Positions 1-64,000 are shown, counted from the first letter of the stretch. The stretch: DNA of 64,000 nucleotides from an uncultured Acidimicrobiia bacterium (GCA_963836205.1 CAWIIV010000020.1:1-64000), one strand, 5' to 3'. Program-made: numbers and translations. Notes: generated from the letters alone by a model not told the origin.

Positions 1-1165
1 GCGGATGCCAGCAAGCCGCCGACGGCCGCGCCCAGCGGTTGGCCACCCCAGGCGATCATGCGCCCCACGACGTTGACTCGGCCCTGGAGGGCGTCCGGTG
101 TCACCTGCTGGCGGTAGGCGATGCCGTTGATGATGGCCAGCTGGCAGGCGCCCAGAAAGCCGAGGTAGGCGACCACGGCCAGCTCGAATCGGGAGATCCC
201 CGCCAAGGCCACCATGCAGGCCCACGCCCCACCCAGGCAGGCCAGGCTGATCCGGGAAACCGGCACCCGCGCGCCGGAGCCGGGGGAAGCCGGCACTGGC
301 CAGGAGGGCGCCCGCGACCCGGCGCTGAAGAGCAGGCCGATGCGCCAGTCGTCCTTCCCCAGGCCCAAGTCCTCGACGCCGTACACGACGAGAAGTCCGA
401 GGGTGGCGCCCAGGCTCGTGCTGAGGCCGGTGCCGAGCAGGGTCAGGGCCCGGACCAGCCGATGCTCCCAGAGCCAGCGCAGCCCTTCGCCGATCTCGGC
501 CCGGATGGGTCGGCGGGCGGGCCGGGGCGATGGGCCGTGGAAGGGGCGGCGCACGCCGAGCAGCGGCCCGCGCCGGAGACGACGTAGCTGGCGGCGTCGA
601 CGGTCATGGCCGTGGCCGGCCCGATGGCGGTCGCCAGCACGCCGCCGATCGTGGGCCCGACGATGTAGGCGACGCCCTCGGCGGACTGGAGGGCGCTGGT
701 GGCGGCCACCAGCCGGTCTCGACCGACGAGGGCGGGTAGGGCGCCGAAATTGGCCGCGTCGAACCACACGAAGCTGGTGGCGGTGCCCAGGGCCACCAGG
801 TAGATGTGGGGAAGGGTCAGGGCGTCGAAGGCGGCCGCCGCCGGCACGCTGGCGACCAGGGCGGCGCTGGCCAGCTCGCAGCCCACCATGAGGCGGCGGC
901 GGTCCGAACGGTCGGCCACCGCCCCCGCCACCAGGCCGAGGAGCAGGTAGGGCAGGGCGGCGAAGGCGACGACGAGGGACGTCTGGGCGGGCGAACCTGT
1001 CCTCTCGAAGACGAGGATGGGCAGGAGGACCGAGCTCACCGTCGTCCCGGTGACGGTGACCGTGTGGGCCAGCCAGAACCGGACGAACGGCCCGTCCCCC
1101 CGCAGATCGGGGATCTGGACATGGCGCCGGATTGGCGCGCTCTCACCTTCTGGGCTCTCTTGCAT
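1..1165 (-). CDS. MFS transporter (H+ antiporter-like); frameshifted, runs off window start
   Basis: Motif GAVADRSDRRRLMV and multiple TM helices. After a frameshift near 575 it continues as EIGEGLRWLWEHRLVR...RQQVTPDALQGRVN. Further compensating indels near 270-320. Confidence 0.85.
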
Positions 1166-1176
1166 GCTGGTAGCAG
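1160..1176. promoter_or_regulatory. Nur-box-like site (TTGCAT-N5-TAGCAG) in the divergent MFS/SBP promoter
   Basis: 3 mismatches to the recalled Streptomyces Nur consensus tTGCaa-N5-ttGCAA. Confidence 0.4.
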
Positions 1177-1236
1177 GAACTCTAACGTTCGGCCCTGATC
1201 GTCCCGGGGGGCGACAGAACACGAGGGGATGACTCA

Positions 1237-2292
1237 ATGGCAGGTCGATACAAGGCCGCCGCCGCGCTGGCGGTGGGCGCACTGCTGCTCGCCGGCTGCG
1301 GCAGCTCCGACGACGAGACGACCTCCGGGTCGGACACCACCACCACCGGGGCCACGACGACAGCGGCCCTGGCCGGCTTCCCGCTCACCATCACCAACTG
1401 CGGCCAGACCCAGACGTTCCAGAAGCCGCCATCACGCGTCGCATCTATGGACTCGCTCTCCACCGAGATCATGCTCCATCTCGGGCTGGGGAAGGCCGTG
1501 GTCGGTCACTCCCACCCGATACCGAAGCCGTTCGACGGCGGTGCCGGGATCCCCAGCGTCGCCACCGCCTACACGGCGCTGCCCGTGATCTCCGAGGAGT
1601 ACCCCTCGCTCGAGATCCTGCTCAACGCCAGCCCCGACCTGGTCACCGGCAACTCCGACTCCTACACCTTCGGGCCCACAACCGCCGGCGGCACCGGCTT
1701 CGTGCGCACCGAGCTGGCGCCCCAGGGCATCGCCGGCTACACGTTCCTGTGCAAGGGGGAGAAGGCGACCAACGACCTGCTGTTCTCCCGCTACGAGGAG
1801 TTCGGCAAGCTGTTCGGGAAGGGGGCCGAGGCCAAGGCCCTGCTCGACAAGGTGCGCACCTCGCAGGCCGCGACCCAGGCGGTGCTGGTCGGGGCGGCGC
1901 CGGTGCGCACGTTCTTCTACGAGCAGGGCGCCGGACCCCTCGGCACCTACGGTGGCGGAGGGCAGTTCGACAGCGGCCTCCAGCAGGCGGGTGGAAAGGG
2001 GATCTTCGACGACGTGCCGTCGTTCCCGACGCCCCAGGTCAGCGCCGAGCAGGTCATCGAGCGCAACCCCGACGCCATCCTCATCGTGGATGCCGGCATC
2101 TTCGACTCGAGCGGCCTGAGCGCGGACGCCAAGAAGCAGTTCCTGGTCGACACCCTCGGGACGTCGGTGAACGCGGTGCGTGACGACCGCTTCTGCTACA
2201 CGGACTTCGACGGCTTCAGCACGCTCCCCCGGACCGCATCCACGGTCGCCGCGGTCGCCGCCTGCCTGCACCCCGAGCTGAAGTTCAACTAG
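1237..2292 (+). CDS. ABC transporter substrate-binding lipoprotein (siderophore/cobalamin/metal-chelate class III)
   Basis: Lipobox LAGC, Thr-rich linker, FPLTITNCG, PSLEILL, VSAEQVIERNPDAILI; followed by FecCD and ATPase. Confidence 0.9.
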   Translation: MAGRYKAAAALAVGALLLAGCGSSDDETTSGSDTTTTGATTTAALAGFPLTITNCGQTQTFQKPPSRVASMDSLSTEIMLHLGLGKAVVGHSHPIPKPFDGGAGIPSVATAYTALPVISEEYPSLEILLNASPDLVTGNSDSYTFGPTTAGGTGFVRTELAPQGIAGYTFLCKGEKATNDLLFSRYEEFGKLFGKGAEAKALLDKVRTSQAATQAVLVGAAPVRTFFYEQGAGPLGTYGGGGQFDSGLQQAGGKGIFDDVPSFPTPQVSAEQVIERNPDAILIVDAGIFDSSGLSADAKKQFLVDTLGTSVNAVRDDRFCYTDFDGFSTLPRTASTVAAVAACLHPELKFN

Positions 2293-2294
2293 CC

Positions 2295-3434
2295 GTGGCC
2301 GTCGAGTCGGAGGTGGCCGGCTCCGACATCGCCACCGCCCCTCCCACCCCCGCCCCTGCTCGCACCCGCACCCGGGCCCAGAGGGACCGGCGCCGGTTCC
2401 GGGTCGTCCTCGGCGCGATGACGGGCGGGTTGCTGCTCACCGTCACCGCCGGTGTCAGCATCGGCGCGGTCTCGATCGCGCCCCGCCACGTCTGGGGCAT
2501 CGTGGCCCACCACGTCCTCCCCCAGGTCTTCTCCGAGGGGGACTGGACCCCCGCCCACGAGCAGATCGTGTGGACCCTGCGTCTTCCCCGGGTGCTGCTG
2601 GGGGCGCTGGTGGGTGGGGGCCTGGCCGTGGTGGGCACGGCCCTGCAGGCCCTGGTGCGCAATCCGCTGGCCGACCCCTACGTGTTCGGCATCACGTCCG
2701 GGGCCTCGGTGGGGGCCACCTGCGTGCTCGTGTTCGGGATCGGCACCTTCGGCCAGTTCACGACGTCGGTGGCCGCGTTCCTCGGCGCGGTGGTGGCCTT
2801 CTCGCTGGTCCTCATCCTCGCCCGCCTGGGGGGCGGGCTGTCGCCGGCCCGGCTCATCCTGGCCGGCGTCTCGGTGGCCTACACGATGTCGGCCCTCACC
2901 AGCTTCCTCGTCTTCCTCGCTCGGGACGCCAGCGACAACGGTGTGGCCCAGGCGGTGCTCTTCTGGCTTCTCGGCAGCCTGGGGGCGGCCCGCTGGAACC
3001 AGCTGGCCATCCCCGCGGTCGCGGTCCTCGCGGGGACCGCTCTCCTGATGCTCCAGGCCCGCTCGCTCAACGCTCTCCTCGTGGGCGACGAGACCGCGGC
3101 CACCCTCGGCATCGACCTGCGCAAGTTCCGCAAGCAGCTGTTCGTGCTCTCCGCCCTGCTCATCGGCGTGGTCGTGTCGGTCGCCGGCGGGATCGGCTTC
3201 ATCGGCCTCATGGTGCCCCACACCGTGCGCATGCTGGTCGGGTCCGACCACCGCCGGGTGTTGCCGGTGGCCATGCTGCTCGGGGCCGGCTTCATGATCT
3301 GGGCCGACGTCCTGGCCCGGACGGTGGTCAGCCCGCTGGAGCTGCCCATCGGCATCGTCACCGCCCTGTTCGGGACGCCCTTCTTCGTCCTCATCATGCG
3401 CCAGCGGGGCCGGGCGGCCAGGTACAGCCGGTGA
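2295..3434 (+). CDS. FecCD-family ABC permease
   Basis: LRLPRVLLG, RNPLADP, GFIGLMVPH, LPIGIVTALFGTPFF. Confidence 0.95.
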   Translation: MAVESEVAGSDIATAPPTPAPARTRTRAQRDRRRFRVVLGAMTGGLLLTVTAGVSIGAVSIAPRHVWGIVAHHVLPQVFSEGDWTPAHEQIVWTLRLPRVLLGALVGGGLAVVGTALQALVRNPLADPYVFGITSGASVGATCVLVFGIGTFGQFTTSVAAFLGAVVAFSLVLILARLGGGLSPARLILAGVSVAYTMSALTSFLVFLARDASDNGVAQAVLFWLLGSLGAARWNQLAIPAVAVLAGTALLMLQARSLNALLVGDETAATLGIDLRKFRKQLFVLSALLIGVVVSVAGGIGFIGLMVPHTVRMLVGSDHRRVLPVAMLLGAGFMIWADVLARTVVSPLELPIGIVTALFGTPFFVLIMRQRGRAARYSR

Positions 3435-4240
3435 AACTGGAGGCGGCGGGGGTCACCGTGGTGCTCGACGGGCACACGATCGTGTCGTCGGCCACCCTCG
3501 AGGTGGGCGAGGGCGAGGTCGTCGGGCTGGTGGGACCCAACGGGAGCGGGAAGTCGACGCTGCTGCGCTGCGTCTACCGAGTACTGCGGCCCCACGCCGG
3601 CCTGGTGAGCATCGACGGTGACGACGTGTGGGGGCTGGCCCCGCGCGCCGCCGCCCGGCGGACCGCGGTCGTCGTCCAGGAGCCACCCAGCGACTTCGAC
3701 TTCGCCGTCCGGGACATGGTGATGATGGGCCGGTCGCCCCACCTCGGGATGCTGGAGCGGGGCACGGAGACCGACGACCGCATCGTGGACGAAGCCCTCG
3801 ACCGGGTGGGGGCGTCCGCCTTCGCCGACCGGGGCTTCCTCACCCTCTCCGGTGGCGAGAAGCAGCGGGTGCTGCTGGCCCGCGCCCTGGCCCAGCAGTC
3901 ACGACTGCTGGTGCTGGACGAGCCCACCAACCACCTCGACATCCTTCACCAGCTGGAGGTCCTCGAACTGGTGCGGGGCCTGGGCGTCGCCACCCTGGCC
4001 GCCCTCCACGACCTCAACCTGGCGGCCTGCTACTGCGACCGGGTCTACGTCCTGGCCGGAGGGGGGGTTGTGGCATCGGGTCCGCCGGAGGAGGTGCTGA
4101 CGCCCGAGCTCGTCCGGGCCGTCTTCGGTGTGGGTGCAGTCCGGTCCGTCCACCCGGTGACGGGCAAGGCCCAACTCGCCTTCTACTCCCCGTCGCGGGC
4201 TACGGCGACGGGAACAGACGCTGCATCCAGAGGGAGCTGA
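3431..4240 (+). CDS. FecE/BtuD-type ABC ATPase
   Basis: GPNGSGKS, LSGGEKQR, DEPTNHLD, LHDLN; GTGA overlap with permease stop. Confidence 0.95.
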   Translation: MKLEAAGVTVVLDGHTIVSSATLEVGEGEVVGLVGPNGSGKSTLLRCVYRVLRPHAGLVSIDGDDVWGLAPRAAARRTAVVVQEPPSDFDFAVRDMVMMGRSPHLGMLERGTETDDRIVDEALDRVGASAFADRGFLTLSGGEKQRVLLARALAQQSRLLVLDEPTNHLDILHQLEVLELVRGLGVATLAALHDLNLAACYCDRVYVLAGGGVVASGPPEEVLTPELVRAVFGVGAVRSVHPVTGKAQLAFYSPSRATATGTDAASRGS

Positions 4241-4703
4241 TGTACTCGCCGTGCTTGGTCGCGTACTCCTCGAAGATCCCCACCTCGGTGAAGCCGAACT
4301 TGCGGTGGAGGGCGACCGAAGCGTCGTTGGGGAGAGCGATGCCGGCCAAGGCGGTGTGGACCGGCTCACCCGCCAGGCGGTCGAACAGGGCCCGGTACAG
4401 GCGGGTGCCGATGCCCCGGCCCCGCCAGTCGTGGTGGAGTGAGATGCCGACCTCGACCGTCTCGACGAACGCCTCGAGTTCGCGGTAGCGGCCGCTGGAC
4501 GCGTGACCGATCGTCAGCCCGTCGTGGCGGGCGACGAGGAGGCGGTGGGGGCCGGACGTCGAGAACCCTCCGAACCAGGCGAGCCGGTCCTCGACGGAGA
4601 CGGGACGGTTGTGGAAGCTCGCGTTCGACGTGGCCACGGAGTGGTTGGCGATGGCGACGAGCGCGGGGAGGTCGTCGATCGTCCCCTCGTCGATGGTGAT
4701 CAG
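4200..4703 (-). CDS. GNAT N-acetyltransferase (phosphinothricin/YncA-like); probable CTG start
   Basis: RGRGIGTRLY and ALPNDASVALHRKFGF. The in-frame N-terminus ITIDEGTIDDLPALVAI follows GGAGGAGG-aagc-CTG. Confidence 0.85.
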   Translation of the reverse strand: MITIDEGTIDDLPALVAIANHSVATSNASFHNRPVSVEDRLAWFGGFSTSGPHRLLVARHDGLTIGHASSGRYRELEAFVETVEVGISLHHDWRGRGIGTRLYRALFDRLAGEPVHTALAGIALPNDASVALHRKFGFTEVGIFEEYATKHGEYISSLWMQRLFPSP

Positions 4704-4833
4704 GCTTCCTCCTCCGCGTCGAGCGACCCCAAGTCGGCCCGCCGCGCAGCACCGTCATCCAGTCGGTCCGACCCAAATCTAGAGCGAGCAGGTCGCGTCA
4801 GCCACAGCATCTGTGGAGCTGATGCAGGCAAGG

Positions 4834-4857
4834 GTTATAGCGATCGATCGCTATAAC
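4834..4857. promoter_or_regulatory. Perfect 24-bp palindrome GTTATAGCGATCGATCGCTATAAC, candidate operator
   Basis: Exact inverted repeat, AT-rich relative to background, 17 bp upstream of the Fur-family gene. Confidence 0.6.
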
Positions 4858-4874
4858 GGAGTTAGGATGTTCCC

Positions 4875-5318
4875 ATGCCTACTCTTGCTTCCACCGACCC
4901 GCGTCTGGCCGAGATCCTCGACATGCTGCGGGAGCGCGGCGGTCGCATCACCACGCCCCGCAGGGCGATCATCAGTGCCCTGCTGAAGTCCGGCGGCCAC
5001 ATCACGGCCGACGAGCTGACCAGCCAGATCCAGGCCGACTACCCCGACGTCCACCTGTCCACGATCTACCGCTGCCTGGAGACCCTCGAGGAGCTGGCGG
5101 TCGTCGACCACATCCACCTTGGGCACGGTCGGGCCATCTACCACCTCGCCGACGAGGCCCACCAACACCTGATGTGCGAGGTCTGCGGCGCCGTCATCGA
5201 GGTCCCCGACGCTCTGTTCGCCAGCCTGGGCAAGCGGCTGCAGGCCGACTACGGCTTCGCCATCCGGCCCCGGCACTTCGCCCTCCTCGGCCGCTGCGCC
5301 GACTGCCAGGCATCCTGA
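4875..5318 (+). CDS. nur: Fur-family regulator, Nur-like (nickel uptake regulator)
   Basis: STIYRCL, HIHLGHG (Nur signature HxHLGHG), HQHLMCEVC, RHFALLGRCADC. Confidence 0.8.
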   Translation: MPTLASTDPRLAEILDMLRERGGRITTPRRAIISALLKSGGHITADELTSQIQADYPDVHLSTIYRCLETLEELAVVDHIHLGHGRAIYHLADEAHQHLMCEVCGAVIEVPDALFASLGKRLQADYGFAIRPRHFALLGRCADCQAS

Positions 5319-5397
5319 CCCCTCGCTCCGACACGCCCCGGGTCAGCCGACCCGGGACCGCCTTGCTATTGCAACCTGTTCGGGTAACAGTGGCAGT

Positions 5398-5844
5398 GTG
5401 CGACGGGTCACGGTAGAGGTCAGCGAGCGCCTGGAGGACGTCCTCGGGTTGTTGCGGACCAACGGCGGACGGGCGACCACTCCCCGGCGGGCCATCATCG
5501 ACGCCCTGCTCCACTCCGACGGCCACGTGACCGCCGATTCGCTCACGGCCGAGATCCAGGTCGACTTCCCCGACGTGCACCTGTCCACCATCTACCGGTG
5601 CCTGTCGACGTTGCAGCAGCTGGGCGTGGTCGAGCAGATCCACATCGGCCATGGCCGCGCCGTCTACCACCTCACCGACGAGCCCCATCAGCACCTCCTG
5701 TGCGAGGGCTGCGCCCGCGTCATCGAGGTGCCGGACGAGGTGTTCGCCGACCTCATCGACGAGGTCGGGACGGACTACCGGTTCGCCCTCCGGCTCCGGT
5801 GCTTCGCCCTCATCGGGCGCTGCGCGGGTTGCTCCGGCGACTGA
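5398..5844 (+). CDS. Second Fur-family (Nur-like) paralog with altered metal-site residues
   Basis: STIYRCL, QIHIGHG, HQHLLCEGC, RCFALIGRCAGC; collinear with the upstream paralog. Confidence 0.85.
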   Translation: MRRVTVEVSERLEDVLGLLRTNGGRATTPRRAIIDALLHSDGHVTADSLTAEIQVDFPDVHLSTIYRCLSTLQQLGVVEQIHIGHGRAVYHLTDEPHQHLLCEGCARVIEVPDEVFADLIDEVGTDYRFALRLRCFALIGRCAGCSGD

Positions 5845-5898
5845 CCGCTCCGCCCTGGCGACGGCCGCTGGCCGACCCCCGGGGCCCGCCCGCGGCCG

Positions 5899-6351
5899 TC
5901 ACTCAGGTCGACCGGCTGGTTCCCGGAGCCGGAGGTCCGCCGGGGGCGCCCATCGTTCCGCCGCTCGATGGCGCGCTCGCCAGCTCGAGCCGTCCGCCGC
6001 CCCCTCCGGGCCGTGGTGACGGCCGGCGGAGGGCCGCCGTCCGGCTGCCCAACCGGGACCGATGCCGGCCCTCGCCGCCACGAGCGCCTCGACCTCGGTC
6101 GCGTCGAACACGCTGGTCCGGCCCGAGGACGCCTGGTGGCTGCGGAGGAGGTCGTGGCTCACATAGCTGTACAGCGTCGGAAGGCGGACCCCGAGCCGGG
6201 ATGCGGCATCGGGGGCGCTGAGCCAACCCGGTCCCGGTGTCCGGCCGTCGGAGGGCGACGCGGGTAGGGCGGCGGCCGGCCCGGGGCGGAGCCGTTCGTC
6301 CGCGGTCGACCGACCAACTGTGTCGGTGGCCGATGACGGTCGAGCGGGCAC
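5899..6351 (-). pseudogene. Isolated MerR/excisionase-like HTH of the type found N-terminal on citrate-synthase-like regulators; probable remnant
   Basis: WLSAPDAASRLGVRLPTLYSYVS...FDATEVEAL, with no downstream domain. Confidence 0.5.
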
Positions 6352-6369
6352 AGGGAGAACCTAGCTATT

Positions 6370-6411
6370 CTGCGACCAGCTCGCAACAGATTTCTTGCGA
6401 CGGACTTGCGC
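6370..6411. promoter_or_regulatory. Two tandem Nur-box-like sites (CTGCGA-N5-TCGCAA; TTGCGA-N5-TTGCGC)
   Basis: 6-5-6 architecture about 100-140 bp upstream of the SBP operon start. Confidence 0.5.
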
Positions 6412-6510
6412 TTAGCGAATCTCGCGGCGTCGTTGGACGTGCGGTCGCCACCCGGCATCTGGTTGACTACTGCGACCAGGTCTGATCAAAAGGGTGAGGT
6501 CCGGACAGCG

Positions 6511-7581
6511 ATGAGACGAGATGTGCGTGCGGGGATCGCTGGGCTCTTCCTGCTGAGCCTGGTGTTGGCCGCCTGCGGCGATGATGGCGAGGACGCGGGC
6601 ACCACGGCGACGACGGCCGCGGTTCTGGGAGGGGCGGGCCGCACCGCGTACCCGCTCACCATCACCAACTGCGGTTCGACGGAGACGTTCGCCCAAGCCC
6701 CCCGGACGGTGCTGACCGAGGGCGCGCCGCCGATGACCGCGCTGCTCGTCCAGCTCGGGCTGAAGGACCGCATCGTGAAGACGACCGTCTTCTCCACCCG
6801 CAGTGACATCCCCGGCATGACCGCCGAGCTCGAGTCGCTTCCCCGGGTCGTGGTCGAGAACCTGGGCCTCTCCCGGGAGGAGGCGATCGCCCTCAAGCCC
6901 GACCTGATCGTCGGCGGGCAGGAGAGCTACTTCCAGGCGAAGCGGGGTTTCGCCCTGCGGTCCGAGCTCCACGCGGCGGGTATCCAGGCCTACGCCCCCG
7001 CCTACTTCTGCGCCAACAACGTCGACAACCCGACGCCCGAGGCGGTGGCGGCCCGCAAGAACGCAGGGATCGAGGAGCACCTCCAGACCATCATCGAGCT
7101 GGGCCGCATCTTCGACGTCAACGACCGGGCCGCCAACCTCGTGGCCGAGATCCGCCAGACGATCGCCGACACCGAGGCCAAGGTCGGGAGCCTCCCGCCC
7201 AAGCGGGTGACGTTCACCGACCCGTCCATCGCCGACGAGACCAAGAGCGGGGGGGCGTTCTACGTGTACGGCGGCAAGGTGGTCGACGAGCTGCTGGCCG
7301 CCACCGGCGGCACCAACGTGTGGTCCGACCAGGAGGGCTTCGCCACGATAACCAAGGAGGCGGCCACCGTGCGCCCGGCGGACGTCGTGATCTTTGGCCT
7401 CTACGAGGGCTCGCCGAACCCCCAGCAGGTGACGGCCTATGTCCAGGCCACCTATCCCTCCTGGCCCGCGGCCGCCAGCGGCTCGGTCGTGCAGGTCGAC
7501 AGCACGGTGAACCTGCAGATCACCCATCCGGTCAACTTCACCCTCCTGGCCCAGGCCCTCCACCCGGAGGCGTTCTCGTAA
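6511..7581 (+). CDS. ABC substrate-binding lipoprotein
   Basis: Lipobox LAAC, YPLTITNCG, LSREEAIALKPDLIV. Confidence 0.9.
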   Translation: MRRDVRAGIAGLFLLSLVLAACGDDGEDAGTTATTAAVLGGAGRTAYPLTITNCGSTETFAQAPRTVLTEGAPPMTALLVQLGLKDRIVKTTVFSTRSDIPGMTAELESLPRVVVENLGLSREEAIALKPDLIVGGQESYFQAKRGFALRSELHAAGIQAYAPAYFCANNVDNPTPEAVAARKNAGIEEHLQTIIELGRIFDVNDRAANLVAEIRQTIADTEAKVGSLPPKRVTFTDPSIADETKSGGAFYVYGGKVVDELLAATGGTNVWSDQEGFATITKEAATVRPADVVIFGLYEGSPNPQQVTAYVQATYPSWPAAASGSVVQVDSTVNLQITHPVNFTLLAQALHPEAFS

Positions 7582-7668
7582 GCTCTCAGCTCCTAGGTGG
7601 AGTCAGGTGCTAGCACGTAACCGTTGCGAGATGGCCGGAACAGACGGTTCGGGAGGTAGGCAGCCAGG

Positions 7669-8757
7669 ATGGGGATGCGGTCGCGGCGGGTGCGGGCTGG
7701 TGTGGCGGGAGCGTGCGCCCTGGGTCTGGTGCTCGGCGCTTGCGGCGAGGACGGCGGTGACGGCGAGGCGACGGCCACGACGACGGCGGGGGCTGCGACG
7801 ACCGGTTTCACCGGCCCTACGACCTACCCGCTCACCATCGACAACTGCGAGTCGAAGGAGACCTTTACCCGGGCGCCGCGGACGGTGCTCACCGAGGGGG
7901 CTCCGCAGAACACGGCCCTGTTGATCGAGCTCGGGCTGAAGGACCGGATCGTGAAGACGACGATCTACTCCACCCGCAGTGACATCCCGGGCATGCCCGC
8001 CCAGCTCAAGACGCTGAACCGGGTCACGGTCGAGGGCAACGGCCTGCCCCGTGAGGAGATGATCGCCCTCGAGCCCGACCTGGTCGTGGCCGGGTTCGAC
8101 TCCTACTTCCAGTCCACGGAGGGCTTCGCCACCCGGGACGAGCTCCACGCCGCCGGCATCAACGCCTATGCCCCCGCCTATTTCTGCGCCGAGTTCAAGG
8201 AGAACCCGTCGGCCGCCGAGGTGGTGGCGCGCAAGAACGCGGGGATCGATGCGCACCTGCAGACGATCATCGAGCTGGGCCAGATCTTCGACGTGAACGA
8301 CCGGGCCGCGGCCCTCGTGGCCGAGATCCGCCAGACCATCGCCGACACCCGGGCCAAGGTGGCCGGCCTCCCCCTCAAGCGGATGACAATCACCGATCCG
8401 TCGATCGCCGACGAGACGATGAGCGGGGGCGTGATCTACGTCTACGGCGGCAAGATCCTCGACGAGCTCCTGGCCGTCGCCGGTGGGACCAACGTCTGGG
8501 CCGACGGGGACGACTTCCAGTCGGTGTCGAAGGAGGACGCCACCGCCCGGCCCGCCGATGTCGTCGTCTACGGCGAGTACGACGGGGCGCCGCCGCCGGA
8601 ACAGGTACTGGCCTTCGTGAAGGCGACCTTCCCTTCGTGGCCGGCGGCGCAGACGGGTTCGGTCGTGCAGATCGACGACACCGTCACCCTCCAGGTCACC
8701 CACCCGGGGCTGACCACGCTGATGGCCAAGGCCCTGCACCCGGAGGCGTTCTCGTAA
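7669..8757 (+). CDS. ABC substrate-binding lipoprotein, tandem paralog of 6511-7581
   Basis: Lipobox LGAC, YPLTIDNC; long shared segments (LGLKDRIVKTT, AYAPAYFCA, ALHPEAFS). Confidence 0.9.
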   Translation: MGMRSRRVRAGVAGACALGLVLGACGEDGGDGEATATTTAGAATTGFTGPTTYPLTIDNCESKETFTRAPRTVLTEGAPQNTALLIELGLKDRIVKTTIYSTRSDIPGMPAQLKTLNRVTVEGNGLPREEMIALEPDLVVAGFDSYFQSTEGFATRDELHAAGINAYAPAYFCAEFKENPSAAEVVARKNAGIDAHLQTIIELGQIFDVNDRAAALVAEIRQTIADTRAKVAGLPLKRMTITDPSIADETMSGGVIYVYGGKILDELLAVAGGTNVWADGDDFQSVSKEDATARPADVVVYGEYDGAPPPEQVLAFVKATFPSWPAAQTGSVVQIDDTVTLQVTHPGLTTLMAKALHPEAFS

Positions 8758-8783
8758 CCGGCACGGCCCTGCGCCCGAAGCCG

Positions 8784-9851
8784 GTGGACGACCTCTCTGG
8801 GTCCCCACCCAGTCCCCACCGGATCCACGGGATCTGGTACGTGGCGACCCTGTGCGGCCTGGGGGCGAGCGCGGTCCTGGCCGTCATGCTCGCCATCGGC
8901 ATCGGGACGGTTCACTTCTCCCTGGGCACGGTCGCCGGGGTCGTCGTCGACCGCCTGCTCGGACGCCCGCCCCGGCCCGGGGTGGCCGACCAGATCGTGT
9001 GGCAGTTCCGCACCCCCCGGGCGTTGCTGGCGGCCCTGGCCGGGGCGGGTCTGGCCGTCAGCGGCACCATGCTCCAGGCGGTGGTGCGCAACCCGCTGGC
9101 CGATCCCTACGTGCTCGGGCTGAGCCAGGGAGCGGGGCTCGGGGCCACCGCCGTCATCGTCCTCGGGCCGGCGGCGCTGGGCGGGCTGGGAGTGAGCGCG
9201 GCGGCCTTCCTCGGCGCCATGGCCAGCCTGCTGGCGGTCGTGGTCCTCGGCCAGCGGGCGGGCGCCTTCGTGCCCACCCGGCTGGTGTTGGCGGGCGTGG
9301 CCGTGGGCTACCTCCTGTCCGCCGCCACCAGCTACCTGCAGTACCAGGCCGACCCCGAGCAACTGCGGTCGGTGGTGTTCTGGCTGCTGGGCAGCGTCGC
9401 CGGGGCCCACTGGCACGACCTGTGGCTGCCTGCCGTCTGCGTGGTGGTGGTCACCGTGTGGGCGATGGCCCAGGGGCGCAAGCTCAACGCCCTCCTGCTG
9501 GGCGAGGAAGCGGCCATCGCCGTCGGCGTGAACATCCACCGGCTCCGCCTGGAGATCCTCGTCGCCAGCGCCCTGCTCACGGGGGCGATCGTCGCCGTCG
9601 CCGGCGGCGTCGGCTTCGTCGGCCTGATCGTCCCCCACGTCGTGCGGATGTTCGTCGGCCCCGACCACCGCAAGGTCCTGCCGGTGGCGGCCCTGCTGGC
9701 GGCCACCTTCCTGGTGATCGTCGACCTGATGGCCCGCACCGTCGCCCCGCCCGGCGACCTCCCCCTGAGCGTGCTCACCGCCGCCGTGGGAGCACCGTTC
9801 TTCATCTGGCTGTTGCGCCGGCCGGAACGGCTGGCGAGGACGGCGACATGA
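8784..9851 (+). CDS. FecCD-family ABC permease
   Basis: FRTPRALLA, RNPLADP, GFVGLIVPH; start uncertain. Confidence 0.93.
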   Translation: MDDLSGSPPSPHRIHGIWYVATLCGLGASAVLAVMLAIGIGTVHFSLGTVAGVVVDRLLGRPPRPGVADQIVWQFRTPRALLAALAGAGLAVSGTMLQAVVRNPLADPYVLGLSQGAGLGATAVIVLGPAALGGLGVSAAAFLGAMASLLAVVVLGQRAGAFVPTRLVLAGVAVGYLLSAATSYLQYQADPEQLRSVVFWLLGSVAGAHWHDLWLPAVCVVVVTVWAMAQGRKLNALLLGEEAAIAVGVNIHRLRLEILVASALLTGAIVAVAGGVGFVGLIVPHVVRMFVGPDHRKVLPVAALLAATFLVIVDLMARTVAPPGDLPLSVLTAAVGAPFFIWLLRRPERLARTAT

Positions 9852-10678
9852 CACTGCGGGTGCGGGGGGTCGAGGTCGAGCTGGGCGGGATCAAGGTCGT
9901 GGCCGGGATCGACCTCGACGTCGCCGCCGGGCAGTTGGCGGCCGTGGTCGGTCCCAACGGCAGCGGGAAGACGACCCTGCTGCGGTCGGTGTACCGGTCG
10001 CTGCGGCCCCTGGCCGGCTCCGTCCGCCTCTCCGGGCCGGAGGGCGACGTCGACGTGTGGGCCCTCCCCCACCGTGAGGTCGCCCGCCGGATGGCGGTGC
10101 TCAACCAGGAGCGGGCCGACGATTTCGAGCTGTCGGTGACCGAGGTGGTGCTCACCGGGCGGACCCCCCACAAGCACCTGCTCGAGCGCGACTCGTCGGC
10201 CGACCACCGCCTGGTGGCCCGGCTTCTCGACCAGGTGGGGGTGGGGTGGGCCCGAGGCCGGTTCTTCTCGTCGCTGTCGGGCGGTGAGAAGCAGCGGGTG
10301 CTGCTGGCCAAGGCGCTAGCCCAGCAGACAGGCCTGCTCCTGCTCGACGAACCCACCAACCACCTCGACGTGGCCGCCCAGTGCGCCCTCCTCGACCTGC
10401 TGCGCGCTCTGGTCGAGGACGAGGGGCTGACCGTCGTGGCCGTCCTCCACGACCTCAACCTGGCCGCCGCCTACGCCGACCACATGGTCGTCCTCGACCA
10501 CGGGCGGGTGGCGGCCGCCGGTCCGCCGGCGACGGTGCTCACCGAGGAGATGGTCATGGCCGTCTTCGGCGTCCGGGCTCACTGCGGCATCCACCCCGAG
10601 ACCGGGACCCTCCACGTCGCCGTTCACATGGGCCGGACCGCGCCCCGGCCCGTCGGCCTGCCCCGGGGAGGTCAGTGA
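9848..10678 (+). CDS. FecE-type ABC ATPase
   Basis: GPNGSGKT, LSGGEKQR, DEPTNHLD; ATGA overlap. Confidence 0.95.
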   Translation: MTLRVRGVEVELGGIKVVAGIDLDVAAGQLAAVVGPNGSGKTTLLRSVYRSLRPLAGSVRLSGPEGDVDVWALPHREVARRMAVLNQERADDFELSVTEVVLTGRTPHKHLLERDSSADHRLVARLLDQVGVGWARGRFFSSLSGGEKQRVLLAKALAQQTGLLLLDEPTNHLDVAAQCALLDLLRALVEDEGLTVVAVLHDLNLAAAYADHMVVLDHGRVAAAGPPATVLTEEMVMAVFGVRAHCGIHPETGTLHVAVHMGRTAPRPVGLPRGGQ

Positions 10679-11547
10679 TGGCGGTCGACTTCCACGCCGA
10701 GGAGATGCGGGCCACGTGGGACTACTGGTCCGAGGCCTACGATCGGGGCGAGGGGATCGGCTTCGCCACGCCGGGGATGGAGGCGGCCTGGCTGTCCGAC
10801 ATGGCCCGGCTGTTCGGCCACCCGGCGGCGGACCCGACCGCGGGACGGCTGCGCATCCTCGACCTGGCGTGCGGGACGGGCCAGCTCACCCTCACCCTGG
10901 CCCGGCTCGGCCACCACGTTCAGGCCCTCGACCTGTCCCTCGCGATGCTGCGGGCGGCGGAGGCCAAGGCGGGCGCCCTCGGCCTGCCGGTCAGCTTCCA
11001 TCGGGGCGAGGCCCACGCCCTGCCGTTCGCCGACGGCTCGTTCGACGTCGTGGTCAGCAAGATGCTGCTGTGGACCCTTTACGACCCGGAGTCGGCAGTC
11101 GTCGAGTGGCGCCGGGTGACCGCCCCCGGCGGTCGGGTCATGGGCATCGACGCCCTGTGGTTCGGTCGCCAGACGGTCGCCGAGCACGTGGCCTGGCCGG
11201 CCTACCGGTGCTGGGTCGCCCTGGCCCAGGCCCGGGACCGCCTGCGCCTTCGCCTGCGACGGGGCGCCTTTCCGGGCCCGCCTCCCCCGCCTCGCCCCTC
11301 GTCGGAGCAGCCGCCCGGCCGCCGCTGGACCAGCACCGATCCCATCGTCGGGATCTTCACCGCCTCAGGCGACGAGCGCCCGAGTCTCGACTGGCTGACC
11401 TCCGTCAACCAGCGCATCCGATTCGAGGAAGGCCCGGTTCGGCGCCAGGTCCGCCGGACCAAGCCGTTCTTCGTGGTGACTGCCGTGCGGCCCGGATCAG
11501 CCGAGCCAGGTGGCCGGGACGACGTCCGGTCTCGCCTCGTCGGCTGA
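10678..11547 (+). CDS. Class I SAM-dependent methyltransferase (UbiE-like)
   Basis: ILDLACGTG, LPFADGSFDVV, EWRRVTAPGG; TGATG coupling. Confidence 0.9.
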   Translation: MAVDFHAEEMRATWDYWSEAYDRGEGIGFATPGMEAAWLSDMARLFGHPAADPTAGRLRILDLACGTGQLTLTLARLGHHVQALDLSLAMLRAAEAKAGALGLPVSFHRGEAHALPFADGSFDVVVSKMLLWTLYDPESAVVEWRRVTAPGGRVMGIDALWFGRQTVAEHVAWPAYRCWVALAQARDRLRLRLRRGAFPGPPPPPRPSSEQPPGRRWTSTDPIVGIFTASGDERPSLDWLTSVNQRIRFEEGPVRRQVRRTKPFFVVTAVRPGSAEPGGRDDVRSRLVG

Positions 11548-12366
11548 CACGTTCGACGCCGGCCCCGACGCCTGGGCGAGGAGCCAGCGGCACCACTCGT
11601 CAACGCCCTCGCCGGTACGGGCGCTGGCCCTGATCACACGGGCCGTGGGGTTCACGTGGTGGAGGTTGTCGAGGAACGCGGCCATGTCGAAGTCGAGGTG
11701 GGGAAGGAGGTCGACCTTGTTGACCACCACCACGTCGGCCGCCCGGAACATCACCGGGTACTTGAGCGGCTTCTCCTCCCCCTCGGTGACGGCGTAGACC
11801 ATCGCCACCGCATGTTCGCCGACCTTGAACTCGGCCGGGCACACCAGGTTGCCGACGTTCTCGATCACGAGCAGCTCCACGTCGTCGAGGTGCAGGCGGC
11901 GCAGACCGGCCTGCACCATGACTGCGTCGAGATGGCACTCGCCGCCGAAGCCCTGGCTCGTGTTGACCAGGGCGATCTCGGCACCGTAGCCCTCGAGCTG
12001 GTCGGCGTCGATGCTGGTGGCGATGTCGCCCTCGAGGATGCCGAGCCGGAGTTTGCCTCCGATCGACTCGAGCGTCTTCCTGAGCAACGTCGTCTTGCCG
12101 GCGCCCGGCGACGACATCAGGTTGACCGCCCTGACCCCCGCCGCCGCCAGGGCGCGGCCGTTCTCACCGGCCACTCGGTCGTTCTCGGCCAGGATGTCTT
12201 CGAGCACCGCGACCCGTGAGCGGCCCGTGGCCACGTATTCGCTGTGGTCGCCCACATCGCGATGGCTGTGGTCGTGCCCTCCGCCATCGTGCCCGTGGTC
12301 GTGCCCGTGTTCGGCGGGACCGTGGTTGTGTGTCGTACCTTCGGAATGCGGGTGGAACCGGCCCAT
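11497..12366 (-). CDS. hypB: Nickel-insertion GTPase HypB with His-rich N-terminus
   Basis: SSPGAGKT, CHLDA, ENVGNLVCPA, KPLKYP, NKVDL, SARTGEG. Confidence 0.95.
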   Translation of the reverse strand: MGRFHPHSEGTTHNHGPAEHGHDHGHDGGGHDHSHRDVGDHSEYVATGRSRVAVLEDILAENDRVAGENGRALAAAGVRAVNLMSSPGAGKTTLLRKTLESIGGKLRLGILEGDIATSIDADQLEGYGAEIALVNTSQGFGGECHLDAVMVQAGLRRLHLDDVELLVIENVGNLVCPAEFKVGEHAVAMVYAVTEGEEKPLKYPVMFRAADVVVVNKVDLLPHLDFDMAAFLDNLHHVNPTARVIRASARTGEGVDEWCRWLLAQASGPASNVSADEARPDVVPATWLG

Positions 12367-12550
12367 GGCTGACCTCCGGCGGAGACTGCCGACCCGACAG
12401 GGTCGACCTGGGGTGGACAAATGCAACCTACTAGTAGCAGGAGTGGCCTCGCTTATAGGAGCGCCGACGTGGCGGTAAGCGCCGTGATCTTGTCCCGCCA
12501 TCCCGGCAGGGTTGTTGACCGCCTGGGCCGGATGTTGCGGACCCTCGTTT

Positions 12551-12569
12551 TAGGCCGCAGCTAGGCCGC
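12551..12569. repeat. TAGGCCGC direct repeat with 11-bp period; integrase arm-site-like
   Basis: taggccgc-agc-taggccgc, about 110 bp from the split tRNA. Confidence 0.4.
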
Positions 12570-12677
12570 GGCAGCCCATGAAACAGCGTGATCCGCCGTG
12601 ATCGGCCGGGACCGAAAACAGCAGGTCACGGGGCATATTCCCCCATCGTCGCAGGTCAGCGAAGTGGCCGGAGAAGA

Positions 12678-12715
12678 TTAGGAAACTGTTGCTCTATCCC
12701 CTGAGCTACGAGGGC
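12678..12715 (-). tRNA. 5' half only of tRNA-Arg(CCT), truncated at the anticodon loop (att-like fragment)
   Basis: Minus strand GCCCTCGTAGCTCAGGGGATAGAGCAACAGT-TTCCTAA, followed by TCTTC instead of the pairing ACTGT; no T-arm. Confidence 0.85.
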
Positions 12716-12901
12716 TGGAAACAAGAACCCGGGTCAGAGGCGATGCGGACGGCCCCGACTTCAGACTCCCCTGCGGTCTGGGGCGCTCGGGCCGCGAGAG
12801 GCTCGGCGGGGCCACGCTAGCGGTCGAAGCCTGACCCAGCAGGGTGGTTTCGCAGCACGACAGCGCGATGCCTTGACAGCCCCCTTCCGCGAGAGCGTCG
12901 G

Positions 12902-15310
12902 TCAGGTGCCGACGTAGGCCGCGAGGTGCTCGCCGGTGAGGGTGGAGCGGGCGGCCACGAGGTCGGCGGGTGTGCCCTCGAAGACGATCCGGCCGCCGTC
13001 GTGGCCGGCGCCGGGGCCGAGGTCGATGACCCAGTCGGCGTGGGCCATGACCGCCTGGTGGTGCGTGATGACGATGACCGACTTGCCGGAGTCGGCGAGC
13101 CGGTCGAGCACGCCGAGCAGCTGCTCGACATCGGCGAGGTGCAGGCCCGTGGTCGGCTCGTCGAGGACGTAGACGTCGCCCTTCTCGGCCATGTGGGTGG
13201 CCAGCTTGAGCCGCTGCCGCTCGCCGCCGGACAACGTGGTGAGCGGTTGGCCGAGGCTGATGTAGCCGAGCCCGACGTCGGCCAGCCGGTCGAGGATGGC
13301 GTGGGCGGCCGGCGTGTGCGCCTCGCCGGCGCCGAAGAACTCCTTGGCATCGGTCACCGACATCGCCAGCACCTCGCTGATGTTGCGGCCGCCGAGGCGG
13401 TAGTCGAGCACCGACGCCTCGAACCGCTTCCCCTCGCACACCTCGCAGGTGGTGGCGACGGTGGCCATCATCCCGAGGTCGGTGTAGATGACGCCGGCAC
13501 CGTTGCAGTTGGGGCAGGCGCCCTCGGAGTTGGAGCTGAACAGCGCCGGCTTCACGCCGTTGGCCTTGGCGAACGCCTTGCGGATCGGGTCGAGCAGTCC
13601 GGTATACGTCGCCGGGTTGCTCCGTCGGGAGCCGCGGATCGCGCTCTGGTCGATCGACACCACACCCGCGCCCGCCGGCCCAGACCGATGTGGCATCGAC
13701 CCGTGCACGAGCGAGCTCTTGCCGGAGCCGGCGACGCCGGTGACCACGCAGAGCACCCCGAGCGGGATGTCGACGTCGACGTCCTGCAGGTTGTGGGTGG
13801 TCGCGCCGCGGATCTCCAGCGTGCCGGTGGGTGTGCGGACGGTGTCCTTGAGCGCGTGCCGGTCGTCGAGGTGGCGGCCGGTGATGGTGCCGCTGGCCCG
13901 CAGGCCCTCGACGGTGCCCTCGTAGCAGATGGTGCCGCCCTCGGTGCCGGCGCCGGGGCCGAGGTCGACGACGTGGTCGGCGATGGCGATCGCCTCCGGC
14001 TTGTGCTCGACGACGAGCACCGTGTTGCCCTTGTCGCGCAGCTGCAGCAACAGCTCGTTCATCCGCTGGATGTCGTGGGGGTGCAGGCCGATGGTGGGCT
14101 CGTCGAAGACGTAGGTGACGTCGGTGAGCGAGGAGCCGAGGTGCCGGATCATCTTGGTGCGCTGCGCCTCGCCGCCCGACAGCGTGCCCGACGACCGGTC
14201 GAGCGAGAGGTAGCCCAGCCCGATCTCCACGAACGAGTCGAGGGTGTGCAGCAGCGCCGCGAGCAACGGCGCCACCGACGGCTCGTCGAGGCCACGGACC
14301 CAATCGGCGAGGTCACTGATCTGCATCGCGCAGGCGTCGGCGATGTTCTTGCCCTCGATCTTCGACGACCGGGCCGCCTCCGCGAGCCGGGTGCCATCGC
14401 ATTCGGGACAGGTGGTGAAGGTGACCGCCCGTTCCACGAACGCCCGGATGTGGGGCTGCATCGCCTCGGGGTCCTTGGCCAGGAACGACTTCTGGATCTT
14501 CGGGATCAATCCCTCGTAGGTCAGGTTGACGCCGTCGACCTTCACCTTCACCGGCTCCTTGTAGAGGAAGTCTTTGAGCTCCTTCTTGGTGTAGTCACGT
14601 ATCGGCTTGTCCGGGTCGACGAAGCCCGACTCGGCATAGACCCGCACCGTCCAGAAGCTGTCCGACTTCCAGCCGGGGATGGTGAACGCGCCCTCGGAAA
14701 GCGACTTGGAGTCGTCGTAGAGCTGGGTGAGGTCGATGTCGGAGACCGTGCCCCGACCTTCGCAGCGCGGGCACATGCCGCCGGTGATGCTGAAGCTCCG
14801 CCGCTCCCTCGTCGTGGTGCCACCGCGCTCGAAGGTGACGGCCCCCGATCCTGAGATCGACGCGACGTTGAACGAGTACGCCTGCGGCGAGCCGATGTGC
14901 GGCTGCCCAAGTCGGCTGAACAGGATGCGGAGCATGGCGTTGGCGTCGGTGGCGGTGCCCACCGTGGATCGAACGTTGGCGCCCATCCGCTCCTGGTCGA
15001 CGATGATCGCGGTCGTCAGTCCCTCGAGGACGTCGACCTCGGGACGGGCGAGCGTCGGCATGAAACCCTGGAGGAAGGCGCTGTAGGTCTCGTTGATCAT
15101 GCGCTGCGACTCGGCGGCGATGGTGCTGAACACCAGCGAGCTCTTGCCCGAGCCGGAAACGCCGGTGAACACCGTCAGCCGGCGCTTCGGGAGCTCGATG
15201 CTGATGTCCTTGAGGTTGTTCACGCGCGCGCCGTGCACGCGGATCAGATCGTGGCTGTCGGCCAGGTGCGACGCAGGCGGCCGCGTCTTCGTCCTCGTGT
15301 CGATGCTCAT
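12902..15310 (-). CDS. Class II UvrA-like ATPase (UvrA2/DrrC-like)
   Basis: Two ABC domains (GVSGSGKS, GVAGSGKS), LSGGE x2, CxxC zinc fingers; 802 aa, shorter than canonical UvrA. Confidence 0.92.
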   Translation of the reverse strand: MSIDTRTKTRPPASHLADSHDLIRVHGARVNNLKDISIELPKRRLTVFTGVSGSGKSSLVFSTIAAESQRMINETYSAFLQGFMPTLARPEVDVLEGLTTAIIVDQERMGANVRSTVGTATDANAMLRILFSRLGQPHIGSPQAYSFNVASISGSGAVTFERGGTTTRERRSFSITGGMCPRCEGRGTVSDIDLTQLYDDSKSLSEGAFTIPGWKSDSFWTVRVYAESGFVDPDKPIRDYTKKELKDFLYKEPVKVKVDGVNLTYEGLIPKIQKSFLAKDPEAMQPHIRAFVERAVTFTTCPECDGTRLAEAARSSKIEGKNIADACAMQISDLADWVRGLDEPSVAPLLAALLHTLDSFVEIGLGYLSLDRSSGTLSGGEAQRTKMIRHLGSSLTDVTYVFDEPTIGLHPHDIQRMNELLLQLRDKGNTVLVVEHKPEAIAIADHVVDLGPGAGTEGGTICYEGTVEGLRASGTITGRHLDDRHALKDTVRTPTGTLEIRGATTHNLQDVDVDIPLGVLCVVTGVAGSGKSSLVHGSMPHRSGPAGAGVVSIDQSAIRGSRRSNPATYTGLLDPIRKAFAKANGVKPALFSSNSEGACPNCNGAGVIYTDLGMMATVATTCEVCEGKRFEASVLDYRLGGRNISEVLAMSVTDAKEFFGAGEAHTPAAHAILDRLADVGLGYISLGQPLTTLSGGERQRLKLATHMAEKGDVYVLDEPTTGLHLADVEQLLGVLDRLADSGKSVIVITHHQAVMAHADWVIDLGPGAGHDGGRIVFEGTPADLVAARSTLTGEHLAAYVGT

Positions 15311-15543
15311 CGTCTCTCCATCTGTTGGGCGAGGCCGCCCGCGGTCTTCGCCGGCGTCGCCTGGCTCGATCTAACCAGCTTCGAGCACCCTCTCTGATTC
15401 TCCTTCGGTTCGGCCGGTGGAGCCCCTGGCCCGGCCGCGCCGCGCGCCGTCCAGCGGAGGCGTGAGACCAACTGGCGGCCGTCGCTCCTCGCGGCCGGGC
15501 GGTACCCAGACCCAAGCTCGGTGTCGCGCCGCGCTGGTCGGCC

Positions 15544-15900
15544 CTACTGATCCTGAAGCAGCCCGAGGACGTTGCCATCGGGATCGGTGACGGTGGCAAC
15601 CAGACGGCCGCCACCGACGTCGTGCGCAGGCTCCTTCACGGTGGCACCCGCGGCGGTGACCTCGGCCAGCTTCCCCTCGATGTCCGACACGTGCCAGAAG
15701 GCCACCGGTGAAGTCATGGCCTGCGGTCCACCGCCGGGCACCAGGCCGATGTGCTGGCCCGCGGCCTCGAAGCCAACGTAGTAGGACCCATCGGTCTGCG
15801 GTGGCATGCCGAGGAGGGCGGCGTACACCTTCTTGGCCGCCGCCAGGTCGGAGACGGGGTGCAGCACGGTCATGATTCCCTGGGTGGAAGATCCGGTCAT
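15544..15900 (-). CDS. VOC/glyoxalase family protein
   Basis: PVSDLAAAKKVY ... DPDGNVLGL. Confidence 0.88.
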   Translation of the reverse strand: MTGSSTQGIMTVLHPVSDLAAAKKVYAALLGMPPQTDGSYYVGFEAAGQHIGLVPGGGPQAMTSPVAFWHVSDIEGKLAEVTAAGATVKEPAHDVGGGRLVATVTDPDGNVLGLLQDQ

Positions 15901-16241
15901 GGTCACTCCTGAAGTCGTGCGTCGGGTCGGTTGTCTGACTTGATGACGAACGGGAAGCACGGAACGTGACCGCCCGATGGGCGATTATCGCCGTTGGCCC
16001 TTCGTCCTAACCGGGCCGCCAGGCACGACGGCGTCACCGCCGTCGCGCGCGGTGCCGCTTGGCACGGAGACGACACCAGGCCGTCACCGGCACCGAGCCG
16101 GCAAGGGCGGAGGGGCCCACGTTTCGCCTCCTTCGACCAGCGCGCCGACGGGAGTCGGATCGGTCCCACCGGCGGCGACGTCCGGGGACCGGGTGGCCAC
16201 GCGTCCGGGGCGGCCGGACCGGCCGGTAGCGTCGAGGGCCA

Positions 16242-17183
16242 ATGGCCAGCATCGTGGTGGCCCGGGGGTTGACCAAGCGGTACCCCGGGGTGACCGCCCT
16301 CGACAACGTCGACCTCGACCTGCCCGCCGGGCGGGTGGGCCTGGTGGGGGCCAACGGGGCCGGCAAGACGACCCTCTTCCGGCTCCTCCTCGGGCTCAGC
16401 CGGCCCGACGCGGGCACGATCGAGGTCTGCGGCATCCCCGTGGCCGACGACCCCATCGCCGTCCGCAGCCGCATCGGCTACATGCCCGAGCACGACTGCC
16501 TCCCGCTCGACCAGACCGCGGCCGACGTGGTCGCCACCTTCGGCGAGCTCGGGGGGCTGCCGGTGCGGGCCGCCCGCCAGCGAGCGTCGGAGGTGCTCGA
16601 CCTGGTCGGCCTGGACGAGGCCCGTTTCCGACCGGTCGGCGGCTTCTCCACCGGCATGCGCCAGCGGACCAAGCTGGCCCAGGCCATCGTGGCCGACCCC
16701 AAGCTCGTCCTCCTCGACGAGCCGACCGCGGGGCTGGACCCGTCCGGACGGGAGGAGATGCTCGCCCTCGTCGCCCGCCTGGCCAGCTTCGGCATCGCGG
16801 TGGTCCTCGCCACCCACCTCCTCGACGACGTGGCCCGGGTGTGCGACCACGTGGTGATGCTCGACGCCGGCCGCCTCGTCACCGACGCCCCCACCACGAC
16901 CCTCCTCCGCCAGACGGGAGCGGTCGTCGTCGACGTCGGGCCGGCCGCTGTCCCCGGCCTCGTCGCCGCCCTCGCCGCCCGGGGCCTGGCCGTCAACGCC
17001 CCCGACCACGGGGGGACTCTGGAGGTGACCGTCGCCGCCGAGGCCGACCTCGACGTCATCCGGGACGTGGTGGCCGACCTCGGCCTGCCCCTGCACCGGC
17101 TCACCAACCGGTTGACGTCGCTCGACGACGTCTTCGTCCACCGGGCGCCGGCCGCCGAGCCCGCGCCCGCGCCCACGCCATGA
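16242..17183 (+). CDS. ABC-2 type ATPase
   Basis: GANGAGKT, FSTGMRQR, DEPTAGLD. Confidence 0.93.
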   Translation: MASIVVARGLTKRYPGVTALDNVDLDLPAGRVGLVGANGAGKTTLFRLLLGLSRPDAGTIEVCGIPVADDPIAVRSRIGYMPEHDCLPLDQTAADVVATFGELGGLPVRAARQRASEVLDLVGLDEARFRPVGGFSTGMRQRTKLAQAIVADPKLVLLDEPTAGLDPSGREEMLALVARLASFGIAVVLATHLLDDVARVCDHVVMLDAGRLVTDAPTTTLLRQTGAVVVDVGPAAVPGLVAALAARGLAVNAPDHGGTLEVTVAAEADLDVIRDVVADLGLPLHRLTNRLTSLDDVFVHRAPAAEPAPAPTP

Positions 17184-18085
17184 GCACCGGCGGGGCGGTC
17201 TACGACCGGGGCTACCGGCCCTACGAGGGCACCCTCGGCGGCCGGCGGGCGTCGACCCTGGCTCTCTACCGCACGTCGCTGCGGCGGGCCATCGGCCTGC
17301 GCCGGCCGTGGCGGCAGAAGATGGCGCCCGCCCTGCTGATCGCCATCGCGGTCATGCCGGCCGTGATCAACGTCGGCGTGGGCTACCTCACTCGCGACAC
17401 CCCCGCCGAGGGCTTCGAGTTCCTCACCTACCGGGAGTACGTGGGGGTGAGCAGCGCCCTGCTCCTCTTCGTCGCCCTCGTCGCCCCCGACCTCGTCTGC
17501 CCCGACCGCCGCCAGCGGGTGCTGCCCCTGATCTTCGCCCGTCCCCTCACCGGCCCCGACTACGCCCTGGCCAAGGTGGGAGCCATCTTCACCTGCGTGT
17601 TCGCCTTCTCGTTCCTGCCCCAGGTCGTGCTCTACCTGGGCCAGATGCTGGTGGGCGACGGTGCCCTGGCCTACCTCCGGGCGAACACCGCGGTCCTGTG
17701 GCAGGTCCCAGTGGCAGTCGCCGTGCTCGCCCTCTTCTATGCCGTCCTGAGCGTGGCGGTGGCATCGCTGAGCGGCCGCCGCATCGTCGCCGGGGCGACT
17801 CTTCTGGGCATCACCCTGGTCTCCTCGAGCGTCGCCGCCATCATCGTGGAGTCCAGTGGGCCCGGCGGGCCGGATGTCGACCGGCCCGGGCACCCGGCGG
17901 CCTTGCTCAACATCCTCGCCCTCCCCCTGTACGTGCGCGACCTGGTCTTCCTGGGCCACCTCGACGACGACTCGGCCTTGTCGGGAGTCACCGGCGGCGG
18001 GGCGATGGCCATCGCCGCCTATCTCGCGGTGGTGGCCGCGGGAATCGCCGTTCTGCTCGTGCGGTACCGATCGGCGGAAGCATGA
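17180..18085 (+). CDS. ABC-2 type permease
   Basis: Multiple TM helices, YDRGYRPY N-terminus, ARPLT..DY motif; ATGA overlaps on both sides. Confidence 0.85.
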   Translation: MSTGGAVYDRGYRPYEGTLGGRRASTLALYRTSLRRAIGLRRPWRQKMAPALLIAIAVMPAVINVGVGYLTRDTPAEGFEFLTYREYVGVSSALLLFVALVAPDLVCPDRRQRVLPLIFARPLTGPDYALAKVGAIFTCVFAFSFLPQVVLYLGQMLVGDGALAYLRANTAVLWQVPVAVAVLALFYAVLSVAVASLSGRRIVAGATLLGITLVSSSVAAIIVESSGPGGPDVDRPGHPAALLNILALPLYVRDLVFLGHLDDDSALSGVTGGGAMAIAAYLAVVAAGIAVLLVRYRSAEA

Positions 18086-19020
18086 GCGTGAGCGACCCCG
18101 CCTTCGTCGCCGACGCCACCGTCGTGGTCGACCAGGCCTCGGTCTGGTTCGGCCAGCAGGTGGCCCTCTCGGAGCTGGCGTGCTCGTTCGGACCCGGCGT
18201 CACCGGCCTGCTCGGGCCCAACGGCGCCGGGAAGAGCACCCTCATGCGGGCCATTACCGGTCTCATCGGCGTGAACGCGGGGCGGGTGACGGTGGAGGGC
18301 CACGACCCCCGCACCGACCGCGACGTCCACCGCCGCATCGCCCTGGTGCCGGAGGACGAGGCCGTCCCCGCCCGCCTCACCGCCCGCCAGCTGGTCCGCT
18401 ACGTGGCCGACCTCCACGGGGTGGCCGGCGCCGACGACGCCGCCGAGCGGGCGCTCGAATCGGTCGACCTGATGCCGGCCGCCGACCGCCGGCTGGCCGG
18501 GTTCAGCAAGGGGATGCGCCAGCGGGCCAAGGTGGCGGCGGCTCTGGTCACCGACCCTCCGGTGCTCGTGCTCGACGAGCCCCTCAACGGCGCCGACCCG
18601 GTGCAGCGGCTGCGGCTCTGCGACCTGTTCCGCCGGCTGGGGGCGGAGGGGCGGACGGTGATCGTGAGCTCCCACGTGCTGTCGGAGGTCGAGCTGCTGG
18701 CCGACCGGGTGCTGGTGCTGATCCACGGCCGCCTGGCTGCGGCCGGCAACCACCGAGCCATCCGCGACGCCATGGACGACCGTCCCCGGCACGTCCTCAT
18801 CCGGGCCGACGAGCCCCGCCGTCTGGCCGCGGCCCTGCTCGACGTCGACACGGTGGCCGGCGTGAGCTTCACCGAGGCCGGGCTGGTGGTCACCACCGAC
18901 CGGGCCGGCGACCTCGCCCTGGCCGTGGCCCCGGTTGCCCGAAAGCTGGGCGTGCGCCTGCGGGAGGTCCGTCCCCTCGACGACTCGCTCGAGAGCCTGT
19001 TCCGGGAGCTGGTGCGATGA
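18082..19020 (+). CDS. ABC-2 type ATPase
   Basis: GPNGAGKS, FSKGMRQR, DEPLNGAD, SSH. Confidence 0.93.
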   Translation: MSVSDPAFVADATVVVDQASVWFGQQVALSELACSFGPGVTGLLGPNGAGKSTLMRAITGLIGVNAGRVTVEGHDPRTDRDVHRRIALVPEDEAVPARLTARQLVRYVADLHGVAGADDAAERALESVDLMPAADRRLAGFSKGMRQRAKVAAALVTDPPVLVLDEPLNGADPVQRLRLCDLFRRLGAEGRTVIVSSHVLSEVELLADRVLVLIHGRLAAAGNHRAIRDAMDDRPRHVLIRADEPRRLAAALLDVDTVAGVSFTEAGLVVTTDRAGDLALAVAPVARKLGVRLREVRPLDDSLESLFRELVR

Positions 19021-19781
19021 GTGAGCGGGCGAGATCCACAACCACCGCCCGCTCACGGACGCCGCTGGCCGCGGTCGTGGGGTACACGCTGCGCGTCTGT
19101 GTGCCGGCCCGGCGGGTGCTGCTCCTGCTACCGGTGGCGGGAGCAGTGCTGTTCGGGCTGCTGTCCCGCCTGTCGGACGACGGCCCCACCACGGCGTTCG
19201 CCCAGGTGGGAGGCACCGCCCTGCACACGCTGGTCCTGCCGATCACGTGCCTGGTCGTCGGCGACGCCCTCCTGGGGGCAGAGATCCGTTCCGGCGTGTT
19301 CGCCTTCACCTGGCTCAGCCCGGTGCGCTACTCGACCATCGTCCTCGGCCGGTGGGTGGGCGGAATTCTCATCGCGGCCGCCATCCTGGTTCCCGCGGCA
19401 GCCGCGGCCGCCATCCTGGCGGGGGCGCCGGGGAGCGCGGGGGCGGCGGTGCTCGCCTCCGTGGCCGGGGCGGCCGCCTACCTCGGGCTGTTCCTGGCCA
19501 TCGGGGCCACGTTCAAGCGTCCGGTGGTGTGGTCGCTGGCCCTCGTCATCATCGTCGAGCGGCTCCTGGGCGCAGCCCTGGCCGGGCTGGCCCAACTGTC
19601 GCCCGGCTGGCTGGCCCAGGCGGTGCTGGTCGGGCTCACCGACGCCGATCCCGGCCTCCAGCGGGAGGGCATCCCCCACGGTTGGGCGGCGGTGGTGCGG
19701 CTGGCACTGGTGGCCGCCGTCGGCCTCGCCATCGCCACCCGCCGCCTCCGCCGCCTCCGCCCCGGGTCCGCGGCCGACTGA
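19017..19781 (+). CDS. ABC-2 type permease
   Basis: About six TM helices, EIRSG..F.W.SPV motif; ATGA overlap. Confidence 0.85.
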   Translation: MSERARSTTTARSRTPLAAVVGYTLRVCVPARRVLLLLPVAGAVLFGLLSRLSDDGPTTAFAQVGGTALHTLVLPITCLVVGDALLGAEIRSGVFAFTWLSPVRYSTIVLGRWVGGILIAAAILVPAAAAAAILAGAPGSAGAAVLASVAGAAAYLGLFLAIGATFKRPVVWSLALVIIVERLLGAALAGLAQLSPGWLAQAVLVGLTDADPGLQREGIPHGWAAVVRLALVAAVGLAIATRRLRRLRPGSAAD

Positions 19782-19860
19782 CCCCACCGAGCCCGGCCGG
19801 CGGAAGTACCTTGGCCCGGGTCCGCCCTGCTGGGGGCGGCGGTTGACGAGGAGGCACGTG

Positions 19861-20151
19861 ATGGAGTTCGTGCAGATCATCGAGTACCAGACGTCGAAGC
19901 CGGACGAGTTGCGGGCCGTCGGCGACGAGTTCGGAGCGATGCGGGGCGACGCCGCGGATGGACCGCAGGTCACCGTGACGAAGGACCGAGACCGGGAGAA
20001 CACCTACCTGACGATCGTGCGCTTCCCGTCCTACGAGGCGGCGATGGAGAACTCGCAGCGGGAGGACACGAGCGAGATGGCGGCCAAGATGATGGCCCTG
20101 TGCGACGGCCAGCCGACCTTCCGCAACCTCGACGTCGTCACGGAGATGTAG
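19861..20151 (+). CDS. Small conserved actinobacterial protein (dimeric alpha/beta-barrel-like)
   Basis: SD GAGGAGG; MEFVQIIEY...FPSYEAAMENS...PTFRNLDV. Confidence 0.75.
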   Translation: MEFVQIIEYQTSKPDELRAVGDEFGAMRGDAADGPQVTVTKDRDRENTYLTIVRFPSYEAAMENSQREDTSEMAAKMMALCDGQPTFRNLDVVTEM

Positions 20152-20166
20152 CCCGCCGGCGCGGGG

Positions 20167-20580
20167 CTACGGGTGGTCGGCCGTGTAGAACATCTCGAGC
20201 TGGATCCCGTCCGGGTCGCGGAAGGTGAGGACTGACCCGTACTCGCGGTCGGCGATGGGCGTGTGGTCGACGCTCAGGCGGATGAAATGCTCCTGCCAGT
20301 CCTCCAACGCCGCCCGGCTTTCGACCTTGAAGCCCATGTGGTCGAAGCCGGTGCGGCGGGGGTCGAAGGCCTCGCCCTGGTTGGCGTCGTGGTGCTGGCA
20401 CTCGATGATCGACTTCGACGGCTCGTGGACGAGCAGCACACCCTGCCACCCCTCACCCTCCACGTAGTCGAGCTCCTGGAGCCCGAGCACGGCCTTGTAC
20501 CAGCCCACGCTGGTCATGAGGTCGCGGACGGAGAACGAGACGTGGGAGATCTTGCTGAACGCCACCCGGTTGAACGGCAT
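20167..20580 (-). CDS. VOC/glyoxalase family protein
   Basis: SHVSFSVRDL, GFDHMGF, FRDPDGIQLE. Confidence 0.9.
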   Translation of the reverse strand: MPFNRVAFSKISHVSFSVRDLMTSVGWYKAVLGLQELDYVEGEGWQGVLLVHEPSKSIIECQHHDANQGEAFDPRRTGFDHMGFKVESRAALEDWQEHFIRLSVDHTPIADREYGSVLTFRDPDGIQLEMFYTADHP

Positions 20581-20619
20581 ACGCCAAGTCTGCCCCCATC
20601 ACCAGCGGCAGGGGCCAGT

Positions 20620-21678
20620 ATGGGAGCCGTGGACGTCCGGCTGCCGCAGTTCTGGTACGTGGCCTGCCTCTCCGACGACCTCCGGGGGCGGCGGCCGTTG
20701 GCCCGCACGGTCCTGGGCGTGCGCATGGCCCTGTTCCGGTCCTCGGACGGCGTGGCCGCCGCCGTGCTCGACCGCTGTCCGCATCGGAACACCCCCCTGT
20801 CGATCGGCACCGTGTGCGACGGCCAGCTCCAGTGCGCCTACCACGGGTGGCGGTTCGACGGGACGGGCGCGTGCCGGCTGGTCCCGGGGCTGGTGGGTGA
20901 CGACGCCGACCGCCGGGCCCGGCGGGTGGACTCGTTCCCCACGGCCGAGAGGGACGGGTTCGTGTGGGTCTGGCCGGGCGTCTCGGCGGCCGGAGGGGCC
21001 GCTCCCCCACCACCGGCGTTCCGCTTCCCCTACGTGGAGTCGGCCGGTTACACGACCGTCCGCCGCAGCCTGTCGGTGACCGCCGGCCTGCACGCGGCCC
21101 TGGAGAACACCCTCGACGTCCCCCACACCGCCTTCCTCCACGGGGGCCTGTTCCGTGGCGGGCGTCCGCCGGTGGACATCGAGGTCGTCGTCCGCCACAC
21201 GGCCGGCGGGGTGGAGGCCGAGTACGTGGGCGAGCCCCGGCCGCCGGGCCTGGCCGGACGCATACTCGCCCCCGAGGGCGGGGTGGTCACCCACGTCGAC
21301 CGCTTCCTCATGCCCTCGATCGCCCAGGTGGAGTACCGGCTGGGTCTGAACCACCTGGTCACGACCACCGCCTTCACTCCCGGCGAGGAGGGGGTGACCG
21401 ACCTCCACGCCGCCGTCACCTTCCGCCTGCGCCTGCCGCCCGGACTGGTGAGGGCGGTTGTCACCCCCGTCGCCAACCGGATCTTCGCCCAGGACAAGGC
21501 CATCCTCCGGGCCCAGGCCGACAACGTCCGCCGCTTCGGGGGCGAGCAGTACGCGTCGACCGAGCTCGACGTGCTCGGCCAACACATCATGCGGTTGCTG
21601 CGACGGGCCGAGCGGGGCGAGGCCGACGACACCAACGGGGACCGCCCCGCCGACCGCCGCTTCACCATGCGGGTCTGA
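20620..21678 (+). CDS. Rieske non-heme iron oxygenase (VanA/TsaM-like alpha subunit)
   Basis: CPHR...CAYHGW, ENTLDVPHTAFLH, QDKAIL. Confidence 0.92.
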   Translation: MGAVDVRLPQFWYVACLSDDLRGRRPLARTVLGVRMALFRSSDGVAAAVLDRCPHRNTPLSIGTVCDGQLQCAYHGWRFDGTGACRLVPGLVGDDADRRARRVDSFPTAERDGFVWVWPGVSAAGGAAPPPPAFRFPYVESAGYTTVRRSLSVTAGLHAALENTLDVPHTAFLHGGLFRGGRPPVDIEVVVRHTAGGVEAEYVGEPRPPGLAGRILAPEGGVVTHVDRFLMPSIAQVEYRLGLNHLVTTTAFTPGEEGVTDLHAAVTFRLRLPPGLVRAVVTPVANRIFAQDKAILRAQADNVRRFGGEQYASTELDVLGQHIMRLLRRAERGEADDTNGDRPADRRFTMRV

Positions 21679-21725
21679 CACCCGCGGCGCGCGGGGCGCG
21701 CGGGGCGACCCCCGGAGGGAGCGCC

Positions 21726-21888
21726 CGCGCCATTTGCTCGGCGGGCTGTGCGGGGACCGGCGAGCGATCGCCACAAGTACCCCCTTGGAGGGGGCTCTCG
21801 CGCCATTTGCTCGGGGGGCTGTGCGGGGACCGGCGAGCGATCGCCACAAGTACCCCCTTGGAGGGGGCTCTCGCGCCATTTGCTCGGC
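21726..21888. repeat. 73-bp tandem repeat (about 2.2 copies) with internal hairpins, REP/BIME-like
   Basis: Units start at 21726, 21799 and 21872; internal GGCGA-gcga-TCGCC and CCCCC-ttgga-GGGGG; lies between convergent genes. Confidence 0.9.
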
Positions 21889-21892
21889 GCGA

Positions 21893-22853
21893 TCAGCCGC
21901 GGACGGCCTCGACGACCCGCAGATAGTTTGCGCCGGCGATCTTGGCGATGCGTGTGTCGGAGAAGCCGTGGGATCGCATGGCGGCCAGGAGAACGGGTAG
22001 TTCGCTGACGGTGCGCATGTCGCGGGGTGGGACGATGAAACCGTCCCAGTCGCTGCCGAGGGCGGCGCAGTCCTCGCCCCCGACATCGACCACGTGGGCG
22101 AGGTGGCGCACGACGGCCTCGGCCGAGCTCTCGCCCAGGAAGCCCGAGTGGTACATGATCCCGACCACGCCCCCGGTGCCGGCGATGGCCCGGATCTGGT
22201 CGTCGTCGACGTTGCGCCACACGTCGTGGACCGCCCGCACCCCGGTATGGGACACGATGGCCGGCACCGACCGGTCGTGGGCCGCCATCGCGTCCCAGAA
22301 GCCGGTCCGGTTCACGTGGGCGAGGTCGACGAGGATGCGGCGGGCGTCGAGCGCGGCCACGTAGTCCCGCCCGGCGCCGGTGAGGCCCCGGCTCCGGCGG
22401 CCAGAGAGCGGCCGGCTGGGCGATCCGAGGTCAGAGCGGGTGAGGTGGACGAGGGTGACCCGCGACACCACGTCGGGCAGCGACGCCACGTCGTCGGCGC
22501 CCACCGCATTCCCGCCCTGGACGGCGAGGAAGCACGCCATCCGGCCCTCGGCCCGGGCTCGGCGGTAACCGGCGAGGTCGGCCACCACGGCGACGCCCGG
22601 GTCCGCCTCCAGCGCCGCCTGGAGCCGGGCGAGGTTGGCCAGCAGCGCCGTCCGCCGCCCGGCCCGGCTCCGGAAAGGGTTGGTGGCGATGCTGAACACC
22701 CCGCCGGTCAGGCCCGCGGCCCGCATCCGGGGGACGTCGACCTGCGAGTAGAGCCTCCCCCCGAGCAGCCCCCTGCCCGTGGGTGCAGCCGAGGTCGTAG
22801 CCGAAGACCCGGGTCCAGACGAAGGACTCGATGTGGGCGTCGACGATGTCCAT
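21893..22853 (-). CDS. Membrane dipeptidase (peptidase M19); one frameshift near 22775
   Basis: MDIVDAH in one frame, then QVDVPRM, VDLAH, SHTG, RNVDDDQI, GSDWDG in another. Confidence 0.85.
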
Positions 22854-22916
22854 GCGCGGACAATTGTGGGCGCCAACCGGTTTCCCCGGGCGGATAATGG
22901 GGTACAGGAGGTGCCC

Positions 22917-23138
22917 GTGCCCGACACTGCCGTGCTTTCCGCGCTCCTGACCGACTATCTCGACCAGCTCGACCACCGCCTGGATGCAGTCGACGAGCTG
23001 CGCAGGCAGGCCGGGGCCCTGGATCAGCGGGGGTCAGCCGAGCTCCTCCCCCTGCTCGACGGCGTGGGTGACACTGTGCGCGGCAGCGACGAGAGCGCCC
23101 GGGTCCTGCTGCGGTGGCTCCGGGCTGGACCGACCTGA
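22917..23138 (+). CDS. Small hypothetical helical protein
   Basis: AGGAGG SD before GTG; GC3-biased codons. Confidence 0.5.
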   Translation: MPDTAVLSALLTDYLDQLDHRLDAVDELRRQAGALDQRGSAELLPLLDGVGDTVRGSDESARVLLRWLRAGPT

Positions 23139-23154
23139 GCCGCTGAGGCGCTCG

Positions 23155-23793
23155 GTGGTGGTCGCGCCCTACCGCGACCGGGTCGACGCCGGCACCCGGC
23201 TGGCCGCCACCTTCGATCCGTCGTGGCACGGCCGTCCCGACGTCGTCGTCCTGGGGCTGGCCCGCGGGGGCGTGCCCGTGGCGTACCAGGTCGCCCGAGC
23301 CCTCGCCGTCCCCCTCGACGTGCTCGTCGTCCGCAAGCTGGGGGTGCCCGGACACGAGGAGCTGGCCTTCGGCGCGGTCGCCAGCGGCGGGCTGCGGGTC
23401 CTCAACGACGACGTCGTGGCGACCCTGTCGGTGGAGGTCGTGGCCGAGGTCACCGCCCGTGAGCAGGCCGTCCTGGCCGAACGGGAGGCGTCGTACCGGG
23501 GAGGCCGTCCGCCGCTCGATCTCCGGGGGCGCACCGTCGTGCTGGTCGACGACGGGCTGGCTACCGGAGCCAGCATGCGGGCGGCGGTGGGCGCGGTGCG
23601 CAGCCAGGCCCCGGCCTCGGTCGTGGTGGCAGTGCCGGTGGGAGCGGCGTCCACCTGCGCCCGGCTGCGGGCCGACGCCGACGAGGTCGTCTGCACCGCC
23701 ACCCCCGAGCCCTTCGGGGCCGTCGGATCCTGGTACCTCGACTTCTCGCCCACCACCGACGAGGAGGTCCGCCGGCTGCTGGCGGTCGGGTGA
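23155..23793 (+). CDS. Phosphoribosyltransferase domain protein
   Basis: YRDRVDAG, LGLARGGVPVA, RKLGVPGHEE, VDDGLATGAS. Confidence 0.92.
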   Translation: MVVAPYRDRVDAGTRLAATFDPSWHGRPDVVVLGLARGGVPVAYQVARALAVPLDVLVVRKLGVPGHEELAFGAVASGGLRVLNDDVVATLSVEVVAEVTAREQAVLAEREASYRGGRPPLDLRGRTVVLVDDGLATGASMRAAVGAVRSQAPASVVVAVPVGAASTCARLRADADEVVCTATPEPFGAVGSWYLDFSPTTDEEVRRLLAVG

Positions 23794-23821
23794 GCGTGGG
23801 CAGCCGTGCAAAGCTTGGCCG

Positions 23822-24769
23822 ATGCAGTATCGACGCCTCGGCGCCAGCGAGCTCGTGGTGTCGGAGGTCAGCCTCGGCTCCTGGCTGACGTACGGCGCCG
23901 CGGTCGACAACGACCGGGGGCTGGCCTGCGTCCGGCGGGCGTTCGAGGTGGGGATCAACTTCTTCGACACGGCCAACGTCTACGGCGGGGGCGGGGCGGA
24001 GACGTTCCTGGGCGAGGCCCTCTCCGGCGTCGACCGCGACTCGTACATCCTGGGCACCAAGGCCTTCTTTCCCATGCCCGACGGCGGCCGAGGCCTGTCG
24101 GCGGCCCAGATCCGCAAGCAGGCCGACGCGTCCTTGAAGCGCCTGCGCACCGACTACGTCGACCTCTACCAGTGCCACCGCTACGACCCCGGGGTCGCCC
24201 TCGAGGAGACGATGGAGGCCCTCACCGATCTGGTGAAGCAGGGCAAGGCCCGCTACCTCGGCTTCAGCGAGTGGACGGGCGAGCAGATCGAGGCCGCCCT
24301 GGCCATCCCCGGTGTGGCGCGGTTCGTTTCGAGCCAGCCCGAGTACTCGATCCTCTACCGCAAGATCGAGCCCGAGATCATCGAGGTCTGTGAGCGCCAC
24401 GGGATCAGCCAGATCGTGTGGTCGCCGCTGGCCCAGGGCGCGCTGACGGGCAAGTACAAGCCGGGTGCCCGTCCCCCGGCCGGGTCGCGAGCGGCCAACG
24501 AGTCGATGGGCCAGTGGATGGGCCGCTGGCGCGACGACGAGGTGCTGGAGGCGGTGCAGCGGCTGCGTCCGATTGCCGAGGGGCTCGAGCTGTCGATGGC
24601 GCAGCTGGCCCTGGCCTGGGTGCTGCGCCAGCCCAACGTGGCCTCGGCCATCACCGGCGCCAGCCGTCCCGAGCAGATCGACGACAACGTGGGCGCGGTG
24701 GGCGTGACCCTCGACGACGCCAGCCTGGCCGCCATCGACGCCGCCGTCGACGGGGTGGTCGGGCCGTAG
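23822..24769 (+). CDS. Aldo/keto reductase (Kv-beta-like)
   Basis: FDTANVYG, SLKRLRTDYVDLYQCH, WSPLAQG. Confidence 0.95.
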   Translation: MQYRRLGASELVVSEVSLGSWLTYGAAVDNDRGLACVRRAFEVGINFFDTANVYGGGGAETFLGEALSGVDRDSYILGTKAFFPMPDGGRGLSAAQIRKQADASLKRLRTDYVDLYQCHRYDPGVALEETMEALTDLVKQGKARYLGFSEWTGEQIEAALAIPGVARFVSSQPEYSILYRKIEPEIIEVCERHGISQIVWSPLAQGALTGKYKPGARPPAGSRAANESMGQWMGRWRDDEVLEAVQRLRPIAEGLELSMAQLALAWVLRQPNVASAITGASRPEQIDDNVGAVGVTLDDASLAAIDAAVDGVVGP

Positions 24770-26184
24770 TGGAAGGGCGGGGCGGGTCCCGGCCGGGCGG
24801 GGCGGTCGGCGACCTCATCGTGGTCGTGCCGTCGATCTCGTTCCCGGTGGTGGAGTTGCAGAAGATCGCGGCCGTCCAGTCCTACGAGGAGCGGATGCTC
24901 TTCCTCGTGCTCCTGCTGGCCGAACCGTCGCTGCGGTTGGTCTACGTCACGTCGGAGGCGATCGACCCCGCCACCGTCGACTACTACCTGCGGTTCCTGC
25001 CCGACCCGGCCGACGCCCGCCGCCGGTTGGAACTGGTCGACGTCGGCGATCCCGCCATCGGGTCGCTGTCGGCCAAGCTCCTGGCCCGGCCGGACGACCT
25101 CGATCGGCTGCGGGCCGCCATCGGCGACGAGCCCGCCGACGGCGGCATGCTGCCGTTCAACGTCACCCGGGCCGAGCAGGATCTGGCCGACGCCCTCGGG
25201 TTGACGTTGTACGGGCCCCGTCCCGAGCTGATCTGGCTGGGGTCGAAGTCGGGGTCGCGGCAGGTGGCGATGGAGGCGGGCGTGCCCGTGCTGCCGGGAG
25301 TGGAGGACGTCTCCTCCCTGGCCGAGCTGGCCAAGGCCATCGCCGGGCTGCGCGAGGCCCGGCCCGAGGCCCCCGCGGTGGTGGTCAAGCTCGACAACGG
25401 GTTCTCGGGGCAGGGCAACGCCATCATCGAGCTCGACGACATCCACTGGGAGCTGGCCGACCCGCTCACCGCGTCGACCACCGTGTTCTGCGCGGCCGAG
25501 GAGTCGTGGCCGTCGTTCGAGGCCAAGATCGAGGACGAGGGCGCCATCGTGGAGACGCTGGTCCGCTCCGACGGCCTGCGCTCGCCGAGCGTGCAATTGC
25601 AGATCTCGCCCGCCGGCGACGTCGAGGTGCTGTCGACCCACGACCAGATCCTGGGTGGCCCCGACAACCAGGTCTACCTCGGCTGCCGCTTCCCGGCCCG
25701 GCCCGAGTACCGCCTCGCCATCCAGACCGAGGCCCTCAAGGTGGCCCAGGTGATGGTGGCCCGGGGCGTCACCGGCGTGTTCGGGATCGACTTCCTCGTC
25801 GACGGCGACCGGGTCACCTTGAGCGAGATCAACCTGCGCATGGGTGGCACCACCCATCCCTACTGGATGGCCCGCCTGGCCACCGGCGGCACCTACGACC
25901 AAGCCTCGGGCGAGCTGCGGGTGCCCGGCGGCGGCAGCCGGTGCTACGTGGCCACCGACAACATCAAGTCGCTCCGGCTGCTGGGCAGTCGCCCGGCCGA
26001 CGTCATCGCCCGGATCGACCAGGCCGGACTGGCCTACGACGCCACCACCGCCACCGGCGCCACCCTCCACCTGCTCGGAGCCCTGCCGGGGGCCGGAAAG
26101 ATGGGTGTGACCTGCATCGGGGCGACGCCCGAGGCGGCCGACGACCTCTACGTCCGGGTCCTCGCCGCCCTCGAAGCCCCCTGA
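24769..26184 (+). CDS. PGM1-related ATP-grasp peptide ligase
   Basis: YEERMLF, GSKSGSR, KLDNGFSGQGNA, LSTHDQILGG, EINLRMGGTTHP. Confidence 0.85.
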   Translation: MEGRGGSRPGGAVGDLIVVVPSISFPVVELQKIAAVQSYEERMLFLVLLLAEPSLRLVYVTSEAIDPATVDYYLRFLPDPADARRRLELVDVGDPAIGSLSAKLLARPDDLDRLRAAIGDEPADGGMLPFNVTRAEQDLADALGLTLYGPRPELIWLGSKSGSRQVAMEAGVPVLPGVEDVSSLAELAKAIAGLREARPEAPAVVVKLDNGFSGQGNAIIELDDIHWELADPLTASTTVFCAAEESWPSFEAKIEDEGAIVETLVRSDGLRSPSVQLQISPAGDVEVLSTHDQILGGPDNQVYLGCRFPARPEYRLAIQTEALKVAQVMVARGVTGVFGIDFLVDGDRVTLSEINLRMGGTTHPYWMARLATGGTYDQASGELRVPGGGSRCYVATDNIKSLRLLGSRPADVIARIDQAGLAYDATTATGATLHLLGALPGAGKMGVTCIGATPEAADDLYVRVLAALEAP

Positions 26185-26325
26185 CCACCGCTTCGTCCAA
26201 CCATGGCCTCCTGCCCACCGCGACCCTTCCTCTGACAGGAGCTGTCGCGGTGACCGGTTGAGGTCAGGGGCCGAAATCGCCCGATTCACGACGTTTCGGC
26301 CCGTCGATCTTGACCGGCCCGGTCG

Positions 26326-27225
26326 TTACCCCGGGGTGAGGGACTTGATGGTGGCGTTGTACTCGGTGTGGACGGTGAGCAGCCCGCCGGCGGTGGCGTC
26401 GCCGATGGCCCGTTCCCGCACCCACAGCCGGGAGGCGCGGTCGAGGTTGATGAACAGCGTCTGTGATCCCTGGATCTGGCCCGGCGGGAAGGTGGCCACC
26501 GAGCGCACGATGAGCGTGTCGATGCTCTGGCCACCCACCGCCACCGGTTCCGTGCCCAGGACGTCGACCACCACCGTGGCCGACCCCCCGCCGGCGGGGA
26601 TGGTGAGCGTCTGCGACGCTCCCGTCGCCGCCCCGGTGGCCAGGAACAGCAGCGGCGCCGGAGGCGTGAGGGCGAACGGGTAGGCGACGCCGTTGTAGGT
26701 GGTGGTGAAGACGAGGGAGACCAGGTAGAGCCCGTCGGGGCGGTAGTCGAACGTGTAGGTGACCTGCGACCCGCTGCCCAGGTCGCGGGTGGCCACCTGA
26801 CGGCTGCCCGCGGCGGCACCGATGGTGTTGGTGGTGTCGGGCGGGAACACGACGGGCGATCCGTTGAACGTGACGCTGCCCGTCGTCAGGTAGTGGTAGA
26901 CGCCGGGGGTCGCGGGGGTGAGGGCGACCGGGCCCGGCGGGGCGGTGGCGGGCGGGGGCGTCGTGGCCGGGCCCGGACCGGGGCCGGCGGCGGTGGTGCC
27001 GGGACCGCCGGCCACCGTGGTGTCGGTGCCGGCCTCGGCGGTGGTGGTCGTGGTGGCGCCGGGGTCGCCGGCAGTGGTGGTCGTGGTCGCCCCCGCGACC
27101 GTCGACGTGGTGGTGGCGCCGGTGGCGACCTTCTTGTCGTCGTCGCCCCCGCCGCCGCAGGCGACTGCCACCAAGGCGAGCATGACCATGGCGGCGGTGG
27201 CCGCCGCCCTCCGGCGAACGATCAT
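26326..27225 (-). CDS. Lipoprotein with Thr/Pro linker and beta-rich C-terminal domain
   Basis: Lipobox AVAC; PGVYHYLTTG domain; starts immediately after the dxs stop. Confidence 0.8.
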   Translation of the reverse strand: MIVRRRAAATAAMVMLALVAVACGGGGDDDKKVATGATTTSTVAGATTTTTAGDPGATTTTTAEAGTDTTVAGGPGTTAAGPGPGPATTPPPATAPPGPVALTPATPGVYHYLTTGSVTFNGSPVVFPPDTTNTIGAAAGSRQVATRDLGSGSQVTYTFDYRPDGLYLVSLVFTTTYNGVAYPFALTPPAPLLFLATGAATGASQTLTIPAGGGSATVVVDVLGTEPVAVGGQSIDTLIVRSVATFPPGQIQGSQTLFINLDRASRLWVRERAIGDATAGGLLTVHTEYNATIKSLTPG

Positions 27226-27226
27226 G

Positions 27227-29119
27227 TCAGCGACCGCGGACGGACTGGGCCGCCTCCAGGGAACCGAGCACCGAGGCCGCGATGCCGGGGCCGTCGAGGC
27301 CGAGGTCGGCGTGGATCTTGGCCGGCGGGGCCTGGGCCAGGTACTCGTCGGGAACGCCCAGCACCACCACCCGGGGAGGACGCAACCCGGCCTGGGACGC
27401 GACCCCGGCGATGGCGTCGACCATGGCCGAGCCGGCCCCGCCCACCCGTATCCCGTCCTCCACCGTGACCACGAGGGGCGCCCCCGCGGCGTCGGCGATC
27501 ATGTGGGGGTCGAGGGGCTTGACCACCCGCACGTCCCACACGGTGCAGCCGATCCCCTGGAGGTGGAGCAGGCGGGCGGCGTCCTCCGCCGCCTCCACCA
27601 ACTTGCCCACGGCCAGGATGCAGACGTCGGGGCCGCGGCGAACGAGCCGGGCCGACAGTCCCGAGCCGACCTCGTCGGGCGGCGCCTGGCGGGCGGCGCC
27701 CTTGGGGTAGCGGACGGCGGACGGCCCGTCGTCGATCGACAGCGCCTCCTTCAACATGACTTCCAGCTCCTGGGCCGACGAGGGGGCGAAGATGGTCATC
27801 CCCGGGACCTTGCTCAGCAGGGCCATGTCGAGGATGCCGTGGTGCGACGGGCCGTCGTCGCCGGTGATCCCGGCCCGGTCGACGGCGAAGACGACGGGCT
27901 GGCGGTGGAGGCCGACGTCGAGGTTGACCTGGTCGAACGCCCGGGCGAGGAAGGTCGAGTAGATGGCGACGACCGGCCGCAGCCCGCCCATGGCCATGCC
28001 CGCGGCGGCGGTGACCGCGTGCTGCTCGGCGATGCCGACGTCGACGAAGCGGTCGGGGTGGCGGTTCTGGAAGGGGATGAGCCCGGTGGGGCCGGCCATG
28101 GCCGCGGTGATGGCCACCACCCGGGGGTCGATGTCGCCCGCCTCGACGATGGCGTCGGCGAAGGTCTGGGTGTAGCCGACCGGCAGCCACCGGGGCGGGC
28201 CGATGGCGGGGTCGAACACGGGGGCGTCGTGGAGGCACTTCTCGTCGTCGTCCTCCGCCGGCTGGTAGCCCCGGCCCTTCTGGGTGACGACGTGGACGAT
28301 GATCGGCTCGTCGAACTGGCCGGCCAGGCGCAGGACGTCCTCCAAGGCGGCGATGTCGTGGCCCTCGATGGGGCCCACGTAGCGCACGCCGAGGGCCTCG
28401 AAGAAGGCGTCGGGAGCGAGAACCTCCCGCACCGCCGCCCGCAGGCCGCTCATGCCGATCTCCAGCTGCTGGCCGACCATCGGCACCTTGCGCACGAACC
28501 GTTGCAGGCGCTTGACGTTGCGGACGTAGGCCGGGTTGAGCCGCAGCCGGCTGAGCCCGCTGGCCAGCCGGGACACGGTGGGGGCGTAGGACCGGCCGTT
28601 GTCGTTGAGGACGATGAGGACCTTGCGCCCGCTGTGGCCGATGTTGTTGAGGGCCTCGAACGCCATCCCCCCGGTCATCGACCCGTCGCCGATCACCGCC
28701 ACCACCCGCCGGTGGTCCTCGCCCTTGAGGTGGAGGGCGGTGGCCATGCCGTGGGCGTAGCTGAGGATGGTGGACGCGTGGCTGTTCTCCACCCAGTCGT
28801 GCTCGGACTCGGCCCGGGACGGGTAGCCCGAGAGCCCCCCGGCCTGGCGCAGGCTGGGAAAGCGCTCCCGGCGGCCGGTGAGGATCTTGTGGACGTAGGC
28901 CTGGTGGCCGGTGTCCCAGAGGAGGATGTCGTTCGGGGAGTCGAAAACCCGGTGGAGGGCGATGGTGAGCTCGACCACGCCCAGGTTGGAGCCGAGGTGG
29001 CCGCCCGTGACCGAGACCGACTGGACGATGAACTGGCGGATCTCGTCGGCCAGCAGTTCGAGCTCTTCGGGCCCGAGCCGGCGCAAGTCCTCTGCCGAGG
29101 TGATCGTCTCGAGCACCAT
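27227..29119 (-). CDS. dxs: 1-deoxy-D-xylulose-5-phosphate synthase
   Basis: GGHLGSNLGVVELT, WDTGHQAY, GDGSMTGG, GIAEQH, DRAG. Confidence 0.98.
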   Translation of the reverse strand: MVLETITSAEDLRRLGPEELELLADEIRQFIVQSVSVTGGHLGSNLGVVELTIALHRVFDSPNDILLWDTGHQAYVHKILTGRRERFPSLRQAGGLSGYPSRAESEHDWVENSHASTILSYAHGMATALHLKGEDHRRVVAVIGDGSMTGGMAFEALNNIGHSGRKVLIVLNDNGRSYAPTVSRLASGLSRLRLNPAYVRNVKRLQRFVRKVPMVGQQLEIGMSGLRAAVREVLAPDAFFEALGVRYVGPIEGHDIAALEDVLRLAGQFDEPIIVHVVTQKGRGYQPAEDDDEKCLHDAPVFDPAIGPPRWLPVGYTQTFADAIVEAGDIDPRVVAITAAMAGPTGLIPFQNRHPDRFVDVGIAEQHAVTAAAGMAMGGLRPVVAIYSTFLARAFDQVNLDVGLHRQPVVFAVDRAGITGDDGPSHHGILDMALLSKVPGMTIFAPSSAQELEVMLKEALSIDDGPSAVRYPKGAARQAPPDEVGSGLSARLVRRGPDVCILAVGKLVEAAEDAARLLHLQGIGCTVWDVRVVKPLDPHMIADAAGAPLVVTVEDGIRVGGAGSAMVDAIAGVASQAGLRPPRVVVLGVPDEYLAQAPPAKIHADLGLDGPGIAASVLGSLEAAQSVRGR

Positions 29120-29207
29120 CTCCGGCCACGCTACCTGCCGCCCGGAGGTTCCCTGTAGTCAGGGCGGTCCCGTCCACGGAGCGAGGCGCCGGTAGCGTGT
29201 CCCGCCG

Positions 29208-29564
29208 ATGGACCTGGACCGCTTCCAGTACCTGCTCCTCATGGGCCTGTGCCTGGTGATCACCCTCCCCCTGGAGCTGCTCCTGGGCGCTCGGGTGTGG
29301 GCCCAGCCCCGACGCCTGCTGGCCGCCCTGGCCCTCCCGGTGGCCGTCTTCGTGGTGTGGGACGTGGTGGCGATCGCCCGCGACCACTGGACCTACAACC
29401 CCCGCTACGTCACCGGCTGGGACCTGGGGAACCTGCCCGTCGAGGAGGTGGCCTTCTTCGTCGTCATCCCGATCTGCGGGCTGCTGACGTACGAGGCGGT
29501 GCGGCGGATCCTCCACGAGTGGGAGGACGTGTGGGCCCGGCTCCGGCGGCTGGTCCGCCGCTAA
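29208..29564 (+). CDS. crtYc: Lycopene cyclase domain protein (heterodimeric CrtYc-like)
   Basis: VWD..AI...HW.Y and LPVEEVAFF motifs. Confidence 0.85.
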   Translation: MDLDRFQYLLLMGLCLVITLPLELLLGARVWAQPRRLLAALALPVAVFVVWDVVAIARDHWTYNPRYVTGWDLGNLPVEEVAFFVVIPICGLLTYEAVRRILHEWEDVWARLRRLVRR

Positions 29565-29917
29565 TGGAGTACACGTGGGCGGCGGTGGGCGGGGTGGTGG
29601 CGGTGGTGGTGCTGGAGTTGGCATGGCTGCGGACGGGCATCCTCCGCACGGCCACCTTCTGGATCGCCTACGGGATCGTGGTGTTCTTCCAGGTGCTGGT
29701 GGACGGGTGGCTGACCAAGCTGTCGGCGCCCATCGTGGTCTACAACCCGGACACGTTCACCGGCTGGCGGGCGCCGTTCGACGTCCCGGTGGAGGACTAC
29801 CTGTTCGGGTTCGCCCTGGTCACGCTCACGATCCTGATCTGGGTGCATCTCGGTCGACGGCGGCCAACCGGCGCACCGACCACCAGAGCAGGAACAGGGC
29901 CGAGGCCCCGACGATGA
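29564..29917 (+). CDS. crtYd: Lycopene cyclase domain protein (CrtYd-like)
   Basis: TAATG coupling; IVVYNP and VPVEDYLFG motifs. Confidence 0.85.
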   Translation: MEYTWAAVGGVVAVVVLELAWLRTGILRTATFWIAYGIVVFFQVLVDGWLTKLSAPIVVYNPDTFTGWRAPFDVPVEDYLFGFALVTLTILIWVHLGRRRPTGAPTTRAGTGPRPRR

Positions 29918-30500
29918 CGACCTGGCCCCACAGGGCGGCCACGGCCAACGTCGGCAGCCCCAGCCCCACGCCGGTGAGGATCATGCGGGTGGGCCGCTCG
30001 CCGGGCGTGACGACCTGCGATGTCGGCTCGTGGGCGAGGGACGCACGAGCCCGGACGTACTCCAGCCACCAGGTCGCACCGATGGTCGCGACGGCCAGCT
30101 CGCCCGCGGCCGGGTCGTGGGCGGCGACGGCGAGGGCGACGGGCAGGGCGGCGTCGGACAGGCGATCGAGGGCGGAGTCGAGCAGGAAGCCGACCTTGGT
30201 CGTGCGCCCGGCCTGCACCGCCACCGCCCCGTCGAGGGCGTCGAGCAGCCCGGACACGATGAGGGCCACGCACGCTGCCGCCGGGCCGACCCACCCGTCG
30301 ATCATGGCCAGGGGGACGGTGGCCACCGCCACCATGCAGGCGGCCACCGTCACCGTGTTGGGCGACACGCCCGCCCGGGCCAGGGGCCGGGCGATGGCGG
30401 CCATGGTCCGCAGCCACCCCCCCACGAACCCGGTCGGTGGCTGCGTCAGGTGCAAGGCGGCCCAGTCCCGGAGGTGCTCGTCGCCCGGCTTGCCGTCCAC
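29826..30500 (-). CDS. CDP-alcohol phosphatidyltransferase family protein
   Basis: GVSPNTVT; DALDGAVA...G...DSALDRLSD; YVRARA. Confidence 0.9.
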   Translation of the reverse strand: MDGKPGDEHLRDWAALHLTQPPTGFVGGWLRTMAAIARPLARAGVSPNTVTVAACMVAVATVPLAMIDGWVGPAAACVALIVSGLLDALDGAVAVQAGRTTKVGFLLDSALDRLSDAALPVALAVAAHDPAAGELAVATIGATWWLEYVRARASLAHEPTSQVVTPGERPTRMILTGVGLGLPTLAVAALWGQVVIVGASALFLLWWSVRRLAAVDRDAPRSGS

Positions 30501-30518
30501 CCGGCCATCATTCCGCGT

Positions 30519-31496
30519 GTGAGGCGGCCGAGCCTCGCCACCGCCGCCAGCGGGGTGGGGCTGGCCTGGATGGGGATGGCGGCCCGCCGCTTCCTGGCGC
30601 CCGACCCGGCGGCGCCGGCCGTCGACGTTCGGGTGGTGATTCCGGCCCGGGACGAGGCCGACGTGATCGGGGCGTGCGTGGCCGCCGTCCTCGGCCAGGC
30701 GGTCGAGGTGGTCGTGGTCGACGACGGGTCGACGGACGGGACGGGTGCGCGGGCCGCGGCCGCCGGTGCCCGCGTCGTCCGCCTCGACGACGACCTGCCG
30801 CCCGGGTGGATGGGCAAGCCCCGGGCCTGCCTGGCCGGCACCGCCGGTGCGGCCACCGAGTGGTTGGCGTTCGTCGACGCCGACGTGGTGCTGCACCCGT
30901 CGGCCCTGGCCACGATGGCCGCCGCCACCCGGGCCACGTCCACGAGCATCGTGGGGGGGTTGGACTGCCGGTCGTTCTGGGAGCGGCTCCTGCTGCCCGA
31001 GCTGGGCCTGGCCCTGGCCCAGGCCGGCTTCCCCGACGACTTCACCAGCGGCCAGTGCCTGTTGGTACGGCGGGACGCCTACGAGGCGGTGGGCGGCCAC
31101 GGCCACGCCCGGGTGCGGGGGTCGGTCGTCGACGACTGCGACCTGGGCCGAGCCCTCGGCGGCCACGACGCCCGCCTGGCCCCCAGGCTCATGCGGGCCC
31201 GGATGTACCCCGACCTGGCCGGCATCCGGGCCGGGCTGGTGAAGAACCAGGCCGCCCTCCACCCCCGGGCGCTCCCCCACCTGGCCGGGCTGCTGGTGCC
31301 GGTGGCGACCCACCGGCCGTGGGCGGCGGTGGTCGTGAGCGCCGGCGGCCGGGCGGTGGCGGGGCAGAACCCCCTCTACGGGCTGCTGTCCCCCCTGGCC
31401 CGGGTGATGCTGGCCGGGTTCCACGTCGAGAGCCGGTGGCGGGCGGCGACGGGGCGGCCGGTGCGGTGGAAAGGCCGTCCCGCGCGCTGCCGCTGA
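30519..31496 (+). CDS. GT2 glycosyltransferase (carotenoid/hopanoid glycosyltransferase-like)
   Basis: IPARDE, VDDGSTDGT, LPPGWMGK, FVDAD, RMY, VRWKGR. Confidence 0.88.
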   Translation: MRRPSLATAASGVGLAWMGMAARRFLAPDPAAPAVDVRVVIPARDEADVIGACVAAVLGQAVEVVVVDDGSTDGTGARAAAAGARVVRLDDDLPPGWMGKPRACLAGTAGAATEWLAFVDADVVLHPSALATMAAATRATSTSIVGGLDCRSFWERLLLPELGLALAQAGFPDDFTSGQCLLVRRDAYEAVGGHGHARVRGSVVDDCDLGRALGGHDARLAPRLMRARMYPDLAGIRAGLVKNQAALHPRALPHLAGLLVPVATHRPWAAVVVSAGGRAVAGQNPLYGLLSPLARVMLAGFHVESRWRAATGRPVRWKGRPARCR

Positions 31497-31520
31497 CACC
31501 ACCCGTCCCCAGGGTCACCC

Positions 31521-32796
31521 CTAGAAGCCGCCCCGGCCGCGCCAGGTCCCGAGGACGATGTGGGCGCCGACCGCCACCAGGAGGAGGGCGAAGCCGATCT
31601 GGATGGCGAGGTCCGGCCCCGTCTCCGCCAGCGGCCCCGACAGCACCGGCGGCGGCCGCCGCGTCGTCGGCGGGCCGACAACCGGCGGTATCGTCGTGGT
31701 CGTCCCCCCGGTCGGGAGCGTGGTCGAGGTGGTCGAGGTGGTTGTCGACGAGGTGGTGGTCGTCACCGGACCCTCGGCGACGTCGACCTCCTCGAGGTGG
31801 TCCTCGCAGGCGGGGTTGGTCGCGTAGTTGTTGTCGTCGCCGCTGTAGAAGGCGTACCAGCGGTAGAGGCCGGGCTGCGTCGGGATGTAGGGGTCGGAGA
31901 CGTAGTCGCCGTTGCCGTCCACCGGCTTGTTCGACACGAAGTCGGGCACGACCACCGGCTGCCGGGGCGAGACCCTGACCGGTGGGCCCTCGGACGCCAC
32001 GCCCGGGCAGTCGGGGACGTCGGGGCCGTACATCAGGAAGGTCATGAGCCCGGTCGGGTTCTGGCCCTCGGTCAGGGTGGCGGTGTCGAAGATGGGCGAC
32101 CCGACCATGACCGGGCCCGACGCGAGGGTCGAGACGCTGGGCTGGCGCAGGCCGACGGTGGTGATCGACGTGCCCTCGTCGTCGCCGAACAGCGTCTGGG
32201 ACGAGGAGGTGACGGCCGAGCCGGCGGTGGTGGCGAACTGGCGCGTCTGCAGGTCGGCCTCGGGGTCGGCGTCGGTCGTGGGCGCCTTGAGCACGTCGAA
32301 CGTGAAGTCGATGAAGCACTCGGCGTTGGTCCCGGACGGTTGGAGCACGACCGGCAAAGCGGGAACGAACAGGGAGCGCCCGTTGGCGTCCGGCGCGGAG
32401 ATGGTGAACGCCCTCCCCGAGCACGAGCCTCCGCTACCCGTGGCGGTGGGCGAGAGCTGGAGCACGCCGAGGTCGGGGTCGTCGCAGGAGACCGTGACGT
32501 CGCCGCAGGCAGGGTTGAGGGTGATCTGGCTGAGGGTCACGGAGCCGACCCCGGAGGAGCTGTTGGCGATCTGGAGCTGGGCCGCGACGGCCGTCTGCCC
32601 GACCGACACCGTGGTCGGGAAGGAGGGCATGACGACCATCCCAACCCCCGCCACCTGGGCCGATGCCGACGCGCACCAGCGGCGAGGGGACCGGCAGGAG
32701 CGGCGCCAGGATGCCCAGGAGCATCCCGACGAGCACCCGCGCCGCGGCCGTGCCACCTCGGGATGGAATACGAGTGACGGACGTGCCACCAGTCAT
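31521..32796 (-). CDS. Secreted sortase-anchored surface protein (LAETG, class E sortase motif); frameshift near 32670
   Basis: Signal peptide in one frame, Ig-like beta domains, Thr-rich stalk, LAETG + TM helix + RGR tail. Confidence 0.8.
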
Positions 32797-32985
32797 GGGG
32801 GTCTCTCTCGGCATCGATGGGCGTTTGGCCCGGCCGGATGCCCCTAGCTGCCCCGAAGGCAGCAAACCGCCGGCGACGACGTACTTCTAAGTCGGAAGGT
32901 ACACCGGTGCCTCTGCGGCCGACAGGGGCCGAACGGCCCATTTTCGACGCCCGGCTGGTTCGCCCGAACGCGCCGGCGACGTCGA

Positions 32986-33195
32986 TCAGGAAGGGGACGG
33001 GTCCCCCGCCGATGCCGAGGGTTCGGGGTCGCGCCCGCGGTCGCGGGTCGGCCCCCGGCCGGCCTTCCGCACCGCCTCGGCCAGGAGAAACTCGATCTGG
33101 GCGTTCACCGAGCGCAAATCGTCGGCCGCCCACCGCTCGAGCGCGGCGTAGAGGCCAGGGTCGATGCGGAGGGGGTAGGCCTTGCGGGACGCCAC
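32986..33195 (-). CDS. Arc/ribbon-helix-helix DNA-binding protein
   Basis: [10 protein letters not shown]...[17 protein letters not shown]; typical partner of SPFH genes. Confidence 0.85.
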
Positions 33196-33199
33196 CGGG

Positions 33200-34066
33200 C
33201 TAGGTGTAGAGGGTGCCGCTGTTCACCACCGGCTGGGCGCCCCTGTCGCTGACCAGGACGACCATGAGGTTGGACACCATGGCCGCCTTGCGCTCCTCGT
33301 CGAGCTCGACGATTCCCTGCTCGCTCAGCTGCTCGAGCGCCATCTTCACCATCCCCACCGCCCCTTCCACGATCCGGTGGCGGGCGGCCACGACCGCGTT
33401 GGCCTGCTGGCGGCGGAGCATCTCCCCCGCGATCTCGGGGGCGTAGGCCAGGTGGCGCAGGCGGGTGTCGAGCACCGCCACCCCGGCGTCGGCCAGGCGG
33501 CCCTGGAGCTCGCTCTGGAGCGTGTCCATGACCTCCTCGGCGTTGCCCTGGAGCGAGTGCGCCCCCTCCTCGTAGGCGTCGTAGGGGTACTGGCTGGCCA
33601 CGTGGCGCACCGAGCTCTCCGCCTGCACCCGCACGAAGTCGACGTAGCCCTCCACGTCGAACAGGGCCCGGGCGGTGTCGACCACCTGCCACGTGATGAC
33701 CGCCGCGATCTCGACCGGGTTGCCGGCGGCGTCGTTGACCTTGAGGACGTCGCTCTCGAAGTTGCGGATCTTGAGCGACACCCGCGAGCGGATGGTGAAG
33801 GGGTTGATCCACCAGAACCCGTCCTTGCGGACGGAACCGATGTAACGGCCGAAGAAGACCAGCACCCGCGCCTGGTTGGGCGGCACCACGATGAGCCCCC
33901 CGGCGATGATGCACGCCGCCACCACCACGAACATGAACAGGACGACCGCGCCGGGATTGCCGGCGGTGGCCACCACCAGCGCCAACGAGATCACCACCGC
34001 GGCCAGCAGCCCGATGACCACGGCGGCGCCCCGGTAGTGCCGGGCTGGACGTTCGGGCGTCGCCAT
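33200..34066 (-). CDS. SPFH/band 7 membrane protein
   Basis: Two TMs, [29 protein letters not shown]. Confidence 0.92.
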
Positions 34067-34170
34067 GGCACGACCTCCTCGATCAACATCCCAATGTGAT
34101 ATCAGGAACATATCACGGCGGATGGATCGGGAAGCGGCGGCCCGGGGCCCGGCCCGGCCGGGTGGGGGCG

Positions 34171-34929
34171 TCAGCGGTCGGGGGCGGTGGACAGCAGGGC
34201 GTACTCCGACACGTCGATGTACGACAGGTCGCCGATGAACGGGGAGCCGACCCGCAGGCCGATGTTGCGGGTCTCCCGCAGCACCAGGCCGGTCTCGACG
34301 TCGAACCAGTCCTCCACCACCGCCGCCCCCTTGGTGGCGCCCTCGAAGACGGTGGTCCACCGGGTGTGGCGGGCGGGGATCGACCGGCCGTCGACCTCGA
34401 TGTCCTCGTTCCCCAGGTACTCGGTGGTCTGCCGGGCCCGGGTGTCCTCGTCGTGGCACTCCCAGGCCGCCGGCTCCCCCACTTTCACGCCGGCGCCGTC
34501 GAACGACCCCCCGGAGCAGATGAAGTCCTGGGTGCCGTGCGTCCACCAGAAGGCGATGTCGGTGCCGTAGCCCACCAGCTGCTCCCCGCAGCGGTCGTAG
34601 TACTCGATGTGCTGCACCAGGAACAGCTGCTCCTCCCGGATGCCGCAGCCCTGGCGGGTGACGATCCGGTGGGTGACGGGCGTGTACGGCCGGTCGTAGT
34701 CGAGGAACGACACCCGCTCCCCACCCTTGGTGCGGTAGCGGTAGACGCCGGGCTGGGGCAGGCCCGGCGCGGGCTCGGCCGCCTCCGGCCCCGCGGCCCG
34801 GAAGCGGGCCACCGCCTCGTCGCCGTCGACGCCGTGGCGCCAGTACGTCCCCCCGATGAGGAAGGCGGGGAGGCCCACGACCACCAGGGCGGCGAGGGCG
34901 AAGAGCCGGTGGCGCACGTACGGCCTCAT
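34171..34929 (-). CDS. Membrane-anchored exported beta-rich protein, homologous to lipoprotein 26326-27225
   Basis: N-terminal TM; [10 protein letters not shown]; overlaps crtB stop (ATGA). Confidence 0.8.
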
Positions 34930-35801
34930 CGGGGCCGGCCGATCCGGGGCCGGGACAGGCGGAAGGCGACCGCCAGCTTCCTCCACGTGGGAACCCGCAC
35001 CCGGGACGAGAACACGTCGTAGCCGGCGGCCTCGATCTGGTCGAGGATGCCCGAGTAGAGGGCGCGGGCGCCCCGGATGCAACGGGCCGACGTCGGCGGC
35101 AGCATCGGGATCCCGATGTCGGCCGACTCGTACAGGCGCCGGTTGCGGGCGATCTCGAACGCCATCAGGTCGCGCCACGCCGGCGTCACCCGGCGGGCCC
35201 ACGGGTCGGCGTCGAACTTCCGGATGTCCTCCTGGGGGATGTAGACCCGGCCCCGGTCGAGGTCCTCGTTGACGTCGCGCAGGAAGTTCGAGAGCTGGAA
35301 GGCGTTGCCCAGGTCGCGGGCGTGCTCGAACGCCTCCGCCTCCAGCGGTTCGAGGATGGGCACCATCATCTCGCCGATCACCGCCGCCGACCCGTCCATG
35401 TAGCCGAGCAGGTCCTCCCAGGTCTCGTACGACTCGACGGTGAAGTCCATCGTCATCGAGCGCATGAACCGGCGGAAGCAGCCGGGGTCGATGTCGAACG
35501 CCTTGACCGTGTGCACCACCGCCTTGAGCACGGGGTCGTCGGACCGGCCCCGCTCGAGATCGGCGAAGAAGCGGTCGCCGAAGTCGGCCATCGCCTGCCG
35601 GCGGACCTCGGGCGGGGCGGTGGAGCCGAGGTCGTCGACGATGTCGTCGGCGTACCGGCAGAACCCGTACAGGGCGTGCACGTGGTGGCGCTTGACCCGT
35701 GGCAGCAGGAACGTCGACCAGTAGTAGGTGGTGCCGTAGCGCTTGTTGAGCCGGCGGCAGCGCTCGTAGGAGTCCTCCAGGGTGAGGACGGGCCCGGTCA
35801 C
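34926..35801 (-). CDS. crtB: Phytoene synthase
   Basis: [26 protein letters not shown]. Confidence 0.95.
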
Positions 35802-37279
35802 CGCTTCATCCTCTCCACCCGGTCGGCAGCCAACCGTCCCGAGAGGAGCACCATGGGCACGCCGACGCCGGGAACCGTCCCCGAGCCGACGAAGACCACG
35901 CCCGGCGCCCGGTCGGTGACGTTGCCGGGGCGGAAGGGCCCGGTCTGGAAGAAGTCGTGGGACAGGGCGAAGGGCGTCCCCCGGGCCATCCCCATCCGCA
36001 GCCACCCGGGGGGGTCGACGAAGCGCTCGACCTCGACGTCATCGACGGGGTACCCGAGGCTGGCCACCTTGGCCGTCAGCCGGTCGCGCAGGCGGGCGCC
36101 GTCGCGGGCCCAGTCGACCTTGCCGTCGAGGTTGGGCATGGGTTCGAGGACGTAGAGCGAGGTGCGGCCGGGCGGGGCGAGGGACGGGTCGGTGACGGTG
36201 GGGCTGGTGACGAGGATCGACGGGTCGTCCATGGGGACTCCCCGGCCCAGGAGGTTCTCGAACGCACCTTCCCACGCCGGCCCGAAGTGGATGTTGTGGT
36301 GGGCGGCACCCTCGGGCAGCCCGCCCTGCACGCCCGCCAGCCACACCGAGCACGACGGGGAGTAGGTGCCCTTGCGGGCCGAGCGGGGCGGGGCCACGTC
36401 GGGCAGCAGCTCGGCGTAGGCCACCGGCAGGTCGGGGTTGAGGACGACGGCGTCGGCGTGGATCACCTCGCCGCCGGCCAGGCGCACGCCGGTGACCCGG
36501 CTGCCGGGCGTGGGGAAACCGGGCCGCAGCAGGCCCTCGACGGTGGTGCCGTAGCGGAAGCCGGCCCCCGCCTTCTCCGCCGCGGTGGCCAGGCCCCGGG
36601 AGATGGCGTGCATGCCGCCCAGGGGGAAGTACACGCCCTCCACCGTGTCCATGTAGGTGATGACGCAGTACAGGGCCAGCGCCTCGAACGGGGACAGCCC
36701 CGCGTACATGGCCTGGAAGCTGAAGATCTGCTGGAGCCGGGGGTCGGAGAAGTACGACTCGACCACCGCGTTGAGCTTGCGGAAGCCGCCCATCCGGACC
36801 AGGCGGATGATCGGGCCGAGGGGCCAGGCCAGGTCGAGGGGCGAGTCGAAGTTGCGGTCGATGAAGTTGGGCAGCTCGAGCTTGTACAGGCGGGCGAGCC
36901 AGTCACAGAAGCGCCCGAACGCCTCCGCCTCGGCCGCCCCGGCCAGGTCGCGGATCTCGGCCTGCATGCGGCCACGGTCGTGCCACACCCGCAGTTGGCT
37001 GCCGTCGGCGAAGCAGGCCCGGTACATGGGGTCGACGGGGACGAGGGTGAGGTGGTCGGCCATGTCCTCGCCCGCGGCGGCGAACACGCCGGCCAGGATC
37101 CCCGTCATGGTGAGGACGCTGGGCCCGGTGTCGAACCGGTAGCCGCCGGCCTCGAACAGCCCCGCCCGTCCCCCGGGGACGTCGGCCTTCTCCACCACCT
37201 CCACGTGGTGGCCCCGACCGGCCAGATGACACGCGGCCGACAGCCCGCCCAGACCCGCTCCGACAACGACCACGTGCAT
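35798..37279 (-). CDS. crtI: Phytoene desaturase
   Basis: VVGAGLGGL, FDTGPSV, GSGTVPGVGVPMVLLSG. Confidence 0.95.
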   Translation of the reverse strand: MHVVVVGAGLGGLSAACHLAGRGHHVEVVEKADVPGGRAGLFEAGGYRFDTGPSVLTMTGILAGVFAAAGEDMADHLTLVPVDPMYRACFADGSQLRVWHDRGRMQAEIRDLAGAAEAEAFGRFCDWLARLYKLELPNFIDRNFDSPLDLAWPLGPIIRLVRMGGFRKLNAVVESYFSDPRLQQIFSFQAMYAGLSPFEALALYCVITYMDTVEGVYFPLGGMHAISRGLATAAEKAGAGFRYGTTVEGLLRPGFPTPGSRVTGVRLAGGEVIHADAVVLNPDLPVAYAELLPDVAPPRSARKGTYSPSCSVWLAGVQGGLPEGAAHHNIHFGPAWEGAFENLLGRGVPMDDPSILVTSPTVTDPSLAPPGRTSLYVLEPMPNLDGKVDWARDGARLRDRLTAKVASLGYPVDDVEVERFVDPPGWLRMGMARGTPFALSHDFFQTGPFRPGNVTDRAPGVVFVGSGTVPGVGVPMVLLSGRLAADRVERMKR

Positions 37280-37290
37280 CGGGCTCGAAC

Positions 37291-38028
37291 CTACTGGGCG
37301 ACCCGGACGATGTAGGTGCGGACGGCAGCCGTCCGGCCGTCGATCATCGACGCGTAGGTGCAGGTGAGGGTGGCCGCACCCGCGCCGCGGGCGACCACGC
37401 GCACCCGCTGGCACGGCATCTCGCCCCCCTCGAACTGGTTCTCGACGATGGTCAGCAGGTCGCCCACCACGTCGAGTCGCCACTCGTAACCCGGTACCGG
37501 CGTGGCCGCGACCCGGATCTCGAGCTCCTCGCCGGCGACGGCGGTGACGAACTTCATCGACTGCTCGATACCGGCCGACGGGGCCACCGTGATCGGGGAT
37601 GTCGCCGGCGGCGCGTCGCTCGCGCCCGCGGGGCGCTCCTCCAGGGACGGATCCCATGCGTCTGGCGGCGGCCGGGCTTCCTCCGAGACCAGGATCCAAC
37701 CGTCCTCCTCGACCACGTCGTGGACGGGCAGGTACTTCGGCTTGAGCTTCCACAGGTTCTCGGGCCTGGCGTCCCGGGTGGGAAAGACGTTGGCCCCGGT
37801 GGTGGCGTCGTACTGGTAGCCGTGGCGGGGGCAGCGCATGACCCGCTCGTGGAGGGTGGCGTCGTCGAGCGGGGTCACCTGGTGGGGGCACGAGGGGGCG
37901 AACGCCACCAGCCGGCCGTCGGTCAGGCGGGCCACCATCACGTGGCCGTCGCCCATCCGCACGCGCCGGATCTGGGTGCCGGCCCCCTCGCCGGCGGGCA
38001 GCTCGTCGCTCCTCAGGGCCTTGAACAC
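37291..38028 (-). CDS. Rieske [2Fe-2S] ferredoxin domain fused to a chagasin/I42-like Ig domain
   Basis: CPHQ...CPRHG; C-terminal GEELEIRV..TPVPGYEW...GAGAATLTCTY. Confidence 0.75.
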   Translation of the reverse strand: MFKALRSDELPAGEGAGTQIRRVRMGDGHVMVARLTDGRLVAFAPSCPHQVTPLDDATLHERVMRCPRHGYQYDATTGANVFPTRDARPENLWKLKPKYLPVHDVVEEDGWILVSEEARPPPDAWDPSLEERPAGASDAPPATSPITVAPSAGIEQSMKFVTAVAGEELEIRVAATPVPGYEWRLDVVGDLLTIVENQFEGGEMPCQRVRVVARGAGAATLTCTYASMIDGRTAAVRTYIVRVAQ

Positions 38029-38146
38029 GGTCAGCCCCCTGTCCAGCCGGTGAAGGATTCGGGCGGAGCGATGCGAGCTGGTGACGGAGTCGGTCGCCAG
38101 GCGACGGAAAGTGCCACCGGTTGGGACTGGGCCTTGGCCTGGGCGC

Positions 38147-39214
38147 TCAGCGGTCGCGGCCGGCGACGTAGTAGGCCAGCTCGGCCAGGGCGGCGGCGGC
38201 CTCGTCCGACAGGGGCGCCTGGTCGAGGGCGATGACGGCCGTCTCCACCAGGGCGTCGATGCGGATCTCCAGCTGCTTGACCGCGCCGGTGTCGACCAGG
38301 ATCTCCTGGAGGGCGACGATGTCGTCGTCGGTGAGATCGTCGGCCCCGTAGCGGTCGAGGGCCGTCCGCGACCCCCCGACGGCCTCCGCGGCCAGCGCGT
38401 AGAGGACGGTGGGCTTGCCCTCGCGCAGGTCCTCCCCCACCGGCTTGCCGGTGACGGTGTCGTCGCCGAACACGCCCAGGAGGTCGTCGCGGAGCTGGAA
38501 GGCCTCGCCCAGGGGTAGCCCGAAGGCACTCAGGGGGCCACCCAGCTCGGGCAGGCGTCCGGCGAGGGCGGCGCCCAGGTGCAGGGGGCGCTCGATGGTG
38601 TACTTGCCCGACTTGAACCGGCAGATGCGGCGGGCGGCATCCTCCGCCACCCGGCCCCGGGCGGTGCCGACCAGATCGAGGTACTGGCCCACGTTGACCT
38701 CGATGCGCAGCTCGGTGAACACCTCGAGGGCCGCCTTGGGGGCGCCGGCCAGCAGCTGGTCGGCATAGACGAAGGCCAGGTCGCCGACCAGGATGGCGAC
38801 GCCCTCGCCGAAGCGGCGGCCCTCGCCCCGCCACCCTTCGAGGGCGTGGCGGGCCTCGAACTGGACGTGGATGGTGTCCATCGCCCGCCTGGTGGACGAG
38901 CCGTCCATGATGTCGTCGTGGATGAGGGCGAACGTGTGGAGCAGCTCCAGCGCCGCACCCGCGTCGACCACCTTCAGGTCGGTGGGGTCGCCCCCGGCCC
39001 CCACGAAGGCCCAGTGGCAGAACGCGGGCCGAAGGCGCTTGCCGCCCGCCAGCACCAGCTCCCGGAGGGCCTCGAAGGGCTCGATCAGCTCGGCGTCGAC
39101 CGCCGCCCATCGGGCCAGCTCCTCGTCGAGCACGGCCCGGACGCGGTCTTCGACCCGGGCCGCGATCACGCTCAGGCTGGGCGGGGCGGCCGCCGAGCGG
39201 GGGACGACCTGCAT
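38147..39214 (-). CDS. crtE: Geranylgeranyl diphosphate synthase
   Basis: GGKRLRP, IHDDIMD..RR, FQLRDDLL, GEDLREGK. Confidence 0.93.
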   Translation of the reverse strand: MQVVPRSAAAPPSLSVIAARVEDRVRAVLDEELARWAAVDAELIEPFEALRELVLAGGKRLRPAFCHWAFVGAGGDPTDLKVVDAGAALELLHTFALIHDDIMDGSSTRRAMDTIHVQFEARHALEGWRGEGRRFGEGVAILVGDLAFVYADQLLAGAPKAALEVFTELRIEVNVGQYLDLVGTARGRVAEDAARRICRFKSGKYTIERPLHLGAALAGRLPELGGPLSAFGLPLGEAFQLRDDLLGVFGDDTVTGKPVGEDLREGKPTVLYALAAEAVGGSRTALDRYGADDLTDDDIVALQEILVDTGAVKQLEIRIDALVETAVIALDQAPLSDEAAAALAELAYYVAGRDR

Positions 39215-40128
39215 CAACCCGTCCCCACGGCCGACTCGAGCGGCGGAGGCGGTGACGGAGGCGGTGGTGGTGCCGAGCCCGCCCGGCGGGCGGACGCCCG
39301 CTCGACCCGGGCCGCGATGGCGAAGCCGATGACGGCACCCACCCCCAGCACGACCACTCCCCCGACGGCGTCGAGGACGAAGTGGTTGGCGGTGACCACT
39401 ATGGCGAACAGCGTGAAGACGGGGTAGATCACCATGGCCGCCTTGGCCCAGGTCGATTTGAGCGCCGGCACCAGCACCAGCGTGCACCACATCGCCCATG
39501 CGAAGTGGAGGCTGGGCATGGCCGCGTACTGGTTGGAGATCTTGCTCATGGCCCCGGAGTCGAACGACCACAGGCTGCCGTAGACCCGCAGGGTGTCGAC
39601 GTACCCGTGCGCCGCCGGCAGCAGACGGGGGGGCATGAGCGGGTAGGTGGCGAAGCCGATCAGGGCCAGGGCGGTGGTGGCGGCGAGGGTGTTGCGCCAC
39701 CGGCGGTAGCGGGCGGGGAAGCGGCGGAACAGCCAGACCAGGGCGAAGATGGTGACGAAGAAGTGGAACGTGCCGTAGAACAGGTTCCAGAACTCGATGA
39801 AGCCGTCCCAGGCCAGGAAGCGCTGCTGGACGGCCTCCTCGTGGTACATGCCCAGCAGCTTCTCCCAGCGGATCACCCGCAGGGCGTTGCGCAGGGCCCG
39901 GGCCTCGGACACCACGGCCGAGCCCTGGGTGTTCCGCACCACGCTGTAGACGGCGTAGAAGGCCAGGATGAGGCCCAATTCCTTCCACCAGCGGAGGCCC
40001 CGCCGGGCGGCCCGGTCGTCGGAGGCCCGTTCGACGTCCGCGGGCGCCGGGGTGGGGGGTACCGGATCGGCGGGCGCCGGGTCGCCGGGTGCCGCGTCGT
40101 CGGTGTCGGGGTCGAGCCCGGCGGTCAC
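39214..40128 (-). CDS. PAP2-family membrane protein (inositol-phosphorylceramide synthase/Aur1-like)
   Basis: YPLMPPR, NQYAAMPSLH, TANHFVLDA. Confidence 0.88.
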   Translation of the reverse strand: MTAGLDPDTDDAAPGDPAPADPVPPTPAPADVERASDDRAARRGLRWWKELGLILAFYAVYSVVRNTQGSAVVSEARALRNALRVIRWEKLLGMYHEEAVQQRFLAWDGFIEFWNLFYGTFHFFVTIFALVWLFRRFPARYRRWRNTLAATTALALIGFATYPLMPPRLLPAAHGYVDTLRVYGSLWSFDSGAMSKISNQYAAMPSLHFAWAMWCTLVLVPALKSTWAKAAMVIYPVFTLFAIVVTANHFVLDAVGGVVVLGVGAVIGFAIAARVERASARRAGSAPPPPPSPPPPLESAVGTG

Positions 40129-41180
40129 GCCACCGCTCGGAGCGGGCGGGGGCCCACTGCGAACGCCGGCGCGCCGAGGAGGCTGACCACCAGGTTCATC
40201 CCGTACAGCAGCAGTCCGAGGGCGACGGCCTGGCCGGTGGCCACCCCGAGGGGAGCCAGCAGGAGCACCAGCGCCCCTTCCCGCAGCCCCAGCCCGTTCA
40301 CCGACAGGGGCAGGACCTGGGCGATGGCCACGATGGGCACGAATGCCATGGCCGCCGACCAGCCCATGTTGAGCCCCAGGGCGTGGCCCGCGGCCCATGC
40401 CGCCAGCACGATCGTGAGCTGGTAGGCCAGGGCCGCCACCAGCACCGACGCGGCCTGGCCCGGGTGCCGGCGCATGCGGTCGATCCCGAGGTGGACGGCG
40501 CCCAGGAATCCGAGCCAGTTGGCGTGCCCCGCCAGGCGGGCCCCGAGCCGGGCGTTGCCCGCCACCAGGAGGATCACGGCCAGCACGGCCAGGGTGCCGA
40601 GGGACAGGCCCAAGGCCAGATGGCTGGCGGTGCCCAGGTGGAGGAGGCTGGGGTTGCCGACGAGGGCGACCAGCGTGATGAAGGGCAGGACCACGAAGCC
40701 GGTGAGGCGCTCCAGCACCACCGAGGCGAACGACTCGGGGGGATGCCCGTTGCCGGCCGACAGCCGGGTGACCCGCAGGACGTCGCCACCCACCGTGCTG
40801 GGCAGGAAGTTGGAGACGAAGACCCCGGCCAGCACGTGGTTGAGGAGGGTGTGCAGGTCGGACGGCAGGTCGAGGGCCCGCAGGACCCGCTGCCACCGGA
40901 GGGTGGCCAGGATCACGGCGCCGAACGTGACCGCCACGCCGGTGAGCACCCAGGTCCAACTCGACAGCTCGTCGATGGGGTTGAGCACCGACAGGTCGAA
41001 CCGGGTGAGGAGGAACCCGAGCATGGTGACGCTCGCCGCCACCCGCAGGCCGAGAAAGATGCGGGCCCGCTTGACCGATTTGGGTCGACCAGGGACAGGC
41101 GGGACGGCCTCGGGGTCGGCGACGCCCCGCTCGAGGGACCCTTCACCCGCGCCGAGGCTTCTTCCCGACCGGCCGCTCAT
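40125..41180 (-). CDS. Lysylphosphatidylglycerol synthase TM-domain (UPF0104, flippase-like) protein
   Basis: LRWQ, FLPSTVGGDVLR, LPLSVNGLGLREG. Confidence 0.88.
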   Translation of the reverse strand: MSGRSGRSLGAGEGSLERGVADPEAVPPVPGRPKSVKRARIFLGLRVAASVTMLGFLLTRFDLSVLNPIDELSSWTWVLTGVAVTFGAVILATLRWQRVLRALDLPSDLHTLLNHVLAGVFVSNFLPSTVGGDVLRVTRLSAGNGHPPESFASVVLERLTGFVVLPFITLVALVGNPSLLHLGTASHLALGLSLGTLAVLAVILLVAGNARLGARLAGHANWLGFLGAVHLGIDRMRRHPGQAASVLVAALAYQLTIVLAAWAAGHALGLNMGWSAAMAFVPIVAIAQVLPLSVNGLGLREGALVLLLAPLGVATGQAVALGLLLYGMNLVVSLLGAPAFAVGPRPLRAVA

Positions 41181-41289
41181 CCCTTAAGCCTACGCACTGG
41201 ACAGGGGAAATGTTCCCGATACGGTGCCGCCGCCGGTGGGGGCGACCGGGCTGCCGACTAGCGCGGCCCACGCCGTACCATGGCCAACC

Positions 41290-42729
41290 ATGCCGACCGA
41301 CGATCCGATGCTCGACGAGGCCGTGGTCCAGCGGGTGCTGGGGGTGGCGCTGCGCACCGGTGGCGACTTCGCCGAGGTCTTCGCCGAGGACCGGCGGTCG
41401 TCGTCCGCCCGCCTCGACGACGGCAAGGTGGAAGAGCTCACATCCGGCCGTAGTCGTGGGGCCGGCATCCGGGTGGTGGTGGGCGACACCACTGGCTTCG
41501 CTCACACGTCCGACCTCAGCGAGTCCGGCCTCGCCGCCGCCGCCCAGGTGGCGTCGGCCGCAGCCCGGGGCGGTGGAGGCGGCGTGCGGGAGGTCGCGCT
41601 CACCCGATCCGAGCACGGACGCCGCCAGTCCGATGCCGAGATCCTGCCCCAGGACGTCCCCAAGGCCGACAAGGTCGAGCTCCTCCGTCGGGCCGACGAT
41701 GCCGCCCGGTCCGAGGGCAGCCGGTCCGAGGGCGGCCGCTCCGAGGGGGGCGGCGTCCGCCAGGTGGGCGTGTCCTACGGCGACAGCCGACGACGGATCA
41801 TGGTGGCCAACAGCGACGGCCTCCTGGCGGGCGACGACCAGGTGCGCACCCGGTTCATGGTCTCGGCCGTGGCGGCCGGCGACAGCGGCATGCAGACCGG
41901 CTACGAGGGCCCCGGCGGCACCGTCGGCTTCGAGTTCTACGACGGGGTCGACGTGGCCGAGGTGGCCCGCACCGCCGCCCGCCGGGCGCTCGACATGCTC
42001 AAGGCCCGACCCGCGCCGAGTGGACGACTGCCGGTCGTCTTGAAGCGGGGCGCCGGCGGCGTGCTGTTCCACGAGGCGTGCGGCCACGGCCTGGAGGCCG
42101 ACCTTGTCGGTCGCGATGCCTCCGTGTTCCGGGGCCAGGTGGGCACCATGGTCGCCAGTCCCCTCGTCACCCTGGTCGACGACGGCACCTACGCCAAGGA
42201 GTGGGGCACCTACGCCATCGACGACGAGGGCCACCCCGCCCGCCGCAACACCCTCATCGAGAACGGCCGGCTCACCGACTACATGTGGGACCTGCTGCGG
42301 GCCCGCAAGGAGGGCCGGGAGTCGTCGGGCAACGGCCGCCGCCAGAGCTACCAGCACCTGCCGATGGTGCGGATGACCAACACCTACGTGCTGGCCGGGG
42401 AGGACGATCCCGAGGAGATCATCCGCCAGACGCCGCACGGCATCTACTGCGTGCAGCTGGGCGGGGGGTCGGTCAACACCGCCACCGGCGACTTCGTGTT
42501 CGGGATGACCGAGGCCTACATGATCGAGAACGGCGAGGTCACCGAGCCTGTCCGGGCGGCCAACCTCATCGGCAACGGCCCCGACGTCCTCCGCTCGATC
42601 GACGCGGTGGGCAACGACTTCGACACCTGGGCCGGCACCTGCGGCAAGGACGGCCAGGGGGTGCCGGTGTCGGCCGGCCAGCCCACGCTGCGAGTCTCGG
42701 GCATGACCGTCGGCGGGACGGCCAAGTGA
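41290..42729 (+). CDS. tldD: TldD metalloprotease
   Basis: FHEACGHGLEAD, DDEG, GNGRR, RMTNT, CGKDGQ. Confidence 0.95.
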   Translation: MPTDDPMLDEAVVQRVLGVALRTGGDFAEVFAEDRRSSSARLDDGKVEELTSGRSRGAGIRVVVGDTTGFAHTSDLSESGLAAAAQVASAAARGGGGGVREVALTRSEHGRRQSDAEILPQDVPKADKVELLRRADDAARSEGSRSEGGRSEGGGVRQVGVSYGDSRRRIMVANSDGLLAGDDQVRTRFMVSAVAAGDSGMQTGYEGPGGTVGFEFYDGVDVAEVARTAARRALDMLKARPAPSGRLPVVLKRGAGGVLFHEACGHGLEADLVGRDASVFRGQVGTMVASPLVTLVDDGTYAKEWGTYAIDDEGHPARRNTLIENGRLTDYMWDLLRARKEGRESSGNGRRQSYQHLPMVRMTNTYVLAGEDDPEEIIRQTPHGIYCVQLGGGSVNTATGDFVFGMTEAYMIENGEVTEPVRAANLIGNGPDVLRSIDAVGNDFDTWAGTCGKDGQGVPVSAGQPTLRVSGMTVGGTAK

Positions 42730-44085
42730 CTGCGGCATCAGGTTCGGGACTGCTCGAACTGGCAGAGCGGGTGGTGGCCGGCGCCCGGCCGGGCGAGCAG
42801 GTGGAGGCCTACGTCGGCCGGTCGTCCCGAACCGAGGTCAAGATCTTCGACGGTAAGGTGGAGTCGCTGTCGTCGGCCGATACCGCCGGCATCGGCGTGC
42901 GGGTGGTGGTCGACGGCCGCCAGGGGTTCGCCTACGCCGGCTCGCTCGACGAGTCGGTCATGGCCGAGGTGCTGGCCGAGGCCCGCGACAACGCCTCCTT
43001 CGGCACGGTCGACGAGTTCCTCGGCCTGGTCGCGCCCGACGGGGTGGCCGCCGCCGACCTCGACCTGTTCCGGGAGGACCTGGCCGACTTCCCCACCGAC
43101 CGCAAGGTGCAGCTGGCCCTCGACGTCGACCGGGCCACCCGCTCCGCCGACTCCCGCATCCGGGGCCTGGAGAGCGCGGGCTACGGCGACTCGTCCTCCG
43201 GCGTCGGCCATCGCGTCCACCGAGGGCATCCGGGTCACCGGCCGGCGCACGAACTGCTCGGTGTGGGCCGAGGCCCTGGCCGGCGAGGGCACCGAGACCC
43301 AGACCGGTTACGGCTACTCCGTCGGCCGCAGCCCCGGCGACCTCGACCTGGCCAAGGCCGCCGAGCAGGCCGCCGACCGGGCCACCCGCCTGCTCGGCGC
43401 CCGCAAGCCCGCGTCCCGGCGGCTGACGGTGATCTTCGACCCCAAGGTCACGGCGTCGTTCCTGGGCGTGCTGTCGTCGACCCTGAGCGCCGAGTCCGCC
43501 ATCAAGGGCCGGTCGCTGTTCGCCGGCCGCGACGGCGAGGCGGTGGCGGTCGACCTCATCACCCTGGTCGACGACCCCACCGAGCCCGAGGCCTACGGCG
43601 CCTCCCGGTTCGACGCCGAGGGCCTGGCCAGCCGGCGCAACCTCCTGATCGACGGCGGGGTCCTGGCCGGGTTCCTGCACAACTCCTACACCGGCCGCCG
43701 CACCGGACGGGCGTCGAACGCGGCCGCGGTGCGGGGCGGCTACATGACCGGCCCCGGCGTCGGCAGCCGGGCGTTGACGCTGACGCCGGGCGACAAGTCG
43801 GCCGACGAGCTGCTGGCGGAAACCGGCGAGGGCCTGCTGGTGCAGTCGGTGAGCGGGCTGCACTCGGGCGTCAACCCCGTGAGCGGCGACTTCTCCGTGG
43901 GCGTCGAGGGGCTCATGGTGCGGGGCGGCGAGCGGGCCGAGCCGGTGCGGGAGGCCACCATCGCATCGACCCTCCAACGGATGCTGCACGACGTGGTGGC
44001 CGTCGGCGGCGACCGCGAGTGGCTGCCCGGCGGCGCCGCAGGCGTCACCCTCGTCATCCGCGACGTCACCCTGAGCGGGTCGTAG
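42726..44085 (+). CDS. pmbA: TldE/PmbA subunit; frameshift near 43200
   Basis: GTGA overlap with tldD; GIGVRV..DGRQG, then FDAEG, SGDFSVG and EATIAS in a second frame. Confidence 0.88.
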
Positions 44086-44095
44086 CCCCGGGCGG

Positions 44096-44539
44096 GTGCC
44101 GAACCGTCACCTGGCGCAGTTCAACGTCGCCCGGCTCCAGGGAGCCGCTCGACGAGGCGGTGTGGCGGGAGTTCCTCGACGGGCTCGACCGGGCCAACCG
44201 GCTGGCCGAGGTGAGCCCCGGGTTCGTGTGGCGGCTGGTCGTCCCCGAGGGCCACGTCGTGCGGGACGGGATGTTCGCCAACCTGTCGGTGTGGGAGTCG
44301 TACGAGGCCCTCCACGCCTTCGTCTACCGGAGCGACCACGGCTCCTTCACCCGGCGGCGTCGGCGCTGGTTCGAGCCGGTCGCGGGCCCGACGACGGTGC
44401 TGTGGTGGGTGCCGGAGGGCGAGCAGCCGACGCTGGAGCAAGCCCAGGTCCGGCTCGACCACCTCCGCGGCCACGGTCCGACGGCGCGGGCGTTCTCCCT
44501 GCTCCACCAGTTCGACGCCGACGGGCAGCGCCCGGCCTA
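44096..44539 (+). CDS. DUF3291 family protein (frameshifted; 3' end uncertain)
   Basis: HLAQFNVAR, then in another frame SPGFVWRL, NLSVWES, LWWVP, HGPT..AF. Confidence 0.75.
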
Positions 44540-44890
44540 CGCCACGAGGCAGAACTCGTGGCCTTCGGGATCGAGCATGACCTGGAACCGGCCCTGCTCG
44601 TCCTTGATGACGGGACCCGTGGCGGTAGCCCCGAGGGCGACACACCGTTCGGTGGCGTCGGCGATGTCGGCCACCTCGACGTCGAGGTGGAGCCGGTTCT
44701 TGCCCTGCTTTGGCTCGGGCACCCGCTGGAACGCGATCCGGAGGCCGCCCGAGGGGTCGCTCACGATGACCCAGTCGGGCGTGCGGACGAAGACCTCGCG
44801 GCCGAGCACCGCGGCCCAGAAGGTGGCCAGTCGGTTGGGGTCGAGACAGTCGACCACCAGCTCGTCGATGGTGCCGACGGGGCCGTCCAT
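44537..44890 (-). CDS. VOC family protein (Glyoxalase_6)
   Basis: LATFWAAVLG, FQRVPEPKQGKNRLHLD, DPEGHEFC. Confidence 0.9.
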   Translation of the reverse strand: MDGPVGTIDELVVDCLDPNRLATFWAAVLGREVFVRTPDWVIVSDPSGGLRIAFQRVPEPKQGKNRLHLDVEVADIADATERCVALGATATGPVIKDEQGRFQVMLDPEGHEFCLVA

Positions 44891-44924
44891 CGGGTCAAGA
44901 GTAGGCCGCTAGCGTCAGGCGGTC

Positions 44925-45794
44925 GTGCTCCTCGCCGCCTCGCCAGACACCATCCCCGTCCTCCATGCCATCGTGCTCGGGATCGTGCAGGGGCTGTCGG
45001 AGTTCCTCCCCATCTCGTCCAGCGGGCACCTCATCCTCGTCCCCTGGTTGTTCGGCTGGACGGAGCTGACCGGCTCGGCCAACGCCGACTTCAACCGCAC
45101 CTTCGACGTGGCCCTGCACCTGGGAACCTTCGTGGGAGCGGCGGCCTACTTCCGGGCCGACCTGGTGCGGTTGGCGGGCGCGGCGTGGACGTCGCTGCGG
45201 ACCCGCCGGGTGGACGGGCCCGACCAGCGGATGGCGTGGCTGCTGGCCCTGTCGGCCCTCCCTGGGGCGACCGTCGGCGCTGTGCTGGAGACGACCATCG
45301 GCGACTCGCTCGGCAGCCAGATCTGGCTCATCGCGGTGTTGCTGATCGTGTTCGGGCTGGTCCTGCTGGTGGCCGACCGTCTGCCCGGGGACCGGGGCGA
45401 GCAAGAGTTCGGTTTTCGGGACGCGGCCGTGATGGGGCTGTGCCAGGCCGGGGCCCTCGTGCCGGGCGTGTCGCGGTCGGGGATCACCATCACGTCGGGG
45501 CGCTTCCTCGGCTTCCAACGGGACGCCGCCGCCCGCCTCTCCTTCCTCATGAGCCTGCCCATCATCGCCGGTGCCGGCCTCTATCAAGGGGCCAAGGTGG
45601 TCGCCGGTGGCGGCTTGCCCGCGGGGTCGCTGCCCGCCTTCGCCTGGGGGATGCTGGCGTCGGGAGTCACGGGCGCGCTGGCGGTGTGGCTGGTGCTGCG
45701 GGTGGTGCGGACGCAGTCGTTCGCCCCCTTCGTCATCTACCGGGTGATGGCGGGCCTGGTGGTGCTGGGCCTGCTGGCGACGAACTTCCGCTGA
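44925..45794 (+). CDS. uppP: Undecaprenyl-diphosphatase
   Basis: GIVQGLSEFLPISSSGH, PGVSRSGIT. Confidence 0.95.
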   Translation: MLLAASPDTIPVLHAIVLGIVQGLSEFLPISSSGHLILVPWLFGWTELTGSANADFNRTFDVALHLGTFVGAAAYFRADLVRLAGAAWTSLRTRRVDGPDQRMAWLLALSALPGATVGAVLETTIGDSLGSQIWLIAVLLIVFGLVLLVADRLPGDRGEQEFGFRDAAVMGLCQAGALVPGVSRSGITITSGRFLGFQRDAAARLSFLMSLPIIAGAGLYQGAKVVAGGGLPAGSLPAFAWGMLASGVTGALAVWLVLRVVRTQSFAPFVIYRVMAGLVVLGLLATNFR

Positions 45795-46434
45795 CGCCCG
45801 GGTCGGGGGCCTCGGGCGCGGCCAACGCCAGGGTGACAACCCCGCTGGCCAGGGCGAACGCGACCCGGGCGGCTTCGTCAGGGGACACCGCCACCGCCGC
45901 CGACTCGTCCCCCACGTCGACCACGACCGCGTCGGTGGCCACGGGGAACGTGGGCGGGGTGCCCTCGGCCGCGTCGGCCAGGTCGAAGGTGGCGAGCACG
46001 TCGACCGCGTCGCCCCGGACGAGAGCGAGGCTGGGCCGGGCGTTGGGCACCGCCACCGCCCGGCTCCCCGGCGGAAGGAGGGCGGCGAGCCCCCGCCGGC
46101 CGTCGGGCGCGAGCTGGCCGGCCACGATGGGCAGCCCTGGAAACACGGGGGCGACGACGGTGCGCCCTCGGGCGTCGTCGGGGGACATAAGCGCCCCGTC
46201 GGCCACCAGGGAGGCGGGGACGAGTCGGACGGACACGTCGTCGTCGCCAACCACCGAGCCCGGCTCGAGGGCGTGCACCGCCACCACCACCGGCCGGAGC
46301 GGCCCGTACTGGGCGGCGAGGGCGCCGGCGTTGCCCACGATCCGCGCCGCCACCATCCCGGTGAACAAGGCGAGCACGCCGACGACCAGCCAATAGGCAA
46401 TCGGAGAACGGGTGATACGAACGGACCGCCACAC
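45733..46434 (-). CDS. SAF-domain / RcpC-CpaB-like protein
   Basis: TM helix, PVVVAVHALEPG, LPPGSRAVAV, GDAVDVLAT; start uncertain. Confidence 0.75.
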   Translation of the reverse strand: MWRSVRITRSPIAYWLVVGVLALFTGMVAARIVGNAGALAAQYGPLRPVVVAVHALEPGSVVGDDDVSVRLVPASLVADGALMSPDDARGRTVVAPVFPGLPIVAGQLAPDGRRGLAALLPPGSRAVAVPNARPSLALVRGDAVDVLATFDLADAAEGTPPTFPVATDAVVVDVGDESAAVAVSPDEAARVAFALASGVVTLALAAPEAPDPGVSGSSSPAGPAPPGPPSPGR

Positions 46435-46766
46435 GGCCAACCTCCTCGACGGAACCCAAACGGGAGGAGGAAGTGGCGCCGAGAATATCGCGGCCGAGGG
46501 GGCGGGGGGGCCGGGCCCGGCGGCGGTGGCGGGGGGCGGCGCGGCTCGGCAGCGGGTAGCGGCGTGGTCGGCGAAGCGGAGTGGCTCGGCGGGGTGGCGG
46601 CGGGTGGCCGGGTGGCGGGGTGGCAAGAGATTAAGGGCATGCGTCGGCTGCTCCGGCGCACGATCTCCCGTCGCCCGCCGCGATCACCGAGCGAGCCAGT
46701 CTTGGACGAGCGCGAAACCTCATCGTCGCCACCATCGGCCGCGCCGGAGTCAAGCTTGCCACCGCG

Positions 46767-47909
46767 TCACCCCGGCTCCGCTCTCGGTGGTGACGTGGCC
46801 CGGACCATGCCGGTGGCGTCGGTGACCTCGAAGGTGGCGTCGGGCAGGAGCTTGGCCTGCCAGTCGGGTTGGTGGAGGCGGTGGTGATGGCGGCTGCACA
46901 GCAGAACGAGGTTGTTCATCTCCGTCGGCCCGCCGTGGGTGACCCAGCGCACGTGATGGGCCTCGCACCACGACGAGGGACGGTCGCAGCCCGGGAAGCG
47001 GCATCCCTCGTCCCGGATGACCAGTGCGCTCCACAGGGTGGCGGGGATGGTCCTCGTCGACGTGCCGTAGTCGAGGACGGCCGAGCGGCCCCTGGTCAGG
47101 ACCCGGTGCAGGTTGGAGTCGCACAGCATCGTCGACAGGGTCGGCCCGTCGAGTCCGGGACCGCCGATGACCCGTCCGCCCCGGCCCTCCTGGAGGGCGT
47201 CGAGGTCGACGACCACGTTGAGATGGGGACGGTGGCGACCTGCGGGGATGGACTGCTGGTGGTCGAGGAAGAACCGGCTCACGGCCACGAGGGCGTCGGC
47301 CCGGCGCTGGGCCGGGCTGAGCCCGGGATCGTTCACCGTGGCCAGGCGCAGGGCGGTGGCCACCACCGCCCCGCCCTCGGCGTCGAGATGGCCCTCGATG
47401 ACGTGGCGGCCGTCCAACGTCGCCGACAGGTGCAGGCTGCGCTCGGGCTCGGCTGAGTCCTTGGCTTCCTCGACCTGTTCCTTCCAGGCGGCCATGGCCC
47501 GGGCACAGCCGGCCAGGGTCAACGGGGCCAGGTAGGGAACCAGCTCGGACTCGGCCCCGGCGAAGGCGTCGATGGTGGAATCGTCCAGCTTGGCCACGAT
47601 CACCTCGACCTGGCCCTTGGCCAATTCCCGTTGCGCGAGGGCAGCGGCGCATACCGGCAGCTTCCGCAGCCGGCCGGCGAGCGATACCAGGCCATGAGCC
47701 GACCTCGAGGTCATGGAGGCCTTGTCCCGCAGCCAGGCCGTCATCGACGTGGCCCCGTCCAGGTCCCACAAACCGGCGGCGTCGAAGTCGCCCACGGCCT
47801 CGGCGATGCGGGCGTCGAGGAGATCCCGCAGGGCCAGCAGCTGCGCCAACGCAGCACCCTCGGTCGGCACCCGCAGCTTCTCGATCGCCTCGGCCAGGTC
47901 CTCCAGCAC
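46767..47909 (-). CDS. DUF222 (13E12-like) HNH endonuclease
   Basis: QRRADAL, RD.GCRFPGC, CEAHH, NLVLLCSRHH. Confidence 0.92.
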   Translation of the reverse strand: MLEDLAEAIEKLRVPTEGAALAQLLALRDLLDARIAEAVGDFDAAGLWDLDGATSMTAWLRDKASMTSRSAHGLVSLAGRLRKLPVCAAALAQRELAKGQVEVIVAKLDDSTIDAFAGAESELVPYLAPLTLAGCARAMAAWKEQVEEAKDSAEPERSLHLSATLDGRHVIEGHLDAEGGAVVATALRLATVNDPGLSPAQRRADALVAVSRFFLDHQQSIPAGRHRPHLNVVVDLDALQEGRGGRVIGGPGLDGPTLSTMLCDSNLHRVLTRGRSAVLDYGTSTRTIPATLWSALVIRDEGCRFPGCDRPSSWCEAHHVRWVTHGGPTEMNNLVLLCSRHHHRLHQPDWQAKLLPDATFEVTDATGMVRATSPPRAEPG

Positions 47910-47916
47910 GGTCTCA

Positions 47917-47932
47917 TCGTACTAGTGTTCGA
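47917..47932 (-). promoter_or_regulatory. LexA SOS box TCGAAC-ACTA-GTACGA
   Basis: One mismatch to the actinobacterial consensus TCGAAC-N4-GTTCGA, directly upstream of the DUF222-HNH start. Confidence 0.75.
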
Positions 47933-48060
47933 TCAATAGCGCAAGTCGCTAACTGGTAAATGGGGCAGCGGTTTGGCCTTCTATGACTCCGATGTTTTCG
48001 ACCTCGTCATCCGCAATCGGCGGAGCAGTGTCGACGCGAGCCCTGCCGTCCTTGGCCCCT

Positions 48061-48402
48061 CTACTGCCTTCCTCGGTGCGGTCGCCGTCGTCGGCACGAG
48101 AAGACCATGAGCTCGCTGCACTCGACACCCCGATCGACCAGCTCCTGACGGGCGGCGGCGGCGGCGGCGTCGGCGACCACCAGTTGCAGGCCCCGCATCG
48201 AGCCGGCCGCCATCTCCCGTTGCGATGGCAGGTCGCCGAACACGATCGAGCAGGCCGAGCCTCGAGGCGTCAACTGGGTGACATGCATGTGCTCGTTGGT
48301 GGTCTCGTGATCGAGGTCGAAGCCGACCTGGTAGCGGTAGAAGGCGATCGAGGCGGCGATGTCGCTCACCGGGAGGACGACGACTTCCAGGGTCCAATCC
48401 AC
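48061..48402 (-). pseudogene. VOC/glyoxalase, C-terminally degenerate
   Basis: LEVVVLPVSDI..., QLTPRGSACSI, GLQLVV; lacks the terminal DPDGN motif. Confidence 0.6.
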
Positions 48403-48658
48403 GATCCTCGTCCTCCGCCTCAGGTGGTGACTGGCCGGTAGTTGCAGAGGTGCACCCCGGTGGTGGTTGTCGTGGTGGACACCAGCTCGAGCCTCCGGAC
48501 CAGCCCGTCGTCGGGGAAGAGTCGCTTACCGCCACCGAGCAACACCGGCTCGATCATCAACCGGTACTCGTCGACGAGTTCGTGTCGGATGAGTTGCGAG
48601 GCGAGATTGCTGCTCCCCATCACCTGGATGTCACCGCCCGGCTCCGCCCGGATTTTCC

Positions 48659-50071
48659 CCCTCTTCGCGAAAGCTGGTGACGGCCTCTCGTGAAGGGGCG
48701 CCGGTGCCGTAGCCGGTATCCACCATCTGGGCCACCGGGCCTCCTGAACTGGTCAGTGACGAAGCTGATCGAACAAGGAGGCCTGGTGGCTGCCCTCGAC
48801 GCTATGACGATCCGCCTGCACCTGCGCGCGGTGCGTGTACTGGAGGTGGTGGAGGACCTGCCCGAGTCCCTGGTGGTGGCGGTGGTGGCCATCGCCAACG
48901 TGATCCGCTGCTCGGCCTGCGGGCACAAGACGGCCCGGGTGCATGCCACCCGCAAGGTCCGCATCGCCGACCTGGCCGTGTCGGGACGGCCCGTCACCCT
49001 GGTCTGGCACCGCCGCCGGTTCCGGTGCAAGAACTGTCGCACGACGACGACGGAGAGCCATCCGTTCTTCGTCGACCGCATGACCAGGCGACTGGCCCGG
49101 GCGGTGGTGGCCGACGCCAAGGACATGACCGTTTCCGCCGTGGCCCGCCGCCACGGACTGTCCTGGCACCGGGTGATGCGCCTGGTGCTGGCCGAGGGCG
49201 AGCTGCTGGCCCGGGCTCGACGGCGTCGTCCGTGCCGGGTGCTGCTGGTCGACGAGAAGTCGATGCGCAAGGGCCGGGGCCAGTTCTCCACCATCCTCAC
49301 CGACGGCGACCGGGGCGCCGTCATCGCCGTGCTCAAGGGCCGCTCGGCGGATGTGCTGGGGGGCTTCCTCGCAGCTCAGAGCCCATCTTGGCGAGGGGGC
49401 GTGTCGGTGGTGGTGACCGACATGGCCGAGTGCTACCGGGTTGCGGTGCGCAAGCACCTGCCCCACGCCCGCCACGTGGCGGATCGGTTCCATGTCGTGC
49501 GCGGCTTCGCCAAGGTGCTGGTCAGCGCCCGCCGGGACGCCCAGCGCAGCCCCCTCGGCCAGCCGCATGACGCCGAGGTGTTCCGGGCCCGGTTCCTGCT
49601 GATGAAGCGGCTCGACCGACTCAGCGGCGAGGAGATGGCCCGCCTGGGCGCACTCTTCGACGCCCATCCCGAGCTCGGCGTGGTGTGGGGCCTGGTGCAG
49701 AGATTTCACGTCGTGTTCTGCGCCGAGAACGACGCCGACGCCGAGCAAGCGCTGGACTGGTTCACCGACGCCTACCTGGCCGCGGGAATCAACCTGGGAT
49801 CGGCCATCACCACGTTCTGCCGCTGGGGGGTCGAGGCGCTCAACTTCCACAAGACCGACCGGGCCACCAACGGAGCCTCGGAGGGGGTGAACACCCGCAT
49901 CGAGGTGCTGGAGCGAATGGCGTACGGGTTCGCCTCCAGAGCCAACTACCGAGCCCGGGTGCTTCTGTTCTGCTCCGGTCACCCGCCAGCGCTGGCGAGC
50001 TGAGGCCGGGATCGCCGATGATGACGGGGAAGCCATTCAGGCGGCGCGATCACCAGGTTTCGCGAAGAACC
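48659..50071 (+). mobile_element. ISL3-family insertion sequence, 1413 bp, 8-bp TSD GATTTTCC
   Basis: IRs ccCTCTTCGCGAAAGCTGGTGA / GGTTCTTCGCGAAACCTGGTGA (reverse complement of right end); TSD at 48651-48658 and 50072-50079. Confidence 0.93.
48786..50003 (+). CDS. ISL3-family transposase
   Basis: CxxC zinc finger, VDE, TDM, ADRFHVV, TNGASEGVN, AYGF. Confidence 0.95.
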   Translation: MAALDAMTIRLHLRAVRVLEVVEDLPESLVVAVVAIANVIRCSACGHKTARVHATRKVRIADLAVSGRPVTLVWHRRRFRCKNCRTTTTESHPFFVDRMTRRLARAVVADAKDMTVSAVARRHGLSWHRVMRLVLAEGELLARARRRRPCRVLLVDEKSMRKGRGQFSTILTDGDRGAVIAVLKGRSADVLGGFLAAQSPSWRGGVSVVVTDMAECYRVAVRKHLPHARHVADRFHVVRGFAKVLVSARRDAQRSPLGQPHDAEVFRARFLLMKRLDRLSGEEMARLGALFDAHPELGVVWGLVQRFHVVFCAENDADAEQALDWFTDAYLAAGINLGSAITTFCRWGVEALNFHKTDRATNGASEGVNTRIEVLERMAYGFASRANYRARVLLFCSGHPPALAS

Positions 50072-50518
50072 GATTTTCCGCACCGCGCCGATGACGTCAT
50101 CCGGGGGGAGCAGCGTCGAGCTCGTCCAGTGGAGGTCGTCCTGGGTCAACGTCCGGGAGGCGACGTACTTGGGAATCTCGTTCATACGATCGGCGAAAGG
50201 ATCTCCCGCTCGGCGCGGCCACGCGGCCGCCATCGTCTGCCAGGTGCGGCGGCCGAACAGCAGCGCGACGGTGCCGTCCATCACCTCCTGCAGCACCGGA
50301 CCCATCGTCTCCGCCTCGAAGAACCGCATCGACCAGCCACCGTGGGCGAACCCGCCGTCGGGGTCCTCCTTGCGGCCTCCGGGCGCCTGCACGACCCCGT
50401 CGAGGCTCATGAAGTCACTGAGGATGATGCGCATGTCACTCCTTGCCCGTCGTGGTGACTACCTGCACCGGATCAGCGCCCCGAACTCATCGCCGTTCCC
50501 GTTGGCTCGCCCGGCGCT

Positions 50519-51363
50519 TCAGGCTTCGGCGGCCGGCGGACCGGGCTCGTCGCCGGGCGGGGCCGGCTCGGCCGCCGGCGGGAAGGGCTCGTCGCCGGGA
50601 GGGGCCGCGGCCCTCTCGGCGTCCACCACCGTCTCGACGCCCGCCGCGGTCGTGGCGTCCGTGGCCGTCGTGGTTGCCGCCGCCTCGGTGTCCGCCGCCG
50701 TGGCACCCGCCGCCTTCTTGGCGACCGGTGCCTTCTTCGCCACAGCCGCCTTTTGACCGCCGCCTTCTTGACCGCCGCCTTCTTGACCGCCGCCTTCTTG
50801 ACCGCCGCCTTTGTGGCCGCCGGCGCCTTGCTCACCGCGGCCGCCTTCTTCCCCGCCGGCGCCTTCGCCACGGCCGTCCGAGCGGCAGGCGCCCGCTTTA
50901 CCGGCGGCGCCTCCTCGGCCGTCGACATCTCCGCGGGAGCGTCCTCGACGACCGGCGGAGCGTCCTCGGCATAGGACGGCGCTTCCTCGGCCACGGGCGG
51001 GGCCTCGTCGACGACCGGCGGCGCCTCCTCAGCCATGGGCGGCGTCTCCTCGATCACGGGCGGAGCCGCCTCGGCCATCGGGGGCGGCGGCTCGTCCGGC
51101 CTCCCGCCCGGGAGGTGGACGACCTTTTCGACCCTCTCGACGACCTTGGAGACCGCCTTCTTGGCCGCCCCCTTCTTGGAGGACGCCTGCTTGCCCGCCT
51201 TCTTGGCCGCCTCGACCACGCCGAACTTGGGCCAGGAGACCTGCTCGCCCTTCTTGGCCGCCTTCTTGGCGGTGTCGAAGAAGGCGTCGAGGACCTTCTC
51301 CGCCTCCCGCCTGGCGACTCCGGCTCCCTTGGCCACCTGCTTCACCAACTCGGACTTCTTCAT
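50519..51363 (-). CDS. HU-like N-terminal domain plus acidic Pro repeats and KKAA histone-H1-like tail; frameshift near 50752
   Basis: [11 protein letters not shown]...WPKFG, then no DNA-binding arm; EEAPPV repeats; KKAAV x4. Confidence 0.75.
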
Positions 51364-51365
51364 AG

Positions 51366-52763
51366 TCAGGCAGGATAGAGGCCGTGGTGAACATCCGGTC
51401 GGTGACGACCGCCTTCCTCGTGGCCCTCGCCTTGACCGCCTGTGGCGACAAGGCCGAGCGCACCAACTTCCGTCCGCCCGAGCTCGGCGTGCCCGCGACC
51501 GCGGCCGACATCACCGGCATCTACCGGTCGGTCCACCAGGGACTCCTCCAACTCCGGGACAACGGCGAGCTCAACCTCATCCTTCCCGAAGGACCCGGCG
51601 CCACCACCGGAAGCTTCACCCTCGCCCACGGCGCGGCGACGGTCCGCACCGCCAACTGCGCCGACCAGGTGGGCGCCTACACGATCGAAGTGGTGGCCGG
51701 ACCCATCGTCAGCAAGTCGACCCTCGTCTTCGAGGCGGTCGACGATCCCTGCGCCGAGCGCCAGAAGTACCTCACCATCGACCCCTGGGTCTACGCCGAC
51801 TCCTGAGGGGCCTCGACTCCTGAGGGGCCGACTCCTGAGGGGCCGACTCCTGAGGGGCCGACTCCCCGCCACCGACTCCTGAGGGGCCGACTCCCCCGCC
51901 ACCGACTCCTGAGGGGCCGACTCCCCCGCCACCGACTCCTGAGGGGCCGACTCCCCCGCCACCGACTCCTGAGCGGCCGACTCCCCCGCCACCGACTCCT
52001 GGCCGGCGCCCAGCCGCTCGGCCACCAGCGTGGCCAGATCGTCGAACACGTACTCGGGAGGGTCGTCGATCGGCTCCTCCGCCGTCACCCCGCTCATCAC
52101 GAGGGCGAACGGCACGCGCAGGCGGCGGGCCATGAGCCCGTCGGTCGACGGCCGGTCGCCGACCAGGATCGTCTCCCCCTCGCTCCCCCGCTCGTCCCCG
52201 AGCCGCTCGGCCAGCAGCGTGGCCATGGGCTTGTAGGGCTTGCCCGCCACCTCCGCCTCGACGCCCGCGGCCGCCACCACCGCGGCCAGGATCGCACCCC
52301 CGCCGGGGATGGGGCCGTCGGGCGTGGGATAGGTGGTGTCGTCGTTGGTCCCGATCAGGCGGGCGCCGTGGTGGACGGCGAGGAAGGCGGCCGTCAAACG
52401 GTCGTAGTCGAAGTCCCGGTGGAAGCCGACCACGACCGCGTCGGCGTCGCCGTCCCGGACGACCTCGACGCCCCGGGCCTCGAGCGCCTCCCGCACCCCG
52501 GCTCCGGCGCACAGCAGGGCCGTGCTCCCCGGCTCCAGCAGCGACGCCGCCGCCTGGGCCGACGTGACCACCTCGTCGGCGGTGGCCGGCACGCCCATCC
52601 CCTCCAGCTTGGCCACCAGCTCGGACACGCGGGGACCGGCGTTGTTGGTGAGGAAGATGACTCGGTGCCCAGCCTCACGCAAAGTGGCGATGGCTTCAGT
52701 CGAACCCGGTATCGGTTGCTCCGACAACCACACCACGCCGTCGAGATCGAGAATCCAGGCCAC
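51366..52763 (-). CDS. HAD-IIA hydrolase (NagD-like); core ends near 52000, then reads into the VNTR (true stop uncertain)
   Basis: [23 protein letters not shown]. Confidence 0.88.
51384..51806 (+). CDS. Lipoprotein of unknown function
   Basis: Lipobox LTAC; DDPCAER motif. Confidence 0.75.
   Translation: MVNIRSVTTAFLVALALTACGDKAERTNFRPPELGVPATAADITGIYRSVHQGLLQLRDNGELNLILPEGPGATTGSFTLAHGAATVRTANCADQVGAYTIEVVAGPIVSKSTLVFEAVDDPCAERQKYLTIDPWVYADS
51795..52000. repeat. 15/30-bp VNTR (CCGACTCCTGAGGGG / CCGACTCCCCCGCCA)
   Basis: About 13 half-units sharing CCGACTCC at the convergent gene junction. Confidence 0.92.
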
Positions 52764-52847
52764 GGGAGGCCCCTTTGTAGCAGCCGGCGACGGCCGACCC
52801 CGACGACCCCCGCCGGCGACCCCAGCGACGTCGCGAGTGCCCACGCC

Positions 52848-54749
52848 TCAGCCGGGCACCGCGCCCAGGAAGCGGGCCGCAATCGGCGCCGCCACCTGAC
52901 CGCCCACGCCGCCACCCTCCACCAGCACCGCGAACGCCAGCGAGCCGCGGAAGCCTATGAACCAGGCGTGGGTCTCGGGCGGGTCGGCCCGGCCGAACTC
53001 GGCCGTGCCCGTCTTGCCGGCGACCTCCAGGCCGGCGACGGCCGCGGCCGTGCCGGTGCCGGTGCGCACCACCTCCCGCATGAGGTCGGCCAGGACGGCG
53101 ACCGTCGCCGGCGCCAACACGACCGGCGCCACCGCCACCGCCGACGGCGAACCGGCACCCAGGACGCGGGGCGCCCGCCACGTCCCCGAGGCCACCGCCG
53201 CGGCCACCGAGGCCATGTGGAGGGGGCTGGCCAGCACCCGGCCCTGGCCGATGGCGGACGACGCCCGGTCGGCGGCGTCGCCCGGGTCGGGAAAGTCGCC
53301 CCCCGACGCGCCCACCCCCGCGTCGTAGTCGACGCCGAAGCCGAATCGCGACGCAGCGGCGACCAGATCGGCGTCCGACAGCTCGTCGGCGAGGGTGACG
53401 AATGCGGTGTTGCACGAATGGGCGAAGGCCGTGCGGAAGGGAATGGAGCCGAAGGACTCGTCCTCGAAGTTCTTGAACGGCTTGCCCCCGATGGTGGCCA
53501 AGGGCTCGCAGGCGACGACCGTGTCGGGGCCGATGCCGCTGGCCACCAACGCCTCCGCCGTCACCACCTTGAAGCTCGAACCGGGCGGGTACTGGCCGTC
53601 GAAGGCCCGGTTGAACGCCTCGTCGAGGGGGCGGGCCGACACTGCTCGCACGTCGCCGGTGGCGGCGTCGATGGCCACGATGGCCGCCGGTTCGTCGATG
53701 CCCACCAACGCCTGGTCGGCCGCCTGCTGAACCCGGGGGTCGAGGGTGAGGACCAACGGCTCGGGCGGGGTGCCCGGGAACTGGGCCACGACGGCGACCT
53801 CCACGTCGGAGGCGTCGACGAGGCGAACCTCGCCCGACGGCAGCCCCGCCAGTTGCCGCTCGTAGGCCGCTTCGAGGCCGGACAGCCCGACCTGGTCACC
53901 TGCCTCGTAGGGCGCACCGAGCTGGTCGAGGCGCTCGGCGGTGATCTCGCCCACCCGTCCGAGCAGGTGGAGGGCGAACTCGTCGGTGGGCGTGACCCGG
54001 CCCGAGCCCTGCTGGAAGAAGACCCCGGGCACCGGCTCGAGCACAGCCCGGATCGGCGCGAACCGGTCGCGCTCCACCCGGGAGACGGGGACGAAGTGGC
54101 CGGGCCCGACGCCCGGGTCGTCGAGGGCGGCCGCGACCGCGGCGGGGTCGGTGCCGAGCTGCTGGGTGAGGACCGCCTGGACCTGGGCCAGGTCGAGGAT
54201 GCGATCGGGTTGCAGGCCGACGACGACCGTGTCGCTGGTGGACGCCAGGGTGGCGCCGGCGGCCCCGACGATGGGCGCCCGGGTGGGCCACACCACACCC
54301 AGCCTGAAGCGCAGGTCGGGGCGGAGGGCGGGATGGAGCGACGACGGGTCCCAGGCGATCCGCCAGGCGTCGGCGTCGGCGCCGTCGTCGTCCTGGTCCC
54401 GGCGGACGAGGGCGAGGCGGCCGTCGTACTGAAGCCGGCCGATCCCGCCCACCTCGAGGTCGGCGGTGAACGTGGCCTGCAGCTCGTCGACCAGCACGGT
54501 GCGGAAGGCGGCGCTGGTGACCCGCAGGTCGTCGCGCATGGCCGTGACCGCCTCGGCGAAGCCGGCGGGGGCACCGTCGACGACCACAGCCATGGCCGCG
54601 GGATCGAACCGCTCCCACGCGGCCAGGTAGGTCGACACCTCGGCCGTCGCCAATCGGGGCTCGTCGTCGCCGCGGCTGAGGAAGTACGCCCCGCCTCCGC
54701 CCGCGAGGAGCACGGCGACGATGCCGACGACGAGCAGCTTCCGCCTCAA
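52848..54749 (-). CDS. Penicillin-binding transpeptidase with MecA_N-like domain
   Basis: N-terminal TM; PGSSFK (SxxK), HSCN, GKTGTAE. Confidence 0.92.
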   Translation of the reverse strand: MRRKLLVVGIVAVLLAGGGGAYFLSRGDDEPRLATAEVSTYLAAWERFDPAAMAVVVDGAPAGFAEAVTAMRDDLRVTSAAFRTVLVDELQATFTADLEVGGIGRLQYDGRLALVRRDQDDDGADADAWRIAWDPSSLHPALRPDLRFRLGVVWPTRAPIVGAAGATLASTSDTVVVGLQPDRILDLAQVQAVLTQQLGTDPAAVAAALDDPGVGPGHFVPVSRVERDRFAPIRAVLEPVPGVFFQQGSGRVTPTDEFALHLLGRVGEITAERLDQLGAPYEAGDQVGLSGLEAAYERQLAGLPSGEVRLVDASDVEVAVVAQFPGTPPEPLVLTLDPRVQQAADQALVGIDEPAAIVAIDAATGDVRAVSARPLDEAFNRAFDGQYPPGSSFKVVTAEALVASGIGPDTVVACEPLATIGGKPFKNFEDESFGSIPFRTAFAHSCNTAFVTLADELSDADLVAAASRFGFGVDYDAGVGASGGDFPDPGDAADRASSAIGQGRVLASPLHMASVAAAVASGTWRAPRVLGAGSPSAVAVAPVVLAPATVAVLADLMREVVRTGTGTAAAVAGLEVAGKTGTAEFGRADPPETHAWFIGFRGSLAFAVLVEGGGVGGQVAAPIAARFLGAVPG

Positions 54750-54885
54750 GGTCGACCATTCTGCCCCGCCGGCAGGCCCCTATTGCGGCAATCGCCGGAG
54801 CAGGAAAATGTCGGCGGCAACCGTCGGCGATTGTCTTGGTAGCGTGATTGCCCCGTGGACCACGGGCCTTGGTCGGGAAAAGGGG

Positions 54886-56121
54886 ATGGTCATGAACTGT
54901 TCGAGGCGGCGTACGTCCATCCGGATCGGCATCGTCGTGGCCGCGGTGATCGCGCTCGGTGGTGTGTCTGTCCCACCCGTGACCGCGGCCGCGGCCACCC
55001 AGGTCGTGCTCACCGACGTCACGACGGCGCTCAACGTCGGCGACGTCGACAACCTGTTCGTGGCCCTGCGCGACGGCACCAATGCCAACGACACCGGCTA
55101 CGTGGGCACGGTCACGTTCGTCGCCGACTGCGGGGAGTGCTTCACGATCACGCCCAACAACGGGGGCGGATCGACCCGGGCGTACACGTTCGTGCCCGCC
55201 GACGGCGGCCAGAAGGCGATGGCCCTCACCTGGACCGAAGCCGGCACCCACCTCCTGGCGGTGGCCGCCACCCTCACCGGCGACACGGTCGACACCGACA
55301 GCGTGCCCGGCATCGTCGTGGGGCCGATGCCGACGACCACAACCTCCACCACCTCGTCGACCACCACCACCTCGACCTCCTCCACCTCAACGACGAGCAC
55401 CTCCACGACCACGACCACCACCACCACGACCGTCCCGCCCGCGGGGGCCAACCAGGCCCGGCCCCTCGTGGTGCGGGCCGACACCTGGTACCTGCGCAAC
55501 AGCCAGACCACGGGAAACGCCGACACCGTCTTCGTCTACGGCAACCCCACGGGCGACATCCCCGTCACCGGCGACTGGGACGGCAACGGCTCCGTCACCC
55601 CGGGCATGGTTCGGGGCGACTCGTGGTTCCTGCGCAACGCCAACTCGACGGGTACGGCCGACGCCTCCTTCCTCTACGGCGACCCGGGCGACACGCCCGT
55701 CGTCGGCGACTGGGACGGCAACGGGACGGTGACCGCGGGCGTGGTCCGTGCCGGGACCTGGTACCTGCGCAATTCGAACACCCAGGGCGTGGCCGATCTC
55801 AGCTTTGTCTACGGGAACCCGGGCGACATCCCGGTGGCAGGCGACTGGGACACGACCAAGTCGACCACACCTGGTGTGGTGCGCAACGGCGTGTGGTTCA
55901 TCCGCAATTCGAATACCCAGGGCACGGCCGACGGCAGCTACGGCTACGGCAACGCGGGCGACAAACCGCTGGCCGGCGATTGGGACGGCATCGGGACGAT
56001 GACACCCGGCGTGGTGCGGGGCAGCTCGTGGTTCCTCCGCAACGGCAACACCACCGGCGTCGCCGACGTGACCTTCACCTACGGCAACCCCACCGACACG
56101 CCCCTCCTCTGGCGGCCGTAA
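54886..56121 (+). CDS. Secreted protein: Ig-like domain, Thr/Ser stalk, C-terminal GDWDGNG (FG-GAP-like) repeats
   Basis: Signal peptide; five WYLRNS..G.AD..F.YG..GD.P..GDWD-type repeats (last truncated). Confidence 0.85.
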   Translation: MVMNCSRRRTSIRIGIVVAAVIALGGVSVPPVTAAAATQVVLTDVTTALNVGDVDNLFVALRDGTNANDTGYVGTVTFVADCGECFTITPNNGGGSTRAYTFVPADGGQKAMALTWTEAGTHLLAVAATLTGDTVDTDSVPGIVVGPMPTTTTSTTSSTTTTSTSSTSTTSTSTTTTTTTTTVPPAGANQARPLVVRADTWYLRNSQTTGNADTVFVYGNPTGDIPVTGDWDGNGSVTPGMVRGDSWFLRNANSTGTADASFLYGDPGDTPVVGDWDGNGTVTAGVVRAGTWYLRNSNTQGVADLSFVYGNPGDIPVAGDWDTTKSTTPGVVRNGVWFIRNSNTQGTADGSYGYGNAGDKPLAGDWDGIGTMTPGVVRGSSWFLRNGNTTGVADVTFTYGNPTDTPLLWRP

Positions 56122-56402
56122 CGCCCCTGGCGACGCCGGGTCGGTGCCCAGGCGGAGGTGGATCCAGGGCGGGAGCTCGCTGGTGGCTGCGGCCGGGCAG
56201 GCGCCGGTCGCGCTCGCCCGGGAGTCGACCAGGGCGGCGTCGGCGGTGACTGCCCCGGCGTAGCCCACCGGCGGGTAGAAGTAGGCCTCGGCCCGGGGGT
56301 ATGCGGCGCAGGTGCCTGCGGTGGGGCCGAACCAGATGGACTGGGTGATGGTCGCGGCCACCCGATCTTGCCGCGTCCGCCGCCGACTGCATGACAGTTC
56401 GG

Positions 56403-58679
56403 TCAGTTGTTGAGCAGGTGGGCCGTCGCCCGGCGGCCGGGGAGCTTGACGACCTCGATGGCGTTGGGGAGCTGTTCCTTGATGGCGTTGTCGTGGGTGA
56501 CGACGAGGACCTGGCGGAATCGGTTCTTCAACCGCTCCAGGGCGAGCAGCATCCGCTCCTTGCGCTCGTCGTCGAGGGGGCCGAAGACCTCGTCGAGGAC
56601 GAGCAGCCCGACCGCCCCGCCGGCCTGGAACTGGACCTGCTCGCTCACCGCCACCCGGAGGGCGAGGTTGGCCAGGTCGGTCTCCGAGCCCGAAAAACGG
56701 GTCATCCCGTAGAGGAGCCCGGCGTCGCGCAGTTGGATCTCGTAGGTCTCCGGGTTGACGATGAGCTCGTCGTACTCGTGGTCGGTGAGCTCGGCGAACA
56801 GCGCCCCCGCCTTCTCCGACAGCCGGGGCCCCACCGACGCCACCAGCTCGTTGCGGAAGGCGTTGAGCAGGTCGGCCAGGCGGGCCAGGTGGCGGGCGTC
56901 GTCGCCCAGGCCCGCCAGCCGCTCGTGCTGTTCGAGGGCCTCGGCCAGCCGACGGCCCTCGGCGTCGGCCTTGGCCCGGGCCTGGACGGCCGCCACCCGG
57001 GCGTGGCCGGCGGCGAGGGCGGCCTCGTCGGCGACGGCCCGCTGCCGATCGCGCACCGCGACCGCCTGGGCCACGTCGTCGGGCCGGTAGTCGAGGCCCT
57101 TGGCCTTGGCCCGCAGGTTGTCGAGCCGGCCCTTGCTCTCGTCGGCCGCGGCCCGCTCCACGTCGAGCTCGGCCTTGGCCGTCACCCGCCGTTCGAGGCG
57201 CCCGGCGATGCGTTGGCACTCGTCGGCCGCCTGGCGCCGGCGGTCGACCTCGGCCGCCAGCCGGGCCACCTCCCCCTCCTCGACCGGCTCGCCGTGGGCG
57301 GCCTCGGCCCGGGCCAGGGCCGACTCCGCCTCCGCCCGGCGGGCCCGGGTGGCCTCGTACGCCTTCCACGCATCGCGGGCCAGCTTGAGGTCGATGAGTA
57401 GGGCATTTGCCGCCTCGGCGGCGACGCTGGCCGCGAACCCGGCCCGCCGCCGGTCGAGCTCGGCCTCCACCAGGGCCCCCTCCGCCACCGCCAGCTCGGC
57501 CGCTCGGTGCGCCTGCACCGACTCGAAGGCGTCGCCCAGGGCCTGGCCGCAGAGCGGGCAATCGGCCTCGCCGGTGAGCTCGCCCGAGCGATCGACCGCG
57601 GCCGCGGCCCGCTCCCTCGTGGCGCGGGCCGCGTCGAGCACGGCCTGCACCCGGGACACCTCGGTGCGGGCCACGTCGAGCTCGGCCCGGGCCGCCTCGT
57701 AGCCCTCCTCGTCGGGCGGGGGTGGGTCCTCCGCCGGCGGCAGGTTGGCGACCGCGGCCCGAGCCGCGACCACCGCCTCCACCCGCCGCAGGCGAGCCTC
57801 GGCGTCGCGCCAGCCCTCGGCCTCGGCCTGGAGCGACGCCAGGCGGTTGGCAGCCGCCTCCAGCGCAGCCAGCTCGTCGGCCAGCTTGGCTGCCCCGGCC
57901 AGGGCCCGCTCGAACTCCGCCCGCACCGCCCGCCCCTCGGCCACCAGCTTGTCGTGCTCCTGGCGGACGCCCTCCAGCCGGTCGGCGCTGCGGTGGGCGG
58001 CCTCGAAGTGGACCCGTGCCGTCTCCAGGGCGGTGTCGAGCTCGGACGCCTTCCACTCCAGGGCGGTGGCCATCGACACCGCCTCCTGCAGCTCGGCCTT
58101 GACCCGGCTGAGGTCGGGGAGCATGTCGCGCAGGCGCTCGAACGTGGTGGTGGCCGACCGGGCGTCCTTGCGGGCCAGGTCGCGCGCGCCGTCGAGGGGC
58201 GTGATCCCCAGGAGCTGGAGGACGAGCTTGCGGCGCTCGCTCGGCGGCTGGTCGCTGAAGGCGGCGAGTTGCTTCTGCTCGGCGAAGACGGAGGCCCGGA
58301 AGGCGGCGTCGTCCATTCCCAGGATCGAGTGGACATAGCGGGCGGTGTCGCGGACGCCCTCGGCCACCTGCATCCCGTCGGCGTGGGCCTGGGCCTTCAC
58401 CGTCGAGCCGGCCCCCGCGATCGTGCGCCGGACCAGGTAGAGGTGGCCCTCGTGCTCGAACTCGACCTCGCTGACGCACTCCGACCTGAGGCCGGCGGTG
58501 CGGATCTCGTCGATCGAGGTGCGGGAGCGGCCGAAGAGCGTCCACCGGATCGACTCGACGATCGTGCTCTTGCCCCCTCCGTTGGGCCCGTAGATGCCGA
58601 CCAGCCCCGGCGGGATCTCGAGGTCGAGCGGCTCCTCGTAGACCCGGTAGTTGCGCAGGTGGAGCCGGGTGATGCGCAT
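56403..58679 (-). CDS. sbcC: Rad50/SbcC SMC-like ATPase
   Basis: RITRLHLRNYR, GPNGGGKS, coiled coil, CPLCG zinc hook, FSGSE signature, LDEVFGPLD, VTH. Confidence 0.93.
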   Translation of the reverse strand: MRITRLHLRNYRVYEEPLDLEIPPGLVGIYGPNGGGKSTIVESIRWTLFGRSRTSIDEIRTAGLRSECVSEVEFEHEGHLYLVRRTIAGAGSTVKAQAHADGMQVAEGVRDTARYVHSILGMDDAAFRASVFAEQKQLAAFSDQPPSERRKLVLQLLGITPLDGARDLARKDARSATTTFERLRDMLPDLSRVKAELQEAVSMATALEWKASELDTALETARVHFEAAHRSADRLEGVRQEHDKLVAEGRAVRAEFERALAGAAKLADELAALEAAANRLASLQAEAEGWRDAEARLRRVEAVVAARAAVANLPPAEDPPPPDEEGYEAARAELDVARTEVSRVQAVLDAARATRERAAAAVDRSGELTGEADCPLCGQALGDAFESVQAHRAAELAVAEGALVEAELDRRRAGFAASVAAEAANALLIDLKLARDAWKAYEATRARRAEAESALARAEAAHGEPVEEGEVARLAAEVDRRRQAADECQRIAGRLERRVTAKAELDVERAAADESKGRLDNLRAKAKGLDYRPDDVAQAVAVRDRQRAVADEAALAAGHARVAAVQARAKADAEGRRLAEALEQHERLAGLGDDARHLARLADLLNAFRNELVASVGPRLSEKAGALFAELTDHEYDELIVNPETYEIQLRDAGLLYGMTRFSGSETDLANLALRVAVSEQVQFQAGGAVGLLVLDEVFGPLDDERKERMLLALERLKNRFRQVLVVTHDNAIKEQLPNAIEVVKLPGRRATAHLLNN

Positions 58680-58694
58680 GGTGGGCGGGCCCGC

Positions 58695-59813
58695 CTAGTC
58701 GGCCGCGGACTCGACGGCCCGGGCCAGGTAGTCGTCGCCCATGGTGCGGATGCGGTCGCGGTCGAAGCCGACCAGGTCCTGGCCCTGAACGTACTCGCCC
58801 CACTGGGCGGGCAGCGACTGGAGCTCGGGCAGCTGGGCGTGGCCCTCCGACTCCCGGAACCGGGGCTCCAGCTTCACCAGCAGGGCCTTGGCCGACGCCT
58901 CCCGCACCGCCTCCCGGTCGAGCAGGTGGAACGCCTCCGGCTCGACCTGTTCGAGGTAGAGGCGGGCGACCGCCCCGTTGGGCACCGCCGCCGCCCGTTC
59001 CAACACCGCCGCCTGGACCTCGGCCGGCGATAGCCCGAGGGCGTGCACGGAGGGGAGGGTGACCAGGGGCCGCTGGCCGGTGAGGGCGTGATGGGTGCAC
59101 ACGCCGGTGTCGGTGTCGAGGGTGACGATGCCCTTGGGCTCCTCGGGGCTGTCGGCGAAGGAGAACGTGTCGGTGGACCCGGCGTACCAGATCCCCTTAG
59201 CCACCTCGGTGTGGAAGTGGTAATGCCCGAGGAGGACGAGGTCGGCCTTCAGCTCGGACGCGTCGACCTCGATCTCGTTGATGTCGGCGTGCCGGGGCTC
59301 GACCTGGGGCACCCGGGGGTGGGTGAGCAGGAGGTTGGTGCGGTCGAGGCTGCGGTTGCGGTCGGCGTGGTGGAGGGCCTCGATGGTGTCGGCCACGGTG
59401 AGCATCTGGGGGACGGCGTGGATGGTGAGCCCGGCGAAGTCGAACCGCTCGTACTGGAGGCGGTGGGCGAACTTGACGTCGGTGAACGTGTCGGCCAGGG
59501 CCGAGTAGGGGCTGCCCGTGCCCGGCAGGCGGGGTGTGTCGTGGTTGCCGGTGATCACCACCAGGGGGACGCCGTGGGCCCGCACCCTCGACATGGCCCG
59601 CTGGGCGATGCGGAACGACCGGTAGGTGGGACGGGGATGGTCGAAGATGTCGCCCAGCCACACCACCAGGTCGGGCGCCTGGGCCAGGGCCAGCTCCACG
59701 GCCGCCTCGAACGACTGCTCGAAGTCACGCTCGCGCTGGTTGACCCCTTCGGGCGTGGTGAACGAGTAGTACGACCGCCCGAGGTGGGCGTCGCCCAGGG
59801 CCGCGATCTTCAC
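58695..59813 (-). CDS. sbcD: Mre11/SbcD calcineurin-like nuclease
   Basis: GDAHLG, GDIFD, GNHD, LTH, GHYH, YAGS. Confidence 0.93.
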   Translation of the reverse strand: MKIAALGDAHLGRSYYSFTTPEGVNQRERDFEQSFEAAVELALAQAPDLVVWLGDIFDHPRPTYRSFRIAQRAMSRVRAHGVPLVVITGNHDTPRLPGTGSPYSALADTFTDVKFAHRLQYERFDFAGLTIHAVPQMLTVADTIEALHHADRNRSLDRTNLLLTHPRVPQVEPRHADINEIEVDASELKADLVLLGHYHFHTEVAKGIWYAGSTDTFSFADSPEEPKGIVTLDTDTGVCTHHALTGQRPLVTLPSVHALGLSPAEVQAAVLERAAAVPNGAVARLYLEQVEPEAFHLLDREAVREASAKALLVKLEPRFRESEGHAQLPELQSLPAQWGEYVQGQDLVGFDRDRIRTMGDDYLARAVESAAD

Positions 59814-59833
59814 GCCGCCCGCCCCCTCGAACT

Positions 59834-59942
59834 GGTGACGAAAGTGGTGGCCAGGGCAACCGAAAACGTCACCGGTTCGGGGTTGCGTCGCCAACAGGTG
59901 ACGATTTTGGTGGCCAGGGCAACCGAAAACGACACCGGTTCG
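59834..59942. repeat. Two 46-bp palindromic REP-like units (63-bp period)
   Basis: GGTGACGA...TGGTGGCC-AG-GGCAACCGAAAACG.CACCGGTTCG at 59834 and 59897. Confidence 0.85.
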
Positions 59943-59955
59943 AAGGTCGGGCGCA

Positions 59956-61530
59956 TCAGTCGACCAGGGCGGCGATGTTGGGTGGCACCACGGGGCGGGG
60001 GACGGGCGGGGGCGGGCAGTCGCGCACCACGTGCGACCACAGGTGGACCTTGGCCGGCACCGCGAAGGGGGCGTGGAGGTTGGCCACCAGGCACTCCCCC
60101 GGCATGAGCGTCTGGATCTCGGGCCCGAGGGCGGAGATGTCCTGCTTCGACGACGAGCGCAGGATGGTGCGGTCCTTCTCGTCGGCCAGGCCCAGGATGA
60201 AGAAGGTGTTGAACTGGCTCAGCAGCTCGCCGTCGAGGAGCTTGGGTTGCTGGGTGACGGCGCACAGCCCGACCTTGAACTTGCGCCCCTCCCGGGCCAC
60301 CCGGGGAAAGACGTTGGACTCCTTGTCCTTGTTGGCCGACAACACCCGCTGCGCCTCCTCCAGGACGATGGCCACCACCGGCAGCCGCTCGTGGACCTCG
60401 GGGTGGTCGAGGTAGGCGGCCGACCATTCGTCGAGCACCTTGCGGGCGAGGAACGAGGCGACCAGCACCTCCTCGGTGGACCCCAGGCCGCTCACGTCGA
60501 CCAGCACCACCTTGCCCTCACGCAGGTCGCGCAGCACCGCCGAGCCGACCGACACGTGAGCGTCGGCCGCGACGCACGGCAGCTCCACGATGCGCCGGGC
60601 CCGCCGGTGCACCACCTGCAGGGTGTTGAGGGCGACCCGCGAGTTCAGCTCCACGTCGCGGAATCCGGGGAGGTCCTCCACCGCCGAGAACTCGAGCATC
60701 CACGAGAGTCCCTCGCCGCCCGATCGGGAGTAGTGGCGCTCGAGCTCGAACAGGGCCTCCTCCTGGGGGCGGCTCCAGTCGTAGGCGGTGCGCAGGTCGT
60801 CGACGGTGAGCTCGCCCAGCCCCACCCGCAGGGTGGACGTGTTGGGCAGGCTGCGGGCGGCGTAGGTGCGCAGCCGCTCCCCCGCCCACGGGTGGCGGGC
60901 CAGCTGTGTGCGGTACTCGCCGTGGGGGTCGACCAGGAGCAGCCCGTATCGGCCCTGGGCCCGCATGACCCCGCCCGCCAGCACCATCATCAGGTTGGAC
61001 TTCCCCATGCCCGTAGTGGCGAAGATGCCGACGTGGGTGGCCAGGCTGTCGCCGGGGATGCCGACCTCGAAGTCGACGACGGTCTCGCCACTGCGCAGGT
61101 TGCCGACGGGCAGGTCGCCCATGCGGGTGCGGAGGAAGGCGAAGTCGGCCGGCTCCGGCGCCACCACCCTGGAGAACTGGGTGGGCAGGCTCTTGGGCTT
61201 GCGGAACTCGAGCCCGTCCGGGGTGAGGTAGCCCAGGCAGCGGCAGGTGGCGACGCGGTAGGTGCGGCGGGACTGCTCGTAGAGGCGATGGGCACCGTCG
61301 TCGCCCCGGTCGTCGTCGGCCAGGAGGGTGCCTGCCACCCGCTCGGCCCATCCCGGCTCCCGGTGCTCGCTGCCGTAGGTGACGTCGACGATGCGAAAGA
61401 GGTAGCGCCGCCCGGTGGCCTCGTCGACCGCCACCAGCAGCTCGCCCAGGAACAGGTCTTCGTCGGGCCCGGCCCGGAACACGCCCTCCAACACGTTCTT
61501 GCCGAACAGCCGGCCCCGTGAGTCACCCAT
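59956..61530 (-). CDS. herA: HerA helicase/translocase (HAS barrel + FtsK/HerA ATPase)
   Basis: HVGIFATTGMGKS, DPHGEY, LEEAQR, REGRKF, TQQP, LSQFNT. Confidence 0.92.
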   Translation of the reverse strand: MGDSRGRLFGKNVLEGVFRAGPDEDLFLGELLVAVDEATGRRYLFRIVDVTYGSEHREPGWAERVAGTLLADDDRGDDGAHRLYEQSRRTYRVATCRCLGYLTPDGLEFRKPKSLPTQFSRVVAPEPADFAFLRTRMGDLPVGNLRSGETVVDFEVGIPGDSLATHVGIFATTGMGKSNLMMVLAGGVMRAQGRYGLLLVDPHGEYRTQLARHPWAGERLRTYAARSLPNTSTLRVGLGELTVDDLRTAYDWSRPQEEALFELERHYSRSGGEGLSWMLEFSAVEDLPGFRDVELNSRVALNTLQVVHRRARRIVELPCVAADAHVSVGSAVLRDLREGKVVLVDVSGLGSTEEVLVASFLARKVLDEWSAAYLDHPEVHERLPVVAIVLEEAQRVLSANKDKESNVFPRVAREGRKFKVGLCAVTQQPKLLDGELLSQFNTFFILGLADEKDRTILRSSSKQDISALGPEIQTLMPGECLVANLHAPFAVPAKVHLWSHVVRDCPPPPVPRPVVPPNIAALVD

Positions 61531-62502
61531 CTAGAACCGCTCCATGAGCCCGTGGCGGTCGGCGAAGGCCCGCTCCCGGACGTCGTGGGGCACGCCCACC
61601 CGGTCGAAGTGGCCCTCGACCTCGAGCCACGCCTCCTCCCGCAGCCAGCCCGGGCAGGCGGCCAGCCGGTCGGCGACGGTGAGCGGGTAGGGGTAGCCGG
61701 GAAAGGCGGCGTCGTCGGACAGGCCGGCGAGGGCGGACAGGACCGGCTCGGCGTCGACGTCGCCGGGCAGATCGACCCGGAAGGCGAAGCGGGCGTCGGG
61801 GTCGAGGCGCGCCGCCACCACCTGGATGCCGGCGTCGACGTCGGGCCGGGTGCGGGCGACCGGAGTCCACCACATGGCACGTGTACCGAGGAGGACTTCC
61901 GCCTCCAGCTCGAGCTGGCCCAGCAACGGCGCCCCACCCCGGGCCAACGACGATCGCTTGGTGACGCCCGCCAACGTGACCCCCGCGGCCCCGGCCCGTT
62001 CCAACAGCCCCTTGAGCCACGCCGACGGGATGCGCCAGTCGGGCACCAGGTCGCCGTCGACCAGCACCACCGCGCCCCGCTCGGCCTCGGCGATGCACTG
62101 CTCGACGGCCACCCACTCCTCGCGGTCGCGGAGGAGGTTGAGGTCGATCTTGGCGTCGAGGCGGATGTCGAGGCCGAGGTCGGCCGCCACCGCCCGCTCC
62201 TCGCCACAGCCGACCAGCCGGGCCTGGAGCTCGCCCTCGTACTCCACGCACTCCCCGTCGCGGAACCGCACCCGGGCGGCCCGGGTGACCACCAGCTGCA
62301 GGCAGCGGGCGTCGGCCACAAGGGCCTGGCCGCCGTCGACGGCCCACACCTCGTCGGGCGCCGCGGCCCGGGCGAGGGGCCGGGGCTCGATGTCGTAGGA
62401 GAAGGCGAGGTCGGTGCCGGTGGGGTCGCTCAGGACGCTCCCGCCACCGGTGAGCAGGACCGCCAGGCGCTCGGCGGCGACGGCCAGGGTTGCAGAGGAC
62501 AT
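61531..62502 (-). CDS. nurA: NurA nuclease (RNase H-like)
   Basis: AVDGG, LVDGDL, GVTKRS, GYPYPL; stop abuts herA ATG. Confidence 0.88.
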   Translation of the reverse strand: MSSATLAVAAERLAVLLTGGGSVLSDPTGTDLAFSYDIEPRPLARAAAPDEVWAVDGGQALVADARCLQLVVTRAARVRFRDGECVEYEGELQARLVGCGEERAVAADLGLDIRLDAKIDLNLLRDREEWVAVEQCIAEAERGAVVLVDGDLVPDWRIPSAWLKGLLERAGAAGVTLAGVTKRSSLARGGAPLLGQLELEAEVLLGTRAMWWTPVARTRPDVDAGIQVVAARLDPDARFAFRVDLPGDVDAEPVLSALAGLSDDAAFPGYPYPLTVADRLAACPGWLREEAWLEVEGHFDRVGVPHDVRERAFADRHGLMERF

Positions 62503-62510
62503 CGCCCACC

Positions 62511-62532
62511 AGCCTGCCAAGCCGGTGCGACA
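62511..62532 (-). promoter_or_regulatory. RecA-NDp/PafBC-like promoter TGTCGC-N10-CAGGCT
   Basis: Matches TGTCGG-N10-TAnnnT spacing with 2 mismatches, 8 nt before the nurA ATG. Confidence 0.55.
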
Positions 62533-62533
62533 G

Positions 62534-62547
62534 TTACAAGCTTGTAA
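62534..62547. promoter_or_regulatory. Perfect palindrome TTACAAGCTTGTAA, candidate operator
   Basis: AT-rich 14-bp palindrome; related copy TTACAAGCACGTAG at 62988-63001. Confidence 0.55.
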
Positions 62548-62561
62548 GTCCAGGCCCATCG

Positions 62562-62609
62562 AACCGGTGACAGATTGCGGGGTCCTGACCCCCAAAAACG
62601 TCACCGGTT
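62562..62609. repeat. Hairpin/REP-like element related to the 59834 repeats; possible tfoX terminator
   Basis: AACCGGTGAC...GTCACCGGTT arms with inner GGGGTC/GACCCC. Confidence 0.65.
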
Positions 62610-62611
62610 GA

Positions 62612-62974
62612 CTACTTCTTCCCCTTCTTCACCTTCGGCGGCAGAGCACCGATCAGCGCCAACGACGTGGCGATCCACGGCTCGGCCTCGGCCGGTGTCG
62701 CCCGCCAGGCCGACGGCAGGGTGACGTAGCCGCCCATGGGACGCTCCTCCGGCCCGAACGGTCCCCCGCCGTGCTCGGTCGTCAGCCGCTCCCGATCACC
62801 CTCGTCCAGCTTCACGCCCACGTCGGCGCCGAACAGGCCCATGAACATGTTCCCGTTCACGAACGCGCCCAGCTGGCCGAACATGGGCTTGACCTCGACG
62901 CGGGGATCGTCAGGAACCAGCGAGCGGAAGAACTCCTTGTCGTCCTCAGTCGGCTTGGGCATCTCCATTCCCAC
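62612..62974 (-). CDS. TfoX/Sxy N-terminal domain protein
   Basis: KPMFGQLGAFVNGNMF, F.P..RPMGGYV.LP, W...S...LPPK. Confidence 0.88.
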   Translation of the reverse strand: MGMEMPKPTEDDKEFFRSLVPDDPRVEVKPMFGQLGAFVNGNMFMGLFGADVGVKLDEGDRERLTTEHGGGPFGPEERPMGGYVTLPSAWRATPAEAEPWIATSLALIGALPPKVKKGKK

Positions 62975-63020
62975 ATCGTGGCGCGAATTACAAGCACGTA
63001 GCCCGTAGGATCGCCGGGAG

Positions 63021-63992
63021 ATGCCCGAAACCCTCGAGCTTCCGCCCCGGCTCGACCTCCCCCTCTTCGCCTACGGACTGCTCAAGCCCGATCAGCCGGC
63101 CTACGGCGGTGTGGTCGCGCCGGTCGTGGCCGTCGCCTCGCCCGCCCGTCTCGACGGCGGCGGCCTGCGCTACCGCGACGGGTTGCCCGTCCTCGACCCC
63201 GAGGGCACGGCCGGCGTCGAGGGTGCCGTCCTCCGCTTCGCCCATGGCGAGGAGCGGGCCGCCTACGACGCCGTCTGCGGCTTCGAGCCCCGCCACCAGT
63301 ACCGGTGGTACATCACCGACGCCCGGGTGGGCGACGACAGGTCGGTGCGGGTCAACGTCCTCCAGGGTCGCCACCCGGAGCGGGGCGTGGCCGACGAGTG
63401 GTTCACGTCGTGGTCGGCCGACGCCGATCCCCTCCTCCGCTTCGGGCTCCACGCCGTCCGCCGGGCCGCGCTCGACCACGCGGTCACCGCCTTCCCCGCG
63501 CTGCCCGGCGACAGCGCTGCGCTCTGGAACCGCTTCTACGGGCTGCAGTCCTCCTACCTGCTCCTTTGGGCGGCGGTCGAGCGCTACGCCGCCATCGCCT
63601 GCTCCCCCGGCGACGAGCCCCTCACCCGGGTCTTCCGGCTGGGCGACGACCCGTCGTTCAAGGAAGCCGTGGTCGCGGCCGGAGTCGCCCCCCTGCCCAA
63701 GACCGCCGATGCCCGCGACCCGGGCCGGTCACGGCGCATCCGGGAGGACGGCACCGGCGCCATGTACGCCTGGGAGTCGGTGCGGGCCACGCTCGGGCAC
63801 CCCGGCCGCACCGCGTTCGTCGAGGGGACGCTGCTGCGGCGATCGCTGGTGGAGCTGCACGACACCCTCCGCCTCCTGCTCCTGACCCGCCTGCCGGGCG
63901 TGGCCGACACCTGGCGCGACGTCGACCCCGACGGTGCGGTCCACCAGTGGCTGCTCCGGCCGGTGGTGTCGCCGGACGGCCTGAGCCCGTGA
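63021..63992 (+). CDS. Gamma-glutamylcyclotransferase-like domain fused to a putative HEPN-like helical domain
   Basis: LFAYGLLKP (GGCT/AIG2 motif); C-terminal YLLLWAAVERY and RATLGH (RxxxxH). Confidence 0.65.
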   Translation: MPETLELPPRLDLPLFAYGLLKPDQPAYGGVVAPVVAVASPARLDGGGLRYRDGLPVLDPEGTAGVEGAVLRFAHGEERAAYDAVCGFEPRHQYRWYITDARVGDDRSVRVNVLQGRHPERGVADEWFTSWSADADPLLRFGLHAVRRAALDHAVTAFPALPGDSAALWNRFYGLQSSYLLLWAAVERYAAIACSPGDEPLTRVFRLGDDPSFKEAVVAAGVAPLPKTADARDPGRSRRIREDGTGAMYAWESVRATLGHPGRTAFVEGTLLRRSLVELHDTLRLLLLTRLPGVADTWRDVDPDGAVHQWLLRPVVSPDGLSP

Positions 63993-64000
63993 GTCGGGGG

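What the first reader, a model, noticed from the sequence alone, without database searches (positions are those of the whole stretch)
56403..62502. Complete archaeal-type NurA-HerA-Mre11-Rad50 DNA end-resection operon in an actinobacterium
Seen: four co-directional, tightly packed genes. nurA (DGG/DG/GYPYPL) abuts herA (Walker A ATTGMGKS, DPHGEY, REGRKF), then an Mre11/SbcD nuclease and a Rad50/SbcC ATPase with a CPLC hook. Known: this four-gene set is the thermophilic archaeal DSB-resection operon. Characterised bacterial HerA-NurA (e.g. Deinococcus) is usually a two-gene unit, and actinobacteria normally resect with AdnAB/RecBCD. Inference: either an uncharacterised actinobacterial resection machine, or an SMC/HerA-based anti-plasmid/anti-phage system (cf. 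Lamassu/Wadjet, HerA-based defences).
Basis: partly seen in the sequence, partly recalled or inferred. Interest (0 to 1): 0.85.

Follow-up and report, generated by a model that had tools for sequence, protein, structure and literature searches.

The report
Bacterial NurA-HerA-Mre11-Rad50 DNA-repair operon
An uncultured soil-type actinobacterium carries, as one tightly packed operon, the four DNA-end-processing genes best known from heat-loving archaea, apparently switched on by the actinobacterial DNA-damage regulator, and the same operon turns out to be widespread but unstudied in bacteria.

Summary
On the minus strand lie nurA (61531-62502), herA (59956-61530), mre11/sbcD (58695-59813) and rad50/sbcC (56403-58679). 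All catalytic motifs are intact. It is not a one-off. The HerA orthologue is in 24 of 24 sampled genomes of the same family. About 37 of 401 sampled Actinomycetota have it, with mre11 directly downstream in 35 of those 37. The same gene order occurs in Bacillota (Pontibacillus, Priestia). One paper notes it in Oceanithermus. The nearest named NurA relatives are from mesophilic Euryarchaeota (Thermoplasmatota, Methanomicrobiales), Zixibacteria and the Bacillus cereus group. Upstream of nurA sits a conserved promoter without a -35 box, of the PafBC type (GTC, N12, -10 box, start codon 8 nt on). In this genome the same motif precedes recA, radA, uvrB, a UvrD-like helicase, a RecQ-like helicase and ogt. 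The genome also has an AdnAB-like pair and two Ku genes. No second SbcD, no RecC and no RecJ were found. Best reading: a vertically inherited, damage-inducible machine for processing DNA ends, not a defence island. It is a new bacterial member of a known kind and has not been characterised experimentally.

The parts
62511..62547 (-). Conserved nurA promoter. It comprises the 14-bp palindrome TTACAAGCTTGTAA (62534-62547), a TGTCGCAC '-26 element' (62525-62532), an 8-nt spacer and the -10-like hexamer CAGGCT (62511-62516). The ATG follows 8 nt downstream, so the mRNA is probably leaderless (inferred).
   Evidence: The block is conserved in 28 aligned upstream regions of relatives. The GTC[AG][CG]-N10-NANNNT-N5-11-start arrangement is found upstream of nurA in 50 of 82 loci, against 11 of 410 random windows. 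The same motif precedes recA, radA, uvrB and other repair genes in this genome. Its architecture equals the PafBC consensus tGTCgg(N10)tA(N3)T (PMC8635444, passage seen). No sigma-70 -35/-10 promoter is found in 55900-62750.
61531..62502 (-). nurA: NurA-family nuclease, 323 aa
   Evidence: PF09376 scores 26.8 bits against a cut-off of 21, and 24/26 orthologues hit it. The profile hits Sso NurA 2ygk at 7.7e-6. Invariant residues are D56 G57 G58, E129, D149 G150, K182, D244, D264, G269-Y-P-Y272 and H317. The motif III His is Asp in 14/14 Acidimicrobiales rows and His in the 12 other rows.
59956..61530 (-). herA: HerA/FtsK-superfamily hexameric ATPase-translocase, 524 aa
   Evidence: DUF87 scores 71.7 bits. 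The best NCBIfam matches are the archaeal HerA models, far under their cut-offs. Sso HerA 4d2i matches at 3.6e-21 with the single sequence and 1.3e-34 with the profile. Walker A (G174-S178), Walker B (E391 E392) and REGRKF (R413-F418) are invariant in 9/9 orthologues.
59828..59942 (-). Two tandem copies of a REP-like ~52-nt palindromic repeat (59891-59942 and 59828-59879) fill the herA-mre11 spacer. A third copy lies at 62560-62610 between tfoX and nurA.
   Evidence: Read directly. The 16-mer seed has 94 matches at <=2 mismatches in the genome. The repeat is absent at this spot in the same-genus locus L041, where the spacer is 28 nt. It is probably a passenger, not part of the machine.
58695..59813 (-). 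mre11/sbcD: Mre11-type phosphoesterase nuclease, 372 aa
   Evidence: Metallophos scores 45.9 bits. Motifs I-V are conserved. D8 H10, G54 D55 with D58, G89 N90 H91, H165, and G196 with H199 are invariant in 13/13 rows. H197 is present in 12/13 rows; the Pontibacillus row has Asp. The profile's best PDB match is M. jannaschii Mre11 at 3.7e-36, ahead of bacterial SbcD at 1e-23 to 3.5e-18. It is the only SbcD-like match in the genome.
56403..58679 (-). rad50/sbcC: Rad50/SMC-type ABC ATPase with zinc hook, 758 aa
   Evidence: SMC_N, AAA_23 and SbcC_Walker_B match. NCBIfam gives Rad50 PRK01156 129.6 bits and sbcc 123.3. PDB gives Mj Rad50 at 3.2e-20 and E. coli SbcC at 5.7e-17. Walker A G31-S38, Q135, hook C374-P-x-C377, signature S663 G664 E666, Walker B D696 E697, D703 and H729 are invariant in 13/13 rows.

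Best explanation
This is a chromosomal, vertically inherited four-gene operon, nurA-herA-mre11-rad50, that encodes a machine for processing double-strand-break ends. By homology (inferred, not shown here), an Mre11-Rad50 complex recognises, tethers and cleans DNA ends. A HerA hexamer then pushes the duplex into a NurA dimer, which degrades the 5' strand (or both strands) and leaves 3' tails for RecA. The operon is read from a conserved promoter that lacks a -35 box and has the architecture of PafBC-dependent promoters of the actinobacterial DNA-damage response. It probably gives a leaderless mRNA, so it is most likely induced by DNA damage together with recA, radA, uvrB and repair helicases. 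It works beside an AdnAB-like helicase-nuclease and Ku-dependent end joining. It may supply the SbcCD function and the 5'-3' nuclease function, for which no other gene was found in this 88.6%-complete genome.
For: (1) Identity and intact active sites are shown for all four proteins. (2) The genes are packed at 0, 142 and 15 nt, and start and stop codons abut or overlap in relatives. (3) The synteny is conserved over deep divergence. 14 of 15 distant actinobacterial loci show all four genes in order, and the 15th is cut by a contig end (HerA identity 42-57%, NurA 23-37%). Among the best Acidimicrobiales loci, 59 of 80 show all four in order, 16 are cut by contig ends and 5 lack a partner gene in the flank held. 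In the phylum sample, 35 of 37 genomes with a HerA orthologue have mre11 directly downstream, and in the other 2 the genes sit at contig ends. The same order is found in Pontibacillus and Priestia. (4) The distribution is core-gene-like: 24/24 genomes of the family and 21/21 of another family, f35. There is no compositional anomaly. The neighbours are housekeeping genes: a PBP, a HAD hydrolase and a TfoX_N protein. (5) On regulation, a GTC-N12-(-10) motif is conserved upstream of nurA in 50/82 loci against 11/410 control windows. It has the canonical form tGTCgg-N10-TATCCT in a second deep clade. In this genome the motif has 32 hits, 11 of them 5-11 nt before an ORF start. The reversed genome gives 9 hits and 0 before a start; eight permuted motifs give 0-3 before a start. 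The genes behind it include recA, radA, uvrB, a UvrD+HRDC helicase, a RecQ-like helicase and ogt. A tandem pair of WYL-domain genes, the candidate PafBC, is present. (6) On repertoire, an AdnAB-like pair and two Ku genes are present. The only SbcD-like match is the one in the cluster. RecC and RecJ were not found.
Against: No activity, binding, expression or fold was tested. The Pfam NurA match is weak (26 bits, C-terminal only), and a whole-genome scan with the model did not ring. All NCBIfam equivalog scores lie far below their cut-offs, so none of the four is an 'equivalog' of the characterised archaeal proteins. The cluster can be split. In 15 of the 59 complete loci, unrelated metabolic genes sit between herA and mre11. 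Two loci show no mre11 or rad50 within 7 kb. The four proteins therefore need not act as one machine. The same promoter motif also precedes three Uma2 'restriction endonuclease-like' genes and an AbiEi-like gene, so membership of the regulon does not by itself exclude a defence role. The -10 hexamer starts with C or G rather than T, and the -26 element reads GTCGC or GTCAC rather than GTCGG. PafBC binding is therefore an inference from architecture. A 2026 study of the Thermococcus enzyme questions whether HerA-NurA resects at all and suggests wholesale dsDNA degradation (PMC12977600, abstract and passages seen). At order level the cluster is patchy: f7 0/12 and f18 0/5.
Confidence: 0.68

Rival explanations
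1. There are two independent, merely co-located modules. One is an ordinary bacterial SbcCD (Mre11-Rad50) that cleaves hairpins and protein-blocked ends. The other is a NurA-HerA pair with a separate task, such as fork processing, degradation of broken chromosomes or chromosome segregation. They share a damage-inducible promoter but do not cooperate physically.
For: In 15 of 59 complete Acidimicrobiales loci, 0.9-5 kb of unrelated genes separate herA from mre11: tryptophan dioxygenase, kynureninase, WS/DGAT, NUDIX and acyl-CoA dehydrogenase. In L097 a patatin-like gene lies between nurA and herA, so the nurA-herA pair can be split as well. In L062 the separated mre11 carries its own copy of the promoter block. 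Related Mre11-like genes (30-33% identity) occur in 30/31 genomes of family f40 with no orthologous HerA; 3 of 31 have only weak HerA-like matches around E 1e-12. The characterised Deinococcus and Thermus NurA-HerA work as a two-gene unit (PMC9960219 and PMC12977600, passages seen).
Against: The four genes have stayed adjacent in the same order down to 23-30% protein identity within Actinomycetota and into Bacillota. Every sampled genome with the HerA orthologue also has the Mre11 orthologue next to it (35/37, with 2 at contig ends).
Confidence: 0.17
2. It is an anti-phage or anti-plasmid defence system: a HerA-plus-nuclease degradation module joined to an SMC/Rad50-like sensor, in the manner of Lamassu, Wadjet, MADS, Sir2-HerA or DUF4297-HerA.
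For: PADLOC gives partial matches. HerA hits HerA models (best 1.8e-23) and mad8 (1.3e-19). Rad50 hits mad3 (3.9e-30) and LmuB (9.1e-23). Recent papers propose antiviral dsDNA degradation for HerA-NurA (PMC12977600 and PMC13748450, passages seen). The same promoter motif also drives Uma2-type and AbiEi-like genes.
Against: NurA and Mre11 have no PADLOC match. The HerA and Rad50 hits are at the level of the ATPase domains and are weaker than the matches to repair proteins: the HerA profile scores 1.3e-34 against Sso HerA and 1e-14 to 1e-17 against defence HerAs. The cluster is present in 24/24 and 21/21 genomes of two families, unlike the strain-level patchiness of defence islands. No effector genes (Sir2, DUF4297, LmuA, JetABCD) or other defence genes are adjacent. 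There is no match in 50,697 phage records. Only 8 of 72,556 plasmid records match, and the two good ones lie on ~0.9-1.1 Mb replicons beside gyrA/gyrB and murA.
Confidence: 0.1
3. It is a DNA-transfer or uptake-linked translocase, on the model of Thermus TdtA/HepA or archaeal CedD. HerA would pump incoming or outgoing DNA while the nucleases process it.
For: A TfoX_N (competence-regulator-like) gene lies directly upstream at 62612-62974. HerA gives a sub-threshold match to CedD (64.6 bits against a cut-off of 600).
Against: The TfoX gene is found beside the cluster only in the same-genus locus L041. It is missing from the other 79 near loci and all 20 distant ones. No membrane or pilus genes are nearby. 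The promoter belongs to a repair regulon.
Confidence: 0.03

Closest known systems
Archaeal Mre11-Rad50-HerA-NurA operon (Sulfolobus, Pyrococcus, Thermococcus)
   Same: The same four protein families sit in one co-directional cluster with all catalytic motifs. The best solved-structure matches of HerA, Mre11 and Rad50 are the archaeal proteins.
   Different: The host is a bacterium. The gene order here puts nurA first; the archaeal order herA-mre11-rad50-nurA is recalled, not checked. All NCBIfam equivalog scores are far under their cut-offs. The closest named NurA relatives are mesophilic Euryarchaeota (Thermoplasmatota at 1.3e-58, Methanomicrobiales), not the studied thermophiles (Sso NurA at 7.7e-6). 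Rad50 is short at 758 aa. The operon has a PafBC-type promoter.
Deinococcus radiodurans / Thermus thermophilus NurA-HerA (HepA)
   Same: It is a bacterial nurA-herA pair in that order and is implicated in end resection (PMC9960219 and PMC12977600, passages seen).
   Different: Those are two-gene units. Here mre11-rad50 follow in the same operon. No Deinococcus HerA or NurA chain appeared among the PDB matches. Thermus TdpA/TdpB matched only weakly (1.4e-17 and 0.22).
Oceanithermus profundus nurA-hepA-sbcD-sbcC
   Same: This is the only printed mention I found of the same four-gene bacterial arrangement (PMC5448004, passage seen).
   Different: It is a different phylum (Deinococcota), it was mentioned in passing and it has not been characterised. 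No link to regulation or distribution was drawn.
Bacterial SbcCD (E. coli, Staphylococcus, Thermotoga)
   Same: It has the Mre11/Rad50 fold families, the sbcD-then-sbcC gene order and a zinc hook.
   Different: The Mre11 profile matches E. coli SbcD only over the first ~90 residues (3.5e-18), against full-length matches to archaeal Mre11 (3.7e-36). Here the pair is fused into an operon with nurA-herA.
Mycobacterial AdnAB and the PafBC regulon
   Same: The resection function is analogous. The promoter has the same architecture as PafBC targets (PMC8635444). An AdnAB-like pair coexists in this genome.
   Different: The proteins are unrelated (UvrD-like motors with PD-(D/E)XK nucleases). No paper in the searched library holds both 'NurA' and 'PafBC'.
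HerA-based and SMC-based defence systems (Sir2-HerA, DUF4297-HerA, Lamassu LmuB, MADS mad3/mad8)
   Same: They share the ATPase folds, and PADLOC gives partial matches.
   Different: There is no associated effector, no island context and no mobile-element association. The distribution is core rather than patchy.

Membership tests
NurA nuclease (PF09376) | Match to the family model above the curated cut-off | tested here: met
   The score is 26.8 bits against a cut-off of 21, over the C-terminal 50 residues only. 24 of 26 orthologues match, the best at 9.5e-14. Caveat: the six-frame scan of the whole genome with the same model gave no match at E<=0.001.
NurA nuclease (PF09376) | Motif I (..DG), motif II (..DG) and the C-terminal motif III (L..AH...), as listed in PMC13748450 (passage seen) | tested here: met
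   D56-G57 and D149-G150 are invariant in 26/26 rows. GYPYPL..A[D/H] is present, with the His replaced by Asp in the 14 Acidimicrobiales rows. The three motifs align in the same order to Sso NurA 2ygk.
NurA nuclease (PF09376) | RNase-H-like fold forming a toroidal dimer; Mn-dependent 5'-3' exo/endonuclease activity | not testable with these tools
HerA (FtsK-HerA superfamily) | DUF87 ATPase core with Walker A, Walker B and an arginine-rich REGRKF segment | tested here: met
   PF01935 scores 71.7 bits. These residues are invariant in 9/9 orthologues. The profile matches Sso HerA at 1.3e-34.
HerA (FtsK-HerA superfamily) | N-terminal HAS-barrel that docks NurA | tested here: inconclusive
   There is no PF09378 match at E<=0.01. 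About 140 conserved N-terminal residues precede the ATPase core. The fold was not predicted.
HerA (FtsK-HerA superfamily) | NCBIfam equivalog score for archaeal DSB-repair HerA | tested here: not met
   Scores are 88.6 bits against a cut-off of 800 and 73.5 against 970. The protein is a relative, not an equivalog.
Mre11 / SbcD | Five calcineurin-type phosphoesterase motifs (D.H, GD..D, GNH, H, GH.H) | tested here: met
   D8 H10, G54 D55 with D58, G89 N90 H91, H165, and G196 with H199 are invariant in 13/13 rows. H197 is present in 12/13 rows; the Pontibacillus row has Asp. Metallophos scores 45.9 bits.
Mre11 / SbcD | Curated subfamily or equivalog score (TIGR00619 sbcd; archaeal Mre11 models) | tested here: not met
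   TIGR00619 scores 52.6 against 77.65; Mre11_Sulfo scores 57.9 against 500.
Rad50 / SbcC | ABC-ATPase head (Walker A, Q-loop, signature, Walker B, D-loop, H-loop) split by a long insert that bears a CxxC zinc hook | tested here: met
   All of these are invariant in 13/13 rows, with the hook at C374-P-x-C377 in the middle of the 758 residues. Head matches to Mj and Pfu Rad50 and to E. coli SbcC were found. The coiled-coil nature of the insert is inferred, not computed.
Rad50 / SbcC | Curated equivalog or subfamily score | tested here: not met
   PRK01156 scores 129.6 against 847; TIGR00618 scores 123.3 against 478.5.
Archaeal-type four-gene DSB-resection operon | nurA, herA, mre11 and rad50 co-directional and contiguous, with synteny conserved in relatives | tested here: met
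Archaeal-type four-gene DSB-resection operon | Same gene order as in thermophilic archaea | tested here: inconclusive
   The order here is nurA-herA-mre11-rad50. The archaeal order (herA-mre11-rad50-nurA) is recalled; the papers that define it were not held.
PafBC-dependent (RecA-NDp) promoters | GTC triplet at about -26, ten further bases after GTCgg, then a -10 hexamer tA(N3)T, with no -35 box (PMC8635444) | tested here: met
   The sequence TGTCGC-N10-CAGGCT lies 8 nt before the ATG. No sigma-70 promoter is found. The arrangement is conserved in 50/82 loci against 11/410 controls. The canonical form is seen in L022-L025. Deviations: the fifth and sixth bases read GC or AC rather than GG, and the first base of the hexamer is C or G.
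PafBC-dependent (RecA-NDp) promoters | Bound and activated by a PafB-PafC heterodimer after DNA damage | not testable with these tools
   A tandem WYL-domain pair exists at C14:21866-23009. Its identity as PafBC and its binding were not tested.
Known defence systems (Lamassu, Wadjet, Sir2-HerA, DUF4297-HerA, MADS) | Presence of the system's other components and effector next to the ATPase | tested here: not met
   PADLOC gives only ATPase-level hits for HerA and Rad50 and none for NurA or Mre11. The neighbours are a PBP, a HAD hydrolase and a TfoX_N protein.

The most novel reading that the evidence does not exclude
The Mre11-Rad50-HerA-NurA machine is not an archaeal speciality. It is an old, horizontally exchanged resection pathway shared by mesophilic Euryarchaeota and several Gram-positive and other bacterial lineages. 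In Actinomycetota it was wired into the PafBC DNA-damage regulon. There it provides the SbcCD function and the 5'-3' long-range resection function in organisms for which no RecBCD or RecJ was found, in parallel with AdnAB. Because the same operon exists in tractable Bacillota (Priestia, Bacillus cereus group strains), the disputed question of whether HerA-NurA really cooperates with Mre11-Rad50 in resection could be settled by bacterial genetics.
Probability: 0.35. Interest if true: 0.65.

Novelty: new member of a known kind. Interest (0 to 1): 0.45.

Why it matters
Recent texts limit bacterial herA-nurA largely to Deinococcus-Thermus. [quoted passage not shown] The data here contradict that. 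A conserved four-gene operon is a core feature of whole actinobacterial families and also occurs in Bacillota. It appears to sit in the main actinobacterial DNA-damage regulon. That adds a third end-processing system, beside AdnAB and Ku/LigD, to the repair repertoire of a large group of uncultured soil actinobacteria. It also points to gene exchange with mesophilic archaea. And it offers bacterial models in which to test how Mre11-Rad50 and HerA-NurA work together. The proteins themselves are of known kinds, so the gain is in distribution, regulation and experimental access, not in a new mechanism.

Tried and rejected
No fold or binding evidence exists either way.

(3) Expression. The look-up of sequencing runs listed no RNA holder, and all DNA holders had small shares (<=0.14).

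(4) The full 45-nt promoter weight matrix found only the nurA site itself in the genome. It was too specific, so I replaced it with the short motif.

(5) I first read the 14-bp palindrome TTACAAGCTTGTAA as an SOS-like operator. It has only 3 sites at <=2 mismatches in the genome. One of them precedes a MerR+DUF433 gene. No repair regulon emerged from it, and its role stays unexplained.

(6) The canonical mycobacterial pattern TGTC[AG]GTG-N8-TA...T has 0 hits in this genome. The local variant is GTC[AG]CA.

(7) The protein Atlas did not hold the window's HerA. A stored homologue gave only leads: Actinomycetota, Zixibacteria, Thermoplasmatota, Cyanobacteriota, Chloroflexota.

(8) The search for homologous proteins returned only close Acidimicrobiales relatives among its best 120, so it did not help with breadth.

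(9) A fully taxon-labelled phylogeny could not be made. The FastTree of 142 NurA rows has many open forks and long branches. I draw no direction of transfer from it.

(10) The literature search with taxon names returned microbiome papers only. Constantinesco 2004 and Iyer 2004 were not held. Iyer 2004 or its supplements may already describe bacterial four-gene neighbourhoods. Supplements were closed.

(11) The inserts between herA and mre11 in relatives were checked as possible extra components. They are unrelated metabolic genes.

Claims that include unpublished genomes: the tallies include G008, G009, G015, G017, G021, G023, G041, G058, G121, G127, G159, G187 and G357. Among the genomes carrying the cluster only G127 is unpublished. 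Locus L011 (from G009) entered the scans.

Full report
OBSERVATION.
The window is 72% G+C and every frame is full of spurious ORFs. Third-position G+C (0.89-0.96) picks out four consecutive minus-strand genes.
- nurA runs 61531-62502.
- herA runs 59956-61530.
- mre11/sbcD runs 58695-59813.
- rad50/sbcC runs 56403-58679.

herA starts on the base after the nurA stop codon. mre11 and rad50 are 15 nt apart. The 142-nt herA-mre11 spacer is filled by two copies of a repeat (see 'In passing').

IDENTITY OF THE FOUR PROTEINS.
Pfam gives these scores:
- NurA: 26.3 bits against a cut-off of 21, covering only the last 50 model positions.
- DUF87/HerA: 71.7 bits.
- Metallophos: 45.9 bits.
- SMC_N, AAA_23 and SbcC_Walker_B for the fourth protein.

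In NCBIfam the archaeal HerA, Mre11 and Rad50 equivalogs are the best or among the best matches. All lie far under their cut-offs, so these proteins are relatives, not equivalogs.

NurA is the weakest case. The single sequence has no match in the PDB. A whole-genome scan with PF09376 did not ring. Three results nevertheless support it.
- 24 of 26 orthologues match PF09376, the best at 9.5e-14.
- A profile of the 26 hits Sulfolobus NurA 2ygk at 7.7e-6, with motifs I, II and III in the same order.
- NCBI names cluster relatives 'DNA double-strand break repair nuclease NurA'.

The catalytic residues are conserved in all four proteins.
- NurA: D56-G57-G58, E129, D149-G150, D244, D264, GYPY and H317 are invariant. 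The motif III His is Asp in the 14 Acidimicrobiales rows.
- HerA: Walker A, Walker B and REGRKF.
- Mre11: all five phosphoesterase motifs.
- Rad50: Walker A, Q-loop, CPxC hook, signature, Walker B, D-loop and H-loop.

Against solved structures the profiles rank archaeal proteins first.
- The HerA profile scores 1.3e-34 against Sulfolobus HerA and 1e-14 to 1e-17 against defence-type HerAs.
- The Mre11 profile scores 3.7e-36 against M. jannaschii Mre11. It scores 1e-23 to 3.5e-18 against bacterial SbcD, and E. coli SbcD matches only over the first ~90 residues.

'Archaeal-type' is therefore a fair description of likeness.

DISTRIBUTION AND SYNTENY.
The window is contig C20 of a 4.05-Mb, 25-contig genome that is 88.6% complete. 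Named relatives are Acidimicrobiales/Acidimicrobiia MAGs and one isolate, Acidiferrimicrobium sp. IK.

The HerA orthologue is found in 24 of 24 sampled genomes of the same family. At order level it is patchy; families f7 (0/12) and f18 (0/5) lack it. In an even sample of 401 genomes of the phylum, 67 have a HerA match at 1e-10. About 37 of these are orthologues (44-98% identity), and they include family f35 at 21/21.

A second scan with Mre11 (208/401 at 1e-5) shows tiers.
- The top tier coincides with the HerA-orthologue genomes. By coordinates, 35 of the 37 have mre11 directly downstream of herA on the same contig and strand. In the other two (G133, G280) both genes sit at contig ends.
- Four genomes (G074, G089, G188, G331) have the Mre11 tier without a HerA match.
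- Family f40 (30/31) has a more distant SbcD-like gene without an orthologous HerA.

I fetched 15 distant loci. 14 hold all four genes in the order nurA-herA-mre11-rad50, and one is cut by its contig end. Start and stop codons often overlap.

Of the 80 best Acidimicrobiales loci:
- 59 show all four genes in order.
- 16 are cut by contig ends.
- 5 (L085, L088, L102, L104, L109) lack a partner gene in the 1.3-7 kb held.

In 15 of the 59, 0.9-5 kb lies between herA and mre11. The inserted genes are unrelated metabolic ones.

Outside the phylum the same order occurs on a 0.9-Mb replicon of Pontibacillus sp. There it is annotated NurA / ATP-binding protein / metallophosphoesterase / SMC family ATPase and lies beside gyrB, gyrA and murA. 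It also occurs on a 1.08-Mb Priestia megaterium replicon. No phage record matches (0 of 50,697).

The NurA profile finds 1551, 1109 and 201 representatives at 1e-3, 1e-10 and 1e-30 among 1.84 billion. The few clusters with organism names are these:
- Thermoplasmatota / Thermoplasmata
- Methanomicrobiales / Methanolinea
- Zixibacteria
- the Bacillus cereus group

A quick tree of 142 NurA rows groups the three high-G+C actinobacterial clades together. It places a low-G+C actinobacterial clade with the Bacillota row and the set that holds the Thermoplasmatota row. Many forks are open, so I infer exchange between the domains but no direction.

REGULATION.
Upstream of nurA a ~45-nt block is conserved. 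Its consensus is TnACAnGCTTGTAA-ctGTCgCAcc-N-cTTGGnAnnCT-N7-9-start. Read as a promoter, it has a GTC triplet, twelve further bases and a -10-like hexamer, with the start codon 8 nt later. No sigma-70 -35/-10 pair is found in the region.

I tested this in three ways.
- In this genome TGTC[AG]CA[CG]-N8-NANNNT has 32 hits, 11 of them 5-11 nt before the start of a long high-GC3 ORF. The reversed genome gives 9 hits and 0 before a start. Eight permuted 8-mers give 0-3 before a start.
- The genes behind the hits are recA, radA, uvrB, a UvrD+HRDC helicase, a RecQ-like helicase and ogt. They also include three Uma2 genes, a PNPOx-like gene, an OB-fold gene, an AbiEi-like gene and nurA itself.
- The arrangement lies upstream of nurA in 50 of 82 loci with enough upstream sequence, against 11 of 410 random windows. 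In a second deep clade (L022-L025) it has the canonical form, for example TGTCGG-N10-TATCCT-N6-ATG.

A tandem pair of WYL-domain genes, the candidate PafBC, is present. Induction by damage and a leaderless transcript are inferences; no RNA data were available.

REPAIR REPERTOIRE OF THE GENOME.
- Two adjacent UvrD-like proteins with C-terminal PD-(D/E)XK domains form an AdnAB-like pair (C6:117416-123036).
- Two Ku genes are present.
- The only SbcD-like match is the one in the cluster.
- There is one HerA.
- No RecC and no RecJ were found.
The genome is incomplete, so these are 'not found', not 'absent'.

INTERPRETATION.
The most likely reading (about 0.68) is a vertically inherited, damage-inducible end-processing machine of the archaeal Mre11-Rad50-HerA-NurA kind, working beside AdnAB and Ku. 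What is shown: gene identity, intact motifs, deep synteny, a core-like distribution and a shared promoter motif with repair genes. What is inferred: the assembly (HerA hexamer with NurA dimer; Mre11-Rad50), 5'-strand resection, PafBC control and the leaderless start.

The main rival (0.17) is that nurA-herA and mre11-rad50 are separate modules that merely travel together. The lineage-specific insertions and the separate promoter copy before mre11 in L062 speak for it. The unbroken co-occurrence speaks against it.

A defence role (0.10) has some support: ATPase-level PADLOC hits, the recent antiviral proposals for HerA-NurA (PMC12977600, PMC13748450) and the Uma2 and AbiEi-like genes in the same regulon. 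The core distribution, the housekeeping context, the lack of effectors and the absence from phages and ordinary plasmids argue against it.

A DNA-uptake role (0.03) rests only on a TfoX_N neighbour that is specific to the genus.

WHAT IS KNOWN, AND NOVELTY.
- Reviews say that NurA and HerA homologues occur in Actinobacteria, Firmicutes, Cyanobacteria and Deinococcus-Thermus but have been studied only in Deinococcus (PMC8708640, passage seen).
- One paper notes sbcD-sbcC downstream of hepA in Oceanithermus (PMC5448004, passage seen).
[quoted passage not shown] The data here contradict that.
- No paper in the searched library holds both 'NurA' and 'PafBC'.
- The two founding comparative papers were not held and may already mention bacterial neighbourhoods.

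I file this as a new (bacterial, actinobacterial) member of a known kind. It is real, widespread and uncharacterised, with a new regulatory link, but it brings no new mechanism. Interest 0.45.

IN PASSING.
- A REP-like palindromic repeat is dispersed in the genome, with 94 seed matches. Three copies lie in or beside the cluster.
- The 14-bp palindrome at the nurA promoter recurs before a MerR+DUF433 gene.
- uvrB is split over two frames in the assembly.
- An identical promoter-like stretch occurs four times in the genome.

Noticed in passing
window 59828-59942 and 62560-62610; genome-wide in G000: A REP-like palindromic repeat of about 52 nt (GAACCGGTGAC ... GTCACCGGTTCG, with an inner G+C-rich hairpin). 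The 16-mer seed has 94 matches at <=2 mismatches in the 4.05-Mb genome, often in tandem pairs. Two copies fill the herA-mre11 spacer and one lies between tfoX and nurA. The repeat is absent from the same spacer in the same-genus locus L041.
   Followed up: partly
window 62534-62547; G000 C12:138930; G000 C8:181995: The perfect 14-bp palindrome TTACAAGCTTGTAA lies just upstream of the GTC element of the nurA promoter. Its right half, CTTGTAA, is almost invariant in relatives. Only three sites with <=2 mismatches exist in the genome. One lies about 80 nt before a MerR_1+DUF433 regulator gene, which may be its binding protein. Its role is unexplained.
   Followed up: partly
G000: C6:437864, C7:148235, C24:249101, C19:89498, C1:39362, C24:187689, C6:219778, C7:162932, C25:44336 and others: A candidate PafBC-type DNA-damage regulon of this Acidimicrobiales genome, with the local motif TGTC[AG]CA[CG]-N8-NANNNT. 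It covers recA, radA, uvrB, a UvrD+HRDC helicase, a RecQ-like helicase, ogt, three Uma2-family endonuclease-like genes, a PNPOx-like gene, an OB-fold gene and an AbiEi-like gene. Most have a start codon 6-10 nt after the hexamer, which suggests leaderless mRNAs.
   Followed up: partly
G000 C14:21866-23009 (L140, L142): Two adjacent WYL-domain genes on the same strand are candidates for the PafB-PafC pair. A third WYL gene lies at C23:64407.
   Followed up: no
G000 C24:249129-251175 (L137): uvrB is split over two reading frames in the assembly. The N-terminal helicase part is in one frame; the UvrB_inter, Helicase_C, UvrB and UVR parts are in another. This is either a frameshift or an assembly error.
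   Followed up: no
G000 C6:196014, C6:527409, C11:28257, C15:122629: Four identical copies of a stretch that contains TTGACG...TGTCGCACCCCCGTGCGAGGAT. It is probably the end or promoter of a repeated mobile element.
   Followed up: no
window 62612-62974 (-): A small TfoX_N-domain gene (120 aa) lies directly upstream of the operon. Among the fetched loci it is found beside the cluster only in the same-genus locus L041. Its own upstream region holds a 3-mismatch copy of the palindrome.
   Followed up: partly
window 46767-50003: An ISL3-family transposase gene (48690-50003, +) and a DUF222/HNH endonuclease gene (46767-47921, -) lie about 6-10 kb from the operon. A PBP transpeptidase (52848-54749, -) and a HAD hydrolase (51366-52844, -) lie between them and the operon.
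   Followed up: no
L062:9398-9424; L097, L100, L106, L112, L090: In some Acidimicrobiales the operon is split by unrelated genes: tryptophan 2,3-dioxygenase, kynureninase, patatin, WS/DGAT, NUDIX and acyl-CoA dehydrogenase. In L062 the detached mre11 has its own copy of the palindrome-plus-GTC promoter block.
   Followed up: yes
proteins P0160, P0154, P0186, P0221, P0189, P0266: Named members of the same NurA subfamily come from Thermoplasmatota, Methanomicrobiales (Methanolinea), Zixibacteria and sporadic Bacillus cereus-group strains. The family is shared between mesophilic archaea and several bacterial phyla.
   Followed up: partly
window 54721-56121 (+) and 55098-55526 (-): The stretch just downstream of rad50 holds overlapping high-GC3 ORFs on both strands with no Pfam match. 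It is unclear which of them, if either, is a gene.
   Followed up: no
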